Shown here piece after piece: positions 1-64,000 of a stretch of 64,000 nucleotides of DNA. The translations under genes were made by a program, and so were the position numbers. The stretch comes from Candidatus Woesearchaeota archaeon (GTDB lineage Archaea > Nanobdellota > Nanobdellia > Woesearchaeales > JACJVV01), in the NCBI GenBank assembly GCA_047602755.1, contig JBLKOM010000006.1, positions 77,561 to 141,560 of the forward strand, in the 5' to 3' direction. Position 1 is the stretch's first letter, and each line of letters begins with the position of its first letter. Below the pieces are notes generated by a model. It did no database searches and had not been told where the DNA came from. It saw only the letters and a list, made by a program, of their open reading frames with translations.

Positions 1-699
1 AGGAAGTCATTGAACCAAATATATTCTCAGAAGGATTAGTTTCCAAATCAATTTTAATCTTACCATAATAATTTGAGATAATGCTAAGAATATTATTTGA
101 AGCATATGCAATATAATCTGAAGTAATTACATTGTTATCTATTTGATCAAAATAAAAATGAGGTACATCTTTTTTGTAATCATTTGAATAAAAAGAAGAA
201 TGTGGTATATTTATATCATCTGCAGTCCAAATCAAGCTATTATTATCAACATCGATAAATTCGTAACTTTTTTGTTTTTTACATGCAACAATTCCATTGT
301 CAAAAACATATGAAACAGCTCTATCTAGTGTTCCATGAAATCTTTCATTCTTATAAATTTCAGAATTATTTTCATGGGATATTATAGTATAATAATCATT
401 GTTTTTTGGTGATACAAAAACAAAACCATCTAAAGATTTTCTTGCTTTCTCAGAAAAATCATCTAAAGAAACAACAACATATTCTTTACAATAGTACCTC
501 GTTTGATTTGAACATACATTACTTTGAGAATATGAGAATGAGATTAACTGATTATTAACTATTATATGAGTATGTGTTTCTGATAGACTATGTTTAGCAG
601 TTCCATGCCTTAACAAATGCCTTCTTCTTGTAGGTTCTAATAAAACTGGAGAATTATTAAATTCACCTAAAACATCTTGAATTAAATCTTCAATATTCA
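1..699 (-). CDS. hypothetical protein, 5'-partial in window (continues upstream of position 1 on the minus strand)
   Basis: Open frame on the minus strand from ATG at 697-699 to the window edge (MNIEDLIQDVLGEFNNSPVLLEPTRRRHLL...). No recognisable motifs. Absent from the ORF track only because it has no stop within the window. Confidence 0.5.
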
Positions 700-813
700 T
701 ATATTAGAAGAATAAAAATGCAATTTTAAATTTTAGCATTTTATATGAATAAATAAGCATAAACTTTTATAAAAGATTCTGTTTTTTCTATATATCAAGA
801 ATATTATATTATT

Positions 814-909
814 GGTGACGTGGGACAATCTGGTACTCCGCTGGCCTTGAGTTTAAGGACAGAAAGCCAGTTTCCGCAAGGATTTCCCGGTTCAAATCCG
901 GGCGTCACC
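814..909 (+). tRNA. class II tRNA, probably tRNA-Ser (anticodon TGA at 848-850) with a putative 13-nt intron (852-864)
   Basis: 7-bp acceptor stem GGTGACG/CGTCACC. T-arm CCCGG-TTCAAAT-CCGGG. Anticodon stem CTGGC/GCCAG encloses 20 nt, consistent with a 6-nt loop half, a 13-nt intron at the 37/38 position and 1 nt. 15-nt variable arm, so Ser or Leu class. Discriminator G. No encoded CCA. Confidence 0.6.
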
Positions 910-1141
910 GTTTTAGTTTTACAATATTGATGTGTTTTCTAAGGGATTTGAACCTCCGGTTCATGCACTCACTAACGTTCGGCAGTTTGTTCATAAAAAA
1001 TCACAAACAATCCGGGCGTCACCGTTTTAGTTTTACAATATTGATGTGTTTTCTAAGGGATTTGAACCTCCGGTTCATGCACTCACTAACGTTCGGCAGT
1101 TTGTTCATAAAAAATCACAAACAATCCGGGCGTCACCGTTT
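896..1141. repeat. perfect tandem duplication of a 114-bp unit (910-1023 and 1024-1137). Each unit ends with an 18-bp copy of the tRNA 3' end (ATCCGGGCGTCACCGTTT), so the tRNA 3' end occurs three times
   Basis: Direct reading: the two units are identical. Each contains GGGATTTGAACC, the reverse complement of a tRNA T-arm. Resembles att-site duplication at a tRNA. Confidence 0.8.
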
Positions 1142-1193
1142 ATTTCTAAAAAAATTCAAAAAGTTTATATATTATCAAAATTAATTTTATTAT

Positions 1194-1442
1194 ATGGATT
1201 TTGACCTACAAAATTTTATGGATTGGTTTGATGAAAATAAAGAATGGATGTTAATACCTGTAGGAATTACTATAGGAGTAATATTAATTGGTTTTATAGT
1301 TATGCTTATTACGGGTAAAGAAGTTAGTACATTAGTGAAAACTATATTCATATTGCTTTTATTTGGATCACCTTTTATTGGATTTTATGTTGGAGAATAT
1401 GTTGATCCTTATATTGAGCTATTATTAGCTAAGTTGAAATGA
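1194..1442 (+). CDS. small hypothetical membrane protein (82 aa)
   Basis: ORF with two hydrophobic segments, directly upstream of the L35Ae gene on the same strand. Confidence 0.4.
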   Translation: MDFDLQNFMDWFDENKEWMLIPVGITIGVILIGFIVMLITGKEVSTLVKTIFILLLFGSPFIGFYVGEYVDPYIELLLAKLK

Positions 1443-1480
1443 CCATAACGTTTTTAAATAGTTCTAATTTCCCATAACCT

Positions 1481-1738
1481 ATGAAAGGAGTAATTGTTAA
1501 TTTTAGGGGAGGAAGACATACTCAATATAGTAATCATATGATTATAGTAGTAGATGGTGTAGAAAATAAAGAAAAAGCTACATCTTTAGTTGGTAAAAAA
1601 GTATCATGGAAAAGCCCAGCTGGGAAAGAGATTTTAGGTGAAATAAAATCTGCTCATGGTTCAAAAGGAGCTGTTAGAGCAATATTTGACTCTGGAATGC
1701 CAGGACAATCTGTAGGAAAACCTGTTTCTATAAATTAG
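1481..1738 (+). CDS. rpl35ae: 50S ribosomal protein L35Ae
   Basis: 85 aa. The sequence pattern (VIVNFRGG...GKKVSW...GEIKSAHGSKGAVRAIFDSGMPGQSVGKPV) matches the archaeal/eukaryotic L35Ae family in length and motif order. Confidence 0.85.
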   Translation: MKGVIVNFRGGRHTQYSNHMIIVVDGVENKEKATSLVGKKVSWKSPAGKEILGEIKSAHGSKGAVRAIFDSGMPGQSVGKPVSIN

Positions 1739-1804
1739 ATCTGTTTTGTATTATACTTTATTTTAAATTTAAATAAATAAAATAATAAGAATTATTAAAT
1801 CAAT

Positions 1805-2734
1805 TTATGCAACATTCTTTAATCCTTTAGCTTCATCAACAAGGTGTTCCATAACTCTACATTCTTGATATTGCTTTAAAACATCATCATGGACTTTTTT
1901 ATGAAGTTTATCAACTATATCTTTATTTATTTTATCAATCTTATCTTGAGGAAAACCTGAAGCAAGAAGATTTTTCATTTGTTGTTGCTCACGTTCATCT
2001 AAAGATTCTAAACGATCTCTTATTTTTAATAGCATTCTTTCAACAAAAATTGCATCTGCTAAAATATTCTCTAATGCTACAACAAATCTTTTTTCAAAAA
2101 TATTAACTATTCTTCTAACATCTTTAGAATCAGCATGTTTTTTAAGTCGGTTTAAGTTTTTTTCCAATGATTTTTCTGCATCTCTTATTCGTGAAGATTG
2201 CCTTCGTAAATCTTTAGCACGCAAACGCATTTGGAAATAAATTGCAACTAATTCTTGAATCATAAAATCTTTAAGCATCTCTCTACCAATTTTCTCTCTT
2301 CTTACTTGTTGAGCCATCTCTTCAACTTTTCTTTGTAAAATAGGAATCCATTGATTATATTTTTCAGGTATTTTTTGTAATTCTTTAGCAAGATCAGGAG
2401 GTAACTGAACTTTACTTATTACTTTATTAAAAGCATCATGGAAGTTATCAAGAATTTCTAATGCACGAAATTCTAAAACAGAAACATCTTCATCTACATG
2501 CATAATATGGTTTTCAGCATTCTCTTCTTCCTTAAAGAATTTATTTATAGCAGCAAGAACAGCATCAATGTTTACATCATCATCAGCATCTTTTAATTGT
2601 TTCATAGCATCATTTAATGCTTGAAATTCTTTTTTAATATCCCTAATATGATGCTTTGCACCTAATCCATAAATAAAATTAGGTAAAATATGTGTCATCT
2701 TTAAACTTAATTCTTGAGTTGTTCTTGTTGGCAT
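1805..2734 (-). CDS. hypothetical alpha-helical, charged protein (309 aa)
   Basis: Long ORF with a 16-nt gap to the next minus-strand ORF. No diagnostic motif recognised. Confidence 0.55.
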   Translation of the reverse strand: MPTRTTQELSLKMTHILPNFIYGLGAKHHIRDIKKEFQALNDAMKQLKDADDDVNIDAVLAAINKFFKEEENAENHIMHVDEDVSVLEFRALEILDNFHDAFNKVISKVQLPPDLAKELQKIPEKYNQWIPILQRKVEEMAQQVRREKIGREMLKDFMIQELVAIYFQMRLRAKDLRRQSSRIRDAEKSLEKNLNRLKKHADSKDVRRIVNIFEKRFVVALENILADAIFVERMLLKIRDRLESLDEREQQQMKNLLASGFPQDKIDKINKDIVDKLHKKVHDDVLKQYQECRVMEHLVDEAKGLKNVA

Positions 2735-2749
2735 TTAGTATCACCTGTA

Positions 2750-3916
2750 TTATGCAGCTTTTTGCATGGTTAATTGATTTTCAAAATTTTCTATTTCTTG
2801 TTGTGTTTGAGATGAATATCTTTGTACTACAGCAAACATATTCTTTGCATTAATTAATTTATCTCTAATAGATTGCATGTAATAAATCAATGAATCAAAT
2901 AATTTAATAATATCAGTTGCACCTGATTTTACTTGTTGTTGGAATTTTTCTGAATTCTTCATTATTTTATTTATTGCTTTTACTGAGCTTGAAAATTGAG
3001 TCAGTAATGATGGTTTATCTTTTGAGTCTATTACGATTAATTCAAGATTAAGTATTGTCTGCCTTAGTTTAATATTTCTATCTCGTATTGTATGTAATAA
3101 TGCATCTAATTTTAATTTTAATTCAGGTGTTTCATTTAATCTAAATTGATCAAGACTTGCAGACTCAGACTCTAAATCCTTTTTAAGCTTACTAAGTTTT
3201 CTTAATTGATATATTAATGCTTTTTTAATTTGTGAGAATTTTAATTCTGGTGCTTTTAATAACTCTGGTAGTTCTTTCATTTTTGCTGCTAATGCATATT
3301 TTGCACGAGAATCATGAGCTTGTCTTAATGCTTCTTCAATCCCAGCTAAGATACTAACTACTTCTTCTATTTGTGATATATCTTGTTGAAGTTGTGAGTC
3401 TTGTTTGAATGTTGGATTATCAAGTAATGATTGTTCTGTTTTAAGAATTGAATCATGCTTAATTGGTTGATGTTCAATAGATTTCTTAGTTAAGGAGATA
3501 TTAATAGGAATATTCAGCTGCTTACTTCTTGATATCATAGCCTCACCACGGTGATTAAGATGATAAATATAAACTTCGAGATTTAATTTATCCGCTTTAT
3601 ACTTATCAGGAATATCCATTTCAACATGAAATGTTAAAGCATTTTTTCTATCAACATTAACTAAATAACCAGTAATTTGTTGATTCTTATTTGTTGGAAC
3701 TGCTTGTAATTTAATCTCTTGTTTTTTTTTTGCTATAATTCCTTTTGTAATATAAGCAAAATATTTAACATAATTTAATGGACTACCATCTGCTAAAGTT
3801 CGTAAGTATGCTACAAATTTATCTTGAGTTATTTGCTTGGGTTGTGAAGATGAATCTACTACAGCTATATTAGGTAACATATTGTCCGTTATTTTTATTT
3901 TAAATTTTGCTATCAT
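2750..3916 (-). CDS. hypothetical coiled-coil protein (388 aa)
   Basis: Long ORF. C-terminal two thirds are rich in heptad-like K/E/L/Q repeats. Confidence 0.55.
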   Translation of the reverse strand: MIAKFKIKITDNMLPNIAVVDSSSQPKQITQDKFVAYLRTLADGSPLNYVKYFAYITKGIIAKKKQEIKLQAVPTNKNQQITGYLVNVDRKNALTFHVEMDIPDKYKADKLNLEVYIYHLNHRGEAMISRSKQLNIPINISLTKKSIEHQPIKHDSILKTEQSLLDNPTFKQDSQLQQDISQIEEVVSILAGIEEALRQAHDSRAKYALAAKMKELPELLKAPELKFSQIKKALIYQLRKLSKLKKDLESESASLDQFRLNETPELKLKLDALLHTIRDRNIKLRQTILNLELIVIDSKDKPSLLTQFSSSVKAINKIMKNSEKFQQQVKSGATDIIKLFDSLIYYMQSIRDKLINAKNMFAVVQRYSSQTQQEIENFENQLTMQKAA

Positions 3917-4122
3917 TTTGTTATGCTCTTTCTTGCTCTCCTTCTACTTTAAAATCAGAGTTACTATCTGAGTCTTCAGATGTATTATTTCCATTTAATA
4001 TATTATTTAATTCAGTTTCATTTTTAATTTTAAATAAATTATTAACTCTTTCTATATCCGTAGCACTACTTACATTTCCTAAATATTTAGTTAACATTTG
4101 ATTAAAATTATCTTCTACCATA

Positions 4123-5754
4123 TTAATTATTTCTCCATAAAATAAAAGGATTGAAATTAAAATCAAGTACACCTTGATTTTTTAATTGAGTTTTAATAGT
4201 ATCAGTAGGATTATCAGCATGTTGAATAATTAAATTATTAATTGCATCTAATTCATTATTATCCATTTCTTTATCTAATACAGCTACAAATACTCTTAAA
4301 AAACACATCATAGGATTATCATGTTTATTAACATTAAATATAGGGCTAATTATAACTTTTGGATTACTATAAAAATTATGACAAAAATGATCATCATAAA
4401 CTAATTTTTGAATAGATTTATTTTCATATTTAAAACTAATACTTAAATTTGTTATCTTTAATCTATTATTAAGTTCATGTTTGGTTAATATTTTTGGATT
4501 ATCAAAACCTAATGTGTTGTAATAAGACACAAAAAATACATGATAATGTTTTTTGCCAATTCCTTTTTTAATATGAAAATTAGAATCTTCATTGGAAATA
4601 TTATTACTTATAACATTCATTATTTTTGGAACTGAACCAAAAGGATTATCTAAAGAAGAATTATGAACCTTAATAGTTGTACTCTCAATTAAAACAACTT
4701 TAGAATTATTATCACCTTCATTTATTTCTTTACTTAATATAATATTATTATGTGCTTCTTTAGAAAAATCTGCAATTTGAACAAAAGGAGAAAAGAATTC
4801 TAGTTTTGCTTTTTTATAACCACTATCTTTTAATACAAGTGATTCAATAGATTCAATTTTTGAACCTTCTGGAATATCTTTAAATTCAAAATAACCATCT
4901 TTATCAGCAATAGTAAAAGTAGTTACATCTGGAAGAGTTTTTTGTTGCATATGTTTTTCAGAATTACTTATTTTAAGTTTAATTATATGACCATTTAATC
5001 CAATAGATAAAGGAGTTCTACTACCATCATTACCTGCATAAACATCTTTTGCCCAGTCTAATGCATGTGTATTATCATATTGAATTGGATTTGGACAATC
5101 TGTAATAGTTTCTTTAGTAACAAGTCTACCTTTAATTGTAAATTTTTCTTTACTTTTTCCACCTACATCCCATCTAGTCCATTTCCATCTTAAATCTTCA
5201 TCGTGGATAACTCCAAGTTTATCAAAGAATTTATCAACATCTAATATTTTTTTAAAGGAACCTCTAAATATGTCTTTTAATCTAGGACTTTTTTTTGCTG
5301 CCTTATAAATTTCATTAATCTGATGCTGTTTTGCTCTTGCGGCTCCTAAACCAATTACAGGATATTGTTGAAGTATAGATTCTGGAATTTCTTGAAATTC
5401 ATCTTCAAATGGATGATTAAGTAAAGTTATACCTTGCATACCAAGGAAGTGACCATGAACAAATCCTCCAAATTTAACATTTCCTTCAATTTCACCAGGC
5501 TGTTTTGTTTGCTGTTCTCTTGATGTTACTTGATCAACATTTCCTATTTCTCTAGGATACTTACCACTATTATTTAGCTTTCTAAAAGCCTCATCAGCAT
5601 CACTAGCTTCAAATCCCCACCAAGTATAAAAGAAAATCTCATTTTTTTGCTTTTCTAATTTCTCAACAGGATCTTGCTCATTAGGATTTTCAACTACTTC
5701 ATCAATAACATCTTCAATTATTTCATTCAAGTTGTTAAAATTGTTGTCTGGCAT
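4123..5754 (-). CDS. hypothetical protein (543 aa) with a possible CarboxypepD_reg-like beta-sandwich segment
   Basis: Long ORF. The segment ...GHIIKLKISN...TIADKDGYFEFKDIPEGSKIE resembles carboxypeptidase-regulatory-like domains. No signal peptide. Confidence 0.55.
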   Translation of the reverse strand: MPDNNFNNLNEIIEDVIDEVVENPNEQDPVEKLEKQKNEIFFYTWWGFEASDADEAFRKLNNSGKYPREIGNVDQVTSREQQTKQPGEIEGNVKFGGFVHGHFLGMQGITLLNHPFEDEFQEIPESILQQYPVIGLGAARAKQHQINEIYKAAKKSPRLKDIFRGSFKKILDVDKFFDKLGVIHDEDLRWKWTRWDVGGKSKEKFTIKGRLVTKETITDCPNPIQYDNTHALDWAKDVYAGNDGSRTPLSIGLNGHIIKLKISNSEKHMQQKTLPDVTTFTIADKDGYFEFKDIPEGSKIESIESLVLKDSGYKKAKLEFFSPFVQIADFSKEAHNNIILSKEINEGDNNSKVVLIESTTIKVHNSSLDNPFGSVPKIMNVISNNISNEDSNFHIKKGIGKKHYHVFFVSYYNTLGFDNPKILTKHELNNRLKITNLSISFKYENKSIQKLVYDDHFCHNFYSNPKVIISPIFNVNKHDNPMMCFLRVFVAVLDKEMDNNELDAINNLIIQHADNPTDTIKTQLKNQGVLDFNFNPFILWRNN

Positions 5755-5757
5755 TTT

Positions 5758-8391
5758 TTATAAATTCTCAATTCTATTTTTTACTAAGCTATATAATACT
5801 TTGAAAAACTCAATGGTATCATCCATGTTATCTTTATTTCTAAAACTCTTTTTTATCTCTAATTGCATTGAGTCTACACCAGTTTCTTTATTGATAAATT
5901 TAGTTACTGTTTCATCAGTATTAGCTCCAAAACGATCATTCAAAACAACAGAATATTTTCCATTGTTGCTTAATATAGGAATAAGAGTATCTTCAACTAA
6001 AGTTTTATCTTTTGTATCATTTTTTGCTGTTCCAATATATATATCATGATCATGATTATTATTACACCCATGTAAATCTATTACCAATATTGACCTATTC
6101 ATAGTAACATAATTAATTAAACTTTGTTTGTATGATAAAATTTGACGATTAGAATCATCAACTTCCCCCAAAATATTTTTATCTTTAGAAGATGAATTAG
6201 AAGATTCATAATTAAAATAATTAGCATCTCTAGACTTAGCACTAGTATAAATAATTGGGCAATCTAATAATTCATTTAATAATAAAGCAAATGCACCAGT
6301 CATCTCATCTGAATTATGTTCTATTATTTCTCCATTTTTTTTATCAGTTCTCCTTATACTCCTAACATTATGCGGGGCTGATAAAATAACTTTTGATTTT
6401 CTTCCTGTAATTAATTTAAAAGATTTTGATGTAATTTCTATTTGATTATTATTTTTAGTAGATGAATTAAAATAATCTAGTAATTTATTTTTTAATTCAT
6501 TATCTGATGGCAATTTATTAGTAATTTTTTTAGATGCCATCGTAGTAGTAGTATTTTTAGTGGTTGTATTAGAAGGCTTTTTAGTAGAAGTGATTTTAGA
6601 TAAAGGAATTTTTCCTGTATTGAAATAAATAACTAAATCATATAATGCTTTAAATAAATTAAAAAGTTTTTTTCGAGCTGATTTATTTCTATAAGAATTG
6701 CTTAATTGTAACTCTATAGGTATAAAATCAGGATTTTTTAATCTATTACTATAATAAATAATATCAATTACTGGATTTTTTGAAATTTCTTTATTAGTAG
6801 GTTCAAGTTTAATATTATAATAATTAAAAATATCAATTATATCTTTTTGAATTTTTTTAGATAAATTGTTTGCCCTAAGAAATATTTTATCTTCAGAACT
6901 AATTATACCAATTATATTTATTAAATATTTTTTATCTTCAATAATTTCTAATAATTTAGCTTTATATGGTAGCATTCCATTATTTATGTTATCTTCAATA
7001 GTAAAAGCACTAATATCATCAAAATTAGTTGTTACAGAATTACAATCAAATGATTCTGGATCTCTTGATTTTAAATCTGAATATATTATCGGGCAGTCAG
7101 CATATGCCTGTAAAAGAATAGCAAATGCACCAGTAAATAAATCAGGATTACGTTCTTTTGTTTTTTTACCATCAAAATATAAATAAGATGAATAGTGAGG
7201 TGCTGATATAACTACTGAACTTGTACCATCATAATTTTTAAAAGAAGCATCAGGAAAAGATAGTTTATCAAAATCTTTAGATTTCCAATCATTAATTAGC
7301 CTATTAACAATAGCATTCTCATTTTTATCAAAATCATGAGTCACTTTTTCGGATGATGAAGAAGAAGGTAAATTATTAAATCCTTGTAAAATTAATATAC
7401 CTAGTTCTTTAAAAGTATCATAATTATTATTAGAAGAATTTAAAATACTTTTTATTTTATCTTTATATTCATCTTGAACTTTCTCTATTTTCTCATTAAG
7501 TGAATCTTTTTGTCTAAAAGTTTCAAACCCAATACGATAACTGAAAATATCATGATGTGTTTTTTTATCATCTATTTTAGAAGTATCTTTTGCTAAAAAT
7601 GGCATAACCCATGAAATACTTTTTGTTTTATAATTAATATTTAGACCTAACTGATTTAATTTATTAATACAACTATCTCTTATAACAGTTGCTATTTCTG
7701 AAGCTTTTTCTAAATCTTTTTCATTTAATTTGCTTAAATTTACAGCACATGTTTTTACATGTGTATTTTGTACTGCCTTTCGATAATAGCTTTCATCCTC
7801 ACCTAAATCTTGATATGCAAGATATTTTCTTATTATTTCAAGAATCTTTTTATTTGTCTCATTCCCTTCATTACTCGGCCTATTATTTGAACTAGATTCT
7901 TCTTCTTTTACTTGTTGTTGTTCCTGGTGGATGTCAGGGGCTTTATATCCAATATCAGAGATAAATTTATTTAAAATATTGTCAAATAAAGTATGTAAAT
8001 GATTCTTAAATCTACCACTTCTTACAATTTCCCATAATTCTTTTTTAGATTCATTTTTTGGTTTCTTATTATTTGGATTATATTGACTTTTGAAAAAATC
8101 TTTAATACCTAGATGAATATGTTTTTTAAAATAATTTTCAGTTTTTTCTAGAATATCATTGATTTCTCTATCATCAAAAATAAAATTATTATTATGATAT
8201 AAATAATAATGCGCTGTTTGAAATGATGGATTGTTCTTTTGAGTATTTAGATTTGATTTGAATTGTTCTCTTAACTCAGAGAAAGAATATTCATTATTAG
8301 CTTTAAGTTTTCTAATTAAATAAATCATATACCAACGTTTTATAGTTCTAGTTGCTACATTTCCTGCATCTCTTTTTTTAGTAAAAAACAT
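5758..8391 (-). CDS. large hypothetical protein (877 aa) with two tandem copies of a putative Zn-amidohydrolase-like domain
   Basis: Internal duplication: ...SAPHYSSYLYFDG...FTGAFAILLQAYADCPIIYSDLKSRD... and ...SAPHNVRS...EMTGAFALLLNELLDCPIIYTSAKSRD...IDLHG.... The SAPH/E/IDLHG pattern is reminiscent of the poly-gamma-glutamate hydrolase, N-formylglutamate amidohydrolase and carboxypeptidase-like fold (tentative). Stop is 3 nt before the next gene's start. Confidence 0.6.
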   Translation of the reverse strand: MFFTKKRDAGNVATRTIKRWYMIYLIRKLKANNEYSFSELREQFKSNLNTQKNNPSFQTAHYYLYHNNNFIFDDREINDILEKTENYFKKHIHLGIKDFFKSQYNPNNKKPKNESKKELWEIVRSGRFKNHLHTLFDNILNKFISDIGYKAPDIHQEQQQVKEEESSSNNRPSNEGNETNKKILEIIRKYLAYQDLGEDESYYRKAVQNTHVKTCAVNLSKLNEKDLEKASEIATVIRDSCINKLNQLGLNINYKTKSISWVMPFLAKDTSKIDDKKTHHDIFSYRIGFETFRQKDSLNEKIEKVQDEYKDKIKSILNSSNNNYDTFKELGILILQGFNNLPSSSSSEKVTHDFDKNENAIVNRLINDWKSKDFDKLSFPDASFKNYDGTSSVVISAPHYSSYLYFDGKKTKERNPDLFTGAFAILLQAYADCPIIYSDLKSRDPESFDCNSVTTNFDDISAFTIEDNINNGMLPYKAKLLEIIEDKKYLINIIGIISSEDKIFLRANNLSKKIQKDIIDIFNYYNIKLEPTNKEISKNPVIDIIYYSNRLKNPDFIPIELQLSNSYRNKSARKKLFNLFKALYDLVIYFNTGKIPLSKITSTKKPSNTTTKNTTTTMASKKITNKLPSDNELKNKLLDYFNSSTKNNNQIEITSKSFKLITGRKSKVILSAPHNVRSIRRTDKKNGEIIEHNSDEMTGAFALLLNELLDCPIIYTSAKSRDANYFNYESSNSSSKDKNILGEVDDSNRQILSYKQSLINYVTMNRSILVIDLHGCNNNHDHDIYIGTAKNDTKDKTLVEDTLIPILSNNGKYSVVLNDRFGANTDETVTKFINKETGVDSMQLEIKKSFRNKDNMDDTIEFFKVLYSLVKNRIENL

Positions 8392-8416
8392 ATTTTCTCC
8401 TCATTTTTTAAATAGC

Positions 8417-10012
8417 CTAAATACTTCGTTTTCTTGTATGTGAACTTATTTCTCCTTTTGTTTTTATTTTTTTATTACCATTACCTAAATCTTCGAATTT
8501 AACATGATGTATTGAAGGCTCAAAACCCCATGCATCTTCTGATTTAAAATTAAGTTGAATAGATTTCATTCCTTTATATCCTGAAGGAAGCCTGAATTGC
8601 ATATGTGCTTCAAACTTTAATTTTTTATTTGTAAATAAATCTTTTATGAAACCAACTTTATTTCGACTTTTGTATTTTTCATCTTTGCTTAAATCATAAG
8701 TTACATCAATAAATACATTTTTATTTACTGGGAGTATATAATAATCATCAGATGGAACTACTCCATTAGTGTCAGTTGGCTGATCTGGGTATTTATAACC
8801 AGCAGATGTTACAGAAACCATAGCACCTTGAACATTCTCATTATCTTCATTTTTTACATGAACTTTCAATAAAGCAACTTCTGAGTTTTCTTCTAAAACT
8901 CTATCAGATGTATCATCAAAATCATCATCATCTGTACCATCTTTTTTGCCTTTCTTTTTAGTACTTTTCTTTTTTGTTTTATCATCATAATCATCTAATG
9001 ATTTATCTCCTTTAGATACAACAATTCCTTTAATTGTTTTATTTTTCTTTATTTTAAATGGTGGTTTTTTACCTCTATGGTCATTATGTCCATTATATGA
9101 ATTCCAATAAGGGTCATTATTAGCAATTACAACATCAACAACAACTTCTTTATCTTCAACATCTTTTATTACTATTGCAAAATTACCCACTCCATTTGAA
9201 CGAGCTCTTGCTAGAGTATTACCAGAAGAATCTAATGCTTCAACAATAGTTGAGACTGGTTCATTATCATCATTAAGTACTTTACCAATTAATGTAACTT
9301 TTCCTTTAGCACCTTTACCATCTGATCCACCGCCTGAGCCTCCACCTGAACCACTACCTGAACCATCACCTGAATCACTACCTGAACCATCACCTGAATC
9401 CCCACCTTTTTTTCTAAACATCCACATTGCTAACCAAACAAAAGTTATAAGCCAGCCCAATGCAAAAAGTGGGGAACCTCTTCTACCCATTAACCATCCA
9501 TAAAAAATCATAGTTAAAGCAGCTCCTATTAATGCTTTTTTCCATCTATCATCTTCAGGATCAGCATCTTTTAAGCCGAAGTAGGTCATTGCAAATATTA
9601 ATAATGATAATAATATCCCACCAAGTATTGCATATGGTCCAAGTATACTATCAAGTGCTTCACTAACACTCACTGCTCCACCATTTAAGAATATTAAACC
9701 AAAAATACCTAATGATGATAGGATTGCTAAACATAAAGAAACAATTTTTCCATATTTATTTGTTGGGGAGCCACTAAAAACTGGAATTTTACCCATTAAT
9801 GGAACAAAAATATTATAGAACATTATTGTGAATATAATGACTGTTATTCCAAAAACAGCATAATCATTAGTTAATAATTGTTCTAAAAATACTCCACCAG
9901 TATTAAAAACATTCAAGAATTCTTGCATACCTGGATTTGCTAAGACTGGCTTTGAAAATAGTGTTAAAATTAGTGTGTAAAATACATTTTTCATCCATCT
10001 AGCAGTTCTCAT
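8417..10012 (-). CDS. multi-pass membrane protein (531 aa) with a Gly/Ser/Asp-rich linker and a C-terminal globular (probably extracytoplasmic) domain
   Basis: N-terminal hydrophobic helices, then GGDSGDGSGSDSGDGSGSGSGGGSGGGSDG encoded by a nucleotide tandem repeat at about 9345-9410. N-terminal membrane module is paralogous to the adjacent 179-aa ORF. Confidence 0.6.
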   Translation of the reverse strand: MRTARWMKNVFYTLILTLFSKPVLANPGMQEFLNVFNTGGVFLEQLLTNDYAVFGITVIIFTIMFYNIFVPLMGKIPVFSGSPTNKYGKIVSLCLAILSSLGIFGLIFLNGGAVSVSEALDSILGPYAILGGILLSLLIFAMTYFGLKDADPEDDRWKKALIGAALTMIFYGWLMGRRGSPLFALGWLITFVWLAMWMFRKKGGDSGDGSGSDSGDGSGSGSGGGSGGGSDGKGAKGKVTLIGKVLNDDNEPVSTIVEALDSSGNTLARARSNGVGNFAIVIKDVEDKEVVVDVVIANNDPYWNSYNGHNDHRGKKPPFKIKKNKTIKGIVVSKGDKSLDDYDDKTKKKSTKKKGKKDGTDDDDFDDTSDRVLEENSEVALLKVHVKNEDNENVQGAMVSVTSAGYKYPDQPTDTNGVVPSDDYYILPVNKNVFIDVTYDLSKDEKYKSRNKVGFIKDLFTNKKLKFEAHMQFRLPSGYKGMKSIQLNFKSEDAWGFEPSIHHVKFEDLGNGNKKIKTKGEISSHTRKRSI

Positions 10013-10017
10013 CTTAC

Positions 10018-10557
10018 TTATTTATTGCTTTCACTAGCTTCAGTCAATAATCCAGCACTACTAATATATAAAATTAACCCAATAATACCTATAAGCCAAC
10101 CAATTGCTTGCACATTTGGACTTGAAACAAAATATCCAGAAATTGCCATTGAAAAACCAATACCAATTACTGCTATATGCCAACGACCTTCTTCTTTATT
10201 TCCCATACCAAAATAGATTATTGCAAAAAAGAAAATAGATAAAACAACCCCTGCATAAACTCCAAATGGAGTTAGCACATTTGTCACAACTTCACGAATA
10301 TTATCTGTTTGACCAACTCTAAAGATTCCAAATGTAGAAACTAATGAAATAGTTAATGCAGTAGCTTTTCCATAACGATTTGCTTTACTATCATTGCCTA
10401 AACCTGGAACTTTTCCAATAATTGCAAGAATTATAGCATAAAACAAGACAGTCATTACAACAAAAGATGCAATATACATAGAATGATCATCCTGAAAGAA
10501 ATTAATAATAAATCTTCCAGTATTCTCAAATGCATTTACATAGTTCTGTACGTCCAT
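10018..10557 (-). CDS. membrane protein (179 aa), paralog of the N-terminal module of the upstream gene
   Basis: Shared motif: VPGLGNDSKANRYGKATALTISLVSTFGIF here versus VFSGSPTNKYGKIVSLCLAILSSLGIFGL in the 531-aa neighbour. Confidence 0.55.
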   Translation of the reverse strand: MDVQNYVNAFENTGRFIINFFQDDHSMYIASFVVMTVLFYAIILAIIGKVPGLGNDSKANRYGKATALTISLVSTFGIFRVGQTDNIREVVTNVLTPFGVYAGVVLSIFFFAIIYFGMGNKEEGRWHIAVIGIGFSMAISGYFVSSPNVQAIGWLIGIIGLILYISSAGLLTEASESNK

Positions 10558-10692
10558 TAAAGTTTTATAAGTATTATAGTTTAAAACATTTTTGCAGTTA
10601 CAGTAAATGGCATATTAATTTGTAAAAACTAATCTTATTTACTATTTAGATTAAGACATAATTTACAAAAGATTAATATACAATTTATTAAA

Positions 10693-11283
10693 TCAACCAA
10701 ATAATGATTTTCTTTGTCTTGCAATATTTCCCATCATATTTGGAAGCATAGATTTTACAAGTAAATTGTAAATTTTATCTCGTTTTGATCTTATATATGA
10801 ATGAGCATCAGAAACATCTTTTGCATGTTTTCTATCATAAGTTTCAAGCCAACCTTCTACAGTTTTAATATTTAGCCTATTAGCAACATATTTTCTAACT
10901 CTTTCTGAATTAGCAAAATCTCGCAAAAACTGAATTAATTTAACTTCATTTAAGTCTGTAATTGATCTTTTACCCATAATAACTGCATCAAAATCAGCAT
11001 CACCAGTTATTACTTCATGCTTAAGTTTACTAGCAATAAAACCCATTCTATGAGACAATGCTTGTGTTAAATGAGGAATTGCACCTTTACAATAATTATC
11101 TGTAGGATTATCAACAACTGCTTCTAAATATTTACGATTACCTGATGGAATTTGATTCCAAATAGAAGGCTCTGATCTTAATTCTTTTATTATTTCAACT
11201 ATTTCATCATTAGAGCACTTATATAACATATCGATATGCTGCTCAACTTTTTCTAAAAGTAATTCAATTTTGTTTTTATCCAT
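10693..11283 (-). CDS. hypothetical protein (196 aa)
   Basis: ORF only. Confidence 0.5.
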   Translation of the reverse strand: MDKNKIELLLEKVEQHIDMLYKCSNDEIVEIIKELRSEPSIWNQIPSGNRKYLEAVVDNPTDNYCKGAIPHLTQALSHRMGFIASKLKHEVITGDADFDAVIMGKRSITDLNEVKLIQFLRDFANSERVRKYVANRLNIKTVEGWLETYDRKHAKDVSDAHSYIRSKRDKIYNLLVKSMLPNMMGNIARQRKSLFG

Positions 11284-11518
11284 TTTATCACCTATTTAAT
11301 AAATAATGTAATACCATTTTTTTGATAATAAAACTTAATAAATATTTATATTTTTAAAATATTATAATTTCAAGGAATAATAATCTAAAAGAATTAGGAA
11401 TTACAAGTTATTTTTCCTTAGTTTATGAAATTAAAAATGTATATTAGAGACATTAATGATTATCACTAATTTTTTAGAATGAATAAATAAAATAAAAAAA
11501 TATAAAATATTTACTTAA

Positions 11519-11794
<276 letters not shown>

Positions 11795-12052
11795 TATAAT
11801 ATCCACCTCTTATTTTATTATAAATTAGGTTATAACACTATTTTGAACTTTATAGTATATAAAGCTTTTTATTTTTTTAATATAATTTATTATTTTTTTA
11901 TAAAAAATAAAATAAATATTTAAAACTAAAAAAATATTCTTTTTTATAAATTTTATTTTATCGACTATAAAATTTAGAATTATTTAAGAAGTAGATAAAA
12001 TCAAATTAATTTTATCAAAAAAATAAAAAAAATAATTTTTTAACTAAAAAAA

Positions 12053-13972
12053 TTAATAATTTACAAGAACTTCAACATCCTTACCAAAAATATTTTTAAG
12101 ATCTTCAAAAACTCGTTGCTTTAGAAAAACTTTATTTGGAATTTCTATTTTTACAAGATGCTTTTCTAAGTCTTCAATTGTTGCTGAAATTATATTTTTT
12201 AAAGAACCATCTTCGTCTATATCTGCTTTTGAAACACCTTGATTTTGATTATCTAAATCATGAATAATGAATGCAACTTTGTCTAACATAATCACTTCAC
12301 CATATTTATCTCCATGTTTCACCCTTATTTTTGCACGTTCTAGTTCTCTTCCTTTTTTACGTTGGATATATTCAATTACAAATCTAATAATATCTCTGGA
12401 ATCTTTTTTGCATTTTTCAACATCGGTTTTAGATAATTTTTTTGCATCAAAATCTTTTTTAGCTTTGATTACATCTTCAAGCATTCTTTTATATTTCTCA
12501 GGAATTTTTCCGTGCGTTATTAAGTAATCTTCAAAATACTTTAGAATGTCATCATTTTTTACACCTTTAACTCCTTCAAGACTAAGTGCATCTCTTACTA
12601 ATGTAACAATTGTTTCATATATATGCAGAACATCTTCTTCTTCTTTACGTTTTTCAATATCAGTAAATAATGTTTTTATTTTTTTTAAATAATCATCAGC
12701 ATCCTTTAACATTTTATCAATTTCTGCACCTTTAAGTTCTTTTTTAGTTCCATGCTCTAAATCTTTTCTTATTCTTATAACATGCTCAAGTATTTCAATA
12801 GATTTTGCATCAAACATTTTTTCTTTTTTTACAAAGATTTCTTTCATTAAAGTAGCTGTTTCTCTTGGTGCAGGAGGTGCAATACCATACATCATTAATG
12901 CTGCTTGTGATGGAGTAAGTAAAGCATAATATATATCTTCCATCCCTATTTCTTTTATTTTAAACTCAACACGTTTAATCATTTGTTCACCAGATGACAT
13001 AAACATATCAATTGCTTCAGCAGATGGTTTTATTTTACCCATTTTTAGTAATTGTTTCCATGGCATAAAAATACCTCTATCAAAGAAAGGAACACCATCT
13101 CTTAATAATGTGAAAATTACAGGATTTGCTTCTTTTAATGAATCCCAGAAATCTGTTAAGATATATACTTGTATATTTATTTTATTTTGAATTCCAGTCA
13201 TCTGACCAGCTTCATAACCCATTCCAATAATTATAGCTCTTAATTTATCTTTTAATTCTGCACGAGTCATTTTTTTAACATCAGTATCATCAATTACAAT
13301 CCATACATCAATATCTGAAGTTTTTGTTGCTTGCCCTCGTACAATAGAACCTGCAAGAACATAACTAACAATATATTTTTCAAACTTTTTAACAACCATA
13401 CTCTTATGAATTTCTGATATTTTTATCGCTGCAAGCATACCATTATCATATATTGGCGCACTCATTGCAATTTCTTGAAGATAATCATATTTTGCATCAT
13501 AGCAAGATTGCCATAATTCACTTAAAATAATTGTTTGTGGTTTAAGATTCTTATCAATTTCTTGAGCCATTTGAGCAATAATTATGCTTAATTTATCTTT
13601 AAGCTCTTGCTTAGTCATTTTTTGACTATCATTATCATCAATAAGAACTAAAACGTTAATATCGTCAGGATTAGACTTTTCTTTTTTAATATTTTCCATC
13701 CCTTCTGGAAGTTCAGCCATGTCTTTTTTCATTGATTCATGTTGTTGTTTTACAGGAGGAAGTAAAGCAATACCAACGACGTACTTGTCAAATTTTTCAA
13801 TTACATTTTTAGTAAAAGTATCTAATTTTTCTTTTATTTTCTTTAACTTTTCTTGAGCTTCTTTTGGTAATTTTGAAATATCTTGATTTCCTATTTGTGT
13901 TTGTGCATCATTAGGATTAGCAGTAGAAATATTTTTTACATTTTTAGATTTTGCAGACTTTGATTTTACCAT
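12053..13972 (-). CDS. protein with two tandem Pol-beta-like nucleotidyltransferase-fold domains (639 aa)
   Basis: Second domain has the canonical GS-x9-DxD signature: VLAGSIVRGQATKTSDIDVWIVIDD. A degenerate first copy is present (...DDINVLVLIDDND...). Both are followed by the near-identical KKMT(K/R)(Q/A)ELKDKL. C-terminal alpha-helical region. Confidence 0.6.
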   Translation of the reverse strand: MVKSKSAKSKNVKNISTANPNDAQTQIGNQDISKLPKEAQEKLKKIKEKLDTFTKNVIEKFDKYVVGIALLPPVKQQHESMKKDMAELPEGMENIKKEKSNPDDINVLVLIDDNDSQKMTKQELKDKLSIIIAQMAQEIDKNLKPQTIILSELWQSCYDAKYDYLQEIAMSAPIYDNGMLAAIKISEIHKSMVVKKFEKYIVSYVLAGSIVRGQATKTSDIDVWIVIDDTDVKKMTRAELKDKLRAIIIGMGYEAGQMTGIQNKINIQVYILTDFWDSLKEANPVIFTLLRDGVPFFDRGIFMPWKQLLKMGKIKPSAEAIDMFMSSGEQMIKRVEFKIKEIGMEDIYYALLTPSQAALMMYGIAPPAPRETATLMKEIFVKKEKMFDAKSIEILEHVIRIRKDLEHGTKKELKGAEIDKMLKDADDYLKKIKTLFTDIEKRKEEEDVLHIYETIVTLVRDALSLEGVKGVKNDDILKYFEDYLITHGKIPEKYKRMLEDVIKAKKDFDAKKLSKTDVEKCKKDSRDIIRFVIEYIQRKKGRELERAKIRVKHGDKYGEVIMLDKVAFIIHDLDNQNQGVSKADIDEDGSLKNIISATIEDLEKHLVKIEIPNKVFLKQRVFEDLKNIFGKDVEVLVNY

Positions 13973-14357
13973 TTTTACGAAACCTCGTTTTTATTTTTAT
14001 CAAATAAACATACACTATATATATTATTATTTAATTAAAATTATTGTAAATTTTAACAATTAAACAATTAATAATCATTTTAAGTAAATCAAGACATGTT
14101 ATTATATATAAATACTTCCCTTGGATTTAATACTTAGTAGGGACATTTCTGACATATTAATAATTAATATGTTAGATGCTTTTTGATGAACATAATTTGA
14201 TTTCACTACACAATCAGCATAAACTTTAAAAACATAGGATTTCTAATTGTAATTATATTACTATTTTATAATCAAAACAGTATTTTAATAAAAAGTAATA
14301 AAACAAAAAATAATATAAAATAAAAATTATATAATAAAAAATCTAAGGTGATGTTCA

Positions 14358-14996
14358 ATGGCTGATAAACCAGTACTACCATTATATGAAGGAACAGATA
14401 TAAATTCAAATGTTGATCAATATATTAAAATCAATACGCCAACTGCTGTTGAAGCAAGAAGAAGAAGAGTAGAAAAACATGGCAGAAAGCATCAAGAGCA
14501 TATTGATGATAAAATTGTTGGAGATAAAAGATTAAAAGACTTAAAAGCTTCTGAAAGAAAAACATATGTTGCAAGAGCTTTAGAATACCTTGCAAGAGAA
14601 TGGTATGATGCTCATGGTGTTAAGCTTGATAAAGTGACGCCTGAAATGATGGATGCATTTTTACAACAGGCTGGAGTTGGAGATTATAATACAGTTTTAA
14701 AACAAATTGTTAATAATGAAGCAGACCTTGACCTTTATGGACCAAGAAACCAGTATCTTAATGCAATAAGAGAAAGAGTAGCTGAAGCAAAAGATAAAGA
14801 AGGACTTGAATCACAAAGACTTGAAAGAACTTTTGAGAGCAGATTAGAATATTTACCTGTCCTTCAAAAGAAATTGGCTAAAGCACATGAGAGACCAAAA
14901 GAATATGATGCATCTGCAAGTGTAAGAGAAATGCTTCAAGAGCAAAGAAAATACCAAGCTAGAAAAATGGATTCAGGATATGACCAAACGTATTAA
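14358..14996 (+). CDS. hypothetical protein (212 aa)
   Basis: ORF with divergent arrangement to the nucleotidyltransferase gene. Confidence 0.5.
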   Translation: MADKPVLPLYEGTDINSNVDQYIKINTPTAVEARRRRVEKHGRKHQEHIDDKIVGDKRLKDLKASERKTYVARALEYLAREWYDAHGVKLDKVTPEMMDAFLQQAGVGDYNTVLKQIVNNEADLDLYGPRNQYLNAIRERVAEAKDKEGLESQRLERTFESRLEYLPVLQKKLAKAHERPKEYDASASVREMLQEQRKYQARKMDSGYDQTY

Positions 14997-15007
14997 GAGT
15001 TAATAGA

Positions 15008-15382
15008 ATGGAACATATCAATAAGTTTTATTCACATGCTAGACAAGAATTAGATGATTTCTTAAAATCTGTTGATTATAGTACTATTTCAAAAGCAAAA
15101 GGAATATTAGCAGAATTACAAGATATTCCTGAAGAATATCATGCAGAAATAAAGCAAGTAGTTATTGATAGGTTAAAAGATTTTTACCAAATTACAATGG
15201 AACATCTGCAAAAATATGATATAGCTGATTTTAAAATACTTGACCATTTAGCTGTTCAAGGAAATGCTGATGTAATTAAACAGACATATGGGATTGCAAG
15301 AAGGGAAGAAGCAAAAGGAAATCCTAAACCATATATGGTTCAGCAAAATCAATATACAACTAATACTCCAGAAAAGATGTAA
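15008..15382 (+). CDS. hypothetical protein (124 aa)
   Basis: ORF 11 nt downstream of the previous gene on the same strand. Confidence 0.45.
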   Translation: MEHINKFYSHARQELDDFLKSVDYSTISKAKGILAELQDIPEEYHAEIKQVVIDRLKDFYQITMEHLQKYDIADFKILDHLAVQGNADVIKQTYGIARREEAKGNPKPYMVQQNQYTTNTPEKM

Positions 15383-15609
15383 AGTAATTTAAATCAATCA
15401 AATTTTATATGATAATTAAGCTTATTTATTATTTTTTTTATTAGATTTTTTCTTTACTTTAGAGAAATCATGTTCTGATTTTATTTCAGAGCTAGATAAA
15501 GAAATATTATTGTCATACTTTACTATTTCAATAGCATTATTATTTTTTTTAGATAATAGTTTATTTTTTTTTATTAATATATTATCTTTAAAATTTATAA
15601 TTTTTTCTT

Positions 15610-18600
15610 TTATACTAAATTTAGATCTTTTTTTTTAAAAAAACTCTCATTTGATTTATTATTATCAGAATAAAAAAAAGATCTATCTTTTTTGATTGCA
15701 GTATCAGCTTCAATTGTGATTAAGCGTTCTTCAATTTCTACTAAACGTTCTTGATAATTATGCATTCTATTTTCATAAGCACGCGTATCAAGTTTTTTAG
15801 TTTCAAGATAATCATGCTGAGTTTCACGAATTAAATCAGTTAAACGTAATTTTTCAGAGCTCAAATGCTTAACTTCATTACCTAAAAATTTTAATAAACT
15901 AGCACGAATTGTTTCATACATAATTATTTGTTGGACAACATCATTAATACGAGATTCATATTGTAGCATTGCTTGCTGATATTCTTCGATTGTAACTCTA
16001 CCTAGTTCAAAACATTCATGCTGAAGTTCTTGTATTAAACCTAGAATTACACTATTTTCTTTATGAAGTACTTTAAGACGATTTTGAACATATAAATATC
16101 TTAAAAAAATTGCTAAAATAAATGAAAATATAATTAATCCAAACAAAGATAAAAGCAATAATCTCCAGTTATCTCTTAGGAAAGAAGTTAAATTAAAAAC
16201 ACCAACTGTTTCTAGAGCAAAAGATACCTCTGCATCTTTAGCACGGTTATATGCTAAAACAAAATCACCGCGATCCAATGCTGCTTGTGCAAGAAGTAAA
16301 AGTCGTTCAGTCTCAGGGGTTTGAATTCTTCGAGAATTTGCGTTAGTAACTAAATCGCGGATTTCATCTAATAATGAAGAAGACAATAAAGCTAGATCAT
16401 ATAAATTTAGAATATTTAGATTAATATTTATAATTTTTTGATATTCTCTTAAATTTAGATTAGTATCAAAAGATTTTGTAAGTTCTAATATTTTAACAGT
16501 GTTAAAACCAAGTTTATCTAATATGTTTATTAATTCTTGAGATTCAAAAATTAATTCCTCTGCTTGTATACGAGATATTGGAACAATATATAATTCAACT
16601 ATACGTTGTTCTTGAATTGGGCTATAACGAAAATTAGTAGTATTACCAATTATACGAGAATTATTAATTACAGCTCTAATAATAAACAATAGTTCATAAT
16701 AACCATCAATAAAATATTCTGGAGCAGAAATAATTATATCATATTCTTTTGATTCATTTATTTTAAGATTATATAGATCTTTAGGTTGTATGTCAATATA
16801 TTGACTTAAAAAACCAGATAATTCAACACTAAGATTAAGCATTTCACCAGTAAATGTATTCTCAACTATTAAATTAAATTCTTCATCACTTCCACGAACA
16901 AGTTCATATGTTGCATTTGTTTGAAATAATGCTTCACGTTGAAACTCTGTCAATAATATAGGTTCATTAATATTTAAAGAACCGCCGCCGCCACCAGGAT
17001 TACTCCAAGAAATAGGTTCTTCTGAAGGAGTAGGTGCTATATAATCACCATCAGCACTACCACAAGCTTTTACATATATACCATCAGGAATTGAGGAGCA
17101 TACAAAAGACAAATTAATTTTGTGTTCTTGGATACTAGCGCTATTTGGAAGACGTGCATTCCCTCCTGTATAATTTTTACCATAAGAATAAACTGTTATT
17201 TCTACAAGAGATTCTTGCATAAAAGGCAAATTACTCTCATTAAATTCAAAAATAATATAATTATAATTTTTTGAATTATTTGAGATATTATTATAAAATA
17301 ATTCAATAGTATGAGTTGCATATTCAATGATTGTGTCACTTCCAATAACATATTGACTTGCTATGCTATAAACCACAGCAGATTTTGCAACATTAAAATT
17401 ATTTGGAAAATCCCAACCAAAGCTAACATTAAAAGCAGTATTCTCAATTTGATTATTACCTCCAACATTCTCAAGAGATGCATTAAGAGTTAAATTTTGT
17501 CTTAATAATGGAATAATCCATAGATTATTATCTGCAGAATAAAAAATAGATCTAGTACTTTGTGGAGAAAATATTTCTTGATGAAGTAATTCACCTGGAG
17601 TTAAAATATACAATAATGTTGAAACATTTCGAGATGAAACACCTTCAACAGTATCAGTTTTATTAGAAGAAATAGTTATTTTTGGAGTTTCAGTTAAAAT
17701 AATATCAGTATCAACCTGAGGAAAACTTGCATTAAAACTAATTATACCTAACTCACCAACATCTAATATTATTGATGAAGAATGCTGAAGCCCTCTATTA
17801 TTTGAAATCCACTTACTTGAATCACTAAAAGCAAGAATTGAATATTCAGCACTTAGTCCACTATATGATGGTGTGAATCTAACTACGCAACCATCATATT
17901 CAGGGTCTCCAGTGTTTGTTATAGTAATATCTCCAATAGGTTTATCTTCAAAATAACCATTTATAGGGCCTAATGACATTGGTGAATTTATCCAAGATAT
18001 ATTCCATGAACAATCCCAAGCAGATTCAAATGACACATTTGAAGTAAAGTTATTATTACCTGCTGTGTCATTTGCCCATATGAAAAAAGTATAATTTTGT
18101 TCTTGAGATGATAAAATAAGATCATATTCATACAGATTTCCAGAGATATAATTCATAGAATAATTTATTTGACTGCTTGAATTAAAAGTAACTAAAACAA
18201 CAGAATCAATATCCAATTGTGAATCAAATACATTCGCAGTTATAGTAATAGTTTCACCTGGATCAATATCATTAAGATTAGACGGAGTATAATTAATAAG
18301 CTCAACATCAGGTGATGTTGTATCAAGATTAATTTGACGAAGTTCTGTGGTATTGCAATTTCCTGCTTGATCACAAGCTTCAACGTCAAAGTAATATTGT
18401 CCATTGGGTAAATCTGTGAAATTATACCAAGTTTCCTCTGAGCCATCATCAAAATTACTAATGTTGCTTAAGTTTGTGTCATACAAATAGAAGTTGTATA
18501 CATCAACATTATCTTCTACAAGTGAAAAATTAATGAAAATCCAATTTCTTGAAAAATTAGAGTTATTTAAGGGAGTTCCATTAATCCCATCAACATCATC

Positions 18601-19599
18601 AATAAAATATACAATAGGAAAAGTTGTATCTATTGTAAAAGTTATTTCTTCAGAACTTTCTGTTCCTTCTGAATTATTTGCATAAAAAGTAAAAGTATAT
18701 TCACCATCTACATTTGTAAAAGAATCAGTTAAAAATTCAGTTTCTGAAATATTTATTGCTGTTGAATTTGCTGTTCCATTATTATACCAAATAAATTCTG
18801 CATTTGAAGCAGTAAAATTAATTGGAATTGTTGAAGTGTTGTAATAAAAATCTTGAATTGGACTTAATATTTCTAATGAAGAAGAGAGTAATGATAGACC
18901 ATCTCCATTGTTGTAAAGCTGTTGGATTTCTGCTTCAGATAATGCTCGATTCCAGATAGCGAATTCATCAATATGACCTCGATAGGCCCAATGATCATCA
19001 AAGTTTCTACCACCAATTGCAAATATAGTATTAGCTGTTTGTAAATTTACTGTATTTGACGCAACTAATTGACCATTAGCATATATTCTAATTACTGATC
19101 CATCATAAGTTATAGTTGCATAGTACCAAGTGTTAGTATTTATTGAAATAATACCTTGAGGAGTGTGAAAAACTGGATGCTGATAATCAAAACCATTACC
19201 GGTATTATATATTGAAAACATAAATAGTTGAGAACCTTGATTTTGCCCTACTGAAAAAAGTGTTGCATACCAATTAGGTATTGTCCCTGAATTAAACCAA
19301 AAAGAAATTGTTCTTGGTTGATTTCCTGAAATTCCTAAATTTGTTGTGGACCTTAAACGCTCTGACAAACTTCCTGAACTTCCTGCAAAGTAAACTGATC
19401 CACCACCTAATTTATAATTATTTGTTACTACAGGAACACTTCCTAGATGTTCCACTAAAATATGGCCTCCATCAATAGTATTATCTAAGGAATCATCAAA
19501 CGGCCAATACCCAATCAATCCATCTTTTAAATCTGCTTTTACAATAGGAATTATAAACAGAATTAGCAAAAATAATAATAATTTTTTTACATCCATCAA
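15610..19599 (-). CDS. large N-glycosylated cell-surface protein with an N-terminal LamG (concanavalin A-like lectin) domain and a C-terminal TM anchor plus coiled-coil tail (1329 aa)
   Basis: Signal peptide MMDVKKLLLFLLILFIIPIVKA. LamG signature: GYWPFDD...FAGSSGS...ISFWFNS...GHIDEFAIWNRALSEAEIQQLYNNG. Dozens of N-x-S/T sequons. TM segment LLLSLFGLIIFSFILAIFLRYLY is followed by heptad repeats. Confidence 0.75.
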   Translation of the reverse strand: MMDVKKLLLFLLILFIIPIVKADLKDGLIGYWPFDDSLDNTIDGGHILVEHLGSVPVVTNNYKLGGGSVYFAGSSGSLSERLRSTTNLGISGNQPRTISFWFNSGTIPNWYATLFSVGQNQGSQLFMFSIYNTGNGFDYQHPVFHTPQGIISINTNTWYYATITYDGSVIRIYANGQLVASNTVNLQTANTIFAIGGRNFDDHWAYRGHIDEFAIWNRALSEAEIQQLYNNGDGLSLLSSSLEILSPIQDFYYNTSTIPINFTASNAEFIWYNNGTANSTAINISETEFLTDSFTNVDGEYTFTFYANNSEGTESSEEITFTIDTTFPIVYFIDDVDGINGTPLNNSNFSRNWIFINFSLVEDNVDVYNFYLYDTNLSNISNFDDGSEETWYNFTDLPNGQYYFDVEACDQAGNCNTTELRQINLDTTSPDVELINYTPSNLNDIDPGETITITANVFDSQLDIDSVVLVTFNSSSQINYSMNYISGNLYEYDLILSSQEQNYTFFIWANDTAGNNNFTSNVSFESAWDCSWNISWINSPMSLGPINGYFEDKPIGDITITNTGDPEYDGCVVRFTPSYSGLSAEYSILAFSDSSKWISNNRGLQHSSSIILDVGELGIISFNASFPQVDTDIILTETPKITISSNKTDTVEGVSSRNVSTLLYILTPGELLHQEIFSPQSTRSIFYSADNNLWIIPLLRQNLTLNASLENVGGNNQIENTAFNVSFGWDFPNNFNVAKSAVVYSIASQYVIGSDTIIEYATHTIELFYNNISNNSKNYNYIIFEFNESNLPFMQESLVEITVYSYGKNYTGGNARLPNSASIQEHKINLSFVCSSIPDGIYVKACGSADGDYIAPTPSEEPISWSNPGGGGGSLNINEPILLTEFQREALFQTNATYELVRGSDEEFNLIVENTFTGEMLNLSVELSGFLSQYIDIQPKDLYNLKINESKEYDIIISAPEYFIDGYYELLFIIRAVINNSRIIGNTTNFRYSPIQEQRIVELYIVPISRIQAEELIFESQELINILDKLGFNTVKILELTKSFDTNLNLREYQKIININLNILNLYDLALLSSSLLDEIRDLVTNANSRRIQTPETERLLLLAQAALDRGDFVLAYNRAKDAEVSFALETVGVFNLTSFLRDNWRLLLLSLFGLIIFSFILAIFLRYLYVQNRLKVLHKENSVILGLIQELQHECFELGRVTIEEYQQAMLQYESRINDVVQQIIMYETIRASLLKFLGNEVKHLSSEKLRLTDLIRETQHDYLETKKLDTRAYENRMHNYQERLVEIEERLITIEADTAIKKDRSFFYSDNNKSNESFFKKKDLNLV

Positions 19600-19719
19600 A
19601 GTGTTATAGATTTAAATACTTTATAAAAATTGTGCTTAAATACAATATAGCTTTATTTACTACTTTACAGTAAATAAAAATAGAAAAATTTATAAATATG
19701 TTATGTTAATATTGCTGTT

Positions 19720-21090
19720 ATGAATGGATTAGATGAGACTAGAACAGGAATTAGAGATATAGGATTAGATAGAAGACTAGATTACAGGGAACAATTAAGA
19801 CCATTAAGAGAACAATTAGATTATCAAGTAAATCAACTAGATCCAAATCATCCTTTAAGAAGACATCTTGATGGTTACACAGGACAAGAAAGACAAGATA
19901 GATTAGATCAAATTATACAAGATAATATTGCACGACAACAAATGCCGAAATATTCGAGAGAACAATTAGAACCAGTTAGAGAAGCAATACATAACGATAT
20001 AATGAATCAAGATGTAAATAATCCTGACCGAAGAGCGTTTGAACAACTAAATCCACAACAAAGAGAAGAAACATTAGATATGCTTGCAAATAGATTATTA
20101 CATCAACAAGAAAGACAAAATATTTCTAGAAATCCTTTAGAGATGAGTACTCCTAGTTATGCAGCACAAAGACCTGCTGAGTATGATGAAAATACTTCAA
20201 CTAGAAATCTTATGCAAGAAGATGATAGAACAAGAAAAGTAAGAATTGGTCAACAAGTATTAAGTGATATTATTGAAAAACATGAAAATGAAAAAAGAAA
20301 ATATATCAAACTAAATGGTGATACTTCTAATGCTCCAGAATTAGATTTAGCTGATGAATTAGGTTATTTAAAACCAATAGGTATGTCAAAAAATGATTTT
20401 AAAAATGAATTAAATTCAAGACAAGGTGAATCAAAATTAGAATATTTAGGTGACAATTATTTAAGTTTAATGGAACGTCAAGAAAATTCAAGAAGTGCTA
20501 GATTAACAACAGGAGAAAAAGTTAAAGATATGACAACTGATGAATTATTAGATAAATTTTTCAGTTACATGTCAGATCAAAGAGCGTATGATACATTAGC
20601 AAGAGATTACCAAAAAGCAATGTATAAAATACATTCTAATATTGATGATTTTATTGGAGAAGGAGCACCAAGCAGATTTGAAATAGGTAAAAGAAAATCA
20701 ATTGTAACTAGTATTATTGATTATTTTACATCTAAATCAGGATTAGATAGAGATAATTATTTTGCTGAGATTGGAATTAGTGATACATACGATGAAGTTT
20801 TAGAAAAAATAGTTAGTGAAGAAAGAAATTTAAATCCAATGGATAGAGATAATCAACTATTAAATCATATGCTAACATATGAAGTTGATAACAGTCATAT
20901 ATTTGGTGATGTTAAAAAAATATATGGTGAGTTAACAAGAAGTAAAACACATAAAGATAGAGTAATCCAAAGAATATCTGATAAATTAGGTAAACCACTA
21001 AAACCTGAAATTACTGCAGGAGAAGCTCTAGGAAAATACCTTGAAAAGATAAGAATTGATGAGCCAGAAATAGATAAAACTTTCTACTAA
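19720..21090 (+). CDS. hypothetical charged protein (456 aa)
   Basis: ORF only. Rich in R/D/E/Q. Confidence 0.5.
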   Translation: MNGLDETRTGIRDIGLDRRLDYREQLRPLREQLDYQVNQLDPNHPLRRHLDGYTGQERQDRLDQIIQDNIARQQMPKYSREQLEPVREAIHNDIMNQDVNNPDRRAFEQLNPQQREETLDMLANRLLHQQERQNISRNPLEMSTPSYAAQRPAEYDENTSTRNLMQEDDRTRKVRIGQQVLSDIIEKHENEKRKYIKLNGDTSNAPELDLADELGYLKPIGMSKNDFKNELNSRQGESKLEYLGDNYLSLMERQENSRSARLTTGEKVKDMTTDELLDKFFSYMSDQRAYDTLARDYQKAMYKIHSNIDDFIGEGAPSRFEIGKRKSIVTSIIDYFTSKSGLDRDNYFAEIGISDTYDEVLEKIVSEERNLNPMDRDNQLLNHMLTYEVDNSHIFGDVKKIYGELTRSKTHKDRVIQRISDKLGKPLKPEITAGEALGKYLEKIRIDEPEIDKTFY

Positions 21091-21156
21091 GAATAGAGTT
21101 TATTTATTAATAAATAATCATAATATATTTAATCTAGATTGTATTCTTGATGATAT

Positions 21157-21993
21157 ATGAGCGAAGAAAGTTCAGATTGTGATGAAAACAATACTGAGAG
21201 TAATGAAGAAGAAAGCCAAATAGAAAATGGTGAAGAAGATATTGCTTGCTTTGATATTTCTGACTTAGTAAAAGAAGTAACATCCGAAAATAGGCATTAC
21301 AGTAATGGAGAAAGGAATAATAGATATAAAAGTAAATCAAGAAAAAGTGAATATGCTAAAATGTCTGTTTATCATCCTGTTGATGAAGAAATAGATGAGA
21401 GTGATCTTGAAAAACATATCAATGATAAAAGTGAACATAAATCAAGAAAAACAAAAGCAGAACAAGATCCAAAAAAATCTGCTGCTTTATTAAAATATGT
21501 AAAAAAAGCAGTAAAAGAATTTTATGAAGAAGATTATTCTGATTTAGATAATTATATAAGAAGAAAGGGTAGAACACCAAGAAAAGCAGATTATGTAGGG
21601 ATTTCTGATGAAGAACCAGATGCAATAGCATATACATTTGGAAAAGATGATATTGCATTTGACATCGATTTCTTAGAGAAAATAGAAGAATTAGCAAAAT
21701 TTGCAGGAATTGATAGTGAAGAAGGAATAAAAGCAACTACAAAATATATTATAGCACATGAATTATATCATAATGCACAACCTACAAGAATAATGAGGCA
21801 AAAACATGTTAATGAATTAGATGTTGAACTTGCACTTATGGAATTATATACTGAAAAAGCATTAAGAAGTAGCGGTGAAGAAAAAGAAATAAATGCCAAA
21901 TTAACTCATTTGTCATACATAAGATATTTACAAAATTATTCAATGTTATTAAATGACAAAGGAATTGTTAATCTTGCTAGTTACAGAAATTAA
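21157..21993 (+). CDS. hypothetical protein with an acidic N-terminus and an HExxH motif (278 aa)
   Basis: IIAHELYHNAQ contains an H-E-x-x-H pattern (possible Zn-metalloprotease-like site). Weak evidence. Confidence 0.45.
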   Translation: MSEESSDCDENNTESNEEESQIENGEEDIACFDISDLVKEVTSENRHYSNGERNNRYKSKSRKSEYAKMSVYHPVDEEIDESDLEKHINDKSEHKSRKTKAEQDPKKSAALLKYVKKAVKEFYEEDYSDLDNYIRRKGRTPRKADYVGISDEEPDAIAYTFGKDDIAFDIDFLEKIEELAKFAGIDSEEGIKATTKYIIAHELYHNAQPTRIMRQKHVNELDVELALMELYTEKALRSSGEEKEINAKLTHLSYIRYLQNYSMLLNDKGIVNLASYRN

Positions 21994-22134
21994 TAACTAA
22001 TAAAAACTTGATTAATATCAAAAACAATAAACTAGATACTTATTAATATGAAAATTTAATTAAATTCTAAAAAATAGCTTTTATCAGCTCAAATCACGAA
22101 AACTTTAAAAATAGCATAAGTGATAGCGTCGTAG

Positions 22135-23343
22135 ATGGTATTATATGGAGTAATAATGGCAGGCGGTTCAGGAACAAGGTTTTGGCCTTATTCAAGAACA
22201 AACAAGCCTAAACAATTACTGAAACTTTTCTCAGATAAAAGTATGATGCAAGAGACTGTTGAAAGATTAAAACCATTAATCTTAGAAGAAAATATATTTA
22301 TTTCTACAAATCAACAATTAGGTAACCTTATCAAGAAAGAAATATCTAACGTAGATTATATTATTGAACCAATGCAAAGAGATACTGCTGCATGTATTGG
22401 CTTAAGTGCAATTACTATATATGATAAAGACCCTGATGGAATTATGTTCATTGAGACTGCTGATCATCAATATAAGGATATTGAATCTTATCATGATACT
22501 ATTAGAAAAGCTGCAATTGCTGCAATAAAAAATAAGATAGTATTAATTGGGATAAAACCTACATTTCCTCATACTGGTTTAGGATATATACAAAAAGGAG
22601 AGGAATTTGATGATGGTATTCCTTCTACATATATTATACAAGAGTTTAAAGAAAAACCAGAATTAAAAATTGCAACAAAGTTTGTTGAATCAGGACAATA
22701 CTTATGGAATTCAGGTATGTTTATTGCAAAATGTAGTGTGATGCTTGATGAAATCCAAAAACATATGCCTCATTTATATCAAGGATTACTTAGAATAAAA
22801 CAAAGTGGTTTTGATGATAGTATAATTAAAGAAGTTTTTGAGAATCTAGAAAAAATTTCTATTGATTATGGAATCATGGAAAAGTCAAGTAACACAATTG
22901 TTATTGAGAGTAATACACCATGGGATGATATTGGTGACTTTAAATCTTTAGAAAGATGGTTTCCAAAAGATGATAAAAAAAATGTAAAAATAGGTGAAGG
23001 TGAAGGAGATTCAACTAATTGTATAATTCTAACACAACGAAGAAAAATTATTGCAAATAATGTTAGTAATTTAATCATTGCTGATACAGAAGATTCAACA
23101 TTAATATGCAACAAAACTGATTTAAAAAATATTAAAAAAGTTATACAAAAAATAAAAGATGTAGGACTACAAGAATATTTAGATGATTATGTTAAAAATT
23201 ATTCTAAGAATATTATATCTCATGAGAGTGATGATTGTGACGTTGAAACAGATGGAATGATGGTATTATTAGGAGTACAAAATTTAGATATAAAAAGGGA
23301 TAAAGATAAATTGATTGTAGAAGGAGTAGAAGACCATGTCTGA
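22135..23343 (+). CDS. manC: mannose-1-phosphate guanylyltransferase (sugar-phosphate nucleotidyltransferase)
   Basis: N-terminus GVIMAGGSGTRFWPYSRTNKPKQLL is the characteristic ManC/GMPP glycine-rich NTP-binding motif. Overlaps the downstream phosphomannomutase gene by 8 nt. Confidence 0.8.
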   Translation: MVLYGVIMAGGSGTRFWPYSRTNKPKQLLKLFSDKSMMQETVERLKPLILEENIFISTNQQLGNLIKKEISNVDYIIEPMQRDTAACIGLSAITIYDKDPDGIMFIETADHQYKDIESYHDTIRKAAIAAIKNKIVLIGIKPTFPHTGLGYIQKGEEFDDGIPSTYIIQEFKEKPELKIATKFVESGQYLWNSGMFIAKCSVMLDEIQKHMPHLYQGLLRIKQSGFDDSIIKEVFENLEKISIDYGIMEKSSNTIVIESNTPWDDIGDFKSLERWFPKDDKKNVKIGEGEGDSTNCIILTQRRKIIANNVSNLIIADTEDSTLICNKTDLKNIKKVIQKIKDVGLQEYLDDYVKNYSKNIISHESDDCDVETDGMMVLLGVQNLDIKRDKDKLIVEGVEDHV

Positions 23344-24676
23344 AATATTTAAAGCGTATGATATAAGGGGAATTTATCCTAGTCAATTAAATGAAGATAC
23401 TGTTTACAAAATAGGTAAAGCATATGCCGATATGATTGGAAAAGGAAAAAAGTTAGTTGTAGGAATGGATATGAGATTATCATCACCTGTATTAAAAGAA
23501 GCAATAATTAAAGGAATTACTGAACAAGGAGTAGATGTTATTGATATTGATCTTGCAAGTACTCCTACTTTTTATTTTGCAGTATCAAAATTACAAGCTG
23601 ATGGTGGTATGCAAATCTCAGCATCACATAACCCTAAAGAGTATAATGGTGTTAAGATTGTAGGAAAAAATAGTTATCCAGTTAGCTATGATACAGGAAT
23701 AAATAAGATAAAAGAAAAAGTTGAGAATAATGACTTTTTAGAGGTTAATGGTGAAGGACAAGTTGAAACCTACAATGATATACTATATGAAGAATTAGAA
23801 TTTTCATTAAAACAAGCTGATATTAATAAAATTAAAAATTTAAGGGTTGTTGCTGATACTGCTAATTCAATGGGAGCACCAGATTTATCAGCTTTGTTTG
23901 ATAAATTATCTTGTGAATTAATAAAAATGAATTTTGAATTAGATGGAACTTTTCCTGCACATCAAGCAGATCCTTATCAAGAAAAAAATATAGTTGATTT
24001 AAAGAAAAAAGTTTTAGAAGAAAAAGCAGATCTAGGGATTGCTACAGATGGAGATGGTGATAGAATATTTTTTATTGATAATGAAGGAGAATTAGTTGAT
24101 CCTGCAATAATACGTGGGATTCTAGCAAAAATATATCTAAAAGAAAATCCTGGAGCGACAATATGTTATGATATCAGACCAGGGAAAATAACATATGATA
24201 TGATTATTGAGAATGGTGGAAAACCATCTATGACAAAAGTTGGTCATTCATTAATTAAAGCACAAGGAATTGAAGAAGGAGCTGTTTTTGCTGGTGAAAG
24301 TTCTGGACATTTTTTTATAAAAACAGAATATGGATTTTATGAAATGCCTATGATTGTAACATTAAAAATTTTAATAGAACTAAGCGAATCAGGAAAAACA
24401 TTTTCTGAGTATATTAAACCATTAAAAAGATATTATCACTCAGGTGAGATTAATAGTGAAGTTGAAGACAAAGAAGCAAAAATGAATGAATTAATAGAAA
24501 AATATAAAGATGGAAAATTATCAAAATTAGATGGAATTAGTATTGAATATGATGACTGGTGGTTTAATGTTAGAGCAAGTAATACAGAACCTAAATTAAG
24601 ATTAAATCTTGAAGCAGTGAATGAAAAAATAATGAAACAAAAAAGAGATGAAGTTATTTCTATCATCCGTTCTTAA
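23336..24676 (+). CDS. manB: phosphomannomutase/phosphoglucomutase (alpha-D-phosphohexomutase family)
   Basis: Active-site serine loop SASHNPKEYNGVK. Metal-binding DGDGDR. Sugar-binding GESSGH. Confidence 0.85.
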   Translation: MSEIFKAYDIRGIYPSQLNEDTVYKIGKAYADMIGKGKKLVVGMDMRLSSPVLKEAIIKGITEQGVDVIDIDLASTPTFYFAVSKLQADGGMQISASHNPKEYNGVKIVGKNSYPVSYDTGINKIKEKVENNDFLEVNGEGQVETYNDILYEELEFSLKQADINKIKNLRVVADTANSMGAPDLSALFDKLSCELIKMNFELDGTFPAHQADPYQEKNIVDLKKKVLEEKADLGIATDGDGDRIFFIDNEGELVDPAIIRGILAKIYLKENPGATICYDIRPGKITYDMIIENGGKPSMTKVGHSLIKAQGIEEGAVFAGESSGHFFIKTEYGFYEMPMIVTLKILIELSESGKTFSEYIKPLKRYYHSGEINSEVEDKEAKMNELIEKYKDGKLSKLDGISIEYDDWWFNVRASNTEPKLRLNLEAVNEKIMKQKRDEVISIIRS

Positions 24677-24677
24677 T

Positions 24678-25259
24678 TTAAATTACTCCTTTATTGCTTA
24701 AGATTATTTTTGAATTATTTTTTTTGCAAGCTTGTTTTAATGCTTTACCTAAGCCTTTAAACAATGATTCAATTTTATGGTGGTCACTTCTTCCAAATGG
24801 AATTCGAGTAACAATATTTGCTTTTAATCCAATGGAAAGTCCATACAAAAAGTCTTCTAAATTATCAGTATCAAAATTACCACAATACCTTCTTTTAAAA
24901 CTGCAATCATACTGTAAATATGGACGACCGCCTAAATCTATAGCAACAATAGATAATGCATCATCCATTGGATAGACAAAAAAGCCTGCTCTTTCTATAC
25001 CTATTTTATTTTTTAATGAATTAGATATTGCGTTTCCTAATACAATACCAACATCTTCAACTAAATGATGTTGATCTACACGTAAATCACCATTTGCTTT
25101 AATGATTAAGTCAATAGATGCAAATCTAGCAAAAGTTTCAAGCATATGATTAAAGAAAAAAATAGGAGAACTAATATTTGATTCTCCATTTCCATCTAAA
25201 TTGATTGTAACTTCAATTTCTGTTTCTTTAGTTTTACGAAATACTTTTGCTTTTCTCAT
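24678..25259 (-). CDS. hisB: imidazoleglycerol-phosphate dehydratase
   Basis: VFRKTKETEIEVTINLDG...DQHHLVEDVGIVLG is the IGPD D-x-H-H-x-x-E signature. The ATG at 25257-25259 overlaps the TGA of the upstream gene (ATGA). The ORF-track start at 25298 is probably too long. Confidence 0.8.
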   Translation of the reverse strand: MRKAKVFRKTKETEIEVTINLDGNGESNISSPIFFFNHMLETFARFASIDLIIKANGDLRVDQHHLVEDVGIVLGNAISNSLKNKIGIERAGFFVYPMDDALSIVAIDLGGRPYLQYDCSFKRRYCGNFDTDNLEDFLYGLSIGLKANIVTRIPFGRSDHHKIESLFKGLGKALKQACKKNNSKIILSNKGVI

Positions 25260-26242
25260 TTCCAACGTTTCATCAAATTTGCTTCTATTTCTGGCCAACG
25301 TATTCCACTATAAGCAAGCCCAGACATAAGTGAATATATAACATCTAATGATTCATTAACTAAAGCTTGTGGCATAATATTTCCTCTTACAAGTTCTTGA
25401 ACCCATTCTGCAGATTCACTTCCAAACTTTTTTACAATCTCATTTAAATCACTCAAAAGTTTAGATGTATAACTATTGGTTGGATTATCCCTACGTGATT
25501 CAATACGACTATATTCATATTGCCATGGATTTGATGGAGAAGATTTCCCAATTAAAACAATATCACTAAATCTAAATTTTCTTACTTCTTTTAATGAATT
25601 TTGTTTCATTGTTGAACCACCATATAAAATTTCAACACAACAATCATTTGTTCCATTGCTTACTGTAAATTCAGTATCACCGGCATAAGTTGTAATGCTA
25701 AAATTCTTTCCTTCCAATAGTGGATCTGTTTTAAGATATCTTTCAGATATTGTCATATACTTGACATTCAAAGCTACTTTTGCATCTTTTGGGATATCAC
25801 TAGCATTACCTGTTGAATTCATTAAACAAAGCATTGGACGAAGATACATTGCGTTAGGATCAAACCAATCATAGGTGTTAAGTACAGTAAGTTCTGGCTT
25901 TAAATCCATAAATGTACTCTTTGTCATAAATTCATCAAAAAGGTCGTCGCCAGTCATACCATATGCAAGATTACCTTTATTATTTTCATCTAGAACACGT
26001 TGAGGAATATCTTCTCCACGTGCTAAGATTATTTCAAGATCATCTTGATTAACTGAGATTACACCTTTTTGCAGTGTATCCACAAATTCAGGCCTAATAC
26101 CAGCATCAGGAAGAATACTTCGTACATATTCATTTAATCCTGAATTTTTTGGTATAAATAATGTTTTTTTTCCTTCATCCATAAACTGAAATATATTTTC
26201 TCTATACATTAAACTTTCTTGTTGCATTTTATTTACCTCCAT
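25256..26242 (-). CDS. hisGE: fusion protein: ATP phosphoribosyltransferase (HisG, short form) plus phosphoribosyl-ATP pyrophosphatase (HisE)
   Basis: N-terminal part has ...ARGEDIPQRVLDENNKGNLAYGMTGDDLFDEF (HisG core). C-terminal about 95 aa has ...NSYTSKLLSDLNEIVKKFGSESAEWVQE...LVNESLDVIYSLMSGLA (HisE/MazG-like signature). Confidence 0.7.
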   Translation of the reverse strand: MEVNKMQQESLMYRENIFQFMDEGKKTLFIPKNSGLNEYVRSILPDAGIRPEFVDTLQKGVISVNQDDLEIILARGEDIPQRVLDENNKGNLAYGMTGDDLFDEFMTKSTFMDLKPELTVLNTYDWFDPNAMYLRPMLCLMNSTGNASDIPKDAKVALNVKYMTISERYLKTDPLLEGKNFSITTYAGDTEFTVSNGTNDCCVEILYGGSTMKQNSLKEVRKFRFSDIVLIGKSSPSNPWQYEYSRIESRRDNPTNSYTSKLLSDLNEIVKKFGSESAEWVQELVRGNIMPQALVNESLDVIYSLMSGLAYSGIRWPEIEANLMKRWK

Positions 26243-27302
26243 AAACTTTTTTTGGGTCTATTAATCTTTGTTGCACTGTTTGAAATTTACCGTTAATCAT
26301 TTTATCAAAAAAACAAGTTTTATATCCTTCGTGACAAGCAAATGGTTTTTCTTGAGTCACTTTAATCAATAAAGTATCATCATAACAATTACGAAATATT
26401 TCAGAGACATATTCAAATTTCCCGGAAGATTCTCCTACTTGTATTTCTCGTTCTTGAGATACACTATATCGCCAAAGTTTTCCAGTATCTAATGATTTTT
26501 GCAAAGTACCACGGTTTTGAGTACACAAGTAAAGAACATCACCATCAACATTTTGAATTATCGCAGGAATTGTTCCTCTACCTTTGACAAAATCTAATTG
26601 ATTTGCATTAACTACTTCATCTATTGATATCTTACCTGTATAAAATGCCATCCCAATTACTGAATTTAATCCTAAATATTCTAGTTGGTAAATATCAGAC
26701 ATTCTAGTAATACCACCTGCTGCTGTAAGTTCTAGTGAGGACATCTCACGTAATTTCTTAAATAAATTCATGTCAGTACCTTGCAACATTCCTTCTTTAT
26801 CAACATATGTACATTGAAGTTCAGAACAAAATTCTTCTAATTCAGGCACTACAAATGAAAGATCTGCATTAAGTGTATTCTGCCAGCCATTAATGGCGAT
26901 ATTTCCTTGCTTTATATCTAAAGCAGAAATTAACTTTTTTCTTCCAATTGCTTGACTAGTTTTTTTTAAAAAAGAATAATTTAAGAAAAAAAACTTATCA
27001 AAACAAGAATTTCCTGCAATCACTTTTTTAGCGCCTAAATCTATTAATTCTTTTGCCTTATCAGCAGTTCTTACTCCTCCACCTACTCTTGCATCAACAA
27101 TCTTTACAAGATCTTTTATGATATCATAATTATTACCATTACCTTTTGCGGCATTCAAATCTATAACATTAATGGTAAGATTATTTTCTGCAAACAGTTC
27201 AGCCATTTCTTGATAAGTCTTTGCTATTTCAATCCCTTTTTCCTTGCCTTGTACAAGTTGAACAACTTCACCATCTTGTAAATCAATACATGGATATATC
27301 AT
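26229..27302 (-). CDS. hisAI: fusion protein: ProFAR isomerase (HisA) plus phosphoribosyl-AMP cyclohydrolase (HisI)
   Basis: N-terminus MIYPCIDLQDGEVVQLVQG...VGGGVRT (HisA TIM-barrel signatures). C-terminal about 110 aa has ...PAIIQNVDGDVLYLCTQNRGTLQKSLDTGKLWRYSVSQEREIQVGESSGK...FACHEGYKTCFF (HisI). Confidence 0.7.
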   Translation of the reverse strand: MIYPCIDLQDGEVVQLVQGKEKGIEIAKTYQEMAELFAENNLTINVIDLNAAKGNGNNYDIIKDLVKIVDARVGGGVRTADKAKELIDLGAKKVIAGNSCFDKFFFLNYSFLKKTSQAIGRKKLISALDIKQGNIAINGWQNTLNADLSFVVPELEEFCSELQCTYVDKEGMLQGTDMNLFKKLREMSSLELTAAGGITRMSDIYQLEYLGLNSVIGMAFYTGKISIDEVVNANQLDFVKGRGTIPAIIQNVDGDVLYLCTQNRGTLQKSLDTGKLWRYSVSQEREIQVGESSGKFEYVSEIFRNCYDDTLLIKVTQEKPFACHEGYKTCFFDKMINGKFQTVQQRLIDPKKVYGGK

Positions 27303-27307
27303 TTTAT

Positions 27308-27910
27308 TTACCTCCGTTTACTGAGATATAACTCAGCTTCACGAAATGCAATATCTACAGCTTGCTTTGCACTATCTGCACCAAATATTATCATTCTTTT
27401 TCTATCGTCAAAGTATTGGTCTGCTAGTTTTTCTGACCATCCGCCCGTATTACGCATTGCAATCATTGGAATATTTGCTTGATATGCAACAGCTAATTCA
27501 GTTAAAGTACCAGATCCACCACTCACAGAGATAACAGCATCACAACCAAGAACAAGTACTGATTCACGAGGTCCACCTCTTTCAGCACCACAAGGAATAA
27601 TTATATCTGCATTTTTTTCATATATATCTTTTCCTTTCCCATATGTGACACCAACAGTCAAGCCACCATATTTTCTTGCACCTCTGCAAGCAGCAGTGGA
27701 TAAACTATCATAATCTTTCTCAGCTCCAAAAAATAATATTCCACCACGTTTTGCAATCTCTTCACCTAGTTCTTCTGCAATTTCTTCTAACTTTTTTGCA
27801 TAATTTAAGTCAGCGGCAGAACCCATTACTCCTATTTGGAATCTGCGTTGTTTTTCATCTGGTAATTTTGTAACTGATTCAATATTTTTTAGTTGATTTT
27901 CATTTTTCAT
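27308..27910 (-). CDS. LOG/TIGR00725-like Rossmann-fold nucleotide-binding protein
   Basis: GVMGSAAD...VSGGSGTLTELAVAYQ resembles the LOG-family GxGxMG and PGGxGTxxE motifs. Confidence 0.6.
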   Translation of the reverse strand: MKNENQLKNIESVTKLPDEKQRRFQIGVMGSAADLNYAKKLEEIAEELGEEIAKRGGILFFGAEKDYDSLSTAACRGARKYGGLTVGVTYGKGKDIYEKNADIIIPCGAERGGPRESVLVLGCDAVISVSGGSGTLTELAVAYQANIPMIAMRNTGGWSEKLADQYFDDRKRMIIFGADSAKQAVDIAFREAELYLSKRR

Positions 27911-27912
27911 TT

Positions 27913-28143
27913 TTAGTACCTCATACCACTAGAATCCAGAACTATATATTCTGGTTCTATCAATGGCAATTTTTTAACACCAAAATCATTGGACAAATCT
28001 TGATTCTTTTCTTGTGCATACTTAATTGCATCTTGAACATCTTGAAATAAATCTTGAATACACACATATGGTTTTTGTTGAGGATAAGAGTCCCACAATA
28101 CAACACCAAATTGTCCTTTTGGTATTTTTTCTTCAATTCCCAT
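27913..28143 (-). CDS. small hypothetical protein (76 aa)
   Basis: ORF ending 2 nt before the LOG-like gene start. May be co-transcribed. Confidence 0.35.
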   Translation of the reverse strand: MGIEEKIPKGQFGVVLWDSYPQQKPYVCIQDLFQDVQDAIKYAQEKNQDLSNDFGVKKLPLIEPEYIVLDSSGMRY

Positions 28144-28500
28144 TTTTATTCTCCAGACAGCTATCGCTATCTTTTTGTTTTAGTTTTTTTTAATTTCAAT
28201 TTTTAATTTGAAAAATAAATTTAGTATGCAAAAATATTTTTAAGAATATTTTTTACATTGCTTATCTAGAACAATTATAATTTACGGCGCTACCCATGAA
28301 ATTTAATTAAATAAAATAAATTAGAATAACTGATTAGTTTATTTTGAAAGAATAAATAAGCTAAAAATATTGGCAATTGGAATAATAAATATGATAATAG
28401 TAATAATAATTTGAATTTTTTTGCATTAGAGTTGAAACTAGAAAAATTAATTTTACCGACAGTGAATATAATCAACTCGTTTCATAGTAATAATTAGAAA

Positions 28501-29631
28501 TCATAATGAGTATAAAAACTTTTTGATTTTTTTAATATCATATTCTTTTTTGTAATTCATACTAAGTTTTATTGATTTTTTTCTATCAATAATATTTAAT
28601 CTTGATAAAAATTCTAAAAATTGGGTAACATTTCCAGGTAATTCAACTAACTTTACTCTTTCAAAATCTATTAATACTGGTTTATCTTTTCTAATAATTA
28701 TATGCTTTAATGGTCTTACCATCTCTTTCTTTTCAATCTTTAACTTATCCATAATATACATCTGATCAAGAAGTAAAAGAATTATTTTTTTTATCTTTTT
28801 TTCATTAAATGATTTAATATAATCACCTATTAAAATACCATCAATATATTCCATTACTATCATGTCTTCATCATAGAAATATAACTTTGGGCCTATATTA
28901 TATTTATTTAACTTTTTCAACCAATTTCCTTCATTTATAATTGTGTTAAGTGCTTGACTTTTTGAATTCTTTATTTTTATTACAATATTTTTATTTTTAA
29001 ATTTTGCTTTATAGACAATTCCTCTTTTCCCTTTAGACAAATAATAAGAATTATGAATATTTTTTCTATTTAGTTTTTTTAATAATGAAGATTTAGTTAT
29101 TTTATAACAGTATAATACTTCCATCATAATACTTTTTTTGTCTAATAACTTAAAATCAAGTAAATAATTGGATATAAGTTGGTCAACAACATCTTTTTTT
29201 GTTAAAGAAGAAAACAATAATAATATAAAACCATTTTCAGTAAGATAATAATTGACTTCTGATAAAAATCTTTCAATAATTTCATACCCCTTTTTTCCTC
29301 CAGTTGTATAAAGCTTCATATTCTTAGGATCTTTTGCATCTGGAAGATATGGTGGATTGAATATTATAACATCATATTTTTGTTTTTTAATATTACTAAA
29401 TAAGTCGCTCTGCTTAAATTTAGCACTATTACAGTATTCTGATTTTTTGCAATATTCAATGGCATTTGAATTAATATCGACTCCTAAAACAGATTTTGTT
29501 TTTTTCAATGCTGTTTCACATTGAATTCCTGAACCACATCCAATATCAAGAACTTTATAATTAGGTTTAATTAATTTTTCAACATATTTTGAAAGAAGAT
29601 AACTATCCTCATCAGATTCATATATATCCAT
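28501..29631 (-). CDS. two-domain protein: N-terminal SAM-dependent methyltransferase (HemK/PrmC/Mtq2-like NPPY class) fused to a C-terminal Bud32/RIO-like kinase-fold domain (376 aa)
   Basis: VLDIGCGSGIQ (SAM motif I) and IIFNPPYLPD (motif IV). The C-terminal half has GKRGIVYKAKF...IVIKIK...MIVMEYIDG...LIDFERV (kinase-like beta3-Lys, hinge and DFG-like, but no HxD catalytic loop). Confidence 0.6.
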   Translation of the reverse strand: MDIYESDEDSYLLSKYVEKLIKPNYKVLDIGCGSGIQCETALKKTKSVLGVDINSNAIEYCKKSEYCNSAKFKQSDLFSNIKKQKYDVIIFNPPYLPDAKDPKNMKLYTTGGKKGYEIIERFLSEVNYYLTENGFILLLFSSLTKKDVVDQLISNYLLDFKLLDKKSIMMEVLYCYKITKSSLLKKLNRKNIHNSYYLSKGKRGIVYKAKFKNKNIVIKIKNSKSQALNTIINEGNWLKKLNKYNIGPKLYFYDEDMIVMEYIDGILIGDYIKSFNEKKIKKIILLLLDQMYIMDKLKIEKKEMVRPLKHIIIRKDKPVLIDFERVKLVELPGNVTQFLEFLSRLNIIDRKKSIKLSMNYKKEYDIKKIKKFLYSL

Positions 29632-29759
29632 ATAAAATATAGTATTATGATTTTGTATATAATATTTTTGGAATCAAGTAACATTAATTTGATTAAATGT
29701 GATATAAGCATTAGTGATATACAATAAACAATATAAATAATCAATATTACAACAAAAAT

Positions 29760-30512
29760 ATGAAGTATATTGAAAAAACATGGAATTACATAAAGAATAA
29801 TAAGACTAGAACATTTGTCTTAATATTTCTTGAAGTTATTTTTATGATTATAGCACTTAATCTTATACTAACTTATGTTCCACCAATATCAGAAAATATT
29901 GAAGAATATTATGAAATACTACAACTTGCTGGACCTGAGCAAGCAATTGATAGATTAACTGAAAGAACTGATGACATAATAAGACTTGAAAAAGAATTAA
30001 ATAAATTATTTCTTAATTTAATATTATACTTAGTCATAGCATTTAATATATTTTTTTTATTATCTATTACTATTATAATTAAAAGTTTAGATAAAAAACA
30101 GATCTTAAGAATTCTGATTAGCTTAGTATCTACTCAATTAATTATGGTTCTTCTTTTTGATTTAATTGTTGGTATAAAAACAATAACAGTAGATGTATTC
30201 TCACAATCTAGATTATCACTTTTTATATTTATTCTCATTGGATATGTTATGTATTATCTTATTATGATGGCAGTAATACCAAAAGAGCCTATTTATTTTA
30301 TTAAAAAAAGATGGAGTGGCTTTTTTGTAAGGTTTATTGTTGTTAATATACTAGGTATAATGTTATTATTATTTACACAAGTTCCATTATTGATTGATAA
30401 TGCAATAAGTATTATAATAATGATATTATTTCTTGTCATAATATTTATACCTTATCAACCAATATCCAAAATATACCTTGTACAAATATTAAATCAAAAA
30501 ATAAGAAAATAA
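29760..30512 (+). CDS. polytopic membrane protein (250 aa)
   Basis: ORF with several hydrophobic helices. Confidence 0.5.
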   Translation: MKYIEKTWNYIKNNKTRTFVLIFLEVIFMIIALNLILTYVPPISENIEEYYEILQLAGPEQAIDRLTERTDDIIRLEKELNKLFLNLILYLVIAFNIFFLLSITIIIKSLDKKQILRILISLVSTQLIMVLLFDLIVGIKTITVDVFSQSRLSLFIFILIGYVMYYLIMMAVIPKEPIYFIKKRWSGFFVRFIVVNILGIMLLLFTQVPLLIDNAISIIIMILFLVIIFIPYQPISKIYLVQILNQKIRK

Positions 30513-30520
30513 GTTAATTA

Positions 30521-31312
30521 TTATTTACTATTCTCAAAATAATTTTTAAATATAATTCTAGCAATAGTAAGACATGGTACAACAATAAATATTGCATAGA
30601 TTAAAACAAGCACATAATGTATACTTGCAATTAATTCTGCAATCACTGGATGACTTAGTATTATAATAAATAGCAAACATAAAGAATAAACTGGGAATAA
30701 TTTTGTAAATCTTTTTATTGCTACATTAAAAGATAATTTAAAATTTTTTTTTCTGCTCATTAATGAAGATATAATTAAAAAATACATTATTAATATCATT
30801 ATTATCCATATTAAGTACTGTGCTGGAGGTCTGGAAAAATCAGAACCTGGTGTTGTATAACTTATAAAATAAAAATATATAGATAATAATTCAACGATAG
30901 CCAACATTAATAGCCATGGGATAGAGATAATAAAAAAATTTTTTAGATATTTTGAAAGACCTTCAAAAGAAATATGTTTAATATTATAAGAGATGTAATT
31001 TGTAGTTCCAATTAAGATACTGAATATAAAATATATACTTATAAACATCATTATAACTAATATAAGTACCATCAATAAATATTGAGAGGTTAAAGGATTA
31101 AATATTATTGAGAATAATGTTGGAGCTTGATTAATGCCTTGTCCAGACATAGCAATAATACCAACTGCATCAAGGTATTCTTGAATTTTAAATAAGTAAG
31201 CTGATGATATAAAACCAAATAATAATATAAAAAGAGTGTCAATCATTACTGAATTAAAAAAATTAAGTTTATGTGAAAATGCTATTTTTAACGAATGTTT
31301 TATTTTTTCCAT
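30521..31312 (-). CDS. polytopic membrane protein (263 aa)
   Basis: ORF with several hydrophobic helices, 3 nt from the downstream DsbA-like gene. Confidence 0.5.
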   Translation of the reverse strand: MEKIKHSLKIAFSHKLNFFNSVMIDTLFILLFGFISSAYLFKIQEYLDAVGIIAMSGQGINQAPTLFSIIFNPLTSQYLLMVLILVIMMFISIYFIFSILIGTTNYISYNIKHISFEGLSKYLKNFFIISIPWLLMLAIVELLSIYFYFISYTTPGSDFSRPPAQYLIWIIMILIMYFLIISSLMSRKKNFKLSFNVAIKRFTKLFPVYSLCLLFIIILSHPVIAELIASIHYVLVLIYAIFIVVPCLTIARIIFKNYFENSK

Positions 31313-31315
31313 TAG

Positions 31316-31948
31316 TTATTCTCTTTTTTCTCGTTTTAATAACTCATCATATATCTCAAAAGTATTTACACCTTCAAGTTTTATACCATTCACAAATGTT
31401 GTAGGAGTTCCACGAACACCAATATTTGAAGCATGAATACTATCTATTTGAATACTAGACTGAATAGATTGGTTACCCATACATTGATTAAATCTATTCA
31501 TATCAGTACCAATCATTTCAATATAACCCATTGCATTATCAACTGTAAATTGTGCTGAAAAGAAGAAAGATGCAAGTTCATAACCAAGACCTTGTTCGTT
31601 TGTACATTCAAATGCCATTGCAGAGAAAATATCTTTATCATCTTGGAAATCAACTAAGTGTTTTACTAAAAAATTTACATCAGGATGCGTTACCATAAGA
31701 TTCTTAACAATATGATGATGCTCAAGACTAAAAGGGCAACTAAAACTAATAAAATATACAAAAGTAATATTTGAATCAGGGTTTGAGCCTCTATACGCAT
31801 CATCAAAAACAAGTTTATTGTGTAATGAAGTATCCAATGAATCAATACTTGGATAATCAACAATAAAAAGAATTTCTAAAAAAGAAGCAATAGCAACTAC
31901 TAGAAATAAAATTGCTCCTAAAATTAGTAAATAATTTTTATCTTTCAT
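31316..31948 (-). CDS. DsbA-like thioredoxin-fold protein with a CxxS (CPFS) motif and an N-terminal membrane anchor
   Basis: FVYFISFSCPFSLEHH (thioredoxin-fold active-site position with the second Cys replaced by Ser). C-terminal GVRGTPTTFVNG is typical of DsbA-family proteins. Overlaps the upstream membrane-protein gene by 4 nt. Confidence 0.55.
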   Translation of the reverse strand: MKDKNYLLILGAILFLVVAIASFLEILFIVDYPSIDSLDTSLHNKLVFDDAYRGSNPDSNITFVYFISFSCPFSLEHHHIVKNLMVTHPDVNFLVKHLVDFQDDKDIFSAMAFECTNEQGLGYELASFFFSAQFTVDNAMGYIEMIGTDMNRFNQCMGNQSIQSSIQIDSIHASNIGVRGTPTTFVNGIKLEGVNTFEIYDELLKREKRE

Positions 31949-32646
31949 TTTTTGAATACTATCATTTTATTTAATGTTAGCCAACAAGCTAGTGTTAAAA
32001 ATATAATAATAGAATTTAATGTTTCATAAATATAATATGCCTCATGTGTTGTACTAAAGATCTTAAAAAATAATAATATTATGTTTGATAATAGATAAGC
32101 GACTAAAACTATTAAAAAATTTGAACCAATAATTATTAACAATTTTTTTTTAATATCTTTAAAACCTTTCCATAAACTAAACCAGAATTTTTTATTGGTA
32201 TAAGGTTGATAATTTAGAAAAGATAAATAACCTAAAAGAAATAAGAAAACAACTAAACCAATTCTTAAATAAGGTTGAGAAGTTTCAATAAATACATTGT
32301 TAATAATCCAAGTAGGTAATACAGCAAGCAAAAAAAGAATAATAAATATCACTAAAAATGCAAGGCCATGTTTCCATAAAATAGTTATAAAAGATTTTTC
32401 TATATTAATAATTCGAAGAAAAAAATACTTTAAAATTGAATAAGCAAAAAAAATACCTAAAAAAATAATTATTGTGATATTAAAAGCTGAACTCATACTA
32501 ATTATTCTACTAGATGCAGATTCAGCAAAATTTCCTATTTGAAGTACTATTAACAAGAATATTATATCTAATCCATATGTAAAATAAAACTTTTTATCTT
32601 TGAAATTTTTAAATACAGTTAATAATTGTTTAAAATAAGTTATCAT
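31945..32646 (-). CDS. polytopic membrane protein (233 aa)
   Basis: ORF with several hydrophobic helices, translationally coupled to the DsbA-like gene. Confidence 0.5.
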   Translation of the reverse strand: MITYFKQLLTVFKNFKDKKFYFTYGLDIIFLLIVLQIGNFAESASSRIISMSSAFNITIIIFLGIFFAYSILKYFFLRIINIEKSFITILWKHGLAFLVIFIILFLLAVLPTWIINNVFIETSQPYLRIGLVVFLFLLGYLSFLNYQPYTNKKFWFSLWKGFKDIKKKLLIIIGSNFLIVLVAYLLSNIILLFFKIFSTTHEAYYIYETLNSIIIFLTLACWLTLNKMIVFKK

Positions 32647-32801
32647 ACAAATAAATTAGAATAAATGCTTTATAAATATTGTTAATAACGATGAAATCCT
32701 TATAAAATAAGAAAAATTTAATTTATTTCAAATTTAACTATTAAATAATAGACAAAAATACTTAAATAAAGACATTATAAAAACATTAAAAAGAGGTAAA
32801 T

Positions 32802-33509
32802 ATGAAAGATTCTACATTAAAAAAAATAAAAAAGCAACCAATAGTTATCGAGGGATTTCCTGGATTTGGACTTGTGAGTAGTATTGTTACTGAATTTTTA
32901 ATAAGTCATTTATCATGTGAAAAGATAGATGAACATTATTTTGATGAACTCCCAGCAAATATAGCAATTCATGAGGGAAAATTGGTTGAACCAATAGGAA
33001 TTTATTATAATGAAAGATTTAATGTTGTTATTATTCATTCAATCATTGCAGGAAATGGTATTGAATGGAAAGCTGCAGATTTTGTAATAGATTTGTGTAA
33101 TAAAGTAAAAGCAAAAGAATTAATTTCTATTGAAGGAGTAGGTAGTGGAGAGGAATCAAAAGGAAGAACCTTCTTTTTTACTACAGATAATAAAAAAAGT
33201 GAAGAATTAAAATTATTAGGGTTAAAACCTATGAAAGAAGGAATAATAATGGGTGTTACGTCTGCATTATTACTAAAAAAGAATTTACCAATGACATGCA
33301 TATTTGGAGAGGCAAATAGTGAAATCCCAGACAATAATGCTGCAGCAAAAATAGTTGAAATATTAGACGACATAATTGGGTTTAATGTTGATCCAAAACC
33401 ATTAAGACAAAGTGCAAAATTATTTGAAGAAAAATATAGAGCAATATTTGAACAAATGGGTAATGCTACCAAAGAAAAAGATAAAAAAACATTAAGCTAT
33501 GTAGGATAA
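32802..33509 (+). CDS. PAC2-family (proteasome assembly chaperone-like) protein
   Basis: N-terminus QPIVIEGFPGFGLVSSIVTEFLISHL resembles the PAC2/PbaA family GxPGxGxVG start. About 235 aa, as expected for the family. Confidence 0.5.
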   Translation: MKDSTLKKIKKQPIVIEGFPGFGLVSSIVTEFLISHLSCEKIDEHYFDELPANIAIHEGKLVEPIGIYYNERFNVVIIHSIIAGNGIEWKAADFVIDLCNKVKAKELISIEGVGSGEESKGRTFFFTTDNKKSEELKLLGLKPMKEGIIMGVTSALLLKKNLPMTCIFGEANSEIPDNNAAAKIVEILDDIIGFNVDPKPLRQSAKLFEEKYRAIFEQMGNATKEKDKKTLSYVG

Positions 33510-34160
33510 GACCAGTTTCTTTGTTTATAATAATATATACCTAACATACTAATTTCTTAACTAACTAATTAGATTAAGCATAAAAAAATATAAATTCTCA
33601 CTTTTTGGAATAATCACCTTATTTTAATTAAAAAAAACACAAAATATACAAAAAAGTATACTGATTTAATGGTGCCTAAATTTCAAGACATAATAATCTA
33701 GTAAACATATACATAAATAGCTAAATTATTGATATAAATGTCTCACTTTTATCATTATTTTTCTTGGATCATTCCAATAATTACAGAAAAATAAGGTATT
33801 ATTACGCTTATAACTAAAAATATATTGAAATATTTATAGTTTGAATAGGATAATTAAAAAATACGCCAGTTTTTAATAAAAAGGCCAGATTATTTTAGTA
33901 AATACGATATCTAAATAAAAACCGAAATATATATTGATTAAAATGGATTAGTTGTTAAAGATAAATTTGAAAATTCTAGCTAATACTAGTATCATTCTAA
34001 CTAATAGTATGTGATTTTCGCAGAATATTATTTAGTATTTTATTTCTTTCACTTTATTGACTTATATTCAAATAATATAACTATTTATTTTCAATATTTA
34101 AATTAAAGAGCATGTCAAATCAGAAAAAAATAACCCCAAAAAATACTAATTCTAAATGCT

Positions 34161-34188
34161 ATTATCCCAGAATATAACTCTCACTTTT
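34161..34188. repeat. inverted copy of the iteron-like unit (ATTATCCCAGAATATAACTCTCACTTTT, about 26/27 match to the reverse complement of 38167-38199). Partial TCTCACTTTT copies lie at about 33596 and about 33741
   Basis: Direct comparison with the reverse complement of the 38.1-38.4 kb array. Confidence 0.7.
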
Positions 34189-34400
34189 AGCAAAAACAAA
34201 TTATATTCAAATATTTATTTTAAATATTTAAAAATATTATCAAAAATATGTTTTATAAGATATAAGATTCAAAAATTATAAAATAATATGTATTTTAGAT
34301 AAATTATAAATTATTATTATTTATAAGATGATATCATTTAAATAAATATATATTGAATAACATAAATATTTATATATTTAACCATTTAATAATAGTTAAA

Positions 34401-34847
34401 ATGACTGAAAAATTAGATGATAAAATTCAAGAAACAAAGCATAAATACCACATTATTGCCGTCGATGATGAGCCTGCTATGAGAAATCTCATTGAAAAAG
34501 TACTTGATAGAAGTCAAAACTTTACTGTTTATATGTGTGCAACAGGTAAAGAAGTGTTAGAACGATTAGAAGATTTAGCAGTTAATGAAGGACTTTCAAC
34601 CCATTATCATGCATTATTAACAGATTTAAATATGCCTGAAATGAATGGTGTTGAACTTGCAAGACAAGTAAAAAAACTAACTCCAAATATGCCAATATAC
34701 GCTTTTAGTGGAGGATTTGGTGGACAAATTCCTGATGATTTATTCAATGGGAATATTAAAAAACCAGTATCACCTTCTGAACTAAAATCAACATTAAAAA
34801 CCTATCTTGATCAAGTTTATGCAAGCCAAAGGACTCATCAAGATTAA
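34401..34847 (+). CDS. single-domain response regulator (CheY-like receiver)
   Basis: HIIAVDDEPAMRNLIEKVL...LLTDLNMPEMNGVELARQVKKL...K (receiver-domain acidic pocket, phospho-Asp and Lys). The ORF-track start at 34353 adds an unlikely hydrophobic extension, so the ATG at 34401 is preferred. Confidence 0.65.
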   Translation: MTEKLDDKIQETKHKYHIIAVDDEPAMRNLIEKVLDRSQNFTVYMCATGKEVLERLEDLAVNEGLSTHYHALLTDLNMPEMNGVELARQVKKLTPNMPIYAFSGGFGGQIPDDLFNGNIKKPVSPSELKSTLKTYLDQVYASQRTHQD

Positions 34848-35298
34848 GTAAAACTATTCAAAACCGAAAAAATTAGCCTTTCATTTATAAAGGAAGCTTA
34901 TAAATAGCTTAAATTTCTTCTTTTTTTTATGTTGATGAAGTTTGATACCTAAAAAAAACTTAAAGTTTTCATTTTGGGCTTAATTTTAGCCAGGATTGCA
35001 ATAAAATCCCGACAAAAATCACGAACTATCAAAAATAAAAATTATCAAAAATTGATACTTTCTTGAGAAATCCCGTATATGTCGCTATAATCCCCTCTTA
35101 AATGGATTTATTCCGACAAATAAGGTTAAGGTACTTTTCACCAATAAGCCCCATTCAACAACAAAATCTACAAAAAGAACTAAAAAAGTGATAATTAGGG
35201 GATTATCCAGTACACATTTGATAAAGTGTAAAAAACCTAAAAAAAACGAGAAAATATTGTTTTTATTGTTTCAAAACCAAGCATTATGATCTGAAATA

Positions 35299-35487
35299 CT
35301 AACATAAAATAACACCTTCTTCAAGTACACGAAACATCTCAGAACGCTTGTTTTTAACAAAATCTGCCTTACAAGAATCACAGTTGTAAACTTTGATTTG
35401 TCTATGCCGTGAAACTTGAACTTTGCTAGGACTTATTTTTTGTCCGCAAGATGGACAAGGTATTTTTTCACTTAGGAAATCGAACAT
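35299..35487 (-). CDS. small Cys4 zinc-ribbon protein (62 aa)
   Basis: CPSCGQ...x17...CDSC. Confidence 0.45.
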   Translation of the reverse strand: MFDFLSEKIPCPSCGQKISPSKVQVSRHRQIKVYNCDSCKADFVKNKRSEMFRVLEEGVILC

Positions 35488-35547
35488 TTTTTCACCTCTT
35501 AGCTACTCTCATGCTGAGGTTTCATCACTAAATTTACTTCATTAAAT

Positions 35548-36072
35548 TTATTCATCATCTTTGTCTAAATTTGAATCTGTTGAGTTACTTTGATTAGTAT
35601 TTTCTAAGTTATCATCTGATCTTAATTTATCCTTTTTTAACTCATTTTGGAACTTGTGAACAATATCAAGTGTGGTACTTAAATGATTTTGAATAGTGTA
35701 TTCGGCCTTTTTAAAAGCTGATTCCATATTTGAACCGTTTAGTTCATATCCTGTAATTATTCTTCCGTCGCTAACAAAAGATGTTTTTTTAAGGAAATTT
35801 AATACCAACCAGCGGTTTAAATGGTCATACATTGTTTGTCTTTTAATACCTGCTTGTAAACCCATTTCTTCTACTGTCATAACTGCTAACTCAGGTTTTC
35901 TATCACGATTTGCCAATTTTTTGCGTTCATAAAGTTCAATTAAAAGCTTATGAAATTTGGCTAGAGCATCCTTTTTTCTAGGCACTATGCCAAGTCTTGC
36001 AAGTATTATTTTTGCCAATTCCTCTGAAGAGGCACTATCTACTGGTTCTACTAAATCCAGTTCAATCTTCAT
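35548..36072 (-). CDS. winged-helix DNA-binding protein (174 aa)
   Basis: The central segment (MTVEEMGLQAGIKRQTMYDHLNRWLVLNFLKK) looks like an HTH recognition helix plus wing. Acidic S/N/D-rich tail. Confidence 0.5.
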   Translation of the reverse strand: MKIELDLVEPVDSASSEELAKIILARLGIVPRKKDALAKFHKLLIELYERKKLANRDRKPELAVMTVEEMGLQAGIKRQTMYDHLNRWLVLNFLKKTSFVSDGRIITGYELNGSNMESAFKKAEYTIQNHLSTTLDIVHKFQNELKKDKLRSDDNLENTNQSNSTDSNLDKDDE

Positions 36073-36143
36073 AAGTTTTGAGTATATTAGTATACATATT
36101 TATATATTTTTTGGTCGTTATCCCCTAAAAAGAAAGTAAGAAA

Positions 36144-36680
36144 TCATAAATTTAGAACATTTTGCTTCATCTGAATATCTCTGAATTTAGAATCTAACCG
36201 AATGAAAATAGATTGATCAAGATAGTTTTTTACAATAGGAACTCCTTTTTCAATTAAAGAAATCACATATTCTCTAACTAATGTGGTCGACATTTTTAAA
36301 ACTTCAGAAAGTAAAAAATATGTAATTTTAGCATTTTCAATATCAAGCTCATAGATTACTCGAAATACTTTTTTTTCCTCATCTGTTAAGGGCAGAACAG
36401 AAAAAGATTCTTGTTCTTCATCGTCTAAAAAATAGATATTTTGAGATTTGTACTGCTTGATAAATCGATGGATATCAGTAAGAACACTTTCAATTTTATC
36501 AATTCTAGTTTCCAATTTTAGCAATAACTCGTAATTACTTTGAATCTCGCTAGTATTTTCATTTATTGCATCTAAATGGTCTTCAAATTCTTTTTTTACC
36601 TTAGAAAAAGCTTTTCTTGTCTCTTTTTCAATTTTATCTAGCTTTCTAGATTCTATAAATGATTTTAAAAGCTTATCCAA
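36144..36680 (-). CDS. coiled-coil plus C-terminal winged-helix protein (178 aa)
   Basis: N-terminal heptad repeats. C-terminal ...LTDEEKKVFRVIYELDIENAKITYFLLSEVLKMSTTLVREYVISLIEKGVPIVKNY (wHTH-like). Confidence 0.5.
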   Translation of the reverse strand: MDKLLKSFIESRKLDKIEKETRKAFSKVKKEFEDHLDAINENTSEIQSNYELLLKLETRIDKIESVLTDIHRFIKQYKSQNIYFLDDEEQESFSVLPLTDEEKKVFRVIYELDIENAKITYFLLSEVLKMSTTLVREYVISLIEKGVPIVKNYLDQSIFIRLDSKFRDIQMKQNVLNL

Positions 36681-36778
36681 TGTTTAATCCCCCACTAGAC
36701 CTATAAGCTAAGCATTTAAATGAATATTGGTTGAAGAAAGTATAGCATAAAATAATTTGATTGATTCATCTAGAAATA

Positions 36779-37792
36779 TTATCTTGGATGTACGGCATTA
36801 TCTAAAGCATAAAAATAATGCTTTTCTTTTCCCTCATGCAGCACATGTATTCCTTCTTCTTCTTCAATCTCAGTTAAAATACGATAAAATGAAGATTTTG
36901 AAACAATCCCTTGGTCCTCGACAACAATCTCTCTTAAATCCAATCCTGAAATTTTTTGATGTTTCTTAATTAACGACATTAACATACTTTTTACGTATTC
37001 CTTTGAATGCCTAGTCACTTTTTTGAATATACGTTCCTTAAGATTTTGCTTTGGAGATGTTTTATCTTGAAGAGTATTTAGATTAGTTTTAAGCTCTGAA
37101 ATCTGATTATTGAGATCAGAAAGCTGTTGAAATACAGCTGGTGTTTGTATAGTAACTTCTGGTAAAGTTTGAATAGGTTGAAGTTGAGAAATTGCAGGAT
37201 TTTTAGGTAGACTAGATATAATTTCTTCTTTTAACTCAACTCTTAAATCATCTCGTAAATCATGCCTTAAATCATATCTTAAATCCTGCCTTAAATCACG
37301 TCTGATATCCTGCTTAAAATCATGCATTTTTAGCTTGATTTCTTGCTCCATTTCATTACGATTAGGTATTGTCTTGGAAAATTCCTCTAAGCGTTGAAAA
37401 ATACTCTTTTGATTTGAATATAAAGCACCTATATGCTCATTAAACTCACTACGCATTGAAACTAATGATTTATTTATAGTTTCAATATTAGCATAATATT
37501 CGTCGACAAAATGCTTTATTTCTTGCTTTGTTAAAATATCACTTAAACGATGATTAACAAGCACTAAATTAGCATTAATCTTGTCCTGACCATGATGAAG
37601 ATAATTGACCCATTGCTTTAGATGTGTTACGTCGTCTTTAACATTTTTAAATGAATCTTGTAAAGAATTATCTAATTTTTCTAGCCTTACTTCTACCTTG
37701 TTATTGATCTTTTCTTGAGATTTCCATTTTGAAAAAAACATAGCTGTAATTTGATCGTATTTATTTATAAAAATTATTGTTCTGAGGGACAA
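36779..37792 (-). CDS. coiled-coil protein with a DLR-repeat segment and a C-terminal winged helix (337 aa). Same architecture as the 178-aa neighbour
   Basis: DIRRDLRQDLRYDLRHDLRDDLR tandem peptide repeat. C-terminal ...GLDLREIVVEDQGIVSKSSFYRILTEIEEEEGIHVLHEGKEKHYFYAL. Confidence 0.5.
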   Translation of the reverse strand: MSLRTIIFINKYDQITAMFFSKWKSQEKINNKVEVRLEKLDNSLQDSFKNVKDDVTHLKQWVNYLHHGQDKINANLVLVNHRLSDILTKQEIKHFVDEYYANIETINKSLVSMRSEFNEHIGALYSNQKSIFQRLEEFSKTIPNRNEMEQEIKLKMHDFKQDIRRDLRQDLRYDLRHDLRDDLRVELKEEIISSLPKNPAISQLQPIQTLPEVTIQTPAVFQQLSDLNNQISELKTNLNTLQDKTSPKQNLKERIFKKVTRHSKEYVKSMLMSLIKKHQKISGLDLREIVVEDQGIVSKSSFYRILTEIEEEEGIHVLHEGKEKHYFYALDNAVHPR

Positions 37793-37807
37793 TAATAGGA
37801 CTGTTTT

Positions 37808-38648
37808 GGGAATGAAATGGGAATGAAAAAATAATTTTATCGACTATAAAATAGTCTCATTCCCAAAAAATAAGACTATTCTGGGAATATATTGGGAATG
37901 AGTTAGGAATGAAGCAAAAAGATAGGCATATTTTGATAAAAAAAAGCATGCAAATTGAAGTAAAAGTAACAAAGAAATTGAAGCAAAAAATAGAAGAATA
38001 TTACTTAATAACAATATTTTTAGGCACCATGGAAATAACCTAAAATTATGCTTAAAATAGATCATAATAAGCATTTAATAATTATGCAAATGTATAATAT
38101 AGCAAAAAGTGAGCAAAAACAAAGAAAAAATAACCAAAATAAAGCAAAAAACCACTAAAAATGGTAAAAAGTGAGAGTTATATTCTGGATAAATCCCCTA
38201 AAATAATCAAAAAATGGTAAAAAGTGAGAGTTATAATATGCTAAAATCCCGAAAAGAGTAGAAAAAGTATTGAAAGTGAGAATTAGTTAGGTTATAATCC
38301 CCTAAAATAAGCAGTAAAAAGCAATAAGTGAGATATTATTATGGGTTAATCCCCTATTTTTAGTTATAGTTAATAAAAATAGAGAAAAATAGCAGATTTC
38401 TGATTATTTAATGTAAAATATCCTTAAAAACAGCCTAATTGTATTAATGAATGCTTAATATTACATAAAGTCTAATTTCTAAAATTAATCCAAATACTAC
38501 CTTAATTAATTTTAAAAATCACCAATTGTAATAATCCTATTATCATTCCTAACTTCATTCCTAACTTCATTCCCAACTTCATTCCCAACTATAAATAGGA
38601 CTATTTGTCGACGATGAATTGATTTATTGTGGGAATGAGAATGAATTC
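37808..38648. repeat. composite repeat region: GGAATGA(A/G)-type repeats (37808-37915) and, in inverted orientation, a 12-bp CATTCC(T/C)AACTT x4 tandem (38545-38592), bracketing five iteron-like direct repeats AAAGTGAGA-N17-19-(T)AATCCC(C/G)TAAAATAA (38104-38361)
   Basis: Direct reading. Iteron units are near 38104, 38167-38206, 38220-38256, 38276-38310 and 38324-38361. Confidence 0.8.
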
Positions 38649-38768
38649 AATATAAAAAATATAGCAAAAAATTTAACAAGGAAAACTTAATAAAAACTGT
38701 ATGAATTAATAATAAATATTTAATCAAAAAAGTAATAAAGAATAAAGTATTTTACCGACTTATCTAAT

Positions 38769-39413
38769 ATGGCAACAAAAAAATCTTTAGCAGTTAGCTT
38801 ATCAAAACTAAATACAATTAAAGGAACAAGCTTGAGATTAGAGCAATATCAAACTGATTCTGAACTTGCGGCTACGCTATTATGGCAAGCTAATATGTGT
38901 GGTGATATCGATAGTTCATTTATATATGATTTAGGATGCGGTAACGGAATATTTGGTATAGGGGCACTTTTACTTGGTGCTGAGCATACCATCTTTGTAG
39001 ATGTAGATCCCAACGCAATTCAAATATTAAATAAAAATCTAAATTTAACAGGATTTATTGATAAATCAACTGTAATTAATAAAAATATATCATTACTTGA
39101 ATTTGAAGTAAACCAAGAAAAAAGAAGGAAAAAAAATGTAGTAATAATGAACCCGCCTTTTGGGACTCATGATAAGAATGCTGATAAATTATTTCTTGTT
39201 AATTCATTTAAATTTGCTGATGTTATTTATAGTATTCATTATGGGGACTCAAGAGGATTTTTAGAGGCTATAGTAAAAGATTATAATTTTAAAATAACAT
39301 GGATTGAGTCTAATAAGTTTATCATTTCAAAAAGTAATATTAATCATAAAAAAAACAAGCATGAAGTAGATATAGTTCTAGTAAGAATTGAGAAATGTGC
39401 ATCTTTAGAATAA
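38769..39413 (+). CDS. SAM-dependent N6-adenine methyltransferase, COG2263/METTL5-like (predicted RNA methylase)
   Basis: LGCGNGIFGIGALLLGAEHTIFVDVD (SAM motif I) and VVIMNPPFGT (NPPF motif IV). About 210 aa. Confidence 0.65.
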   Translation: MATKKSLAVSLSKLNTIKGTSLRLEQYQTDSELAATLLWQANMCGDIDSSFIYDLGCGNGIFGIGALLLGAEHTIFVDVDPNAIQILNKNLNLTGFIDKSTVINKNISLLEFEVNQEKRRKKNVVIMNPPFGTHDKNADKLFLVNSFKFADVIYSIHYGDSRGFLEAIVKDYNFKITWIESNKFIISKSNINHKKNKHEVDIVLVRIEKCASLE

Positions 39414-39465
39414 GAATAAAGAGATTTGAGAAACATTTTTAAATATATCAAGATTTGTCAGCGAC

Positions 39466-39744
39466 ATGGAAATAGAAATTCTAGAAGAAAGCAAAAATAA
39501 GATTCATTTTAAGATAAAAGGAGAAGATCACACAATACTGAATCTTCTAAAAGAAGAATTGTGGAATGATAAAAATGTTAAAATAGCAGCGTATAGAATG
39601 GATCACCCTTTAATAGGAATTCCTGAGATGACTGTTGAAGTAACACAAGGTAATGAGGCTAAAAAAGCTATAATTGATGCTGTAAAAAGACTTGACAAAA
39701 AGCTAGATAAAGTTAAGGATGAGTTTAAATCAGCACTTAAATAG
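39466..39744 (+). CDS. rpoL: DNA-directed RNA polymerase subunit L (Rpo11/RpoL)
   Basis: MEIEILEESKNKIHFKIKGEDHTILNLLKEELWNDKNVKIAAYRMDHPLIGIPEMTVEV matches the archaeal RpoL/Rpb11 pattern (EGEDHTLxNLL, AAYxxxHPL). Confidence 0.8.
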   Translation: MEIEILEESKNKIHFKIKGEDHTILNLLKEELWNDKNVKIAAYRMDHPLIGIPEMTVEVTQGNEAKKAIIDAVKRLDKKLDKVKDEFKSALK

Positions 39745-39865
39745 TTGCAATTAGTATTCTTATTAGTATATTAGTTTCTTTATATATATAAAGCGTTAGA
39801 TTTATATATTTCCTAGTGCCTAAAAATAAATTGAATAGTATTGGATAATTATAGATAATTATAAA

Positions 39866-40417
39866 ATGGCATTTATAAGAAAAAAAAAGATTAACGGAAA
39901 AGAATATGCATATTTAGTTAAAAATAAGTGGACTGATAAAGGAAGCAGACAAAAAGCTAAATATCTTGGAAAAATAATACATTTAGATATTATTGATACG
40001 ACTATTAATTTTCGTGATATGATTTTACGAAAGTATAATTTACAAATAGATGAATTTTTTAAAAAAAATTCTAAAGCTGATATAACTAATGAAATTATAT
40101 ATTATGAATTAATACGAAGAGGTTTTGATTGGGAAAAAATAGAAATCAATCAGGAAAAACGAAATCTTTTAGCAAATCAAAAGTATTATTACAAAGCAAG
40201 AAATGTTTATAGCAAAAAGAATCATAGAGAAGCTATAATTGAAATAAATGAAGGTTTTTTATGCAAAATAACATTAGACAAATTAACAAGAACAAAAATA
40301 ACAGGTTATGATGAAAGAGAGAAAGGAATACAACTTGCAAAATTACTTTTAGAATCAGGACTTAAAATTGATAGAGATTTATTTGTAACTATGTATGAAA
40401 GATGGGTTGATGATTGA
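39866..40417 (+). CDS. hypothetical basic protein (183 aa)
   Basis: ORF with N-terminus KINGKEYAYLVKNKWTDKGSRQKAKYLGK. Family not recognised. Confidence 0.5.
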   Translation: MAFIRKKKINGKEYAYLVKNKWTDKGSRQKAKYLGKIIHLDIIDTTINFRDMILRKYNLQIDEFFKKNSKADITNEIIYYELIRRGFDWEKIEINQEKRNLLANQKYYYKARNVYSKKNHREAIIEINEGFLCKITLDKLTRTKITGYDEREKGIQLAKLLLESGLKIDRDLFVTMYERWVDD

Positions 40418-40453
40418 TTTATTCTACTGAGATTTAAATTATTACAAACATAT

Positions 40454-40535
40454 GTAAAAAGTCTGCTTGCGCTGCATAATTGTATTTTTTCTCAAAAAAT
40501 ATAGCATCTCACTGGGCAAAGTGCACTTTTTACTC
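40454..40535 (+). repeat. roughly 82-nt structured repeat element, copy 1 (nested inverted repeats ending in a T-tract). Terminator-like or small RNA
   Basis: About 80% identical to 56369-56450, with the same orientation and the same position just downstream of a plus-strand stop codon. Confidence 0.6.
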
Positions 40536-40580
40536 ATTTATAAACACAAAATTAATAAACCTAACAAACAATAAATCCAG

Positions 40581-41504
40581 ATGAAATGGATAAAAGTATT
40601 CTCCCCTGCAACAATAGGTAATATTGGTCCTGGTTTTGATGTTCTAGGACTTGCAGTACAAGGACTAGGAGATACTATTGAAGCAAGAAAAATAAAGAAA
40701 GGAATTGTTATAAGTGAAATAATATCAGAAAGTAAATTATCTTCTAACCCAAAAAAGAATACAGTAACACTAGCTGCAAAAGAAGTTTTGAAGTTATTAA
40801 AAATTAAAGAAGGAATAGAATTTAAAATAAGAAAAGGTTTACCTGCTGGTTCAGGGCTTGGAAGTAGTGCTGCATCCGCTGCTGCAGGCGCATTTGCTGC
40901 TAATTATCTTTATGGAAATAAACTAACTAAAAAAGAATTAATACTTCCTGCAACATTAGCAGAACAAAAGGTTAGTGGAGGATTCTTTGCTGATAATACT
41001 GCACCTGCATTACTTGGTGGTGCTACTTTAACAAGAACAATGCAACCTTTGGATATAACTAAAATAGGAACAATTAATAATTTGGTAGTAATATTAGTTA
41101 CTCCGAATATAACAATTTTAACTTCTAAAGCAAGAAAAATTTTACCTAAAAAAGTACCAATGGAAGATTTTGTTCATAATATGGCTAATACTTCATTAAT
41201 AACAGCTGCATTTGCAAAAAATGATTATAATTTATTTGCAAGAAGCTTGCAAGATCATGTCATTGAACCTTATAGAAAAAAATTAATTGATGGTTTTGAT
41301 AATGTTAGAAAAGCAGCAATAAAAGCTGGAGCAAATGGAATGGCTATTTCTGGAAGTGGGCCAACAGTATTCTCAATAACTAATAATTATAATTTAGCAA
41401 AAAATATTGAGAAAGCTATGAATAAAGAGTTTAATAAATTAGGAATAAAAACAAAAAGTATAATTACAAAAGTAGAGAATCAAGGTACTAAATTGATTGA
41501 TTAA
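40581..41504 (+). CDS. thrB: homoserine kinase (GHMP kinase family)
   Basis: IKVFSPATIGNIGPGFDVLGLAV (ThrB N-terminal signature) and PAGSGLGSSAASAAAG (GHMP ATP-binding motif). Confidence 0.85.
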   Translation: MKWIKVFSPATIGNIGPGFDVLGLAVQGLGDTIEARKIKKGIVISEIISESKLSSNPKKNTVTLAAKEVLKLLKIKEGIEFKIRKGLPAGSGLGSSAASAAAGAFAANYLYGNKLTKKELILPATLAEQKVSGGFFADNTAPALLGGATLTRTMQPLDITKIGTINNLVVILVTPNITILTSKARKILPKKVPMEDFVHNMANTSLITAAFAKNDYNLFARSLQDHVIEPYRKKLIDGFDNVRKAAIKAGANGMAISGSGPTVFSITNNYNLAKNIEKAMNKEFNKLGIKTKSIITKVENQGTKLID

Positions 41505-41517
41505 TAGACATTGTTTT

Positions 41518-42297
41518 TTAATTCTTCTTTTGTAATTTCTTCAAATCTTTTAATTTACCAAAATGAAGTAATTCCTTTCCATATACTACTACCTCGAAAT
41601 TATCAAGGTTATGTTTCAAATAAGGAGATAGCACATTTTCTTGAAGAATATTTGTTCCATCAGTTATTTCGTTATAAGAAGGCATAGCAATAAGCTTATA
41701 ATTTTTATATTTACCTATCAAAAAACACTTGTATGTTTCAGATCTATTTTCTCCAACTAAAGTGATTGCAGGATGTTCATGACCTATAATAATTGTATCA
41801 ATCTTTTTGGCACTATTTTTATTATTTGTTTCATCATTTTTTAGTTTATTTTTCTCTATCTTATTAATATCTATTATTTTATCCCCATGAACAATTAAGA
41901 ATGAACCTACTTGATAATAATCAACTAGTTTAAGATTACATTCTTCAGCAATTGGGCTAAGTATTTTGTCATGATTACCTTTTACTAGAAAGATATTTTT
42001 ATTCTTAAATAAACTCAAAAATTTGATAGTATGTCTCCATTCTGTTTTAGATATATCACCAAACTCATGTTTTAGATCACCATTTAATACAACAGTATCA
42101 AAATCAACTTCTGAAATAATATTTCTTGTTTTCTCATATACATGTTTAAAAAAAACTCTAGGTAAAAGAATTCCTTGTTTATTTAATGCTTCTTCATACC
42201 CAATATGAACATCAGAAATTATTAATGTTTTATATTTAGGTAAGTATATTGTTAATGAAATTAAATCAATCTCATTAGATATTTTTATTTTTGACAT
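41518..42297 (-). CDS. calcineurin-like metallophosphoesterase
   Basis: ISDVHIG...(D-x-H), NGDLKHE (GD-x-x-H), VKGNHD (GNH[DE]), IIGHEHP (GH-x-H). Confidence 0.7.
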   Translation of the reverse strand: MSKIKISNEIDLISLTIYLPKYKTLIISDVHIGYEEALNKQGILLPRVFFKHVYEKTRNIISEVDFDTVVLNGDLKHEFGDISKTEWRHTIKFLSLFKNKNIFLVKGNHDKILSPIAEECNLKLVDYYQVGSFLIVHGDKIIDINKIEKNKLKNDETNNKNSAKKIDTIIIGHEHPAITLVGENRSETYKCFLIGKYKNYKLIAMPSYNEITDGTNILQENVLSPYLKHNLDNFEVVVYGKELLHFGKLKDLKKLQKKN

Positions 42298-42346
42298 AAT
42301 AAAAGTAAAAAAATAAAAGAAATTAAAAAATGTTTGTACTAAACAT

Positions 42347-43141
42347 CTATATCTCTATTAGTGTTGTATCTGAGGGAGGATTCATATCTCCTGGTCTTAA
42401 ATTATTAAATGCAGCTGAGCTATATCTTGCAACTCTGTTTTGTCTACCTTCTGAATCTATTTCAAAAACACGATATGGTAAACTGTATAATTCATTTGCC
42501 TCTAATAAATAATTTTTATTTTGTTTTTCAAATTCAACAACTACACAACGTCTATTTTCACAACTAACAGTAGAACCTATAACAGCATTATCTAATTCTG
42601 TAATCCAATCAGATGCTAATTTCTGAGGATAATGTTTATCATAATCTATTATAGTATGCCTCCTTAAATTTGCAAGATTACAATCATTTCCATTATATCT
42701 CCTATTATTTACACAATAAGCATAAGCAGTTCCATCAATAAAATAAATAGTATTATACCTAAAAGTAGTTCCTGGAATATCAACTAAATTTCTTAACCAT
42801 ACTATTATAATATCATCTCTTATTTGTACTTGAAAGCCTTCTTCTTCATCATAATACTCATAAGAGGTTAATTCATTATAGTTTTCCTTAAGCTTAATGA
42901 TTGCAGAATCTAGTATAATTTCTGATTCTGGACATTCAAAAAAGTTACAATTATCATCAGGATTTCTAGCAACAAAAGAACCATCAGGACATTCTTTAAC
43001 ATCTTGTGCACAAAAGACTATATCATCTGAAGAATCATCTATTAAATCCGATGGACCATTATCAATTATGTTATTTTGTGAACAACCTATCACAAATAGC
43101 ATAACCATTAATGTTAAAGTAAGAATTAATTTTTTTTTCAT
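42347..43141 (-). CDS. secreted or lipoprotein-like Cys-rich hypothetical protein (264 aa)
   Basis: Signal peptide MKKKLILTLTLMVMLFVIGCSQ with a lipobox-like IGC. Several Cys pairs. Confidence 0.55.
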   Translation of the reverse strand: MKKKLILTLTLMVMLFVIGCSQNNIIDNGPSDLIDDSSDDIVFCAQDVKECPDGSFVARNPDDNCNFFECPESEIILDSAIIKLKENYNELTSYEYYDEEEGFQVQIRDDIIIVWLRNLVDIPGTTFRYNTIYFIDGTAYAYCVNNRRYNGNDCNLANLRRHTIIDYDKHYPQKLASDWITELDNAVIGSTVSCENRRCVVVEFEKQNKNYLLEANELYSLPYRVFEIDSEGRQNRVARYSSAAFNNLRPGDMNPPSDTTLIEI

Positions 43142-43238
43142 TTAATACACCCCATTTTTAATTAATAATACTAATTAAATTTAATAATTTATAAGATTTT
43201 TCCAAAGAATATATATATATTAAAAGAATTTAAACTAT

Positions 43239-43796
43239 ATGAAACATTGGATAAAAATATTCCAAAAACATAGAAAACAAATTGAATTATATGGTATTTT
43301 ATCTTTAATAGCTATTTTATTGTTATTTCTGTTCTTAGATATAATATTAGCTACTATTGTTGTGATTTGTTTCATAGGTGCAAATATATTATTAAGAATG
43401 TATAGAAGAATTCTTCCGGGTGTACCAATTGAATTTGAGGTTGTTATAATGGGGTCAATAGTATGCACTATTGCCTTTAATATATGGGCTGGTTTAATTG
43501 TTGCAATTTTTGGAAGTTTACTTGCAGAATTTTTAAATCAATTTATATCACCGCATAGTTTAGTAAATATGGGAATTTATTTCTTAATTCCTTTTATTGC
43601 ACTTTTTTTAGATGCCAGTAACATTCAAACAATTGGGTTTATGATTGCAATAATTGCTAATATAATTATTTTCATAATCTTTATGTTTATGGGATATGAT
43701 TTAGTAAAGAATTTTGCATTTAGTATAACAAATGTATTTTGGAATTATTTAATGTTTAAATATGTTGCAGGAATTTTACTTGTGATGTTGGTGTAG
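43239..43796 (+). CDS. polytopic membrane protein (185 aa)
   Basis: ORF with several hydrophobic helices. Confidence 0.5.
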   Translation: MKHWIKIFQKHRKQIELYGILSLIAILLLFLFLDIILATIVVICFIGANILLRMYRRILPGVPIEFEVVIMGSIVCTIAFNIWAGLIVAIFGSLLAEFLNQFISPHSLVNMGIYFLIPFIALFLDASNIQTIGFMIAIIANIIIFIIFMFMGYDLVKNFAFSITNVFWNYLMFKYVAGILLVMLV

Positions 43797-43820
43797 ATGT
43801 TTATTGATACTGCTTGTTAA

Positions 43821-44960
43821 TTAATATTTTCTTTCAATATGACTTTTAGGGGTTATTTCTATCAAAGAGAATTTTTTATTAGGATTTATTTTATTCCATT
43901 CTGCAATATTATCTTTCATAGATAATCTTTCTTGAGTAGGATAGTCTCTACCAAATGATTGATTTCCTCCCCATGCATGTGCTGCCCCATATACTGCTAT
44001 TGCATATGCATTTATTTGATTTGAGATTATACTTAGTAATACATCTTCACGATCTTCTAAGACTATTTCCCAAAGTCTATCTCTTTCTTTAGGATTTAAA
44101 CCACCCCTTCTTATTCTTTCTCTGGCTTGACCTGCTTCAATATTAAGTCCTGCTTCCTCAGCCGATTCAATTGAAATAAGATAATTAATCGCAATATGTC
44201 CTACTGCATTGTATTTATATTCTTCACCTATATTATTAGCTACATAAAGTTCTGTAGATTCTTTTACTTTTTCTGCTTCATCTTTAAGTGCTTCTAATTG
44301 CCTGTGTAAACTAGCTAAATATGTTGTCCTTATTTGTTCTATATTACTTGATATGGTATAGTATTCTTCAGGTATTTCCCCTTGATTTGCTAATTCTATT
44401 TCTTGTTTTGTTTCAATAATTCTTTGGTTAATTCTTGTAAGATCAATCTCAAAAATACTCTTAAAGATTCTTTCGTAAGCAATAGTACTAGTTATTACCC
44501 CCTCTGTTAGTTCTGCAACTCCTTCTTTATATATCCTAGTAAATCCTATATTATTAACCAAGTATTCTAAAATTTTATAGATATCTCTTTGAGAACTTTC
44601 AATTTTTCTTTCTACTTCTTGTGTTGGATTTTCCACCATATGAGTTTGCCTTATATGCACTAAAGTATATCTTGCACCAGGAGTAATATATTTATCAACA
44701 GATGATGCTCCAGGTATTTCAGCAGGGAAATCTAAAAGAAACTGATTTGCTTCTGTAATAGATTCCAAATTAAAACTTCTTGGAGCAACTGCATTTAAGT
44801 CATCATGAAAAACTGGTTGATTTCTCCAATTATTATAACCAAGAAAAGTAATCATTCCAGCTGCAACTAACCCCATTCCTGAAGTAATAAAACTTCTTAA
44901 TCTAGTTTTTTTTACTTTAGATTCTAATGTTTCATCTTTGTTCTGGTTTGATTGTTTCAT
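43821..44960 (-). CDS. membrane-anchored hypothetical protein, weak TraB/GumN-family resemblance (379 aa)
   Basis: N-terminal TM segment. ...IAVYGAAHAWGG resembles the C-terminal GaaHl-G motif of the TraB/GumN family. Weak evidence. Confidence 0.45.
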   Translation of the reverse strand: MKQSNQNKDETLESKVKKTRLRSFITSGMGLVAAGMITFLGYNNWRNQPVFHDDLNAVAPRSFNLESITEANQFLLDFPAEIPGASSVDKYITPGARYTLVHIRQTHMVENPTQEVERKIESSQRDIYKILEYLVNNIGFTRIYKEGVAELTEGVITSTIAYERIFKSIFEIDLTRINQRIIETKQEIELANQGEIPEEYYTISSNIEQIRTTYLASLHRQLEALKDEAEKVKESTELYVANNIGEEYKYNAVGHIAINYLISIESAEEAGLNIEAGQARERIRRGGLNPKERDRLWEIVLEDREDVLLSIISNQINAYAIAVYGAAHAWGGNQSFGRDYPTQERLSMKDNIAEWNKINPNKKFSLIEITPKSHIERKY

Positions 44961-45068
44961 TTTCGAAATATTTTGTAGTAAATATCATTCATTTTTATTT
45001 TTCATTTGTTCAACATTTTGTTTTAATAAATTTAGTTTTTATATATATAACAAAAAAAATAAAAAAAA

Positions 45069-45818
45069 TTATTTCATAGGAACTCTTATTGTGAATGTTA
45101 CATCCCAATTTTGTCTTTCACCATCTTTATATGTAACACCTGGTCTTAAGACATATTGAATTCCATCTTTTGTATCATATCTTGCAATAGGCCTTACTGA
45201 AATTGCTGTAGAATCTGTATCAGATATAGCAACATTTTCTAAACCTAATCTTATTCTTCCAGATTGATTCTCAGCAATTTGATATGAAGGAGTAAATCTT
45301 GCTATTAACTGATCATTTCCTGATTCAACATGATTGTAACCTACTCCTGCATCAATCATTTTTTTACCTGCTCGTGTAGTTGATAATAAATAACCTCCTA
45401 ATTGTTTTTGATTGCCTGTTATTTCGCCAGTAGGTAATACACCTGTTAATAATAGCATAACATCTGTTAAACTATTATCTGTTACATGTTGAGTAGAAGC
45501 TCCAGCTTCAAGATACAAATCACCAGTTCCATTATTACTTGTAGCAGTCCCTCCAACACTAACATAAGGAACTTGTCCAGCTACATAATACATTAGCTTA
45601 TCAGTTATATCACCCTTAATTTTTAATGTAGGTGCAATAACTGTTCTTTCTACACCTGAAGATGTTTTAATATGTGTTACTGCTGCTTGATATTGTCCAG
45701 GTTTATTTGACCTTATTGCTTCGCCCATATCAGCATTTGTTAAAGATGGCAATAGTGTAGCAAGTCCAATTACAAGGTATTTTTTTGCACTATTTACAAA
45801 CCCATTAACTTTTTTCAT
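45069..45818 (-). CDS. secreted hypothetical protein, beta-rich (249 aa)
   Basis: Signal peptide. GGAGGTAAATAAAATG Shine-Dalgarno-like sequence upstream. Alternating hydrophilic/hydrophobic beta-strand-like composition. Confidence 0.55.
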   Translation of the reverse strand: MKKVNGFVNSAKKYLVIGLATLLPSLTNADMGEAIRSNKPGQYQAAVTHIKTSSGVERTVIAPTLKIKGDITDKLMYYVAGQVPYVSVGGTATSNNGTGDLYLEAGASTQHVTDNSLTDVMLLLTGVLPTGEITGNQKQLGGYLLSTTRAGKKMIDAGVGYNHVESGNDQLIARFTPSYQIAENQSGRIRLGLENVAISDTDSTAISVRPIARYDTKDGIQYVLRPGVTYKDGERQNWDVTFTIRVPMK

Positions 45819-45919
45819 TTTATTTACCTCCTAGTATATCCATTCACCATCTATATAGGTGTATTCACCTTTGATTTCCAATTCATGATATTCAATCTCT
45901 TGATTACCAAGTACGCCTT

Positions 45920-46033
45920 TCATTCAAAACCACCCCCCATTATTTCGATTTCAATTGAAGGAATTCTTTCTTTCAAACATATAGGACAAAATTTATCCTC
46001 TTGAATTATATTGTATCCACATTTGCATTTCAT
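45920..46033 (-). CDS. small zinc-ribbon protein (37 aa from MKCKCGY...; the ORF track extends it to 73 aa)
   Basis: CKCG...x11...CPIC. Transcribed divergently from the TrmB-like regulator gene. Confidence 0.35.
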   Translation of the reverse strand: MKCKCGYNIIQEDKFCPICLKERIPSIEIEIMGGGFE

Positions 46034-46157
46034 ATATATCACCCCAATTTTATTGTGACTAATACTACTATAAAGTAATAAATAATATATAAATGTTATC
46101 TCCCCTTTAAGGGGTTGATATAGAAAAATATTTATATACAATTAATATACAATTAAT

Positions 46158-47735
46158 ATGGATTTATCCGTACTTGAAGAAATAGGAATGACTAAAGGAG
46201 AAATTGCTGTATATTTAGCATTACTAGAGATTGGAAGTTCAACTGTTGGTCCTATTGCAGACAAAGCAAAAGTAAGTAGTTCTAAAATATATGATATTCT
46301 TGAAAGATTAATAGATAAGGGTCTTGCAAATTATGTAATAAGAGAAAATACAAAATATTTTGATGCTGCACAACCTAATAGAATTTTGGATTACATGCAA
46401 GACAAGAAAAAACAAATTGAAGATAAAGAAGAAAAAATAAAGCAAATGCTACCCGAATTAGAATTAAAACAAAACTTAAACCAAAAAAAACAAGAAGTCA
46501 ATGTATATGAAGGAATTAAAGGAATAAAAACAGTTAGAGAAAAATCATTAAGAGAAATGAAGAAAGGAGAAGAGTTCTATATACTTGGTGCGTCTGCAGC
46601 ATCAAATCTAAAGTTAGGAGATTATTGGATGAATTATCATAGAAGAAGATCACAGCAAAAGATAGGATTAAAGATGCTAATTAATAGAGATGCACCAAAA
46701 CATCATTTAGATGAAAGAAATGTACTACCTCATACAGATGTTAAATATATGCCATTTGATGCATCAACACCAGCATGGATTGAAATATATAACGAAAGAG
46801 CAGTTGTGGGGATTGCAGAAGATGAACCTATATCTATTGAAATAAAAAGCAAAAAAGCTGCTCAAAGTTTTAGATCATATTTTGAAGCATTATGGAATCA
46901 GGATACTGGAGTGACAAAAGGATGGAAAGCATTTGAACAGTCACTAAACAATATGCTTGATGAAATTCCACAAGATGGAGAGTATCAAGTTTATGGAGCA
47001 GCAATGGGTCCTAATAATAGTATTAAAAATTATATAAATTTTTTTAGTAAATTTCACAAAAGAAGAATAAGTAAAAAAATTAATGTAAGATTATTATTTT
47101 ATCAAGATGGGCTAGAACAAGTTAATAAATATAAAAAAAATATATCATGGTTTGAAAGAGGACAAATAAAATTTCTAAATTATAATCAAGAATCACCTGT
47201 ACAAGTATTCACATATAATGATAAAGCCTTGTTAACTATTCATGAAAAAGAACCTACAGTTATTTACATCAATAATAAAAATATTGCAAATTCTTTTCGA
47301 AAGAATTTTGAAAATAGTTGGAATCAAGAAGTAAGAATACTAAGAGGTATAGATTCAATGAAAATACTTTTTAATGAATTTTTAGAATTTGATAAAGTTG
47401 ATATGATAGCTGCAAAAGGATATTTTATTGATAAATGTCCAAAATTTATAGATCAATGGGAGAAAATAGCAATTAAAAAAAAAATTAAAATACGAAATAT
47501 TGTTGATTTAAGCACAAGAGGACATCGAATTACAAAATTTAAATTTGCAGAAACTAAATATACATTAAATAATGAATTTTCAGAACTTAGTGTAATAACA
47601 ATTTATGGAAATAAGGTTGTGATAAGTAATTGGACAAAAGAAGAACCAATAATAATAATAATTGAGAATAAAGAAATAAATGAAATGTATAAAAAACAAT
47701 TTGAATTATTATGGAAAAAAGAAAACTTTAAGTAA
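46158..47735 (+). CDS. TrmB-family transcriptional regulator with a large C-terminal domain (525 aa)
   Basis: N-terminus LEEIGMTKGEIAVYLALLEIGSSTVGPIADKAKVSSSKIYDILERLIDKGLANYV (TrmB-type wHTH) followed by a coiled-coil linker. Confidence 0.65.
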   Translation: MDLSVLEEIGMTKGEIAVYLALLEIGSSTVGPIADKAKVSSSKIYDILERLIDKGLANYVIRENTKYFDAAQPNRILDYMQDKKKQIEDKEEKIKQMLPELELKQNLNQKKQEVNVYEGIKGIKTVREKSLREMKKGEEFYILGASAASNLKLGDYWMNYHRRRSQQKIGLKMLINRDAPKHHLDERNVLPHTDVKYMPFDASTPAWIEIYNERAVVGIAEDEPISIEIKSKKAAQSFRSYFEALWNQDTGVTKGWKAFEQSLNNMLDEIPQDGEYQVYGAAMGPNNSIKNYINFFSKFHKRRISKKINVRLLFYQDGLEQVNKYKKNISWFERGQIKFLNYNQESPVQVFTYNDKALLTIHEKEPTVIYINNKNIANSFRKNFENSWNQEVRILRGIDSMKILFNEFLEFDKVDMIAAKGYFIDKCPKFIDQWEKIAIKKKIKIRNIVDLSTRGHRITKFKFAETKYTLNNEFSELSVITIYGNKVVISNWTKEEPIIIIIENKEINEMYKKQFELLWKKENFK

Positions 47736-47806
47736 TCAAATTTATTAATATATAATAATATATAATACCTAAAATAAATTAAATACAAAAAACATTATTA
47801 TAAAAA

Positions 47807-48604
47807 ATGGCAAAGATAGGATTAATATTAGGAGGAGGAGGAACACGAGGATATGCACATATAGGTGTACTTAAAGTAATTGATAAACTAGGAATAAAGA
47901 TTGATGCAGTTGCTGGATGCAGCGTTGGTTCCTTAATTGGTGCAGCATACTGCTCTGGAACTTCTCCTGATGAAATTGAGAAATATGCAAAAAAACTTGG
48001 ATTATTAGATGTATTTGATGTTAATATATCACCTAAAGGAATCAGAACAACAAAGAAACTTGAGAAAATATTTAATGATACCGTTCAAGTAAATAAATTT
48101 GAAGATCTTAAAATTCCATTATTTATTAATGCAGTAAATTTATCAAAGACCAAAGAAGAGATTTTTAGTAAAGGAAATATTTTTGATGCGATAAGAGCAA
48201 GTGTAAGTGTACCAGGATTAGTTAGCCCTTACAAAATAGGTTCAGATTATTATGTTGATGGTGGAGTTATGAATTCAGAACCAGTTTCAATATTGCCAAA
48301 TACTATTAAAAGATATATAATTGTTGACGTATCACCATTAGGTAAATTAGAAATAGAAAAAGCAAATGTTATTGATATAATAGATATTTCAATGAGGATA
48401 ATGCAAAAAGAATCATGGAAATTAAGAAATATGGGTATATTAAAAAGAAAACATGTTATAATAAAACCAAATTTATATAAAAATTTATTATTAGAACCTA
48501 GAAAAAAATATACTGAGATAATAAAAGAAGGAGAGATTGCAGCATTAAGAAAACAAAAAGAATTACAAAACCTGTCAAAATCATGGTATCATTTAAAGAA
48601 ATAA
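47807..48604 (+). CDS. patatin-like phospholipase
   Basis: ILGGGGTRG (oxyanion Gly-rich loop), GCSVGS (G-x-S-x-G nucleophile elbow), DGG (catalytic Asp). Confidence 0.75.
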   Translation: MAKIGLILGGGGTRGYAHIGVLKVIDKLGIKIDAVAGCSVGSLIGAAYCSGTSPDEIEKYAKKLGLLDVFDVNISPKGIRTTKKLEKIFNDTVQVNKFEDLKIPLFINAVNLSKTKEEIFSKGNIFDAIRASVSVPGLVSPYKIGSDYYVDGGVMNSEPVSILPNTIKRYIIVDVSPLGKLEIEKANVIDIIDISMRIMQKESWKLRNMGILKRKHVIIKPNLYKNLLLEPRKKYTEIIKEGEIAALRKQKELQNLSKSWYHLKK

Positions 48605-48620
48605 TTCGAAGTTAATATTT

Positions 48621-51371
48621 TTATTCAAATTTAATATTAATACCTTGAAGCATACTTTGTTCTATGAATTCTTCCCGAATTGACATTTTTATTACTTCTG
48701 ATAATACCACAATTACAAAACCTAATACAAAGACAACAGTCCAATCAATTAGATTAAGGGATATTGTTCCAAATATTTCTCTTCCAAATTCTGTATGTAT
48801 TGCTAAAATTGTAACAAAAAAAGATGCAAAAAATGCTACAAATACAGACGGATTTTTCAAGAAACCATCTTTGAATACAGTATCATGAAGTCTTTTTGCA
48901 TTAAAGATATGAAATAATCCAGATACTATTAAGACTGCAAAAGACATAGTCATTGCTCTTGCTAAGGAAGATTGCATAATATTTATCTCCCATAGGAAAA
49001 TTCCAAATGAAGTAAATAACATAACAGGTGCAATTGTTAATATTTTAGTTATAATATATCTAGATAATAGTTTAGAATTAGAAGGTCTTGGTTTTTGAGC
49101 CATAATATTAGCATGTGATGGTTCAATACTTAATGCTAGAGCTGGAAATGTACTCGTAACAAAATTAACAAATAAAATCATTAAAGGTGATAATGGTAAA
49201 TTCATACTAAATCCAAATAATACTGCTAAAAAAATAATACCTACTTGAGAAAAATTACCAGTTAAAAGATAATATATAAACCTTACAATATTGCAATATA
49301 TTGTTCTTCCTTCTTTTATTGCTTGCACTATTGTAGTAAAGTTATCATCATTTAATACCATATCTGAAGCTTCTCTAGCTACATCAGTTCCTTTCTTACC
49401 CATTGCAACACCAATATCTGCTTTTTTTAATGCTGGTGCATCATTAACACCATCACCAGTCATTGCAACAATCTCACCTTTTCTTTGCAAAGAAGAAACA
49501 ATTCTAAATTTATGTTCAGGGGTTGTTCTAGCAAATATACAAATATCTTCAATCATTGAATCAAGTTCTTTATCAGTCCAAGTATCAAGTTCATGCCCCT
49601 CAATAATCTTGAATCTTTGCTTGGTTACAATATTTAATTGTTTTCCAATATGCTCTGCTGTTGATTTATGGTCACCTGTAATCATAATTACTTCTACGCC
49701 AGCATCTTTACAATCTAAAATTGCTTCATAAACATCGCTTCTTATTGGATCTCTGATTCCAACAATACCCTCTAAAACAAATTTATTTTTTAATGATTTA
49801 GATATTTCTGTATCTGATTTGTAATTCTTTAATTCCTTGGTTGCAACAGCCATTACACGTAATCCTTCTGAACTATAAGAATGAATCTTTTTCAATAAAG
49901 AAGAACGTTTTTTAGAAGTAAGTTTTATAAATTTATTATTAATTCTATAATATGTACATTTATCAATAACTTTTTCAGATGCACCTTTCATATAAGCAAT
50001 TACAGAACGTTTATTTTTTATTTTGTTAACAGTAATCATATATTTATCCTTTGGGTCAAAAGGAATTTCAAATATTCTTTTATTTTCTTTTTTAATTGTA
50101 GAATCATTTAATTTTAAACTTTTTGCAATTGTTAAAAAAGCACCTTCAGTTGGCTCACCGATAAGTTCCCATTCTTTATTAATCATAGATAATTCTGAAT
50201 CATTACACAAAATACAAGCTGATAAAAATTTGTCATATCTTTTTAATAATGATACACTAATTTCACGGTTTTTATGAAAAAATCTATTATAAGGTTCATA
50301 TGGTTTACCTTTAACTGTAAATTCTTTTTCATCTGCAAACATTATTTTCTCTGCAAACATTCTATTTTCTGTTAATGTACCTGTTTTATCACTACATATT
50401 ACTGTAGTTGTGCCTAAAGTTTCAACAGAATTAAGATTTTTGATTATTGCATTATGCTTAGCCATTCGTTTAACTCCTTTTGATAACGCTAATGTCATCG
50501 ATAAAGGAAAACTTTCAGGGATTCCAGCCACTATTACTGAACCTACAACAAGTATTGAAATTGGTAATGGAGTATTAAAATAATTTAATATTACAAATAA
50601 TATTGCACCACATATAATTACAATCCAAGAAAGATTAGTGCTCATTTTATCAACTTTAATTTGTAAAGGAGTTTTTTTACCCTCTAAACTTTTAATTGTT
50701 GAAGTAATTTTTCCAATTTCAGTATTAAGACCAGTTTTTACAACAAGACCTATTCCTCTCCCACTAGTGATTGATGTTCCACTAAAACACATATTATCCT
50801 GATCACCAAGAACAACGTTTTTACTATGAATAGTATCAATGTGTTTATGTTTTGTTAATGATTCACCTGTTAAAATAGATTCATCGATTGTTAAACTATT
50901 ACTCTCAATAACTCTTAAATCTGCTGGAATTATTACTCCTCGTTTAAGATAAATTATATCCCCTGGGACAATATCTTCTGAATTAATTGTGATTTTTTGG
51001 CCACTACGTAATACTTCAATAGTTTTTACAGATAACTTAGAAATAGCTTGCAGAGTTCTATCAGCACTATACTCTTGTATAAAACTTAGAATTATTGTTA
51101 TAAATATAATAAACATAATAACATAGAATTCAATTGCATGGTCCAAAAAATATGAAATTAAACCTGCTGTAAAAAGAACATATATTAATATATTATTTAC
51201 TTGTTTAAGAAACATTTTAACAACTCTAAATGAATCCTCACGAACTAAAGTGTTTTTACCATATTTTGCAAGTCTAATATCTGATTCTTCCTTAGTAATA
51301 CCATTAAAATTAGAACCTAGCTGTTTTAAGGATTCATCAACAGAAATGCTATAAAAGTTCTCGGCCACCAT
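48621..51371 (-). CDS. P-type ATPase, type IIA (Ca2+-ATPase-like cation transporter)
   Basis: ICSDKTGTLTEN (phosphorylation site), MITGDHKSTAEHI, MTGDGVNDAPALKKADIGVAMG, TGES. About 10 TM segments. 916 aa. Confidence 0.85.
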   Translation of the reverse strand: MVAENFYSISVDESLKQLGSNFNGITKEESDIRLAKYGKNTLVREDSFRVVKMFLKQVNNILIYVLFTAGLISYFLDHAIEFYVIMFIIFITIILSFIQEYSADRTLQAISKLSVKTIEVLRSGQKITINSEDIVPGDIIYLKRGVIIPADLRVIESNSLTIDESILTGESLTKHKHIDTIHSKNVVLGDQDNMCFSGTSITSGRGIGLVVKTGLNTEIGKITSTIKSLEGKKTPLQIKVDKMSTNLSWIVIICGAILFVILNYFNTPLPISILVVGSVIVAGIPESFPLSMTLALSKGVKRMAKHNAIIKNLNSVETLGTTTVICSDKTGTLTENRMFAEKIMFADEKEFTVKGKPYEPYNRFFHKNREISVSLLKRYDKFLSACILCNDSELSMINKEWELIGEPTEGAFLTIAKSLKLNDSTIKKENKRIFEIPFDPKDKYMITVNKIKNKRSVIAYMKGASEKVIDKCTYYRINNKFIKLTSKKRSSLLKKIHSYSSEGLRVMAVATKELKNYKSDTEISKSLKNKFVLEGIVGIRDPIRSDVYEAILDCKDAGVEVIMITGDHKSTAEHIGKQLNIVTKQRFKIIEGHELDTWTDKELDSMIEDICIFARTTPEHKFRIVSSLQRKGEIVAMTGDGVNDAPALKKADIGVAMGKKGTDVAREASDMVLNDDNFTTIVQAIKEGRTIYCNIVRFIYYLLTGNFSQVGIIFLAVLFGFSMNLPLSPLMILFVNFVTSTFPALALSIEPSHANIMAQKPRPSNSKLLSRYIITKILTIAPVMLFTSFGIFLWEINIMQSSLARAMTMSFAVLIVSGLFHIFNAKRLHDTVFKDGFLKNPSVFVAFFASFFVTILAIHTEFGREIFGTISLNLIDWTVVFVLGFVIVVLSEVIKMSIREEFIEQSMLQGINIKFE

Positions 51372-51519
51372 CTTTTTAGTAACCTATAAGATACTACATT
51401 TATATTTATTTTGGATATTTTAATAGAAAATTGTGTTTTTGATAAAAAAGAAGAAAAGTCCGATTATAATCAACTTATCCATATTATTATATTAGAAAAT
51501 AAAAATTATAATCTTAAAC

Positions 51520-51705
51520 TTATTTAATTGGAACTAATTGGGTTTTATACTTGTTAAATAAGATTTTTATATCCTCTGTAAAAACTTTAGAATCTTTCTT
51601 TATCTCTTTATCTAACTCTTCTGCTGTGTACATCTGAATACCAGAACTTTCTCCATCAATAAATTGAATAGGACCATCATAATAACCAATATATACTGTT
51701 TGCAT
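51520..51705 (-). CDS. 61-aa ORF in the same frame as the Nudix gene, 6 codons past its stop. Possible C-terminal fragment (pseudogene or readthrough) or a separate small gene
   Basis: The frame is continuous except for the single TAA. Confidence 0.3.
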   Translation of the reverse strand: MQTVYIGYYDGPIQFIDGESSGIQMYTAEELDKEIKKDSKVFTEDIKILFNKYKTQLVPIK

Positions 51706-51723
51706 GTATGGTTGAATAAACTT

Positions 51724-52152
51724 TTAACCTTTTTGAGATATTCTAATTGATAAAAAATTTGACTGATAGTCTATCTCTTTAAAAAGACCAACAATCCTTA
51801 AATCAGTTTTATTCAAAGCTCGTGAAAAATCCTTTTTTGATAAAATAGATACAGGAAATCCTAATTCCTCAGAACATTCTTTAATTAATGTAAGTTCATA
51901 TGAGTCGCCTTCTCCTACATGTCCACCAATTGTTTTATCAAATAAACCAGCATTTTCATTTTTAGATAAACTACGTCGTTGAAGGATTATCTTACCTTTT
52001 GAATTCATCAATATCAATAACACACGCTTAATTTGTTTTGAAATCTTATTTGTTTTTTTAAACTCTGAGCGAATCTCCTGATAGAATTCTTCTCGATCTT
52101 TAATCTCAATTAAATTTTCATTTAAGTCATATATTTCTAATTTTTCAGTCAT
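51724..52152 (-). CDS. Nudix hydrolase
   Basis: Nudix box GGHVGEGDSYELTLIKECSEELGF fits G-x5-E-x7-REUxEExGU with K replacing R. An in-frame ORF follows immediately after the TAA at 51724-51726. Confidence 0.6.
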   Translation of the reverse strand: MTEKLEIYDLNENLIEIKDREEFYQEIRSEFKKTNKISKQIKRVLLILMNSKGKIILQRRSLSKNENAGLFDKTIGGHVGEGDSYELTLIKECSEELGFPVSILSKKDFSRALNKTDLRIVGLFKEIDYQSNFLSIRISQKG

Positions 52153-52241
52153 TATATGTATTTATCTATATTGTTTAATAAATTTTTCTAAAGAATTCAA
52201 TAACTTTAACTGATACTATAAACTAATCTTATTCTTAAGAA

Positions 52242-55200
52242 TTATTTAACATATTTTGAATTTTCTTTCAAATAATTAATAAGTGATTTAGGCCATACTT
52301 TAGGGATAGGAGGTTCTAATAAATCATTTAACCATTTTTTGAATTTTCTATCAAAAATTCCCTTTGGATTTTCTATAAAACGCTCAAGTTCAAAATAAAT
52401 TAATGGTTCAAGATTAACATTTCTATGAACTTCATGCATTTCTTGTAATAATTTGGAAATTTTTTGCTGGTTTGTATCATTTTCAGCTTTCAAAGAAGTA
52501 TTATCATTAGTTTTATTATCTTTACTATCAGAATTATTCCATTCATCTTCATATGAGAAATATTCATCAGCTTTTTTAATCAAGAATTCTGCAAGATCTT
52601 TAGGCCATTTTCTTCTAACAAATTTTTCATATTTTTTAATTTTCTGTAAAATATCTTTATCAAAAGGTTGCTCATTTATACAACGAGCAATTTGCATTTT
52701 TGCTTCTAATGGTATTTTATCTTCTAAATCATATAACTGTTTTGCTAATTTCTTTTGAGATTTATTTCCACGATGTTTTATATGAGAAATAAAATCTTTA
52801 AATTCTCTAACTGGATTTGCTGTCAAATCAATTTTAGGAAGATTAAAATCAAAGGCCTCATTTTTTTTACCTTTATCAACTGCAATCTTTGCTAAAACAA
52901 ATTCATGCATACGCTTTAGGAAATCTAGCTTGTCATCTATTTTTAGTACATCAGTATAGCCTTGTAATACTAACTGAAATGCAAAAGGTGAGGGTATTTG
53001 TGTTGTTATTTCTTCTACTTTTGTTTTTGAATCACGTAAATTATTTACTACAACTATAGTGCTTTTTATATCCATTGAATCTTCAAGAACTTCACGCCTT
53101 GCTTCTTTTAAAACAGGAAAATCAGTACTTATTCCTTTAACTGCACTCATCAATATTGTAGAAATTGATTGTTGTTTTCCTGCTCTTTTTGTTCTTCCCA
53201 TATATGTACGTAAAATCATTAATGATCTTTCAGCACAATGTCTAAAACGACGTTTTAATACTTCAGTCTTATCAATTGCTAAATCCATTATTTGGTATAA
53301 ATCGCTTGTTGTTAATACTTTAATGATATCTTTAAGCTTAATACTCTTCTCTGTGCCTATGTAAAACCCATTATCATTAATTCCAATCTCAACATCAGTA
53401 TTTTCATACTTAGAGATAATATAACCTATAGCTCTTGAAAGACAGTCATTAACTCTTCTACCATATAATGTATGAAATATTATTTTTTTACCACGTTCAT
53501 CTTTATAGTATTCTACAAGTATACGCTTAGAAGAAGGGATTAATGCATAATCATATTGTTCTTTTAAATAAATATAAATTGCCTCAGCAGCCTTTTTATT
53601 AACATATAAATATGTATTAATGAAATCTATAATTTCTTTTTTAGATTTTTTTGCTTTGAATTTATCTTCCATTAAATTACGAAATTTAAGTATATCATTT
53701 GCAAGATCAAAACTTAACGGAAGCATTTCAGATACCCAACTTGGAACAGTTGGAGGTTTTCCAATACTTACTTCAACTGTTGCAGTCATTCCTCTTGCAT
53801 ATCTAAACTCATATGTTGCACCACCTAAAACAAAAATATCACGCTTTCTTAACCTCTCAAGAAAAGTTTCATCAAGACTTCCAATGATTTGATTTCCTAG
53901 TTTTACTTTTACACCAGATTGACTTGGTATTGTACCTATGTTAGTCATATATAATATTCTAGTCATTTTACCACGTTTGCCAATCTTACCATCTTTACGC
54001 CATATTTTTGAATAAACACTTCTATCTTCTAATTCAGAATATTCACCTGCAAGATAACTGATTATTGCATCAAAATCTCTTCTTGGTAAATCTCTATAAG
54101 AGTAGGTATTTGTTACAAGCTCATATAATTCATTTTCATCCCAAACTTCTTGAATAGCGGCACCAAGTACTTGCTGTGAGAGTACATCTAATGCATTTCT
54201 TGGGATGTAAATTCTATCAATTTTTTTTTCTACAGCATTTTTTAAAAGAACAGAACATTCAACCAAATCATCTCTATCCATTACAATTATTCTTCCTTTG
54301 GTAGTTTCATGCAATTTATGACCACTTCTACCTATACGTTGCAATGCTCTTGCAACTGTTTTTGGACTTCCTAAACAAATAACAAGATCAATATAACCAA
54401 TATCAATACCTAATTCTAATGATGTTGAACAAACAACAGCTTTAAGTTTTCCTTCACGTAATCTTCTTTCAATATTATGGCGATGTTCTTTACTTAAACT
54501 TCCATGATGAGCTCCAATACCTTTAGCATGATCGATTTCATCATCAGTTTTATCTATTGTCTCAGTATAATTTCTGGGAAACATTTCACGAAGATGATGA
54601 ACAACACGTTCAGTTGCAGCCCTAGTATTTGTAAAAATTAAAGTAGTTTTATGCTTCTGAATTAATTCATCAATTAATGCATAAGTTTTTCTATGAAGAT
54701 CAGAATATGTAATATCAACAAGATTATCAACTGCGGATATTACTTGTAAATCTAATTGTTTAATAAATTGTACATTAACAATTTTACATTCTCGATTATT
54801 TCCTACTAAGAATTCGGCAATCTCTTCCAAAGGAGAAACAGTAGCAGATAAACCAATTCTTGTTAAGGCACCATTGTTTAAGTGTTGCAATCTTTCAATA
54901 CTTAACATAAGATGAGTTCCACGTTTGTTTTCAGCAAGTGCGTGGATTTCATCAATAATACACCATTCAACATTTTTCATATTATCAACAAACTTAATTG
55001 AAGATAAAACTATTGCAAGACTTTCAGGAGTTGTTATTAATATATGAGGTGGTTTAGCAAGCATCTTCGCTTTTTCAGAAGTTGTTGTATCACCGCCACG
55101 TACTGCTACCCTTATATCAATTTCACGATTATATTTTCTTGCTATTTCTTTTATTTCTTCTAACGGCTCAACAAGATTTACTCTAATATCTTCATTAAGT

Positions 55201-55562
55201 GCTTTTAATGGTGATATATATATAGCATATATTCTATTCTCTAGTATTCCCTTATCAGCAGAATCTACTAATTCATTTAATATACTGAGAAAACCTGTTA
55301 AAGTTTTAGTTGCACCAGTTGGAGCTGAAACAACTATATTATTTCTGCTATGTATTTCCATAACTGCATGTAATTGAGGCAAGGAATAATCTTTAAATTT
55401 ACTATAAAACCACTCTTTCACAAAAGGATGTAAAATCTTATCTAATTCTGCTTTAGTGTTTGGTTTTTCTTTAAAGCTAATTCTTGTTTTCATACTTATA
55501 TTTAGTATTTTTTTGGGCATATATACACAAATTTTAAAACGTTTATAAGCCTTATGAAGCAA
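52242..55562 (-). CDS. lhr: Lhr-like large DExH-box helicase (superfamily 2) with a roughly 250-aa C-terminal extension (1106 aa)
   Basis: VVSAPTGATKTL (Walker A), IIDEIHAL (DExH), SATV, HHGSLSKEHR...VVCSTSLELGIDIG, QRIGRSGH (motif VI). Long Lhr-core-like middle region. Confidence 0.8.
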   Translation of the reverse strand: MLHKAYKRFKICVYMPKKILNISMKTRISFKEKPNTKAELDKILHPFVKEWFYSKFKDYSLPQLHAVMEIHSRNNIVVSAPTGATKTLTGFLSILNELVDSADKGILENRIYAIYISPLKALNEDIRVNLVEPLEEIKEIARKYNREIDIRVAVRGGDTTTSEKAKMLAKPPHILITTPESLAIVLSSIKFVDNMKNVEWCIIDEIHALAENKRGTHLMLSIERLQHLNNGALTRIGLSATVSPLEEIAEFLVGNNRECKIVNVQFIKQLDLQVISAVDNLVDITYSDLHRKTYALIDELIQKHKTTLIFTNTRAATERVVHHLREMFPRNYTETIDKTDDEIDHAKGIGAHHGSLSKEHRHNIERRLREGKLKAVVCSTSLELGIDIGYIDLVICLGSPKTVARALQRIGRSGHKLHETTKGRIIVMDRDDLVECSVLLKNAVEKKIDRIYIPRNALDVLSQQVLGAAIQEVWDENELYELVTNTYSYRDLPRRDFDAIISYLAGEYSELEDRSVYSKIWRKDGKIGKRGKMTRILYMTNIGTIPSQSGVKVKLGNQIIGSLDETFLERLRKRDIFVLGGATYEFRYARGMTATVEVSIGKPPTVPSWVSEMLPLSFDLANDILKFRNLMEDKFKAKKSKKEIIDFINTYLYVNKKAAEAIYIYLKEQYDYALIPSSKRILVEYYKDERGKKIIFHTLYGRRVNDCLSRAIGYIISKYENTDVEIGINDNGFYIGTEKSIKLKDIIKVLTTSDLYQIMDLAIDKTEVLKRRFRHCAERSLMILRTYMGRTKRAGKQQSISTILMSAVKGISTDFPVLKEARREVLEDSMDIKSTIVVVNNLRDSKTKVEEITTQIPSPFAFQLVLQGYTDVLKIDDKLDFLKRMHEFVLAKIAVDKGKKNEAFDFNLPKIDLTANPVREFKDFISHIKHRGNKSQKKLAKQLYDLEDKIPLEAKMQIARCINEQPFDKDILQKIKKYEKFVRRKWPKDLAEFLIKKADEYFSYEDEWNNSDSKDNKTNDNTSLKAENDTNQQKISKLLQEMHEVHRNVNLEPLIYFELERFIENPKGIFDRKFKKWLNDLLEPPIPKVWPKSLINYLKENSKYVK

Positions 55563-55757
55563 TGTCTTATGGTAATAATTAATATAAAGCCAAAGGCCAA
55601 ATTTAAGATAATAGTCTCATTCCCAACATATTTATCGTCAATAAATAGTCCCAATTTATAATTGGGATTAAGATGATAATAACACAAAAGTTAGCTGATA
55701 ATATAGGTAAGACTATGCTACATAAAATATATATACTACTTTCATTTAAAGCAAAAG

Positions 55758-56342
55758 ATGATTAGTTTTGTTGAAGCAAATGATATATTACAGCCTTTAA
55801 TTATTTTTATAGTTGGGGTTGTAATGTATGCTGTATTTATTTTTCATTTCTATAGATTTTTAGGAAAAAAAGATATAATAAAATTAGATCTTGAACAATA
55901 TAATAATAGCTCATTTGCTTGGATAAGAAAATTAGTTAGGATGTTTTTTTATATTATTAAATACATCATAATGGTACCAGTTTTCATTTTTTTTTGGTTT
56001 GGTGTTTTGACATTATTACTTTCATTTCTTTCTAAGCACTCAGATGTTTCACAAATTTTACTAGTTGCAATGGCAATGATAAGTGCAATTAGAATTACTT
56101 CATATTATAATGAGGCATTATCAACAGACCTTGCAAAAATGCTTCCTTTTGCATTACTTGGAGTATATATTGTTGATGTTACATTCTTTCAAACTGGTGC
56201 TAGTTTAGAAATATTAATGCAAGTTCCAGATCAATGGAGTATGTTAATATATTACTTTGGATTTGTTGTTTCACTAGAGTTCATATTAAGATTAATACAT
56301 GGGACTATAAACTTATTTGCTGGAAAAATTAAGAATGATTGA
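55758..56342 (+). CDS. polytopic membrane protein (194 aa)
   Basis: ORF with several hydrophobic helices. Confidence 0.5.
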   Translation: MISFVEANDILQPLIIFIVGVVMYAVFIFHFYRFLGKKDIIKLDLEQYNNSSFAWIRKLVRMFFYIIKYIIMVPVFIFFWFGVLTLLLSFLSKHSDVSQILLVAMAMISAIRITSYYNEALSTDLAKMLPFALLGVYIVDVTFFQTGASLEILMQVPDQWSMLIYYFGFVVSLEFILRLIHGTINLFAGKIKND

Positions 56343-56368
56343 TAGTTAAAAAAGTAAAATTATAGTGT

Positions 56369-56450
56369 GTAAAAAGTCTGCTTGCACGGCGCAATTATAT
56401 TTTTTCTTAGAAAAAATATCGCCTCATTGGGCAAAGCTGACTTTTTATTT
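56369..56450 (+). repeat. roughly 82-nt structured repeat element, copy 2
   Basis: See copy 1 at 40454-40535. Confidence 0.6.
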
Positions 56451-56662
56451 ATAATTTCTTGAATATTTTGTAAAATAATAATTTTAAACGTTGAAACACT
56501 AAAATATTGCGTTCTTAGACTATTTTGATTAGATAAATTACGAAGAATGGTATATATATAAGGCATTACTTTCATATTTTTTATAAGGCAAATATGAACT
56601 TAAACAGATTAGATTAAATTCGAAAATTAATTCAATATAAAAGATAATATTGGAGGATTAAC

Positions 56663-57376
56663 ATGATTACTATAACTGAAAGGATTAAAGATATATTAAA
56701 CAACAGCAAAAAATACGATATTGAAAGAAAAGTATTTTCTTATAGTATTATATTATTTTTATTAATTACGGGAATTCAAGCAATAGCATATTTTATTTTT
56801 CTGAAGAATATACCTAATTTTATTTCAATATATGGATGGTGGCTATTCTATCTTAATATAAGTATTGCAACTGGTGCAACAGCAATTTGGAATATCTTTG
56901 CTTATAAAGCTAAAATAAGTTGTATGGTTGGAATGATGATTGCTATGACCATTGGAATGCAAACTGGAATGATGATAGGAGCTGTTATTGGAGCTACAAA
57001 TGGATATTTTACTGGTGCTTTAAGTGGAATGCTTATTGGAACAATAGCAGGAATAATTGGTGGAAGACTTTCTACTACAATGGGATTGATGCATGGAATG
57101 ATGGCTGGAGTGATGGGTGGTACAATGGGGCCAATGATTACAGTTATGATGTTTACCAATAATGTATTATTCTTTATGCCATTTTATATTATAATTAATG
57201 TTGCTATTTTGTTTTCTATGACAATTATGCTTTATGAAGAATTTGTTGAAAACCAGCATGATGTTATAAAGAAACCAACAGATTTTACAACATTAGCATC
57301 ATTAACAATTGTAGCAACAATGATTATTATGGCAATTATAATTTATACACCGAAATCTGTTTTTATAGGAGGTTAA
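56663..57376 (+). CDS. membrane protein with a Gly/Met-rich glycine-zipper-like segment (237 aa)
   Basis: GMMIGAVIGATNGYFTGALSGMLIGTIAGIIGGRLSTTMGLMHGMMAGVMGGTMGPM. Directly upstream of the cupredoxin-like and CopA genes. Confidence 0.5.
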   Translation: MITITERIKDILNNSKKYDIERKVFSYSIILFLLITGIQAIAYFIFLKNIPNFISIYGWWLFYLNISIATGATAIWNIFAYKAKISCMVGMMIAMTIGMQTGMMIGAVIGATNGYFTGALSGMLIGTIAGIIGGRLSTTMGLMHGMMAGVMGGTMGPMITVMMFTNNVLFFMPFYIIINVAILFSMTIMLYEEFVENQHDVIKKPTDFTTLASLTIVATMIIMAIIIYTPKSVFIGG

Positions 57377-57380
57377 GAAA

Positions 57381-57947
57381 ATGAGTAACTCAGGGAATAT
57401 TACAATAAATAAAAAAACATTACTAATTGGATTAGCAATATTTTCAGTATTAATATTTAGTGTGTTTGGTTTTATATCTATGAATAATGATAATAGTAAT
57501 ACCTTAACAGGTAATTCTATATCAAATATAGATCAAACAGGTAATTATCAAGAAGTATTACTAGAGTTTGTTGATTTTAGATATGAAATGACACCTTCAC
57601 AAATTATCAAAGATGTACCTGTAAGAATGACTGTTGATCTTAACACTGCATTTGGATGTTATAGAGATATACTAATACCTGAATTTAATGTTAGAAAATA
57701 TGTTAGACCCAATGATAATGTAATTACGTTTACTCCTACAAAAACAGGAACATTTACAATAATGTGTAGTATGGATATGGCTAGAGGAACATTTCAAGTT
57801 GTAGAAAGTACATCAGGAAATAGTAATAATAATAATTTAGGCAATCTTCAAAAAAGTGATTCTGAAAAAAATTCTGATGAAATCGAAGGATGTCAAGTAA
57901 TAATACCGAACATGAATGAAGAAGCAAATATAGGATGTGAATTATAA
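57381..57947 (+). CDS. membrane-anchored cupredoxin-like domain protein (putative copper-binding)
   Basis: N-terminal TM segment, then a beta-sandwich-like region ...TFTPTKTGTFTIMCSMDMARGTFQVVE with Cys/Met/His candidates and a C-terminal Cys pair. The position upstream of copA is typical for Cupredoxin_1-type partners (inference). Confidence 0.4.
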   Translation: MSNSGNITINKKTLLIGLAIFSVLIFSVFGFISMNNDNSNTLTGNSISNIDQTGNYQEVLLEFVDFRYEMTPSQIIKDVPVRMTVDLNTAFGCYRDILIPEFNVRKYVRPNDNVITFTPTKTGTFTIMCSMDMARGTFQVVESTSGNSNNNNLGNLQKSDSEKNSDEIEGCQVIIPNMNEEANIGCEL

Positions 57948-58007
57948 AAATACAAGTAGTTGTATTATTTTGAAGGAGATAGGATGTAATATAGATGGGT
58001 AAATAAA

Positions 58008-60443
58008 ATGGGGAAGAATTCATATGAAATTTCTGGAATGCACTGTGCAAGCTGTGCAAACAGTATTGAGAAAGGATTAAATAAAGAAAAAAAAGTTATT
58101 TCTGCAAAAGTTAATATTGCAACAAATAAATTGTTTATTGATACAACCTTAACAGAAAAAGAAATACAAGATAAGCTAAAACAAATTGGAAATTTTAAAA
58201 TTCAGAGCAAAGAAAATAATAATATAACATTACAAATTGTAGGGATTACTTGCAGTTCATGTGTAAGTAAAATAGAAAAAAGTTTAAATAAATTACACGG
58301 AATAAATTCTGCAAGAGTTAATATTGCAACTTCTAAAGCTTCAATAAATTATGATGCATCAAAAATTAATTTTTTAGATATAGTAGAAGATATAAAAAAG
58401 AATGGATATAAAGTAGTAAAAAATGAAAAGAATGATGGAAAAAAAGATTTAGCGCATGAAGAATTAAAAATAGCATCAAAAAGAATGTGGTTTTCTGTTG
58501 CATTTGCTGGTCCATTAATGGTATTAATGATGATTGATATGTTTGTATTTATGGTACCATATTATTTAATTATAATTGCATTAATGGGTGCACCAGTTAT
58601 ATTTATTGCAGGTTTTGAAACACATAAATCAGCTTTTCGGTCAGTTATAAACCTAAGCCCTAACATGGATACCCTTGTAACTTTAGGGTCATTAATTCCA
58701 TACACATTAAGTTTACTTGCATTATGGTTCCCAGTACAAGCTTTCATAGAGATGGCAACAACAATATTATCTTTACATCTTGTTGGAAGATACCTTGAAG
58801 CAAAAGCAAAAGGAAGAGCATCAAATGCTATAAAAAAATTATTTTCACTTGGAGCAAAAAAAGCAACAATACTAGTAAATAATGTAGAAAAAGAAATATC
58901 TATAGAAGCATTAAAAGTTGGAGATATTATGGTTATAAAACCTGGAGAAAAAATTCCAACCGATGGAGAAATAATTAAAGGTGAGACCAGTATTGATGAA
59001 TCAATGGCCACAGGTGAATCATTACCTGTACAGAAGAAGAAAGGAGATAATGTAATTGGTTCAACTATAAATAAAAACGGAAGAATATTAGTTAAAGCTA
59101 CAAAAATTGGTGATGATACATTCTTAAGCCAAATAATAAAATTAGTTGAAGAATGTCAAGGAAGTAAAGTTCCTATCCAAGAATTTGCTGACAAAGTAAC
59201 AGGATATTTTGTACCAGGAGTTATATTTATTGCATTAGCTGCTTTTGGATCATGGTTATTATTCCCTGAAATTCATATAAGAATAGTTGAGTTTTTTAAT
59301 TTTCCATGGACAAATCCTACAGCACCATTATTAACATTAGCAATACTTGCTTCTACTGCTGTATTAGTTATATCATGTCCTTGCGCATTAGGACTTGCAA
59401 CACCGACAGCATTAATGGTTGGGTCAGGGTTAGGAGCAGAAAAAGGAATCCTGATTAGAAAAGGAGAAGCAATCCAAACAATGAAAGATCTTAAATGTAT
59501 AATTTTTGATAAAACAGGAACATTAACTAATGGGAAACCAGAAGTTACTGATATATTAACATATAATAATTTTACAAAAAAAGATGTATTATATTATTCA
59601 GCAAGCTTAGAAAAATCATCAGAACATCCTTTAGCAACAGCGTTTATTGAAAAATCTAAAGAAAATAATATTGAATTAAAAGAAGCTACAAATTTTAAAG
59701 CAATATCTGGAAAAGGAATTAAAGGTAAAATAAACAAAAAAGTAGTTTTAGTAGGAAATACTAAATTAATGAAAGAATATAAGATTGATTATGAAGAATA
59801 TCAAGCTGATTTAGAACAGTTAGAAAATGAAGCAAAGACATCAATGTTCATATCTATTAATAATAAAGTTGCAGGAATCATTGCTGTTGCTGACACACTT
59901 AAAGAAAATTCAGAAAAAGCAATTCTTGAAATACATAAAATGGGCATTAAAACTGCTATGATAACTGGTGATAATAATCGTACTGCAAAAGCTATTGCAG
60001 CAAAAATTGGAATTGATGATGTAATCTCAGATGTACTTCCTGAAGGTAAAGTAATAGAAGTAAAAAGATTGCAGAAAAAGTATGGTCTAGTTGGAATGGT
60101 TGGTGATGGAATTAATGATGCACCTGCTTTAAAACAAGCAAATGTCGGAATTGCTATTGGAACAGGAACAGATATAGCAATAGAAGCAGCAGATATTACC
60201 CTTGTAAGAGGAAATTTAGGATCATTGATTAGTGCCATAAAATTATCAAATGCTACATTTAGGAAGATTAAACAAAATTATTTTTGGGCTTGGTTTTATA
60301 ATGCTGTAGCGATACCTGCTGCATTTTTAGGATTACTTCATCCAATGATAGGAGCTGGAGCAATGGCATTAAGCTCAGTTAATGTTGTATTAAACTCAAT
60401 AAGGCTAAAATATGCTAATATAAATCCTAGATTTAAGGAATAA
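58008..60443 (+). CDS. copA: copper-translocating P1B-type ATPase
   Basis: Two HMA domains (GMHCASCA and GITCSSCV). CPC transmembrane metal site SCPCALG. DKTGTLT, GDGINDAP, TGES. Confidence 0.9.
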   Translation: MGKNSYEISGMHCASCANSIEKGLNKEKKVISAKVNIATNKLFIDTTLTEKEIQDKLKQIGNFKIQSKENNNITLQIVGITCSSCVSKIEKSLNKLHGINSARVNIATSKASINYDASKINFLDIVEDIKKNGYKVVKNEKNDGKKDLAHEELKIASKRMWFSVAFAGPLMVLMMIDMFVFMVPYYLIIIALMGAPVIFIAGFETHKSAFRSVINLSPNMDTLVTLGSLIPYTLSLLALWFPVQAFIEMATTILSLHLVGRYLEAKAKGRASNAIKKLFSLGAKKATILVNNVEKEISIEALKVGDIMVIKPGEKIPTDGEIIKGETSIDESMATGESLPVQKKKGDNVIGSTINKNGRILVKATKIGDDTFLSQIIKLVEECQGSKVPIQEFADKVTGYFVPGVIFIALAAFGSWLLFPEIHIRIVEFFNFPWTNPTAPLLTLAILASTAVLVISCPCALGLATPTALMVGSGLGAEKGILIRKGEAIQTMKDLKCIIFDKTGTLTNGKPEVTDILTYNNFTKKDVLYYSASLEKSSEHPLATAFIEKSKENNIELKEATNFKAISGKGIKGKINKKVVLVGNTKLMKEYKIDYEEYQADLEQLENEAKTSMFISINNKVAGIIAVADTLKENSEKAILEIHKMGIKTAMITGDNNRTAKAIAAKIGIDDVISDVLPEGKVIEVKRLQKKYGLVGMVGDGINDAPALKQANVGIAIGTGTDIAIEAADITLVRGNLGSLISAIKLSNATFRKIKQNYFWAWFYNAVAIPAAFLGLLHPMIGAGAMALSSVNVVLNSIRLKYANINPRFKE

Positions 60444-60506
60444 GGTATGTCAAGTTCTGAGATATAATTAATAAAACTTATAAGCAAATATTGAGTTATA
60501 TATTCA

Positions 60507-61037
60507 ATGAATCAGAAATATATAGGTATAATTGTACTGATAATAGGAATACTGCTAATTGGAATAGTAACTACATTAAAAATTAATGAAGATAAGATGA
60601 TTAATGAAATGATACATGATACAGGATCATGTTTTCTTGATGATGGAACTTGCTTACATAGTGAAAGAGATTGGATAACTTATATTATTGGTTGGATACT
60701 ATCATCTGCACTTATAATTTTAGGATTATACTTAATATTTTTTGATAAAACACAACAAGTTTTATTACAACAAAATTCAGAGATTGCAAAGTCACTTGTT
60801 GAAGCAAAGAAAAAAGAAGAGTTTAATGCTTTTCTTTCAGGATTTGATGAACAACAACAAAAAGTTCTACGTGTAATAAACAATGAAGAAGGAATATTGC
60901 AATCAACTTTAAGATATCGTGTTGAGATGTCAAAAACATCATTATCGATTCTATTAAGAGAACTTGAAGATAAAGGAATTATATTAAGAAAAACTGAAGG
61001 TAAATCAAATAAAGTATTCTTGAGAAAAAAATGGTAA
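60507..61037 (+). CDS. membrane-tethered winged-helix (MarR/PadR-like) regulator (176 aa)
   Basis: Two N-terminal TM helices with a Cys/His-containing loop (HDTGSCFLDDGTCLHSE), then QQKVLRVINNEEGILQSTLRYRVEMSKTSLSILLRELEDKGIILR (wHTH). Overlaps the downstream protease gene by 7 nt. Confidence 0.5.
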   Translation: MNQKYIGIIVLIIGILLIGIVTTLKINEDKMINEMIHDTGSCFLDDGTCLHSERDWITYIIGWILSSALIILGLYLIFFDKTQQVLLQQNSEIAKSLVEAKKKEEFNAFLSGFDEQQQKVLRVINNEEGILQSTLRYRVEMSKTSLSILLRELEDKGIILRKTEGKSNKVFLRKKW

Positions 61038-61957
61038 GTAAAAAACAACTTACAGTATTATGGATTACTATAGTATTATTGTTTTTGATAAATATATCAC
61101 TATTTACATTATTTTACTTAGATTATAGAACAAAAACTGATGAACTTAATAATTTAATTAGGATTGTAGAAAAAGATCGAATTGATGCAGATGCATTTAT
61201 TATGGATCAATTAATTAGAGAGACAAATGAAAGAGCTAATTTTGAGATAATGACTTATGAAAATTTTAATAATCTTGAAAATTATATAACTAATAGAACT
61301 ACAAATCTTCAATTAGATTTTGAAACAAGAATTGGTGAAGTTTCACAAGAAATTGCAGGATTTGAAAGTAGAATAGATCGAATAAGAGTTTCAAGTAATG
61401 ATTTTAGTGATATTATAGAAGAAGTTGCACAAGCAGTAGTTAGTATAAGAACAAATAGAGGTATTGGAAGTGGAGTCTTTTTTCATAAAGATGGATATAT
61501 TATGACAAATAGACATGTTATCGAGAATACAAGAAGTATCAATGCCATAACATATAATGGAACTGTATTCCCTGTAAGAATTATTGGAACAGCAGTAAAT
61601 GCAGATTTAGCTGTTTTACAAATAACAACTGGTGGAACATTTCCTTTTTTAAGATTTGAAGAAGATTTTAGAATTGGTGAAAGAGTTATTGCAATAGGTA
61701 ATCCATTAGGACTTGCATTTAGTGTAACAGAAGGTATAATAAGTGGTTCAGATAGAGTTATTGATAATACTGGAATTGGATATATTCAAACAGATGTTTC
61801 AATAAATTCAGGTAATTCTGGTGGTCCATTAGTTAACAGTGGAAAAAGAATTGTAGGAATAAATACATTTAAAATTTCTGCAACAGAAGGTTTAGGATTT
61901 GCAATCCCTGCATCAGTTGCAAGAGATATTGGCGAACAAGCATTAAGTGTTGATTAA
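61031..61957 (+). CDS. membrane-anchored trypsin-like serine protease (S1C/HtrA-like, no PDZ domain)
   Basis: N-terminal TM segment. Catalytic triad context: MTNRHV (His), DLAVLQI (Asp), GNSGGPLVN (Ser). Confidence 0.7.
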   Translation: MVSKKQLTVLWITIVLLFLINISLFTLFYLDYRTKTDELNNLIRIVEKDRIDADAFIMDQLIRETNERANFEIMTYENFNNLENYITNRTTNLQLDFETRIGEVSQEIAGFESRIDRIRVSSNDFSDIIEEVAQAVVSIRTNRGIGSGVFFHKDGYIMTNRHVIENTRSINAITYNGTVFPVRIIGTAVNADLAVLQITTGGTFPFLRFEEDFRIGERVIAIGNPLGLAFSVTEGIISGSDRVIDNTGIGYIQTDVSINSGNSGGPLVNSGKRIVGINTFKISATEGLGFAIPASVARDIGEQALSVD

Positions 61958-62018
61958 ATTCTAAAATAATTATTTAACCATATACATCATTATAAATGAA
62001 TAATTAATTATAAATAAT

Positions 62019-62546
62019 ATGGACAATCCTATAAAAGAAGCAAGAATTGAACTATTATATGATATTGAAGCAATTGTTAATGAGAGTAATCCAGATAAAA
62101 CTACACAAATAGTTCATAATATTAAACCAGCTAAATATCTTACATTACAGGAATCTGATAAAGTTTTTCCAAGTGAATACTTTAATGATAATACAATCAT
62201 TGTTTTACCAACTGATCAAATTAGTCAGCCAACAAATGTTTTAGATTACGATGAAGATCAAATAAAACTAGATGAATTAAATATAGGAGATAAATATCCA
62301 TTAACATTAATTATGTGTGCACATACTATTGAAGTAAGCACTTCACCTATGTTTGTACAAAATTCTTGTCAGAGAATTAATGTTGGAAGCTCTTTATCTG
62401 TTAGAAATATTGATGATCTTATAAGAAATTCAAAAGAACATTTTGCAAGTATTTTAGAAAGTAATGGTATTGATGTTAATAAAGATTATATTTATTTAAG
62501 AATTGCAATGTATGAAAATATTAAAGGTAGACCACAAGATTTCTAA
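62019..62546 (+). CDS. hypothetical protein (175 aa)
   Basis: ORF only. Confidence 0.5.
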   Translation: MDNPIKEARIELLYDIEAIVNESNPDKTTQIVHNIKPAKYLTLQESDKVFPSEYFNDNTIIVLPTDQISQPTNVLDYDEDQIKLDELNIGDKYPLTLIMCAHTIEVSTSPMFVQNSCQRINVGSSLSVRNIDDLIRNSKEHFASILESNGIDVNKDYIYLRIAMYENIKGRPQDF

Positions 62547-62548
62547 AA

Positions 62549-63343
62549 TTATTTATTATCTCTCCAAAAATAGTTAAAATATTTCATATAACTTTTTTTT
62601 ATTTCTTTAGACTCCAAAACAAAGGCAAATGATTGTTCAGACCATAAAATTTGAGCAACCTTATCACCAAAAATTAAGATTACCATAGGTGATGATAAAT
62701 TTTTAGGAAGCTGATGTAACTTATAGTAATTTTTATTGTGTAAATGCCTATTTTTTGAATTTAAATTTGCAAGTGATTTTCCATGATCAACCAGATCATA
62801 CATCCAACATTTTTGCTCTACTCTTCGTTTCATCCAATGATTAAACCAATTTTTTAAAGAAGTTTTTTCAATTCCTGAGTTACCACCTATCCAGTAAATC
62901 ATTTTATGGTTTATTGCCTCATCAAGTAAAGATTTAATAGATTCATTTCCACGATAGACTTCAGCATTAATGGTATTTTTCTTTTGATTAAATAAATTAA
63001 TAATGTCAGGCAAAGAATTCTCAATTAAAGTTAATGACTTTTTCTTTTCTTTTATTTTTTCTAAAATATTGTTCGGGTGGGTACATTGATACACTTTTAC
63101 TTTTTTCTCAACAGTATAACTAACAAAACCTTTATCAATTAATTTATTAAGAATATCATATATATTTCTTCGTTCATATCCTGTTTTTTCTTGAATACTA
63201 TTTAATGAAGAACTTCCTAATTCTAACAAAGTAGAATATACTTTTGATTGACCTTCACTTAGCCCTAACTCTTTAAGATCTATTTTCATTGAATAACTAA
63301 TACTATTTGAATTTATATTATTTATGGTATTATACAATACCAC
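62549..63343 (-). CDS. TrmB-family transcriptional regulator (264 aa)
   Basis: N-terminus LKELGLSEGQSKVYSTLLELGSSSLNSIQEKTGYERRNIYDILNKLIDKGFVSY parallels the TrmB-like wHTH at 46158. Confidence 0.6.
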   Translation of the reverse strand: MVLYNTINNINSNSISYSMKIDLKELGLSEGQSKVYSTLLELGSSSLNSIQEKTGYERRNIYDILNKLIDKGFVSYTVEKKVKVYQCTHPNNILEKIKEKKKSLTLIENSLPDIINLFNQKKNTINAEVYRGNESIKSLLDEAINHKMIYWIGGNSGIEKTSLKNWFNHWMKRRVEQKCWMYDLVDHGKSLANLNSKNRHLHNKNYYKLHQLPKNLSSPMVILIFGDKVAQILWSEQSFAFVLESKEIKKSYMKYFNYFWRDNK

Positions 63344-63429
63344 AACATTTTATATAGTAAGTATAATGCAATTATTTGTTCTAGCGCAGATTTAGGGTAT
63401 GGCCTATCATTAGATTATAAAGGATAAAA

Positions 63430-64000
63430 ATGATAGGAATGCATTGGGGATTTGTAAAACTTGTAACGAATTTACTATTCATATTAATCCTTGTTACATT
63501 TCCAATTTATCATACATTAAGCGTGGTTTTGCTATTTGCATTAATTGCATTTTGGAGTAGAATACCTGGTACTTCAATACCCTCTCCATTATGGGTACTA
63601 TATATGATTGATTTAGTTGATCTTTTTAGCTTAATAGTTGCAATTAATATAAGTGGACCAGCTGGTGCTTTACTAGCATTTTTTGGTAATTTTGTTCCAA
63701 GAATAGGAGGAATCACACCTGCATGGAGTGATGTAATTAAAGATAGCATAATACAACCATTAATATGCTTAATCATGCCATTCATATATGCAATAGTTCA
63801 AGACATAACTGTTTGCATGGTAATATATACATTGTTAAGACAGATAGGGTTTTTTATTGCAAATTTTGTATATCCTGAATATGGTTCTTTTCCACAATAT
63901 GTTATATTATTCATAGCATATACAACTACACAAACATTAATTAATTATCTTTATGGAAAGTATTTTGGAGCATTTTTTGACACAATTATAAAAGAAGGAA
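63430..64000 (+). CDS. polytopic membrane protein, 3'-partial (runs off the window end)
   Basis: Open frame from ATG 63430 to the window end (MIGMHWGFVKLVTNLLFILILV...). Preferred over the 91-aa antisense ORF 63510-63785. Confidence 0.45.
   Translation, partial: MIGMHWGFVKLVTNLLFILILVTFPIYHTLSVVLLFALIAFWSRIPGTSIPSPLWVLYMIDLVDLFSLIVAINISGPAGALLAFFGNFVPRIGGITPAWSDVIKDSIIQPLICLIMPFIYAIVQDITVCMVIYTLLRQIGFFIANFVYPEYGSFPQYVILFIAYTTTQTLINYLYGKYFGAFFDTIIKEG

What the first reader, a model, noticed from the sequence alone, without database searches (positions are those of the whole stretch)
896..1141. tRNA 3' end triplicated by a perfect 114-bp tandem duplication directly downstream of an intron-containing tRNA
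ATCCGGGCGTCACCGTTT (tRNA T-stem 3' half plus acceptor 3' strand) occurs at 896, 1010 and 1124. The two intervening 114-bp units are 100% identical. Each carries GGGATTTGAACC, an inverted tRNA T-arm-like fragment. Direct repeats of a tRNA 3' end are the hallmark of integrase-mediated integration and excision (attL/attR). Perfect identity implies a very recent event. This may be the scar or a tandem remnant of an integrative element, or a hotspot where the true attR lies outside the window. The 85-aa ORF 927-1184 is an artefact of this repeat.
Basis: seen in the sequence. Interest (0 to 1): 0.6.

Follow-up and report, generated by a model that had tools for sequence, protein, structure and literature searches.

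The report
Doubled insertion scar beside a tRNA-Ser gene
A small piece of foreign-looking DNA sits right after a serine tRNA gene in an uncultured Woesearchaeota archaeon, bounded by copies of the tRNA's last 19 bases and then doubled, which is most likely the gene-less leftover of an old mobile-element insertion and is fairly ordinary.

Summary
A 114-bp unit is repeated 2.2 times at 895-1141 with 100% identity. The 19-mer AATCCGGGCGTCACCGTTT occurs three times. Copy 1 is the 3' end of an intact, intron-containing tRNA-Ser(UGA) at 814-910.

A syntenic Woesearchaeota relative has the same tRNA followed directly by the promoter and gene that here follow copy 3. So this lineage gained a 228-bp insertion of two units, each 95 bp of spacer plus the 19-mer. 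The spacer is 36% GC against 8-14% for neighbouring intergenic DNA. It has no homologue, no RNA-structure signal and no terminal inverted repeats.

This geometry matches attL/attR around an integration into a tRNA 3' end, with later doubling by unequal exchange between the 19-bp repeats. However, there is no element. No recombinase was found in 53 ORFs across the 64-kb window, and no attP-like donor turned up in the viral, metagenome, genome, phage or plasmid collections searched.

An independent k=31 contig starts exactly 30 nt before the exit junction. That shows the unit-to-unit junction exists in reads. Copy number and the perfect identity could still be products of assembly.

The 85-aa ORF has no homologue and looks like an artefact. 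Verdict: a decayed integration scar or illegitimate insertion, then duplicated. Low interest.

The parts
814..910 (+). tRNA-Ser(UGA) gene, intact. Acceptor stem GGTGACG/CGTCACC, discriminator G, long variable arm, no encoded CCA.
   Evidence: Rfam RF00005, 43.2 bits, E 6.9e-08. Aligned to orthologues in L023, L024 and L004. ARAGORN calls the intron-less L004 orthologue tRNA-Ser(tga).
852..864 (+). 13-nt tRNA intron at canonical position 37/38. The exact borders are ambiguous by 1-2 nt because of the run of A.
   Evidence: Alignment of four orthologues: the insert is 13 nt here, 21 nt in L023, 33 nt in L024 and absent in L004. Rfam shows a 16-nt versus 3-nt insertion in the anticodon loop.
895..913 (+). 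Direct repeat copy 1 (19 bp, AATCCGGGCGTCACCGTTT). It covers T-loop A58 to the tRNA 3' end plus TTT, and is attL-like.
914..1008 (+). Spacer 1 (95 bp, 36% GC). No homologue, no gene, no RNA-structure signal.
   Evidence: GC 0.36 versus 0.14 and 0.08 for flanking intergenic DNA. Fold z-scores +0.43 and -0.28. No Rfam match at E<=10 apart from the tRNA. No database matches.
944..954 (-). Inverted T-loop-like 11-mer (GGTTCAAATCC on the - strand), part of the small palindrome TGAACC-TCC-GGTTCA at 949-963. A second copy is at 1058-1068.
   Evidence: Inverted repeats I2-I4. 2 of 500 shuffles reach this score. The longer 19-mer around it matches only T-arms of phage tRNA-Met genes, so it is a generic T-arm likeness.
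1009..1027 (+). Direct repeat copy 2, flanked on both sides by spacer. This is what an attP or internal att junction would look like.
1028..1122 (+). Spacer 2, identical to spacer 1.
1123..1141 (+). Direct repeat copy 3, attR-like. It is followed by native downstream DNA.
   Evidence: Its downstream sequence aligns with what follows the tRNA in L023. Logan contig L001 starts at window position 1112, 30 nt before the exit junction.
1142..1193 (+). Native intergenic region holding the TATA-like box TTTATATA (1164-1171) of the downstream gene. It is conserved in L023.
   Evidence: Alignment; sequence.
1194..1442 (+). 82-aa membrane-protein gene, the conserved neighbour of this tRNA (84 aa in L023).
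927..1184 (+). 85-aa ORF created by the in-frame 114-bp (38-codon) repeat. Judged not to be a gene.
   Evidence: No protein in the 5.8-billion-sequence collection shares even three 5-residue words with it. Only a marginal PHROG match at E 0.043.

Best explanation
This is a gene-less scar of DNA insertion at the 3' end of tRNA-Ser(UGA), later doubled.

Step 1 (inferred): a mobile element carrying a 19-bp match to the tRNA 3' end recombined site-specifically with the tRNA. The match runs from mid T-loop to 3 nt past the discriminator. This left the tRNA intact (attL, 895-913) and displaced the original 3' end to the far side (attR, now 1123-1141, still joined to the native promoter of the next gene).

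Step 2 (inferred): the element was lost by internal deletion, leaving 95 bp of foreign DNA between the two 19-bp repeats.

Step 3 (inferred): unequal crossing-over or replication slippage between the 19-bp repeats doubled the 114-bp unit. This gives repeat-spacer-repeat-spacer-repeat.

Shown: the repeat structure, the intact tRNA, the insertion relative to a syntenic relative, the odd composition of the spacer, and the existence of the unit-to-unit junction in an independent read-derived assembly graph.

The array probably has no function. The tRNA is followed by TTTT-AG-TTTT, a likely archaeal terminator, and the downstream gene keeps its own TATA box.
For: - Exact 114-bp x 2.2 repeat and three copies of the 19-mer against 0 expected.
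- Copy 1 completes a bona fide tRNA.
- The relative L023 (Woesearchaeota GCA_020637495.1) shares the 309-aa / L35Ae / 84-aa gene order. There the tRNA-Ser is followed after about 68 bp by the 84-aa gene. That stretch aligns with what follows copy 3 here, including TTCAAAAxxTTTATATA. L023 and L024 each have a single copy of their own tRNA 3' end.
- Spacer GC is 0.36, against 0.14 and 0.08 for native intergenic DNA on either side.
- Logan contig L001 from SRR28154542 begins exactly 30 nt (k-1) before the point where 'exit' and 'next unit' diverge. Logan contigs hold each 31-mer only once by construction (PMC12424806). A 19-bp repeat alone would not break a k=31 graph, so the unit-to-unit junction must be present in those reads.
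- Precedents from the literature: att repeats of median 17 bp, 57% in tRNA genes, and arrays formed by re-use of a site in Thaumarchaeota (PMC6563490). [quoted passage not shown] A T-loop-to-3'-end core for phage Ms6 (PMC1762012).
Against: - No integrase, serine recombinase or Cas1 family in 53 ORFs of the window. One search listed only the best 25 of its 55 matching families, so this is not exhaustive for the 18 ORFs not re-scanned.
- No attP-like donor or any other copy of the spacer in any collection searched.
- 95 bp is far too small to identify as an element remnant, and no feature of it is diagnostic.
- The only empty-site comparison is with a distant relative (46% identity in the neighbouring protein), so the history cannot be dated or polarised finely.
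- Precise excision would leave no scar, so an extra deletion event has to be assumed.
- Copy number and perfect identity may be set by the assembler.
Confidence: 0.45

Rival explanations
1. Insertion without any site-specific recombinase. A foreign or ectopic DNA fragment was joined in by homology-facilitated illegitimate recombination or repair. One candidate fragment is another strain's tRNA-Ser 3' end plus its 95-bp downstream flank. One crossover fell in the tRNA and one illegitimate join fell at A58. That created the 19-bp duplication, and unequal exchange then doubled the unit.
For: It explains the same geometry and the absence of any integrase, attP donor or element. The spacer has no terminal inverted repeats or other mobile-element hallmark.
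Against: A clean 19-bp duplication starting in mid T-loop and running just past the tRNA end is the typical footprint of tRNA/tmRNA-targeting integrases (PMC3146451; PMC6563490). No donor locus with 'tRNA-Ser 3' end + this spacer' was found in 185,579 species genomes or in the JGI metagenomes.
Confidence: 0.27
2. The array is partly an assembly product. The organism has the spacer and a repeat, but the number of units (and hence the 'triplication' and the perfect identity) is not what exists in any one cell. The true state may be one unit, many units, or a mixed population.
For: The unit (114 bp) is shorter than typical reads, and short-read graphs collapse it into a cycle. Identical copies are produced by construction. 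The Logan k=31 contig breaks exactly at the repeat border. No contig spanning the array was found in any other dataset.
Against: The k=31 break requires a 30-mer with two successors, so the unit-to-unit junction, and therefore at least two units in some genomes, is real in SRR28154542. This rival concerns copy number only and is compatible with either origin above.
Confidence: 0.15
3. The 19-bp repeats are target-site duplications made by a transposase or casposase-type (Cas1-like) integrase. The 95-bp segment would be a miniature or 'solo-end' remnant, and the same site would have been used twice, as in tandem casposons that share a TSD at tRNA-Leu.
For: [quoted passage not shown] The repeat-spacer-repeat layout fits that pattern.
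Against: The spacer ends carry no terminal inverted repeats. No Cas1 or PolB family was listed among the window ORFs. By my recollection, not checked here, casposon TSDs are 14-15 bp, not 19. Two independent insertions of an identical 95-bp fragment are less likely than one duplication. No other copies of the spacer exist in the window.
Confidence: 0.05
4. The units are functional RNA genes: extra tRNA 3' pieces for split or trans-spliced tRNAs, a tRNA-linked small RNA, or a second tRNA on the minus strand.
For: The spacer is more GC-rich than its surroundings and contains a T-arm-like 11-mer. The minus strand can be read as a 75-nt stretch with a weak acceptor-like pairing (5/7) and a weak T-arm (my reading).
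Against: Nothing but the one tRNA appears in the Rfam scan at E<=10 on both strands. Fold energies are no better than shuffles (z +0.43, -0.28). No anticodon arm can be drawn. The unit is absent from relatives. The tRNA is already complete and is followed by a T-run.
Confidence: 0.03

Closest known systems
Tandem att arrays at tRNA/tmRNA genes, e.g. [quoted passage not shown]
   Same: Direct repeat of about 20 bp equal to the 3' end of the RNA gene. [quoted passage not shown] Several repeats occur in tandem downstream of an intact gene. The last repeat is followed by conserved chromosome.
   Different: In Dehalococcoides the segments between repeats are kilobases long and most carry a serine-recombinase integration module. 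Here they are two identical 95-bp pieces with no gene, and no recombinase is seen within 64 kb.
Archaeal integrated elements in tRNA genes (tyrosine recombinase attL/attR), as catalogued for Thaumarchaeota (PMC6563490)
   Same: The target is a tRNA 3' end. The repeat length of 19 bp is close to the thaumarchaeal median of 17 bp. Arrays formed by re-use of the same site are described.
   Different: No element, no integrase and no attP partner were found. The host is a DPANN (Woesearchaeota) archaeon.
Tandem casposons sharing a target-site duplication, and solo-TIR remnants, in Methanosarcina (PMC4779613)
   Same: Repeat-insert-repeat-insert-repeat layout at a tRNA gene, and tiny remnants left after loss of the element.
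   Different: No terminal inverted repeats and no Cas1/PolB here. The repeat is 19 bp.
Ordinary tandem duplication by unequal crossing-over or slippage between short direct repeats
   Same: Head-to-tail identical units whose borders coincide with a short direct repeat. This step is assumed in every scenario here.
   Different: It does not explain where the first 95-bp spacer and the second 19-mer came from.

Membership tests
att-site duplication by a tRNA-targeting site-specific integrase (attL/attR scar, tandem att array) | Direct repeat identical to the 3' part of a tRNA gene, with one copy completing an intact tRNA | tested here: met
   19-mer present three times; copy 1 lies inside tRNA-Ser 814-910.
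att-site duplication by a tRNA-targeting site-specific integrase (attL/attR scar, tandem att array) | The bounded DNA is absent from the orthologous (empty) site in relatives, and the distal repeat abuts native flank | tested here: met
   In L023 the tRNA is followed directly by the promoter and 84-aa gene. That sequence aligns with the sequence after copy 3. The relative is distant (46% identity in the neighbouring protein).
att-site duplication by a tRNA-targeting site-specific integrase (attL/attR scar, tandem att array) | Integrase or recombinase gene inside or next to the bounded segment | tested here: not met
   The segments are 95 bp. No recombinase family was listed among 53 ORFs of the 64-kb window. 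The region upstream of position 1 could not be read.
att-site duplication by a tRNA-targeting site-specific integrase (attL/attR scar, tandem att array) | Matching attP on a free or integrated element elsewhere | tested here: not met
   The 19-mer, the 16-mer and the spacer pieces gave only chance hits in bacterial or phage DNA, plus one orthologous tRNA. Phage and plasmid BLAST found nothing. The rest of the source genome was not available.
att-site duplication by a tRNA-targeting site-specific integrase (attL/attR scar, tandem att array) | Bounded DNA compositionally distinct from the host flank | tested here: met
   36% GC versus 8-14% for flanking intergenic DNA and 27% for the window.
Casposon / transposon insertion with target-site duplication | Terminal inverted repeats at the ends of the inserted segment | tested here: not met
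   The inverted-repeat scan of 780-1200 shows none at the spacer ends.
Casposon / transposon insertion with target-site duplication | Cas1-type or other transposase nearby, or multiple dispersed copies of the segment | tested here: not met
   No such family was listed. There is no other spacer copy in the window or the fetched loci.
Second tRNA, split-tRNA piece or other structured RNA in the spacer | Match to an RNA family, or folding better than shuffled sequence | tested here: not met
   The Rfam scan at E<=10 finds only the tRNA-Ser. Fold z-scores are +0.43 and -0.28.
CRISPR array | Several repeats separated by different spacers, with cas genes nearby | tested here: not met
   Three repeats with two identical 95-bp spacers. 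No cas family was listed.
Simple tandem duplication | Head-to-tail units of equal length and near identity, with the junction present in reads | tested here: met
   TRF reports 100% identity. The junction is inferred from the k=31 contig break at exactly k-1 nt. The true copy number cannot be tested here.

The most novel reading that the evidence does not exclude
The 114-bp unit (19-bp att core plus 95 bp) is a minimal, gene-less, cis-mobilizable unit that is still a substrate for a recombinase or casposase-type integrase encoded elsewhere in the genome or by a virus. On this reading the array grows and shrinks by site-specific events at the tRNA-Ser end. That would make it a repeat-spacer array seeded at a tRNA in a DPANN archaeon.
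Probability: 0.04. Interest if true: 0.55.

Novelty: new member of a known kind. Interest (0 to 1): 0.17.

Why it matters
If the integration reading is right, tRNA-Ser(UGA) would be marked as an attachment site for mobile elements in Woesearchaeota, a group whose viruses and integrative elements are poorly known. The 19-mer and the spacer would then be handles for finding the donor element in other datasets. Otherwise the value is practical. The locus is a small repeat that breaks short-read assemblies, creates a false 85-aa ORF, and sits next to an intron-containing tRNA that standard tRNA finders miss.

Tried and rejected
1. A second tRNA, a split-tRNA piece or a small RNA in the spacer. Rejected: the Rfam scan at E<=10 on both strands finds only the tRNA-Ser, folding is no better than shuffles, and I could draw no anticodon arm by hand.
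2. C/D-box sRNA fused to the tRNA. Read by eye, the box spacing does not fit.
3. Donor element or attP. Searches were run for the 19-mer in viral, genome and metagenome collections; the 16-mer in viral contigs; and three spacer pieces in viral contigs. They gave only chance hits in bacterial or phage DNA, phage tRNA-Met T-arms, and one orthologous Woesearchaeota tRNA-Ser (L004). L015 looked like an orphan 3' fragment (a 22-nt match) but lies upstream of mraZ in a bacterial contig, so it is a chance match.
4. Phage and plasmid BLAST in distant mode found nothing relevant.
5. Reaching the DNA upstream of window position 1. The upstream ORF has no homologue. The source contig is an NCBI Woesearchaeota MAG (locus tag ACMXYG_05970, 148 kb) and could not be fetched.
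6. Copy-number variants via predicted proteins spanning the array. No protein shares words with the 85-aa ORF.
7. Peptides from three reading frames of the unit (two on the + strand, one on the - strand) against PHROGs gave nothing meaningful.
8. Terminal inverted repeats at the spacer ends: none.
9. A hot-spot argument from L024/L026. In a sister lineage a Fic gene lies between the tRNA-Ser and the 91-aa gene, and contigs from different samples diverge there. No repeat of that tRNA's 3' end was found, so it was left as unresolved.

Full report
OBSERVATION. The repeat is exactly as described. Tandem Repeats Finder gives 895-1141, period 114, 2.2 copies, 100% matches and no indels. The 18-mer occurs at 896, 1010 and 1124 and nowhere else in 64 kb even with three mismatches, against 0 expected. 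The shared block is 19 bp, AATCCGGGCGTCACCGTTT (895-913, 1009-1027, 1123-1141). The two 95-bp spacers (914-1008, 1028-1122) are identical.

Copy 1 is the 3' end of a real tRNA gene at 814-910 (RF00005, 43.2 bits). ARAGORN and the whole-window Rfam scan at gathering threshold both missed it. The gene has a long variable arm and anticodon UGA, so it is tRNA-Ser. Alignment with three orthologues shows an insert at position 37/38. It is 13 nt here, 21 nt in L023, 33 nt in L024 and absent in L004. The 'intron-containing' description is therefore correct. The 19-mer starts at A58 in the T-loop and runs through the T-stem 3' half, the acceptor 3' strand and the discriminator, plus TTT.

SOURCE AND INDEPENDENT SUPPORT. 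The neighbouring 309-aa protein is 100% identical to a protein of an NCBI 'Candidatus Woesearchaeota archaeon' MAG (locus tag ACMXYG_05970, 148-kb contig). That contig could not be fetched.

A Logan contig from run SRR28154542 (L001) carries the downstream genes. It begins with AAATCACAAACAATCCGGGCGTCACCGTTT|ATTTC, which is exactly 30 nt of repeat before the exit junction. Logan assemblies are 31-mer graphs in which every 31-mer occurs once by construction (PMC12424806). A 19-bp repeat alone cannot create a branch at k=31. A contig starting at exactly k-1 nt therefore means that this 30-mer has two successors in the reads: A for the exit and T for the next unit.

So the unit-to-unit junction is real in those reads, and at least two units exist in some genomes. 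I do not know whether this run is independent of the MAG's own data. Neither the copy number nor the 100% identity is independent evidence, because a graph cycle traversed twice yields identical copies by construction.

WHAT THE LOCUS LOOKED LIKE BEFORE. Homologues of the 309-aa protein (43-46% identity) led to syntenic loci. In L023 (Woesearchaeota GCA_020637495.1) the gene order 309-aa / L35Ae / 84-aa membrane protein is conserved. The orthologous intron-containing tRNA-Ser lies about 68 bp upstream of the 84-aa gene, with no insert. The sequence after copy 3 in the window aligns with the sequence after the tRNA in L023, including TTCAAAA..TTTATATA and the start of the gene. L023 and L024 each contain one copy of their own tRNA 3' end.

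The window therefore carries a lineage-specific 228-bp insertion made of two units, each 95 bp plus the 19-mer. It lies between an intact tRNA and the native promoter of the next gene. Because copy 3 abuts native DNA, a 'true attR outside the window' is not needed.

THE SPACER. The spacer is 36% GC, whereas the intergenic DNA on either side is 14% and 8% and the window averages 27%. It does not look like native intergenic sequence. The checks on it gave:
- No RNA-family match at E<=10.
- No folding signal (z +0.43 and -0.28).
- No terminal inverted repeats.
- No copy elsewhere in the window or in the loci fetched up to that point (L001-L027).
- No match in phage or plasmid records or in IMG/VR.

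Its only notable feature is an 11-nt inverted copy of the T-loop region (GGATTTGAACC, 944-954), reached by 2 of 500 shuffles. It sits in a small palindrome, TGAACC-TCC-GGTTCA. The 19-mer around it matches T-arms of phage tRNA-Met genes. That shows T-arm likeness but no specific ancestry, and no anticodon arm can be drawn.

The 85-aa ORF exists because 114 bp is 38 codons and one frame is open. No protein in the 5.8-billion-sequence collection shares words with it, so I agree that it is an artefact.

SEARCH FOR AN ELEMENT. Fifty-three ORFs of the window were scanned against Pfam. The families listed are housekeeping: His biosynthesis, P-type ATPases, Lhr helicase, PGM and TrmB, among others. 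No integrase, serine recombinase, transposase or Cas1 appears. One search displayed only 25 of its 55 matching families. The 35 less-annotated ORFs were re-scanned with 25 of 30 families shown, down to E = 0.0056. The large unknown proteins at 2.7-14 kb are syntenic in L023, so they are not an island.

The 19-mer in 185,579 species genomes hit only two bacterial chance matches and the orthologous tRNA-Ser of another Woesearchaeota genome (L004). In JGI metagenomes all 16 hits are chance matches in bacterial DNA. In IMG/VR the 19-mer has no hit, and the 17 hits to the 16-mer are all chance matches in unrelated phage sequence, mostly GC-rich. No donor was found.

MECHANISM. The structure needs two things: a first event that put 95 bp of foreign DNA and a second 19-mer after the tRNA, and a doubling. 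A tandem duplication alone cannot give the terminal 0.2 copy unless the 19-mer already flanked the 95 bp.

The first event has the classic footprint of site-specific integration into a tRNA or tmRNA 3' end. The literature gives close precedents:
- Repeats of about 17-20 bp beginning in the T-loop.
- An intact gene at attL and native flank at attR.
- Arrays formed by re-use of the site.
- Gene-poor cis-mobilizable units (PMC6563490; PMC3146451; PMC1762012).

I therefore favour a decayed integration scar followed by unequal exchange between the 19-bp repeats (0.45). All three steps are inferred. An integrase-free route by homology-facilitated illegitimate recombination or repair explains the same geometry and the absence of any recombinase (0.27). 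A casposon or transposon TSD reading has a precedent in tandem casposons sharing a TSD at tRNA-Leu with solo-TIR remnants (PMC4779613), but it fails on the absence of TIRs and of a Cas1 or transposase family (0.05). A functional RNA reading fails the tests above (0.03). Misestimated copy number is a live caveat (0.15) but does not bear on origin.

VERDICT. This is a new instance of a well-known kind of scar in a poorly studied archaeal group. Interest is low.

Noticed in passing
window 814-910: This is the only tRNA gene detected in the 64-kb window. ARAGORN and the whole-window Rfam scan at gathering threshold both miss it because of its 13-nt intron and long variable arm; it appears only in a short-region scan. 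The L023 orthologue was likewise missed at gathering threshold. tRNA counts in DPANN MAGs may be underestimated.
   Followed up: partly
window 2-700 (- strand): An ORF of at least 233 aa directly upstream of the tRNA runs off the window start. It has no homologue in the 5.8-billion-protein collection and no Pfam or PHROG family. In relatives this position is occupied by other genes: GH17 in L023 and peptidase M48 in L024.
   Followed up: partly
window 11519-11806 (- strand): A 95-aa ORF made almost entirely of KKKAAKKKPAKKK-type repeats. It could be a very basic, histone-H1-like or low-complexity protein.
   Followed up: no
window 2750-13990 (- strand): A run of large proteins (388, 543, 877, 531, 179, 196 and 645 aa) without strong Pfam matches. 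A similar run of unannotated large genes lies in the same place in L023, so it is probably a lineage-specific conserved cluster. The 531-aa protein has a GSGSD-rich low-complexity linker.
   Followed up: no
L024 11642-13400, L026 2749 onward: In a sister lineage about 1.75 kb, including a Fic-domain gene, lies between tRNA-Ser and the 91-aa gene. Contigs from different samples that are 99.5% identical diverge 216 bp upstream of that gene; L026 continues into Rpp14 and a proteasome alpha subunit. No repeat of that tRNA's 3' end was found. This may be a variable region next to the same tRNA, or a chimeric contig.
   Followed up: partly
L004 7228-7349: The intron-less orthologous tRNA-Ser(UGA) of Woesearchaeota RIFCSPHIGHO2_02_FULL_39_9 has the identical 19-mer. 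Its contig ends 35 bp after the tRNA. An assembly break right after this tRNA could hint at variable DNA there, but it may be coincidence.
   Followed up: no
L024 17806-17959 (- strand): A tRNA match spanning 154 nt (RF00005, 36.4 bits), which implies a large intron. Together with the 13-, 21- and 33-nt introns in the tRNA-Ser orthologues, it suggests that intron length at one site changes quickly in this group.
   Followed up: no

Follow-up and report, generated by a model that had tools for sequence, protein, structure and literature searches.

The window, that is, the whole 64-kb stretch of Woesearchaeota DNA analysed here, carries a co-directional array of seven genes on its minus strand (1805-10557; Table 1). 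The open reading frames confirm the four tightly packed, co-oriented genes that an earlier note on this DNA had described at 4123-10557, with gaps of 3, 25 and 5 nt; the view of these four as a dedicated unit fails as stated, since the array runs on to seven genes, down to position 1805, with all gaps at most 25 nt. The 66-aa ORF ends 4 nt before the start of w388, the next gene. Between w877 and w543 there is TAA-AAA alone. We considered the in-frame TAA as a read-through site or a pseudogene split and rejected both, TAA being a strong stop and an in-frame arrangement having a 1-in-3 chance; the two are therefore treated as separate genes. Scans of the whole w179, w531, w877 and w543 proteins against Pfam, NCBIfam and PHROG gave no match. 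A provirus or viral origin was also rejected: IMG/VR contained nothing related to the membrane module, to w543 or to w877, and no tRNA, Rfam features or flanking long repeats were found when sought as provirus signs.

Table 1. Features of the seven-gene array, in order of transcription; amino-acid ranges refer to the protein named.
Feature	Position in window	Strand	Description
w179	10018-10557	minus	179-aa membrane protein, ~5 TM helices
w531	8417-10012	minus	531 aa; membrane module and soluble C-terminal part
w531 aa 1-25			signal-peptide-like N-terminus
w531 aa 29-200			5-TM module, ~5 hydrophobic helices
w531 aa ~201-235			low-complexity GSD linker
DNA tandem repeat, period 12/24 nt	9317-9407	minus	encodes w531 Gly/Ser/Asp linker, aa ~203-232
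w531 aa 236-335			first soluble domain
w531 aa 336-375			charged stretch
w531 aa 376-531			C-terminal domain
w877	5758-8391	minus	877 aa; tandem hydrolase-like copies
w877 aa 1-347	7351-8391	minus	Lys/Asn/Glu-rich, unique N-terminal region
w877 aa 348-600	6592-7350	minus	degenerate FGase/PghP-like copy
w877 aa 621-877	5761-6531	minus	intact FGase/PghP-like zinc amidohydrolase domain (predicted)
w543	4123-5754	minus	543 aa
w543 aa 31-214			conserved 'YxW...GLGA...WKW' module
w543 aa ~215-330			possible beta-sandwich
w543 aa 331-543			C-terminal region without detectable relatives
66-aa ORF	3921-4121	minus	read from sequence; ATG 1 nt past w543 stop codon
w388	2750-3916	minus	C-terminal half helical/coiled-coil in appearance, from sequence
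w309	1805-2734	minus	final array gene; helical/coiled-coil in appearance, from sequence

A conserved membrane pair heads a reshuffled locus

The smallest of the four genes at 4123-10557, w179, had been proposed to be paralogous to the w531 membrane module, and this is borne out: w179 aligns with w531 residues 29-198 at 30% identity (BLASTP, E 2e-23). The description of w531 as a polytopic protein whose Gly/Ser/Asp linker is encoded by a DNA tandem repeat proved equally sound; TRF detects the repeat with a score of 98-109 and 92% matches of the 24-nt unit (direct-repeat family D2). This linker is different in each orthologue. Residues 1-337 of w531 are 69% identical to a 369-aa protein of L001, the locus of one sister genome, and residues 376-529 are 45% identical to a 406-aa protein of L004/L005, two other related loci; against the CarboxypepD_reg profiles (PF13620/PF13715), w531 gave E-values of 0.06-0.18. 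Woesearchaeota contigs encode w179 orthologues of 49-81% identity, in each case with a w531-like gene immediately downstream. Hand-made positive-inside counts of Lys and Arg (9.2 inside versus 3.7 outside) favour a topology with the N-terminus outside and the C-terminus inside, as is predicted for w179, and predict that the C-terminal tail of w531 is cytoplasmic. In the membrane-module family of w179 and w531, 8 of 18 members match DUF4149 (PF13664) weakly (E up to 0.1, best 6.1e-6), and a PF13664 scan of w179 and of the w531 module themselves gave no match. The likeness to DUF4149/TMEM205-like proteins consists of weak profile matches in part of the family, whereas an adjacent duplicated pair, one member of which has a signal peptide, is specific to this Woesearchaeota clade.

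The members of the membrane pair are adjacent in 10 out of 10 related Woesearchaeota loci, and the genes downstream of them are shuffled, fused or split between loci. Only the window and L001 contain the hydrolase domain, which is absent from 8 of the 10 loci. Of the four-gene dedicated system that had been proposed, the membrane pair is therefore kept, but the hydrolase is not a constant part. From this distribution, the w877 gene would be an accessory add-on in an operon specific to one clade of Woesearchaeota. Conserved yet rapidly reshuffled in an uncultivated DPANN lineage, and fixed only in its membrane pair, the locus may reasonably be considered for a part in cell-surface or host-interaction biology, of which very little is known.

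Downstream of the pair, w543 residues 31-214 have counterparts at the N-terminal ends of a 1455-aa protein of L004 and a 1232-aa protein of L005 (37% identity, E 1e-36), and a module of the same type ends a 628-aa protein of L001 and a 652-aa protein of L002. The N-terminal domain of these last two was considered as a degenerate hydrolase copy and rejected (hhalign probability 0.2%). A further L001 protein, of 1006 aa, consists of an active-type hydrolase domain followed by a linker, the YxW/GLGA/WKW module and beta-rich repeats. The carboxypeptidase-regulatory-like beta-sandwich previously attributed to w543 did not reach statistical significance, either with CarbopepD_reg_2 from Pfam (E 0.16) or with a custom HMM built from the L008 repeats (E 0.15); matches of the CarboxypepD_reg type do occur in syntenic proteins of L008 (3e-31) and L004 (7e-4). 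The next gene product, w388, is 43% identical to a 364-aa protein of L001; a 371-aa protein of L005 and the C-terminal end of the 1455-aa protein of L004 are further relatives. The last, w309, is 46% identical to a 309-aa protein of L001 and 29% identical to a 323-aa protein of L004. The giant modular proteins encoded after the membrane pair are without signal peptides and, from their sequences, beta-sandwich- and coiled-coil-rich in appearance; their heads may be swappable.

The C-terminal copy of w877 is a predicted zinc amidohydrolase

The internal duplication that had been noticed in w877 holds for the sequence as a whole and for most of its motifs: residues 348-587 and 621-870 are 28% identical over 253 columns (BLASTP, E 3e-22), and SAPH, TGAFA(L/I)LL, DCPIIY, KSRD and YK are common to both copies. 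IDLHG, however, is confined to the C-terminal copy; its N-terminal counterpart reads INIIG. Residues 1-347 matched nothing in Pfam, PHROG, NCBIfam or the related loci. The whole 877-aa protein does not match PF05013; a hydrolase match appears solely when the C-terminal copy is scanned alone. It then matches PF05013 with E 2.3e-6 and 28.4 bits, against a threshold of 28.9, over model positions 129-216 of 219 only (the C-terminal 40%), and PF05908 with E 5e-3, scoring 16.7 bits where the threshold is 22. Sequence-only searches of the PDB with the protein or with family profiles returned nothing significant (spurious GH5 matches to 'DLHGA', and PghP at E 0.17), and a word-indexed homology search of 5.8 billion proteins with full-length w877 found only w877 itself and no close orthologue.

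The AF2 model of the C-terminal copy has a pLDDT of 89.5 and a pTM of 0.89 (AlphaFold with a 2-sequence alignment reached a pLDDT of 42 only) and displays an alpha/beta/alpha sandwich, as in the solved FGase and PghP structures. Foldseek matched it to 3a9l (1.9e-7), 2odf (2.2e-6), 5onj (3.2e-6) and 2q7s (7.9e-6), with a probability of 1.00 for these four and for 21dc and target-normalised TM-scores of 0.44-0.60. These results place the C-terminal copy, as a divergent member, in the FGase/PghP superfamily of zinc amidohydrolases. The earlier guess of a fold like that of FGase, poly-gamma-glutamate hydrolase or M14 was right on the evidence of the PF05013 match, the model and Foldseek together.

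The domain belongs to an uncharacterised family that we define here, that has 281 cluster representatives and that carries the motifs SAPH..R, (D/E)xxTG, DPNY, YK, IDLHG, GT, FxA and QxEIN..R. Nineteen of its positions are invariant or nearly so (H54, R60, D/E75, T78, G79, D102, N104, Y134, K135, D152, H154, G155, G167, T168, F201, A203, Q223, E225 and R231), and the C-terminal copy of w877 keeps 19 of the 19. PF05013 matches 25 of 41 family members, but neither Pfam FGase nor Pfam PghP captures the family at threshold. As a group, the family is well separated, and public databases label its members solely as "hypothetical". Scans of genome and metagenome contigs added nothing on distribution, yielding the L001 genome and a single 2.8-kb contig. 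About 13 family proteins are fused to gamma-glutamylcyclotransferase (GGCT, PF06094), some members to RimK/GshB-type ATP-grasp domains and others to SLH domains, and there is one lipoprotein-like form. The operon of a distant member, P0006, also includes CapB-like and CapC-like genes for poly-gamma-glutamate synthesis; the contexts of other members are heterogeneous, and three of the five examined were uninformative. The fold also occurs in a 1045-aa protein of HCTV-1, an archaeal tailed virus.

In PghL and PghP, the ligands are His41, Glu46 and His102, and the catalytic Glu165, at the end of beta7, is spatially equivalent to Glu270 of carboxypeptidase A (PMC6506827). By analogy, H674, H774 and an acidic residue (D695 or D772) are candidate metal ligands in w877, and E845 is the candidate general base. 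H674, H774 and E845 are invariant or near-invariant in 41 to 42 homologues. The model places H674 after strand 48-52, H774 within strand 149-156 and E845 within strand 220-227; these are the secondary-structure elements expected, which supports a putative PghL/PghP-like active site. A fold and a testable active site can thus be put forward for ~280 sequence clusters labelled hypothetical.

We compared w877 with three groups of known enzymes. Firstly, PghP (phage PhiNIT1, 3a9l) and PghL/YndL (B. subtilis, 5onj), of PF05908, are the best structural matches of the C-terminal copy, and share with it the placing of three residues: one His behind the first core strand, another on a strand further on, and the (candidate) catalytic Glu where a late strand ends. 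Identity is only 11-18%, however, and the motifs differ: in place of the H-x4-E zinc motif of PghP (H40/E45), w877 reads H674-NVRSI-R680, with no Glu at His+5 and a conserved Arg at +6, and in place of the H-x-T-S substrate motif (H78/T80/S81) it reads KSRDANY. The two known enzymes are moreover single small domains of ~200 aa, whereas w877 is archaeal, 877 aa long and equipped with a dead tandem copy. Secondly, the FGase family (PF05013; 2q7s, and 2odf, Atu2144) is the best sequence-profile match. IDLHG and QLEI of w877 resemble what we take to be the FGase motifs iDlHS and qiEi, and its D-x-N motif (DANY) is presumably closer to FGase DxNR than to PghP HxTS. The w877 family differs from FGase in an invariant set of its own (R680, Y754-K755, G787-T788, F821 and A823) and in its multidomain architecture. 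Thirdly, M14 zinc carboxypeptidases and the AstE/AspA succinylglutamate desuccinylases have the fold class and general mechanism in common with w877 (Foldseek E 1e-4 to 1e-3), but their TM-scores are much lower, and w877 has neither the HxxE motif nor a Pfam match to them.

The N-terminal copy of w877 is degenerate

The N-terminal copy matches the family HMM with E 2e-40 and has no match in a Pfam scan. It fails at R60, N104, D152, H154, G167, T168, F201, A203, Q223 and E225: R60 is replaced by Tyr, D152 by Asn and H154 by Ile, the GT motif is missing through a deletion, other residues stand at F201 and A203, and E/Q takes the place of Q223/E225. Having lost DxH, one Arg and the Glu of the general base, this copy is probably inactive. 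Of the two tandem Zn-amidohydrolase-like domains claimed earlier, both do belong to the same family, but only the C-terminal one looks catalytic. Tandems of an active and a dead copy, of independent origin, are also found in family members P0127 and P0071, which argues that the paired arrangement is functional. Having arisen at least three times in the family, such tandems point to an obligate paired architecture, a notion useful for understanding FGase/PghP enzymes in general.

Discussion

We consider it probable, if far from settled, that w877 is an amidohydrolase with a live and a dead copy, accessory to the membrane-pair operon and a partner of w543. It would be a soluble protein, cytoplasmic or membrane-proximal and without signal peptide, in which an N-terminal region is followed by the dead and then the live copy of one enzyme domain. 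Activity would depend on metal: H674, H774 and a carboxylate would hold a Zn ion, by analogy with PghP/PghL and carboxypeptidase A, and E845, at the end of a beta-strand, would serve as general base for the metal-activated water. The activated water would then cleave the amide bond of a glutamate-type substrate, either N-acyl-Glu or a gamma-glutamyl/poly-glutamyl linkage. The N-terminal copy would probably act as a non-catalytic partner, in a pseudo-dimer or in substrate binding. In the lineage-specific operon of seven genes, w877 may be an enzymatic accessory; the conserved core of the operon is the paralogous DUF4149-like 5-TM pair, followed by reshuffled large modular proteins. We propose that w877 works together, and may physically associate, with w543, because the hydrolase domain and a w543-type module form one polypeptide in L001.

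By analogy, a glutamate-linked amide is the most likely substrate, because of the GGCT, ATP-grasp and SLH fusions of the family and the CapBC-like operon of P0006, and because PF05013 also covers gamma-glutamylglycine amidohydrolase (PMC9397018). No CapB/CapC homologues or poly-gamma-glutamate synthase were found in the 64-kb window. Both the fusions to GGCT and ATP-grasp domains and the CapBC surroundings hint that glutamyl-amide hydrolases form a broader set, as yet unexplored.

No hydrophobic segments were found in w877, w543, w388 or w309, and no signal peptide or TM segment in w877, w543 or the orthologous large proteins, unlike w1329, a surface protein of the same window with a hydrophobic segment at each end. 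The lack of a signal peptide in w877 and w543, and the predicted cytoplasmic position of the w531 tail, weaken an extracellular role; of the envelope-remodelling or peptide-processing system suggested earlier, the hydrolase fold thus stands, and the extracellular location that envelope remodelling assumes loses ground, w877 and w543 having no hydrophobic N-terminus. The orthologous large proteins nevertheless contain Ig-like repeats and linkers rich in Thr/Pro or Gly/Ser, as archaeal proteins outside the cell typically do, which is in conflict with a cytoplasmic location.

Such features leave an appreciable, though minor, chance that w877 and w543, though lacking a classical signal peptide, reach the outside by export or surface display, perhaps through or on the membrane pair, and that w877 is a depolymerase of a glutamate-containing envelope polymer, that of the archaeon itself or that of a host, as phage PghP cuts capsule. 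The closest solved folds, those of phage and Bacillus poly-gamma-glutamate hydrolases, fit this reading, as do the SLH-anchored and lipoprotein-like family members, the member in a CapBC-like operon, the HCTV-1 protein, the Ig-like/CarboxypepD_reg repeats (those of L008 above all) with their Thr/Pro-rich linkers, and a locus as hypervariable as many host-interaction loci. Besides the missing signal peptides and TM segments and the inside position that the positive-inside rule gives the w531 tail, it has to contend with an array in which no ATPase or known secretion component was found. It is rather doubtful, and more speculative still, that the locus is an undescribed membrane-anchored apparatus presenting or delivering DPANN host-interaction proteins, of which w877 would be a recently recruited head cleaving a glutamate-containing envelope polymer of the host.

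If w877 acts within the cell, as we favour, it might instead trim glutamate tails or gamma-glutamyl modifications of the neighbouring large proteins, as a cytoplasmic maturation or regulation step for a complex. M14-like cytosolic carboxypeptidases act as deglutamylases, the family includes fusions to ATP-grasp ligases of the RimK/GshB type as well as to GGCT, and in L001 the enzyme is fused to a putative client module. We nonetheless hold this role to be improbable: no ligase was found in the array or among the scanned genes of the window, the neighbouring proteins have no evident Glu-rich tail, and a hydrolase absent from 8 of the 10 related loci cannot be essential to the core.

That w877 is an ordinary metabolic enzyme beside unrelated genes by chance, be it an N-formylglutamate amidohydrolase of the HutG type or a related amidase of small molecules, is very improbable. 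FGase is the best Pfam match, and the presumed likeness of DANY to DxNR points the same way, but the match is partial and below threshold; the window contains no hut genes near w877 but histidine biosynthesis genes instead, and the neighbours of w877 are membrane proteins and large proteins without assigned function. The domain is moreover part of an 877-aa protein with a dead copy alongside, its L001 counterpart is fused to beta-rich repeat modules, and the family is a well-separated group of its own, labelled hypothetical only. That both copies are non-catalytic and w877 is a structural or adaptor protein is hardly credible: the N-terminal copy is clearly degenerate, and the protein evolves fast and has no close orthologue among the 5.8 billion proteins, but the C-terminal copy keeps every (near-)invariant residue, including both His, the Asp of DxH, the Glu and two Arg.

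The w877 domain belongs to a divergent branch of a zinc-hydrolase superfamily, with one intact and one degenerate copy

The earlier note had proposed that w877, an 877-aa protein, carries a duplicated module of zinc-hydrolase type. The internal duplication was confirmed (aa 348-587 versus aa 621-870, 28% identity, E 3e-22). Whole-protein family scans gave no matches; scanned alone, the C-terminal copy matched FGase (PF05013, E 2.3e-6), its 28.4 bits lying just under the cut-off of 28.9, and more weakly the poly-gamma-glutamate hydrolases (PF05908, E 5e-3). Searching 1.84 billion cluster representatives with a two-copy profile, we recovered 281 proteins at E <= 1e-3, most of them single-domain proteins of ~220 aa. 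The family alignment displays the sharply conserved motifs SAPH..R, (D/E)xxTG, DPNY, YK, IDLHG, GT, FxA and QxEIN..R; members are annotated as hypothetical proteins in public records, and 25 of 41 match PF05013 (best E 1.4e-8). The AlphaFold2 model of the C-terminal copy, built from a 42-sequence alignment (pLDDT 89.5, pTM 0.89), was matched by Foldseek in the PDB to PghP (3a9l, E 1.9e-7), the phage PM1 PGA hydrolase (21dc, E 1.5e-6), Atu2144 (2odf, E 2.2e-6), PghL/YndL (5onj, E 3.2e-6) and FGase (2q7s, E 7.9e-6), with M28 and M14 peptidases, AstE and Amidase_3 lower down. Matches in a viral library agreed; they included PGA hydrolases of phages, FGases of giant viruses and, from the archaeal virus HCTV-1, a 1045-aa protein. 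Together with the profile matches, these results establish that the finding was real and its central structural inference, the fold, correct. In contrast to PghP, the family lacks the H-x4-E and H-x-T-S motifs, and since it falls under both Pfam thresholds we place it in neither Pfam family: it is a new, divergent and separate branch of the known FGase/PghP superfamily, and the w877 domain is a clear, testable target for enzymology.

In PghL and PghP the zinc ligands are His41/40, Glu46/45 and His102/103, and PghL Glu165, which ends beta7, corresponds to Glu270 of carboxypeptidase A (PMC6506827). In the predicted model, our family's invariant H54, D152-x-H154 and Q223-x-E225 (domain numbering) are placed within the matching strands or after them. 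The C-terminal copy of w877 retains all 19 conserved positions (H674, R680, D695, T698, G699, D722, N724, Y754, K755, D772, H774, G775, G787, T788, F821, A823, Q843, E845 and R851). In the N-terminal copy, R60 is replaced by Tyr, D152-x-H154 by Asn-x-Ile, GT is deleted and Q223/E225 are swapped to Glu/Gln; judged by these residues, this copy is very probably inactive. The architecture of w877 is an unusual live-plus-dead tandem. Independent tandem duplications of the domain occur in two further, unrelated members, P0127 (431 aa) and P0071 (422 aa, present on at least 30 contigs). Here the order of w877 is mirrored: both proteins have their intact copy first, followed by one from which the DxH Asp/Gly, the GT motif and the catalytic Glu have been lost. 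This independent loss of the same residues in one copy suggests a functional pseudo-dimer, in which one subunit would be catalytic and the other non-catalytic.

Family context points to amide bonds on glutamate as the likely substrate class. About 13 members are fused to a gamma-glutamylcyclotransferase (PF06094) and two to RimK/GshB-type ATP-grasp domains; P0006 (468 aa, with an N-terminus of lipoprotein type) shares a co-directional cluster on a Marinimicrobia contig (L014, 1265-8555) with a CapB/PgsB-like Mur_ligase_M gene, a gene for CapC and four others that lack annotation; and gamma-glutamylglycine amidohydrolase also belongs to PF05013 (PMC9397018). The PghP/FGase fold points the same way, as do the SLH cell-wall anchor fusions of several members. 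The other gene contexts examined were uninformative, and no CapB or CapC homologue was found in the 64-kb window. The P0006 cluster is itself a possible operon for poly-gamma-glutamate synthesis and turnover in an uncultivated bacterial phylum.

The hydrolase is an add-on to a conserved but hypervariable operon

The window (G+C ~27%) belongs to a 148-kb contig of a metagenome-assembled Candidatus Woesearchaeota archaeon. The four co-oriented ORFs w179, w531, w877 and w543, named by length in aa, are present with gaps of 5, 25 and 3 nt. A 66-aa ORF, w388 and w309 follow 3' of w543, and because their gaps are short as well (1, 4 and 15 nt), the co-directional array comprises seven genes, from 10557 to 1805, not four.

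Genes of the locus and a surface-protein gene of the window
Feature	Position	Strand	Remarks
w309	1805-2734	-	
w388	2750-3916	-	
66-aa acidic ORF	3921-4121	-	1 nt past w543 stop, 4 nt before w388 start; ORF lister's version 83 aa, GTG start, overlapping w543
w543	4123-5754	-	
w877	5758-8391	-	ACMXYG_05990
w531	8417-10012	-	
w179	10018-10557	-	ACMXYG_06000
196-aa ORF	10693-11283	-	between basic ORF and w179; no family match
95-aa Lys/Ala/Pro-rich basic ORF	11519-11806	-	KKKxAKKK repeats; inside tandem repeat 11465-11833 (15-nt unit, 17 copies)
639-aa NTP_transf_2 protein	12053-13972	-	Pfam E 2e-6
w1329 (1329 aa)	15610-19599	-	Laminin_G_3 (E 1e-20) and Big_13 domains; signal-like N-terminal and C-terminal TM segments, as in a conventional archaeal surface protein

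The paralogy of the membrane proteins w179 and w531 is real (30% identity to w531 aa 29-198, E 2e-23), and the Gly/Ser/Asp linker of w531 is indeed encoded by a 12/24-nt DNA tandem repeat (9317-9407). DUF4149 (TMEM205-like) matched 8 of 18 membrane-module members weakly (best E 6e-6); a search of solved structures with the module gave no match. All orthologues found for w179 (49-81% identity) come from one group of Woesearchaeota-like contigs.

We read the gene order of ten related loci. All ten share, in this order, a 640-aa NTP_transf_2 protein, a small Lys/Ala-rich basic ORF, the w179 orthologue, a w531-like protein and large proteins. The NTP_transf_2 gene is always directly upstream of the membrane pair on the same strand, and its product is 74-84% identical over all related loci, far above the conservation of any neighbour. 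Equivalent basic ORFs of 61-148 aa, between this gene and the w179 orthologue, occur in L001 (the closest genome), L002, L004, L006 and L009, and could encode a histone-H1-like or nucleic-acid-binding protein. The 196-aa ORF has no counterpart in the other related loci and looks like an insertion specific to this genome. Each w531-like protein starts with a signal peptide and the paralogous TM module, continues with a low-complexity linker, different in each locus, and ends in a variable tail; the large proteins that follow (628-1818 aa) have no signal peptides.

These large proteins are modular and reshuffled between loci. The 'YxW...GLGA...WKW' module (w543 aa 31-214) is N-terminal in the L004 and L005 giants, C-terminal in the 628-aa protein of L001 and the 652-aa protein of L002, and follows the hydrolase domain in a 1006-aa protein of L001. 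The w388-like module is a gene of its own in the window, L001 and L005, and a fused part of the giant in L004. A fusion or fission event separates the near-identical strains L004 and L005: the 1455-aa gene of L004 (11784-16151) corresponds to the 1232-aa (4902-8600) and 371-aa (8603-9718) genes of L005. The first 472 aa of the large protein are 94% identical between these strains, and the internal beta-rich repeats are rearranged. Significant matches to CarboxypepD_reg and Ig-like repeats were obtained in L008 (E 3e-31) and L006. The carboxypeptidase-regulatory-like beta-sandwich ascribed to w543 could not be confirmed, either with Pfam (E 0.16) or with a custom HMM from the significant repeats of a syntenic protein (E 0.15).

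Among the window, L001-L006, L008 and L009, the hydrolase domain occurs only in the window and L001: an HMM search found none in L002-L005, and tblastn with w877 nothing in L006, L008 and L009. L001 has a single active-type copy at the N-terminus of its 1006-aa protein (13522-16542), followed by the w543-type module and beta-rich repeats, the same order as the C-terminal copy of w877 and then w543. In the window the two genes are parted only by TAA-AAA (5755-5760), the w543 ATG coming next in the same reading frame, which suggests that genes split or fused here not long ago. For a proposed joint action of w877 and w543, the L001 fusion provides the strongest evidence. The dedicated four-gene system of the earlier note is not conserved as a unit, whereas its membrane-pair core is syntenic in ten loci. 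In this conserved yet hypervariable operon of Woesearchaeota, a candidate locus for DPANN interactions, the hydrolase is a lineage-specific addition. DNA scans of genomes and metagenomes added nothing beyond the genome of L001 and a single short contig. No relatives of the locus were found in IMG/VR, the locus has no flanking repeats pointing to a mobile element, and the window showed no tRNA or Rfam features. The rest of the window carries ordinary cellular genes (His biosynthesis, phosphomannomutase, sugar nucleotidyltransferase, P-type ATPase).

Predicted location of the soluble proteins

Across a set of 20 membrane-module sequences, the K/R count came to 9.2 in loops 1 and 3 together with the tail versus 3.7 in the N-tail together with loops 2 and 4, which, with the signal peptides of the w531-like proteins, gives a predicted topology of N-out, five helices and C-in. 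The large proteins could instead act outside the cell: linkers rich in Thr/Pro or Gly/Ser, and Ig-like repeats, are features that one would sooner expect in extracellular proteins. We consider such export unlikely, since w877 and w543, like w388 and w309, lack a hydrophobic stretch (19-residue Kyte-Doolittle maximum < 1.6), the orthologous giants have no signal-like N-terminus and the w531 tail is predicted inside. By these classical criteria the soluble parts would be cytoplasmic, which weakens the envelope-remodelling role first proposed for the cluster. The surface protein w1329 (Laminin_G/Big_13), our internal control for signal peptides, has a hydrophobic segment at both its N- and C-terminus.

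Follow-up and report, generated by a model that had tools for sequence, protein, structure and literature searches.

Helically phased repeat arrays around three wHTH genes in Woesearchaeota: a candidate autoregulatory operator hub

Three wHTH genes in a Woesearchaeota (DPANN) genome are bordered by noncoding stretches of 891, 451 and ~1,000 bp carrying oppositely oriented repeats, which raises the question of whether this locus is a replication origin or an integrated replicon, as the original prediction had it, or a site of another kind. We examined it within a window of 64,000 nucleotides, the whole stretch of DNA analyzed, whose numbering is used throughout, and in related genomes. All three noncoding stretches are present as predicted and lie among the longest gaps of the window, where the median gap is 66 bp; two other long gaps contain an unlisted 95-aa ORF (11284-12052) and a putative 76-aa ATG ORF (27911-28500). 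The genes likewise encode small proteins of DNA-binding type, with wHTH folds in F0, F1 and F2 and a receiver domain confirmed by Pfam. The locus is laid out as follows.

33510-34400, no strand assigned: left arm, noncoding, 891 bp (2nd by length among window gaps), 17.8% GC; motifs and polarity kept in the left arms of relatives
34401-34847, plus strand: receiver, 148 aa, single-domain response regulator (Pfam Response_reg, E = 8.6e-16)
34848-35298, no strand assigned: region B, 451 bp noncoding (5th by length), homologous to the upstream region of F0 in the common gene order
35299-35487, minus strand: zinc-ribbon protein, 62 aa (CPSC...CDSC), with weak matches, all below curated cut-offs
35548-36072, minus strand: F0, 174 aa, wHTH protein; helices at the N terminus, one long C-terminal helix, acidic tail
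36144-36680, minus strand: F2, 178 aa, N-terminal coiled coil and C-terminal wHTH, weak HTH_24 match
36779-37741, minus strand: F1, 320 aa, three long helices, disordered linker and C-terminal wHTH; first gene of the operon
37742/37793-38768: noncoding stretch of the right arm, ~980-1030 bp as set by the start codon of the 320-aa gene (1st by length)

F0 is the most conserved of the three wHTH proteins, with a mean pairwise identity of 67% and an invariant recognition helix, GIKRQTMYDYLxRW; over 500 homologues share 53-86% identity with it, and a separate search gave 55 cluster representatives out of 1.84 billion. Its AlphaFold2 model has a pLDDT of 85 and that of F1 a pLDDT of 71, and searches return only generic wHTH matches for both. 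F1 contains an in-frame 12-nt repeat (x7, 37219-37326), and its ATG at 37741 is preceded by a TATA-like TTTTTATAAATAAA at 37760-37773. The F2 family occurs in 37 loci at a mean pairwise identity of 45%; the two coiled-coil wHTH proteins had been taken for paralogs, a relationship that hhalign does not detect (probability <3%), nor does it relate F2 to F0. The receiver gene is lineage-specific and lies outside the conserved core: the window and relative L002 have it, L004 has a diverged version, and the common arrangement lacks it. The zinc-ribbon protein turned up in the window and in its closest relative, L002, alone, with no call in L004 or L006.

About 40 independent metagenomic relatives share gene order, motifs and motif polarity, with the locus in the same place on the chromosome, between PAC2 and Rpo11; a single locus was recovered per contig, in fixed synteny. 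L002, L004 and L006 also carry the gene trio with its flanking genes and motifs. The common order runs PAC2, left arm, F0, with F0 convergent with F2 and F1; these two are transcribed from the right arm, which also faces the methyltransferase/Rpo11 genes. The arms show inverted symmetry because each forms the upstream region of a different one of the two convergent wHTH units. In the window lineage F0 has been inverted, so that it now lies in the F1-F2 operon, and the receiver gene has been inserted. This inversion, together with iteron-like direct repeats adjoining small DNA-binding protein genes, could be taken as the mark of an integrated plasmid or virus, of which the locus would be a remnant; however, every sampled relative has the locus at the same position between housekeeping genes, F0 belongs to the lineage core and is among the most conserved proteins of the neighborhood, and the composition of the locus is that of the surrounding genome. 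Neither a rep or integrase gene nor att-like flanks are present, there are no relatives in IMG/VR or PLSDB, and PHROG gives no matches of note. We therefore reject the predicted integrated replicon, which we consider extremely unlikely.

The repeats themselves are confirmed and extend further than originally described: at least four motif classes (AAAAGTGAG, TGGGAATG, TTAGGCAC and TTGTCGG) are confined or nearly confined to the locus. AAAAGTGAG forms a 52-53 bp array in the right arm and has inverted copies in the left arm; AAGTGAGA copies and full units are located as listed.

33596, 33741 and 34179, minus strand: AAGTGAGA copies in the left arm
34161-34188: full inverted unit in the left arm
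38104-38361, plus strand: five units spaced 52-53 bp apart, except for 62 bp following the first unit, which is degenerate

Both partial copies proposed near 33596 and 33741 are thus minus-strand AAGTGAGA, the inverted copy at 34161-34188 matches 38167-38188 exactly over 22 nt, and the five direct copies are all found, the first being degenerate. The seven AAGTGAGA copies in 64 kb only mildly exceed chance (2.46 expected; 2/100 shuffles reach 7); what is non-random is their placement, since all are noncoding and lie within 33596-38333, they are split by strand, and the four plus-strand copies on the right recur every 52-53 bp, with a degenerate fifth, AAGTGAGC, at 38107. The right-array unit reads AAAAAGTGAGA, N14-17, (A/T)AATCCC(C/G). 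L002 and L004 carry this array with an identical period; in distant relatives the spacing is irregular, and the orientation of the unit's second half changes from lineage to lineage. Across 34 distinct loci, AAAGTGAG occurs 223 times in the arms (taken as 2.5-kb and 1.5-kb regions) vs 11 times in 261 kb beyond them, about chance by our estimate, which was made without a shuffle control. Its polarity in relatives is 125 plus vs 0 minus in the right arm and 74 minus vs 24 plus in the left. The arrays are accordingly locus-specific by these counts rather than common intergenic filler, and the sampled DNA has no AAAAGTGAG copy at other promoters; AAAAGTGAG therefore behaves as a dedicated site, not as a regulon motif. 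One-way orientation this strict (125 to 0) would be compatible, too, with a directional process, for instance the binding of iterons, a polar barrier or the termination of transcription.

Could these arrays mark a chromosomal origin, possibly a two-part one, in which they would serve as origin-recognition elements around AT-rich unwinding regions? The initiators would be Orc1/Cdc6 or, by analogy with WhiP at Sulfolobus oriC3, the local wHTH proteins; a winged-helix initiator encoded beside its own origin has precedent (PMC4010727). Oppositely oriented arrays, long AT-rich noncoding DNA, including the second most AT-rich 120 bp of the window (34201-34320, 6.7% GC), and order-wide conservation with fixed synteny are consistent with such a site. 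The skew data, however, are not: many relatives show a strong strand bias at third codon positions, computed independently of gene orientation, and in all 17 loci where each flank gives a clear value the sign is unchanged from one side to the other; the pooled side effect is 0.02-0.03 with a 95% interval that includes 0, against a constant of 0.22. No third-codon switch crosses the locus in the window, where cumulative GC skew has a local minimum near 36-37 kb, one of several that track gene strand. Orc1/Cdc6 is reported to be a single-copy core gene of the phylum (preprint 10.64898/2026.05.13.725050); none lies within 10 kb in 44 related loci, and the absence of Orc1/Cdc6, Rep and integrase genes noted in the original prediction holds among the window ORFs scanned. 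The unit had been likened to an origin-recognition box with a G-string, a likeness that fails, and the mini-ORB consensus is absent from the locus. Moreover, the opposed arrays lie 3.5-4 kb apart with genes between them, flanking no short unwinding element, and the motifs sit close to promoters. An origin is thus unsupported here, and we hold it improbable. The predicted iteron-like arrays stand as real and locus-specific, and their spacings are whole helical turns, like those of iterons or operators; the origin and replicon readings attached to them do not.

The remaining motif classes are positioned as follows.

33668-33680, minus strand: inverted TTTAGGCACCAT copy, left arm
35009-35015 and 35113-35119: CCGACAA boxes (TTGTCGG on the minus strand), 104 bp apart
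35081-35095: GTCGCTATAATCCCC, region B
37785-37912, plus strand: box array A, made up of nine (G/A)GGA(A/C)T boxes that are spaced 11-12 bp apart, with one inverted (37851-37865)
38019-38031, plus strand: TTTAGGCACCATG site in the right arm, a TTTAGGCACCAT copy mirroring 33668-33680
38535-38644, no strand assigned: box array B and composite site, ~125 bp upstream of the methyltransferase gene; kept in L002 and L004
39812-39824, minus strand: TTTAGGCACTAGG, ~50 nt upstream of F5, a conserved gene of 183 aa (39866-40417)
55611-55651, minus strand: second composite-site copy, off the locus (GGACTATTTATTGACGAT, N8, TGGGAATGAGACTAT)

The TGGGAATG boxes adjoin promoters at 11-12 bp spacing; as GGGAATGA, they lie on both sides of the 52-bp array, which the original prediction missed, and number 9 matches in the window vs 1.2 expected (0/100 shuffles). 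Box array A encloses a near-palindrome, TTATCGACTATAA, and abuts the F1 TATA box, from which it is separated by 8-12 nt, with a further ~26 nt to the ATG. The 450 bp preceding F1 hold 4-24 same-strand boxes in 37 distinct genomes, and the distances between boxes peak at 11, 22, 33, 44 and 54-55 bp. Box array B consists of four TCATTCC(T/C)AACT boxes in minus orientation at 12-bp spacing (38543-38590), followed by GGACTATTTGTCGACGAT (38598-38615) and TGGGAATGAGAATGA (38630-38644). Searches for this composite site recover the copy at 55611-55651 with 0 mismatches, where even at 2 mismatches none is expected by chance; it lies ~50 nt upstream of an Lhr-type helicase gene (52242-55562, minus strand; Lhr domains matched), in the same orientation as the copy before the methyltransferase gene. 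Of the sequence upstream of lhr, this site is the block best conserved in the closest relative, L207; L208 and L209 lack it. This copy, too, was absent from the original prediction.

TTTAGGCACCAT/TTTAGGCACCATG, whose inverted pair in the two arms the original prediction also passed over, has 5 matches vs 1.25 expected (0/100 shuffles), and the right-arm site is kept in L002, L004 and across the family. GTGCCTAA lies 13-26 nt before the F5 start codon in 12/25 genomes and 35-62 nt upstream in three more, the window included, always in the same orientation. Upstream of F6, TTAGGCAC is found in 14/22 genomes (at ~-100 in 6 of them) and GTGCCTAA in three. In region B, the predicted further copies are present as ATAATCCCCT (35086-35096) and AGGGGATTATCCAG (35197-35210), and the original prediction overlooked the TTGTCGG boxes, whose 104-105 bp spacing is kept in many genomes, distant relatives included, as is the GTCGGGATAA...TTATCCCGAC dyad in distant relatives.

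Conserved noncoding blocks of this kind might instead be unannotated RNAs (small RNAs, a long leader or a degenerate CRISPR-like array), with the repeats as RNA elements or signals. Region B starts with a TATA-like block and is well conserved with L002 and L004, and relatives have a TATA-like block after a CTCACTTTTGTT copy. Yet no Rfam family matches even at E = 10, chance-level hits aside, no tRNAs are present, cas genes are absent, and RNAalifold yields neither a supported structure nor covariation, with no consensus structure for region B. The TTAGGCAC "stem" is broken in L198 without compensation, and both the irregular array spacing in distant relatives and the reversal of the unit's second half between lineages argue against an RNA, for which we see little likelihood. 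T-runs terminate archaeal transcription, and CTCACTTTTT copies, which face inward from both sides, could on similarly slim odds be terminators insulating the core: CTCACTTTT ends in a T-run and its orientation in both arms is the one that would stop transcription entering the core, but that run is just 4-5 nt.

A rather unlikely alternative, though a likelier one than these, is that the phased boxes and the 52-bp array nucleate a large coiled-coil wHTH complex, own-promoter control being a side effect; like ParR/parC or TubR/tubC, such a centromere-like complex would mark, bridge or anchor a chromosomal position. In plasmid R1 parC the parMR promoter lies between two sets of five 11-bp repeats, a layout that the boxes on the F1 operon promoter resemble, and tandem 52-53 bp units, each with a short site, recall F plasmid sopC. 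Up to 24 same-strand boxes of 11-bp period on the promoter of the candidate binders' own operon, the restriction of AAAAGTGAG to the locus, one locus per contig and long coiled coils that, from the models, could bridge DNA would all fit such a complex. Against it, no ParA, ParM, TubZ or SegA-type NTPase gene lies in or beside the locus in 44 relatives, the GGGAAT composite site has a second copy, 17 kb off, at an ordinary promoter, and TTAGGCAC keeps fixed distances from the start codons of neighboring genes.

The observed motifs, with their locus restriction, polarity, phasing, conservation and promoter-adjacent positions, are best read, at about even odds (probability ~0.5), as helically phased operators of an autoregulated trio of lineage-specific wHTH proteins, the region being a regulatory hub that all sampled Woesearchaeota relatives retain and the motifs presumed binding sites. 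Against this reading, up to ~25 phased boxes with 500-1000 bp of noncoding DNA go far beyond usual archaeal operators, AAAAGTGAG behaves as a dedicated site, and only the closest relative conserves the lhr site. The local wHTH proteins are the obvious candidate binders, and the long helices of their modeled folds appear suited to oligomerization. We propose that F0, F1 and F2 would dimerize or oligomerize through these helices and bind cooperatively to sites set whole helical turns apart, at 11, 52-53 and 104 bp, and that the bound proteins may coat, wrap or loop the DNA. Binding would set output from their own promoters, the divergent methyltransferase/Rpo11 promoter and F5, and in the window lineage also from the Lhr helicase gene. 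Three wHTH families face at least three shared motif classes, and because rates of change match, we tentatively suggest, as guesswork, that nearly invariant F0 pairs with invariant AAAAGTGAG or TTAGGCAC and faster-evolving F1 or F2 with the drifting GGGAAT/GGGAC boxes.

The DNA comes from a Candidatus Woesearchaeota (DPANN) MAG and has a GC content of 27%; NCBI has an identical entry, from a genome of this kind, for the 174-aa protein encoded at 35548-36072. Archaeal housekeeping genes surround the locus, with functions including a PAC2 proteasome chaperone, a small methyltransferase, the RNA polymerase subunit Rpo11/L, and histidine biosynthesis. Its three noncoding stretches of 891, 451, and ~1,000 bp are, respectively, the second-longest, fifth-longest, and longest gaps of the window, where the median gap is 66 bp; of the remaining long gaps, one holds a small unlisted ORF and another a 76-aa ORF of unknown status. 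The elements of the locus and two outlying genes are:

33510-34400, noncoding, left arm
34848-35298, noncoding, region B
35548-36072, minus strand, F0, a 174-aa wHTH protein
36144-36680, minus strand, F2, 178 aa
36779-37741, minus strand, F1, 320 aa
about 37742-38768, noncoding, right arm
39866-40417, F5, a conserved 183-aa gene
52242-55562, minus strand, lhr, an Lhr-type helicase gene

The repeat arrays and the three long noncoding stretches claimed in the original prediction are present. AAGTGAGA occurs seven times in 64 kb, always within the locus, with three left-hand copies on the minus strand and four right-hand copies on the plus strand at 52-53 bp spacing (a fifth right-hand copy is degenerate); the count by itself is mildly unusual, being reached in 2 of 100 shuffles, and the non-random part of the pattern is its placement, strand partition, and period. 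The left-hand inverted copy and one right-hand unit have 22 exact bases in common. Similarity among the units of the 52-bp array is 63-85%; distant relatives space them irregularly, and the ATCCCC half is reversed in some lineages relative to others. On both sides of this array lie GGGAATGA boxes spaced 11-12 bp apart and oppositely oriented (9 matches vs 1.2 expected), each arm carries one copy of TTTAGGCACCAT, mutually inverted, and the middle noncoding stretch has two CCGACAA boxes 104 bp apart. A 120-bp AT-rich stretch at 34201-34320 has counterparts in other gaps. In a k-mer comparison of four genomes, the noncoding parts of the locus contained 30 copies of AAAGTGAG and 29 of CATTCCCA, vs 0 and 1, respectively, in the flanks.

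The same neighborhood was recovered in three relatives on long contigs and in 80 further metagenomic loci. Over 34 distinct loci, the arm regions hold 223 copies of AAAGTGAG against 11 copies in 261 kb outside the regions taken as arms, a background close to chance by our estimate; the arrays are thus not intergenic filler. Copy polarity in these loci is strict in the right arm (125 plus, 0 minus) and predominantly minus in the left (74 minus, 24 plus). The locus is usually arranged as PAC2(+), left arm, F0(+), F2(-), F1(-), right arm, methyltransferase or the neighbor gene F6(+), Rpo11(+), F5, UPP synthase, and the ribosomal proteins L1, L10, and L12. In this order the wHTH genes form two convergent transcription units, each with one arm as its upstream region, which gives the inverted symmetry a simple cause, and CTCACTTTT has the same orientation relative to the downstream unit for either arm. 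In the lineage of the window (the window, L002, and L004), F0 has been inverted and placed after F2, a receiver gene follows the left arm, and region B was left behind with its motifs retained. The core gene content is F0, F1, and F2 alone, accompanied in this lineage by a zinc ribbon and a receiver. A tblastn search with the ORFs that relatives carry in the left arm gave no pseudogene remnant there. In higher-GC relatives (L181 9181-9263, L183 2744-2828, L148 4284-4368, and similar left arms), two inverted TTAGGCAC sites surround an 83-85 bp segment that is GC-rich (47-56%), variable in sequence, and without a conserved fold.

The original prediction offered an integrated replicon as one explanation of the arrays, and correctly stated that no rep or integrase gene is present, as domain scans also found. 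An integrated plasmid or virus with iterons is contradicted by this lack of rep and integrase domains, by more than 500 F0 homologues (the best 120 of these 57-86% identical), by fixed synteny in about 40 genomes, and by the absence of F0 relatives in IMG/VR or PLSDB. In a full HMMER pass the F0 family had only 55 members among 1.84 billion cluster representatives; F0 is thus a core gene confined to its lineage, and an integrated replicon is thereby ruled out. A histogram of contig ends piling up at the arms mainly reflects short contigs and was set aside. Separately, the locus lies 0-72 kb from a contig end in 8/8 contigs longer than 138 kb (L002, L004, L005, L006, L140, L190, L197, and L201), with the PAC2 side facing that end in 6/8; the locus may have a neighbor in conserved synteny that resists assembly, possibly an rRNA operon or a variable island.

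The model of F0 (pLDDT 85) combines N-terminal helices and a 45-residue C-terminal helix with a winged helix, which is built of three helices plus a beta-hairpin wing and has matches of the MarR/ArsR/TFE-alpha type. F1 consists of three long helices, a disordered linker, and a C-terminal wHTH at pLDDT about 90, while F2 has a coiled-coil N-terminus and a weak HTH_24 match. None of the three has a match above curated cut-offs in Pfam, NCBIfam, or PHROGs, nor was there one in the PDB profile search; structure and profile searches returned generic winged-helix relatives only, and similarity to Cdt1 or WhiP is not detectable. The suggestion in the original prediction that the two coiled-coil wHTH proteins are paralogs did not hold up, F0, F1, and F2 being mutually without detectable paralogy. 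Within the F1 gene (37219-37326, minus strand), a 12-nt unit is repeated seven times in frame and encodes a D(L/I)RxDLR-type tetrapeptide run in the helical part of the protein. The Lrs14/AbfR family and Sso10a are nucleoid-associated, self-regulating proteins. These small archaeal wHTH proteins with a C-terminal dimerization helix share with F0 a wHTH followed by a long helix, and AbfR2 (6cmv) is among the Foldseek matches of F0. In PMC11841832 and PMC12529230, such proteins are assigned a dual part in gene regulation and nucleoid organization.

Mean pairwise identity is 67% for F0 vs 41% for F1 and 45% for F2; AAAAGTGAG and TTAGGCAC stay invariant throughout the family, vs boxes that drift from GGGAATG to GGGAC(N)GTC. 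This parallel between a far more conserved protein and invariant motifs is suggestive, though no proof, of F0 binding an invariant motif and F1 or F2 the boxes.

The candidate sites adjoin the core promoters of F1, of the methyltransferase, and of lhr, and also occur upstream of F5 and F6. On the F1 sense strand, the box array reaches within about 10 nt of TTTTTATAAATAAA, a block 26 nt before the F1 ATG; judged from sequence, this distance is the geometry of a leaderless archaeal promoter. Nine such boxes, 11-12 bp apart, lie directly against the F1 TATA box in the window, and in 37 distinct genomes 4-24 same-strand (G/A)GGA(A/C) boxes lie within 450 bp upstream of F1, with spacing peaks at 11, 22, 33, 44, and 54-55 bp. 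An ATCGAC/GTCGAT/GTCGAC core is found upstream of F1 in 27/37 genomes and sits in a TTATCGACGATAA-type palindrome in the sequences read. The motifs fall into four classes, namely AAAAGTGAG units, GGGAAT boxes accompanied by a GTCGACGA palindrome, TTAGGCAC, and TTGTCGGGAT. A composite of GGACTATTTGTCGACGAT and TGGGAATGAGA lies upstream of the methyltransferase gene; a second copy, in the same orientation, lies 17 kb away and about 50 nt upstream of lhr. This composite is the best-conserved block in the lhr upstream region of the closest relative and is absent from that region in two more distant relatives. GTGCCTAA precedes the F5 start codon by 13-26 nt in 12/25 genomes and by 35-62 nt in 3 more, and TTAGGCAC is found upstream of F6 in 14/22 genomes, often near -100. 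Such placements look like those of operators. The region 55563-55757 is a divergent promoter region between lhr and an unknown 194-aa gene; it holds this second copy of the composite, a GGGAAT/GTCGACGAT-type site and the only one detected beyond the focal locus in the 64 kb.

Based on these observations, we propose, with a probability of about 0.5, that the locus encodes an autoregulated winged-helix trio with helically phased operator arrays, which would also control neighboring housekeeping promoters and lhr in this lineage. Arrays of this kind are known from plasmid R1 ParR/parC, TubR/tubC, and the pSM19035 omega heptads, in which short direct repeats lie one helical turn apart. In ParR/parC-type arrays two clusters occupy the promoter of the operon encoding the binding protein, and cooperative coating doubles as autoregulation; ParR and omega are ribbon-helix-helix proteins. 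The locus resembles these systems in having helically phased short repeats on the promoter of the presumed binder's operon. It differs in that no partner NTPase motor (ParM, ParA, TubZ) was found in any locus and in that the candidate binders are coiled-coil wHTH proteins without detectable relatives; further, it is chromosomal and archaeal and has two or three additional motif classes plus the 52-bp array. A second parallel is sopC of the F plasmid, which consists of tandem 43-bp units with one short binding site each. Like sopC and plasmid iterons, the locus has tandem ~50-bp units with a short conserved core, one orientation, and whole-helical-turn phasing; unlike them, it has no SopA/SopB or Rep, only 4-5 units, a chromosomal promoter setting, and irregular spacing in distant relatives.

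The size of the arrays, their strict polarity, and the confinement of AAAAGTGAG to the locus would also fit a centromere-like or chromosome-organizing role, which we consider unlikely and against which the missing motor speaks. Equally doubtful is the broader proposal that the locus is the chromosome's own organizing or segregation center, or a winged-helix-dependent replication control site. Here, ~2 kb of dedicated DNA would carry a large complex, polar and in helical phase, built by three lineage-specific coiled-coil wHTH proteins; if true, this would be a centromere-like system without a recognizable motor, invented in Woesearchaeota.

A replication origin, the other explanation in the original prediction, fares worse. 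TTCCANTGGAAA, taken by us as the mini-ORB consensus, has 0 matches with ≤2 mismatches in 33510-38768 and falls below chance in the window; the likening of the repeat unit to an archaeal origin-recognition box is not borne out. In Pfam and NCBIfam scans, the window ORFs covered had no AAA+/Cdc6 domain, and none of 44 related loci has an Orc1-like Walker-A protein (300-520 aa) within 10 kb; Orc1/Cdc6 is reported to be a single-copy core gene in this phylum (preprint 10.64898/2026.05.13.725050). At Sulfolobus oriC3, the gene for the winged-helix initiator WhiP adjoins the origin (PMC4010727). As at oriC3 and ORB-repeat origins, the locus has opposed repeats, AT-rich DNA, and an adjacent winged-helix protein gene; unlike them, it lacks a nearby orc1/cdc6, an ORB consensus, and a skew switch, and its arrays are 3.5-4 kb apart. 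ORB or mini-ORB repeats closely flanking an AT-rich unwinding element in inverted orientation were not found, and the opposed AAGTGAG clusters are separated by 3.5-5.6 kb (median about 4.0 kb), a distance that takes in three genes.

At window scale, GC and AT skew track the coding strand and have several equivalent local minima, which makes them uninformative on replication. The strongest origin test was third-codon-position skew separated from gene orientation, on flanks reaching 8-33 kb and run without an orc1 locus as positive control. On either side of the locus in L006, a relative on a long contig whose gene calls come from the database, third positions show A>T and C>G in plus-strand genes and the opposite bias in minus-strand genes read in their own sense. 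Pooling 39 loci gave an orientation-independent term of 0.22 for AT3 and -0.15 for GC3, with a left-right difference of 0.02-0.03 whose bootstrap interval includes zero. The sign is equal on both flanks in 17/17 related loci with clear values on both, and two more loci are near zero on both sides; the genome of the window has a weak third-position bias without a switch. Orientation-independent strand bias normally comes from replication. If it does so here, forks cross the locus one way, and it is neither an origin nor a terminus. With the skew test, the lack of Orc1, and the lack of ORB motifs against it, we rejected an origin as the leading reading and regard it as a remote minority possibility. 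The orientation-independent bias is itself strong in many relatives (L006, L152, L164/L169, L180, L188, L201), reaching 0.4-0.7; on the PAC2-to-Rpo11 strand A exceeds T and C exceeds G, weakly (0.06-0.09) in the window's genome and with the reverse bias in L141, and the r-protein and Rpo11 genes are on the A- and C-rich strand.

The locus is real and conserved, and the literature searched contained no description of it, of the F proteins, or of Woesearchaeal origins. DPANN genomes are compact (typical gene gap ~66 bp), yet at this locus the sampled Woesearchaeota relatives retain a noncoding ~2 kb in which the sites keep their sequence, polarity, and helical phase, beside genes for three DNA-binding proteins without detectable relatives elsewhere. 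To our knowledge, nothing in gene regulation or chromosome organization has been probed experimentally in this group, and the locus is a compact, self-contained candidate protein-DNA system that is directly testable in vitro, either as a regulatory switch of unusual complexity next to genes for RNA polymerase and ribosomal proteins or as a chromosome-organizing site. The analysis also removes a false lead, in that the locus is unsuitable as an origin marker for rotating or analyzing Woesearchaeales genomes.

A structured noncoding RNA or a CRISPR array was likewise rejected. ARAGORN found no tRNAs, Rfam gave no match at gathering scores and, with the limit raised to E = 10, chance-level matches only, and RNAalifold yielded no supported pairs and no covariation for either the TTAGGCAC pair or region B; one partner of the TTAGGCAC pair is lost in L198 without compensation. 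There are no cas genes, and the array units, only 63-85% alike and irregularly spaced in relatives, also argue against a CRISPR array. The reversal of the ATCCCC half between lineages likewise speaks against an RNA reading. A genome-collection scan for three copies of AAGTGAG had unrelated bacterial repeat families among the matches listed. The only Nanoarchaeales match among those listed, L084, is an unrelated perfect 50-bp repeat, present three times in tandem at 4070-4200 (AAAGTGAGATTATTTTTAGTGACCAAGGGGAACGAGTATAATTTCCGAAC) downstream of ribonucleotide reductase genes, and the AAGTGAGA word is its sole likeness to the window. Elsewhere in the window, a 769-bp "gap" at 11284-12052 contains a 95-aa ORF (11519-11806, minus strand) consisting of little but KKKAAKKKPAKKK repeats; its product resembles a basic repeat protein of the histone-H1/AlgP-like kind and is possibly nucleoid-associated.
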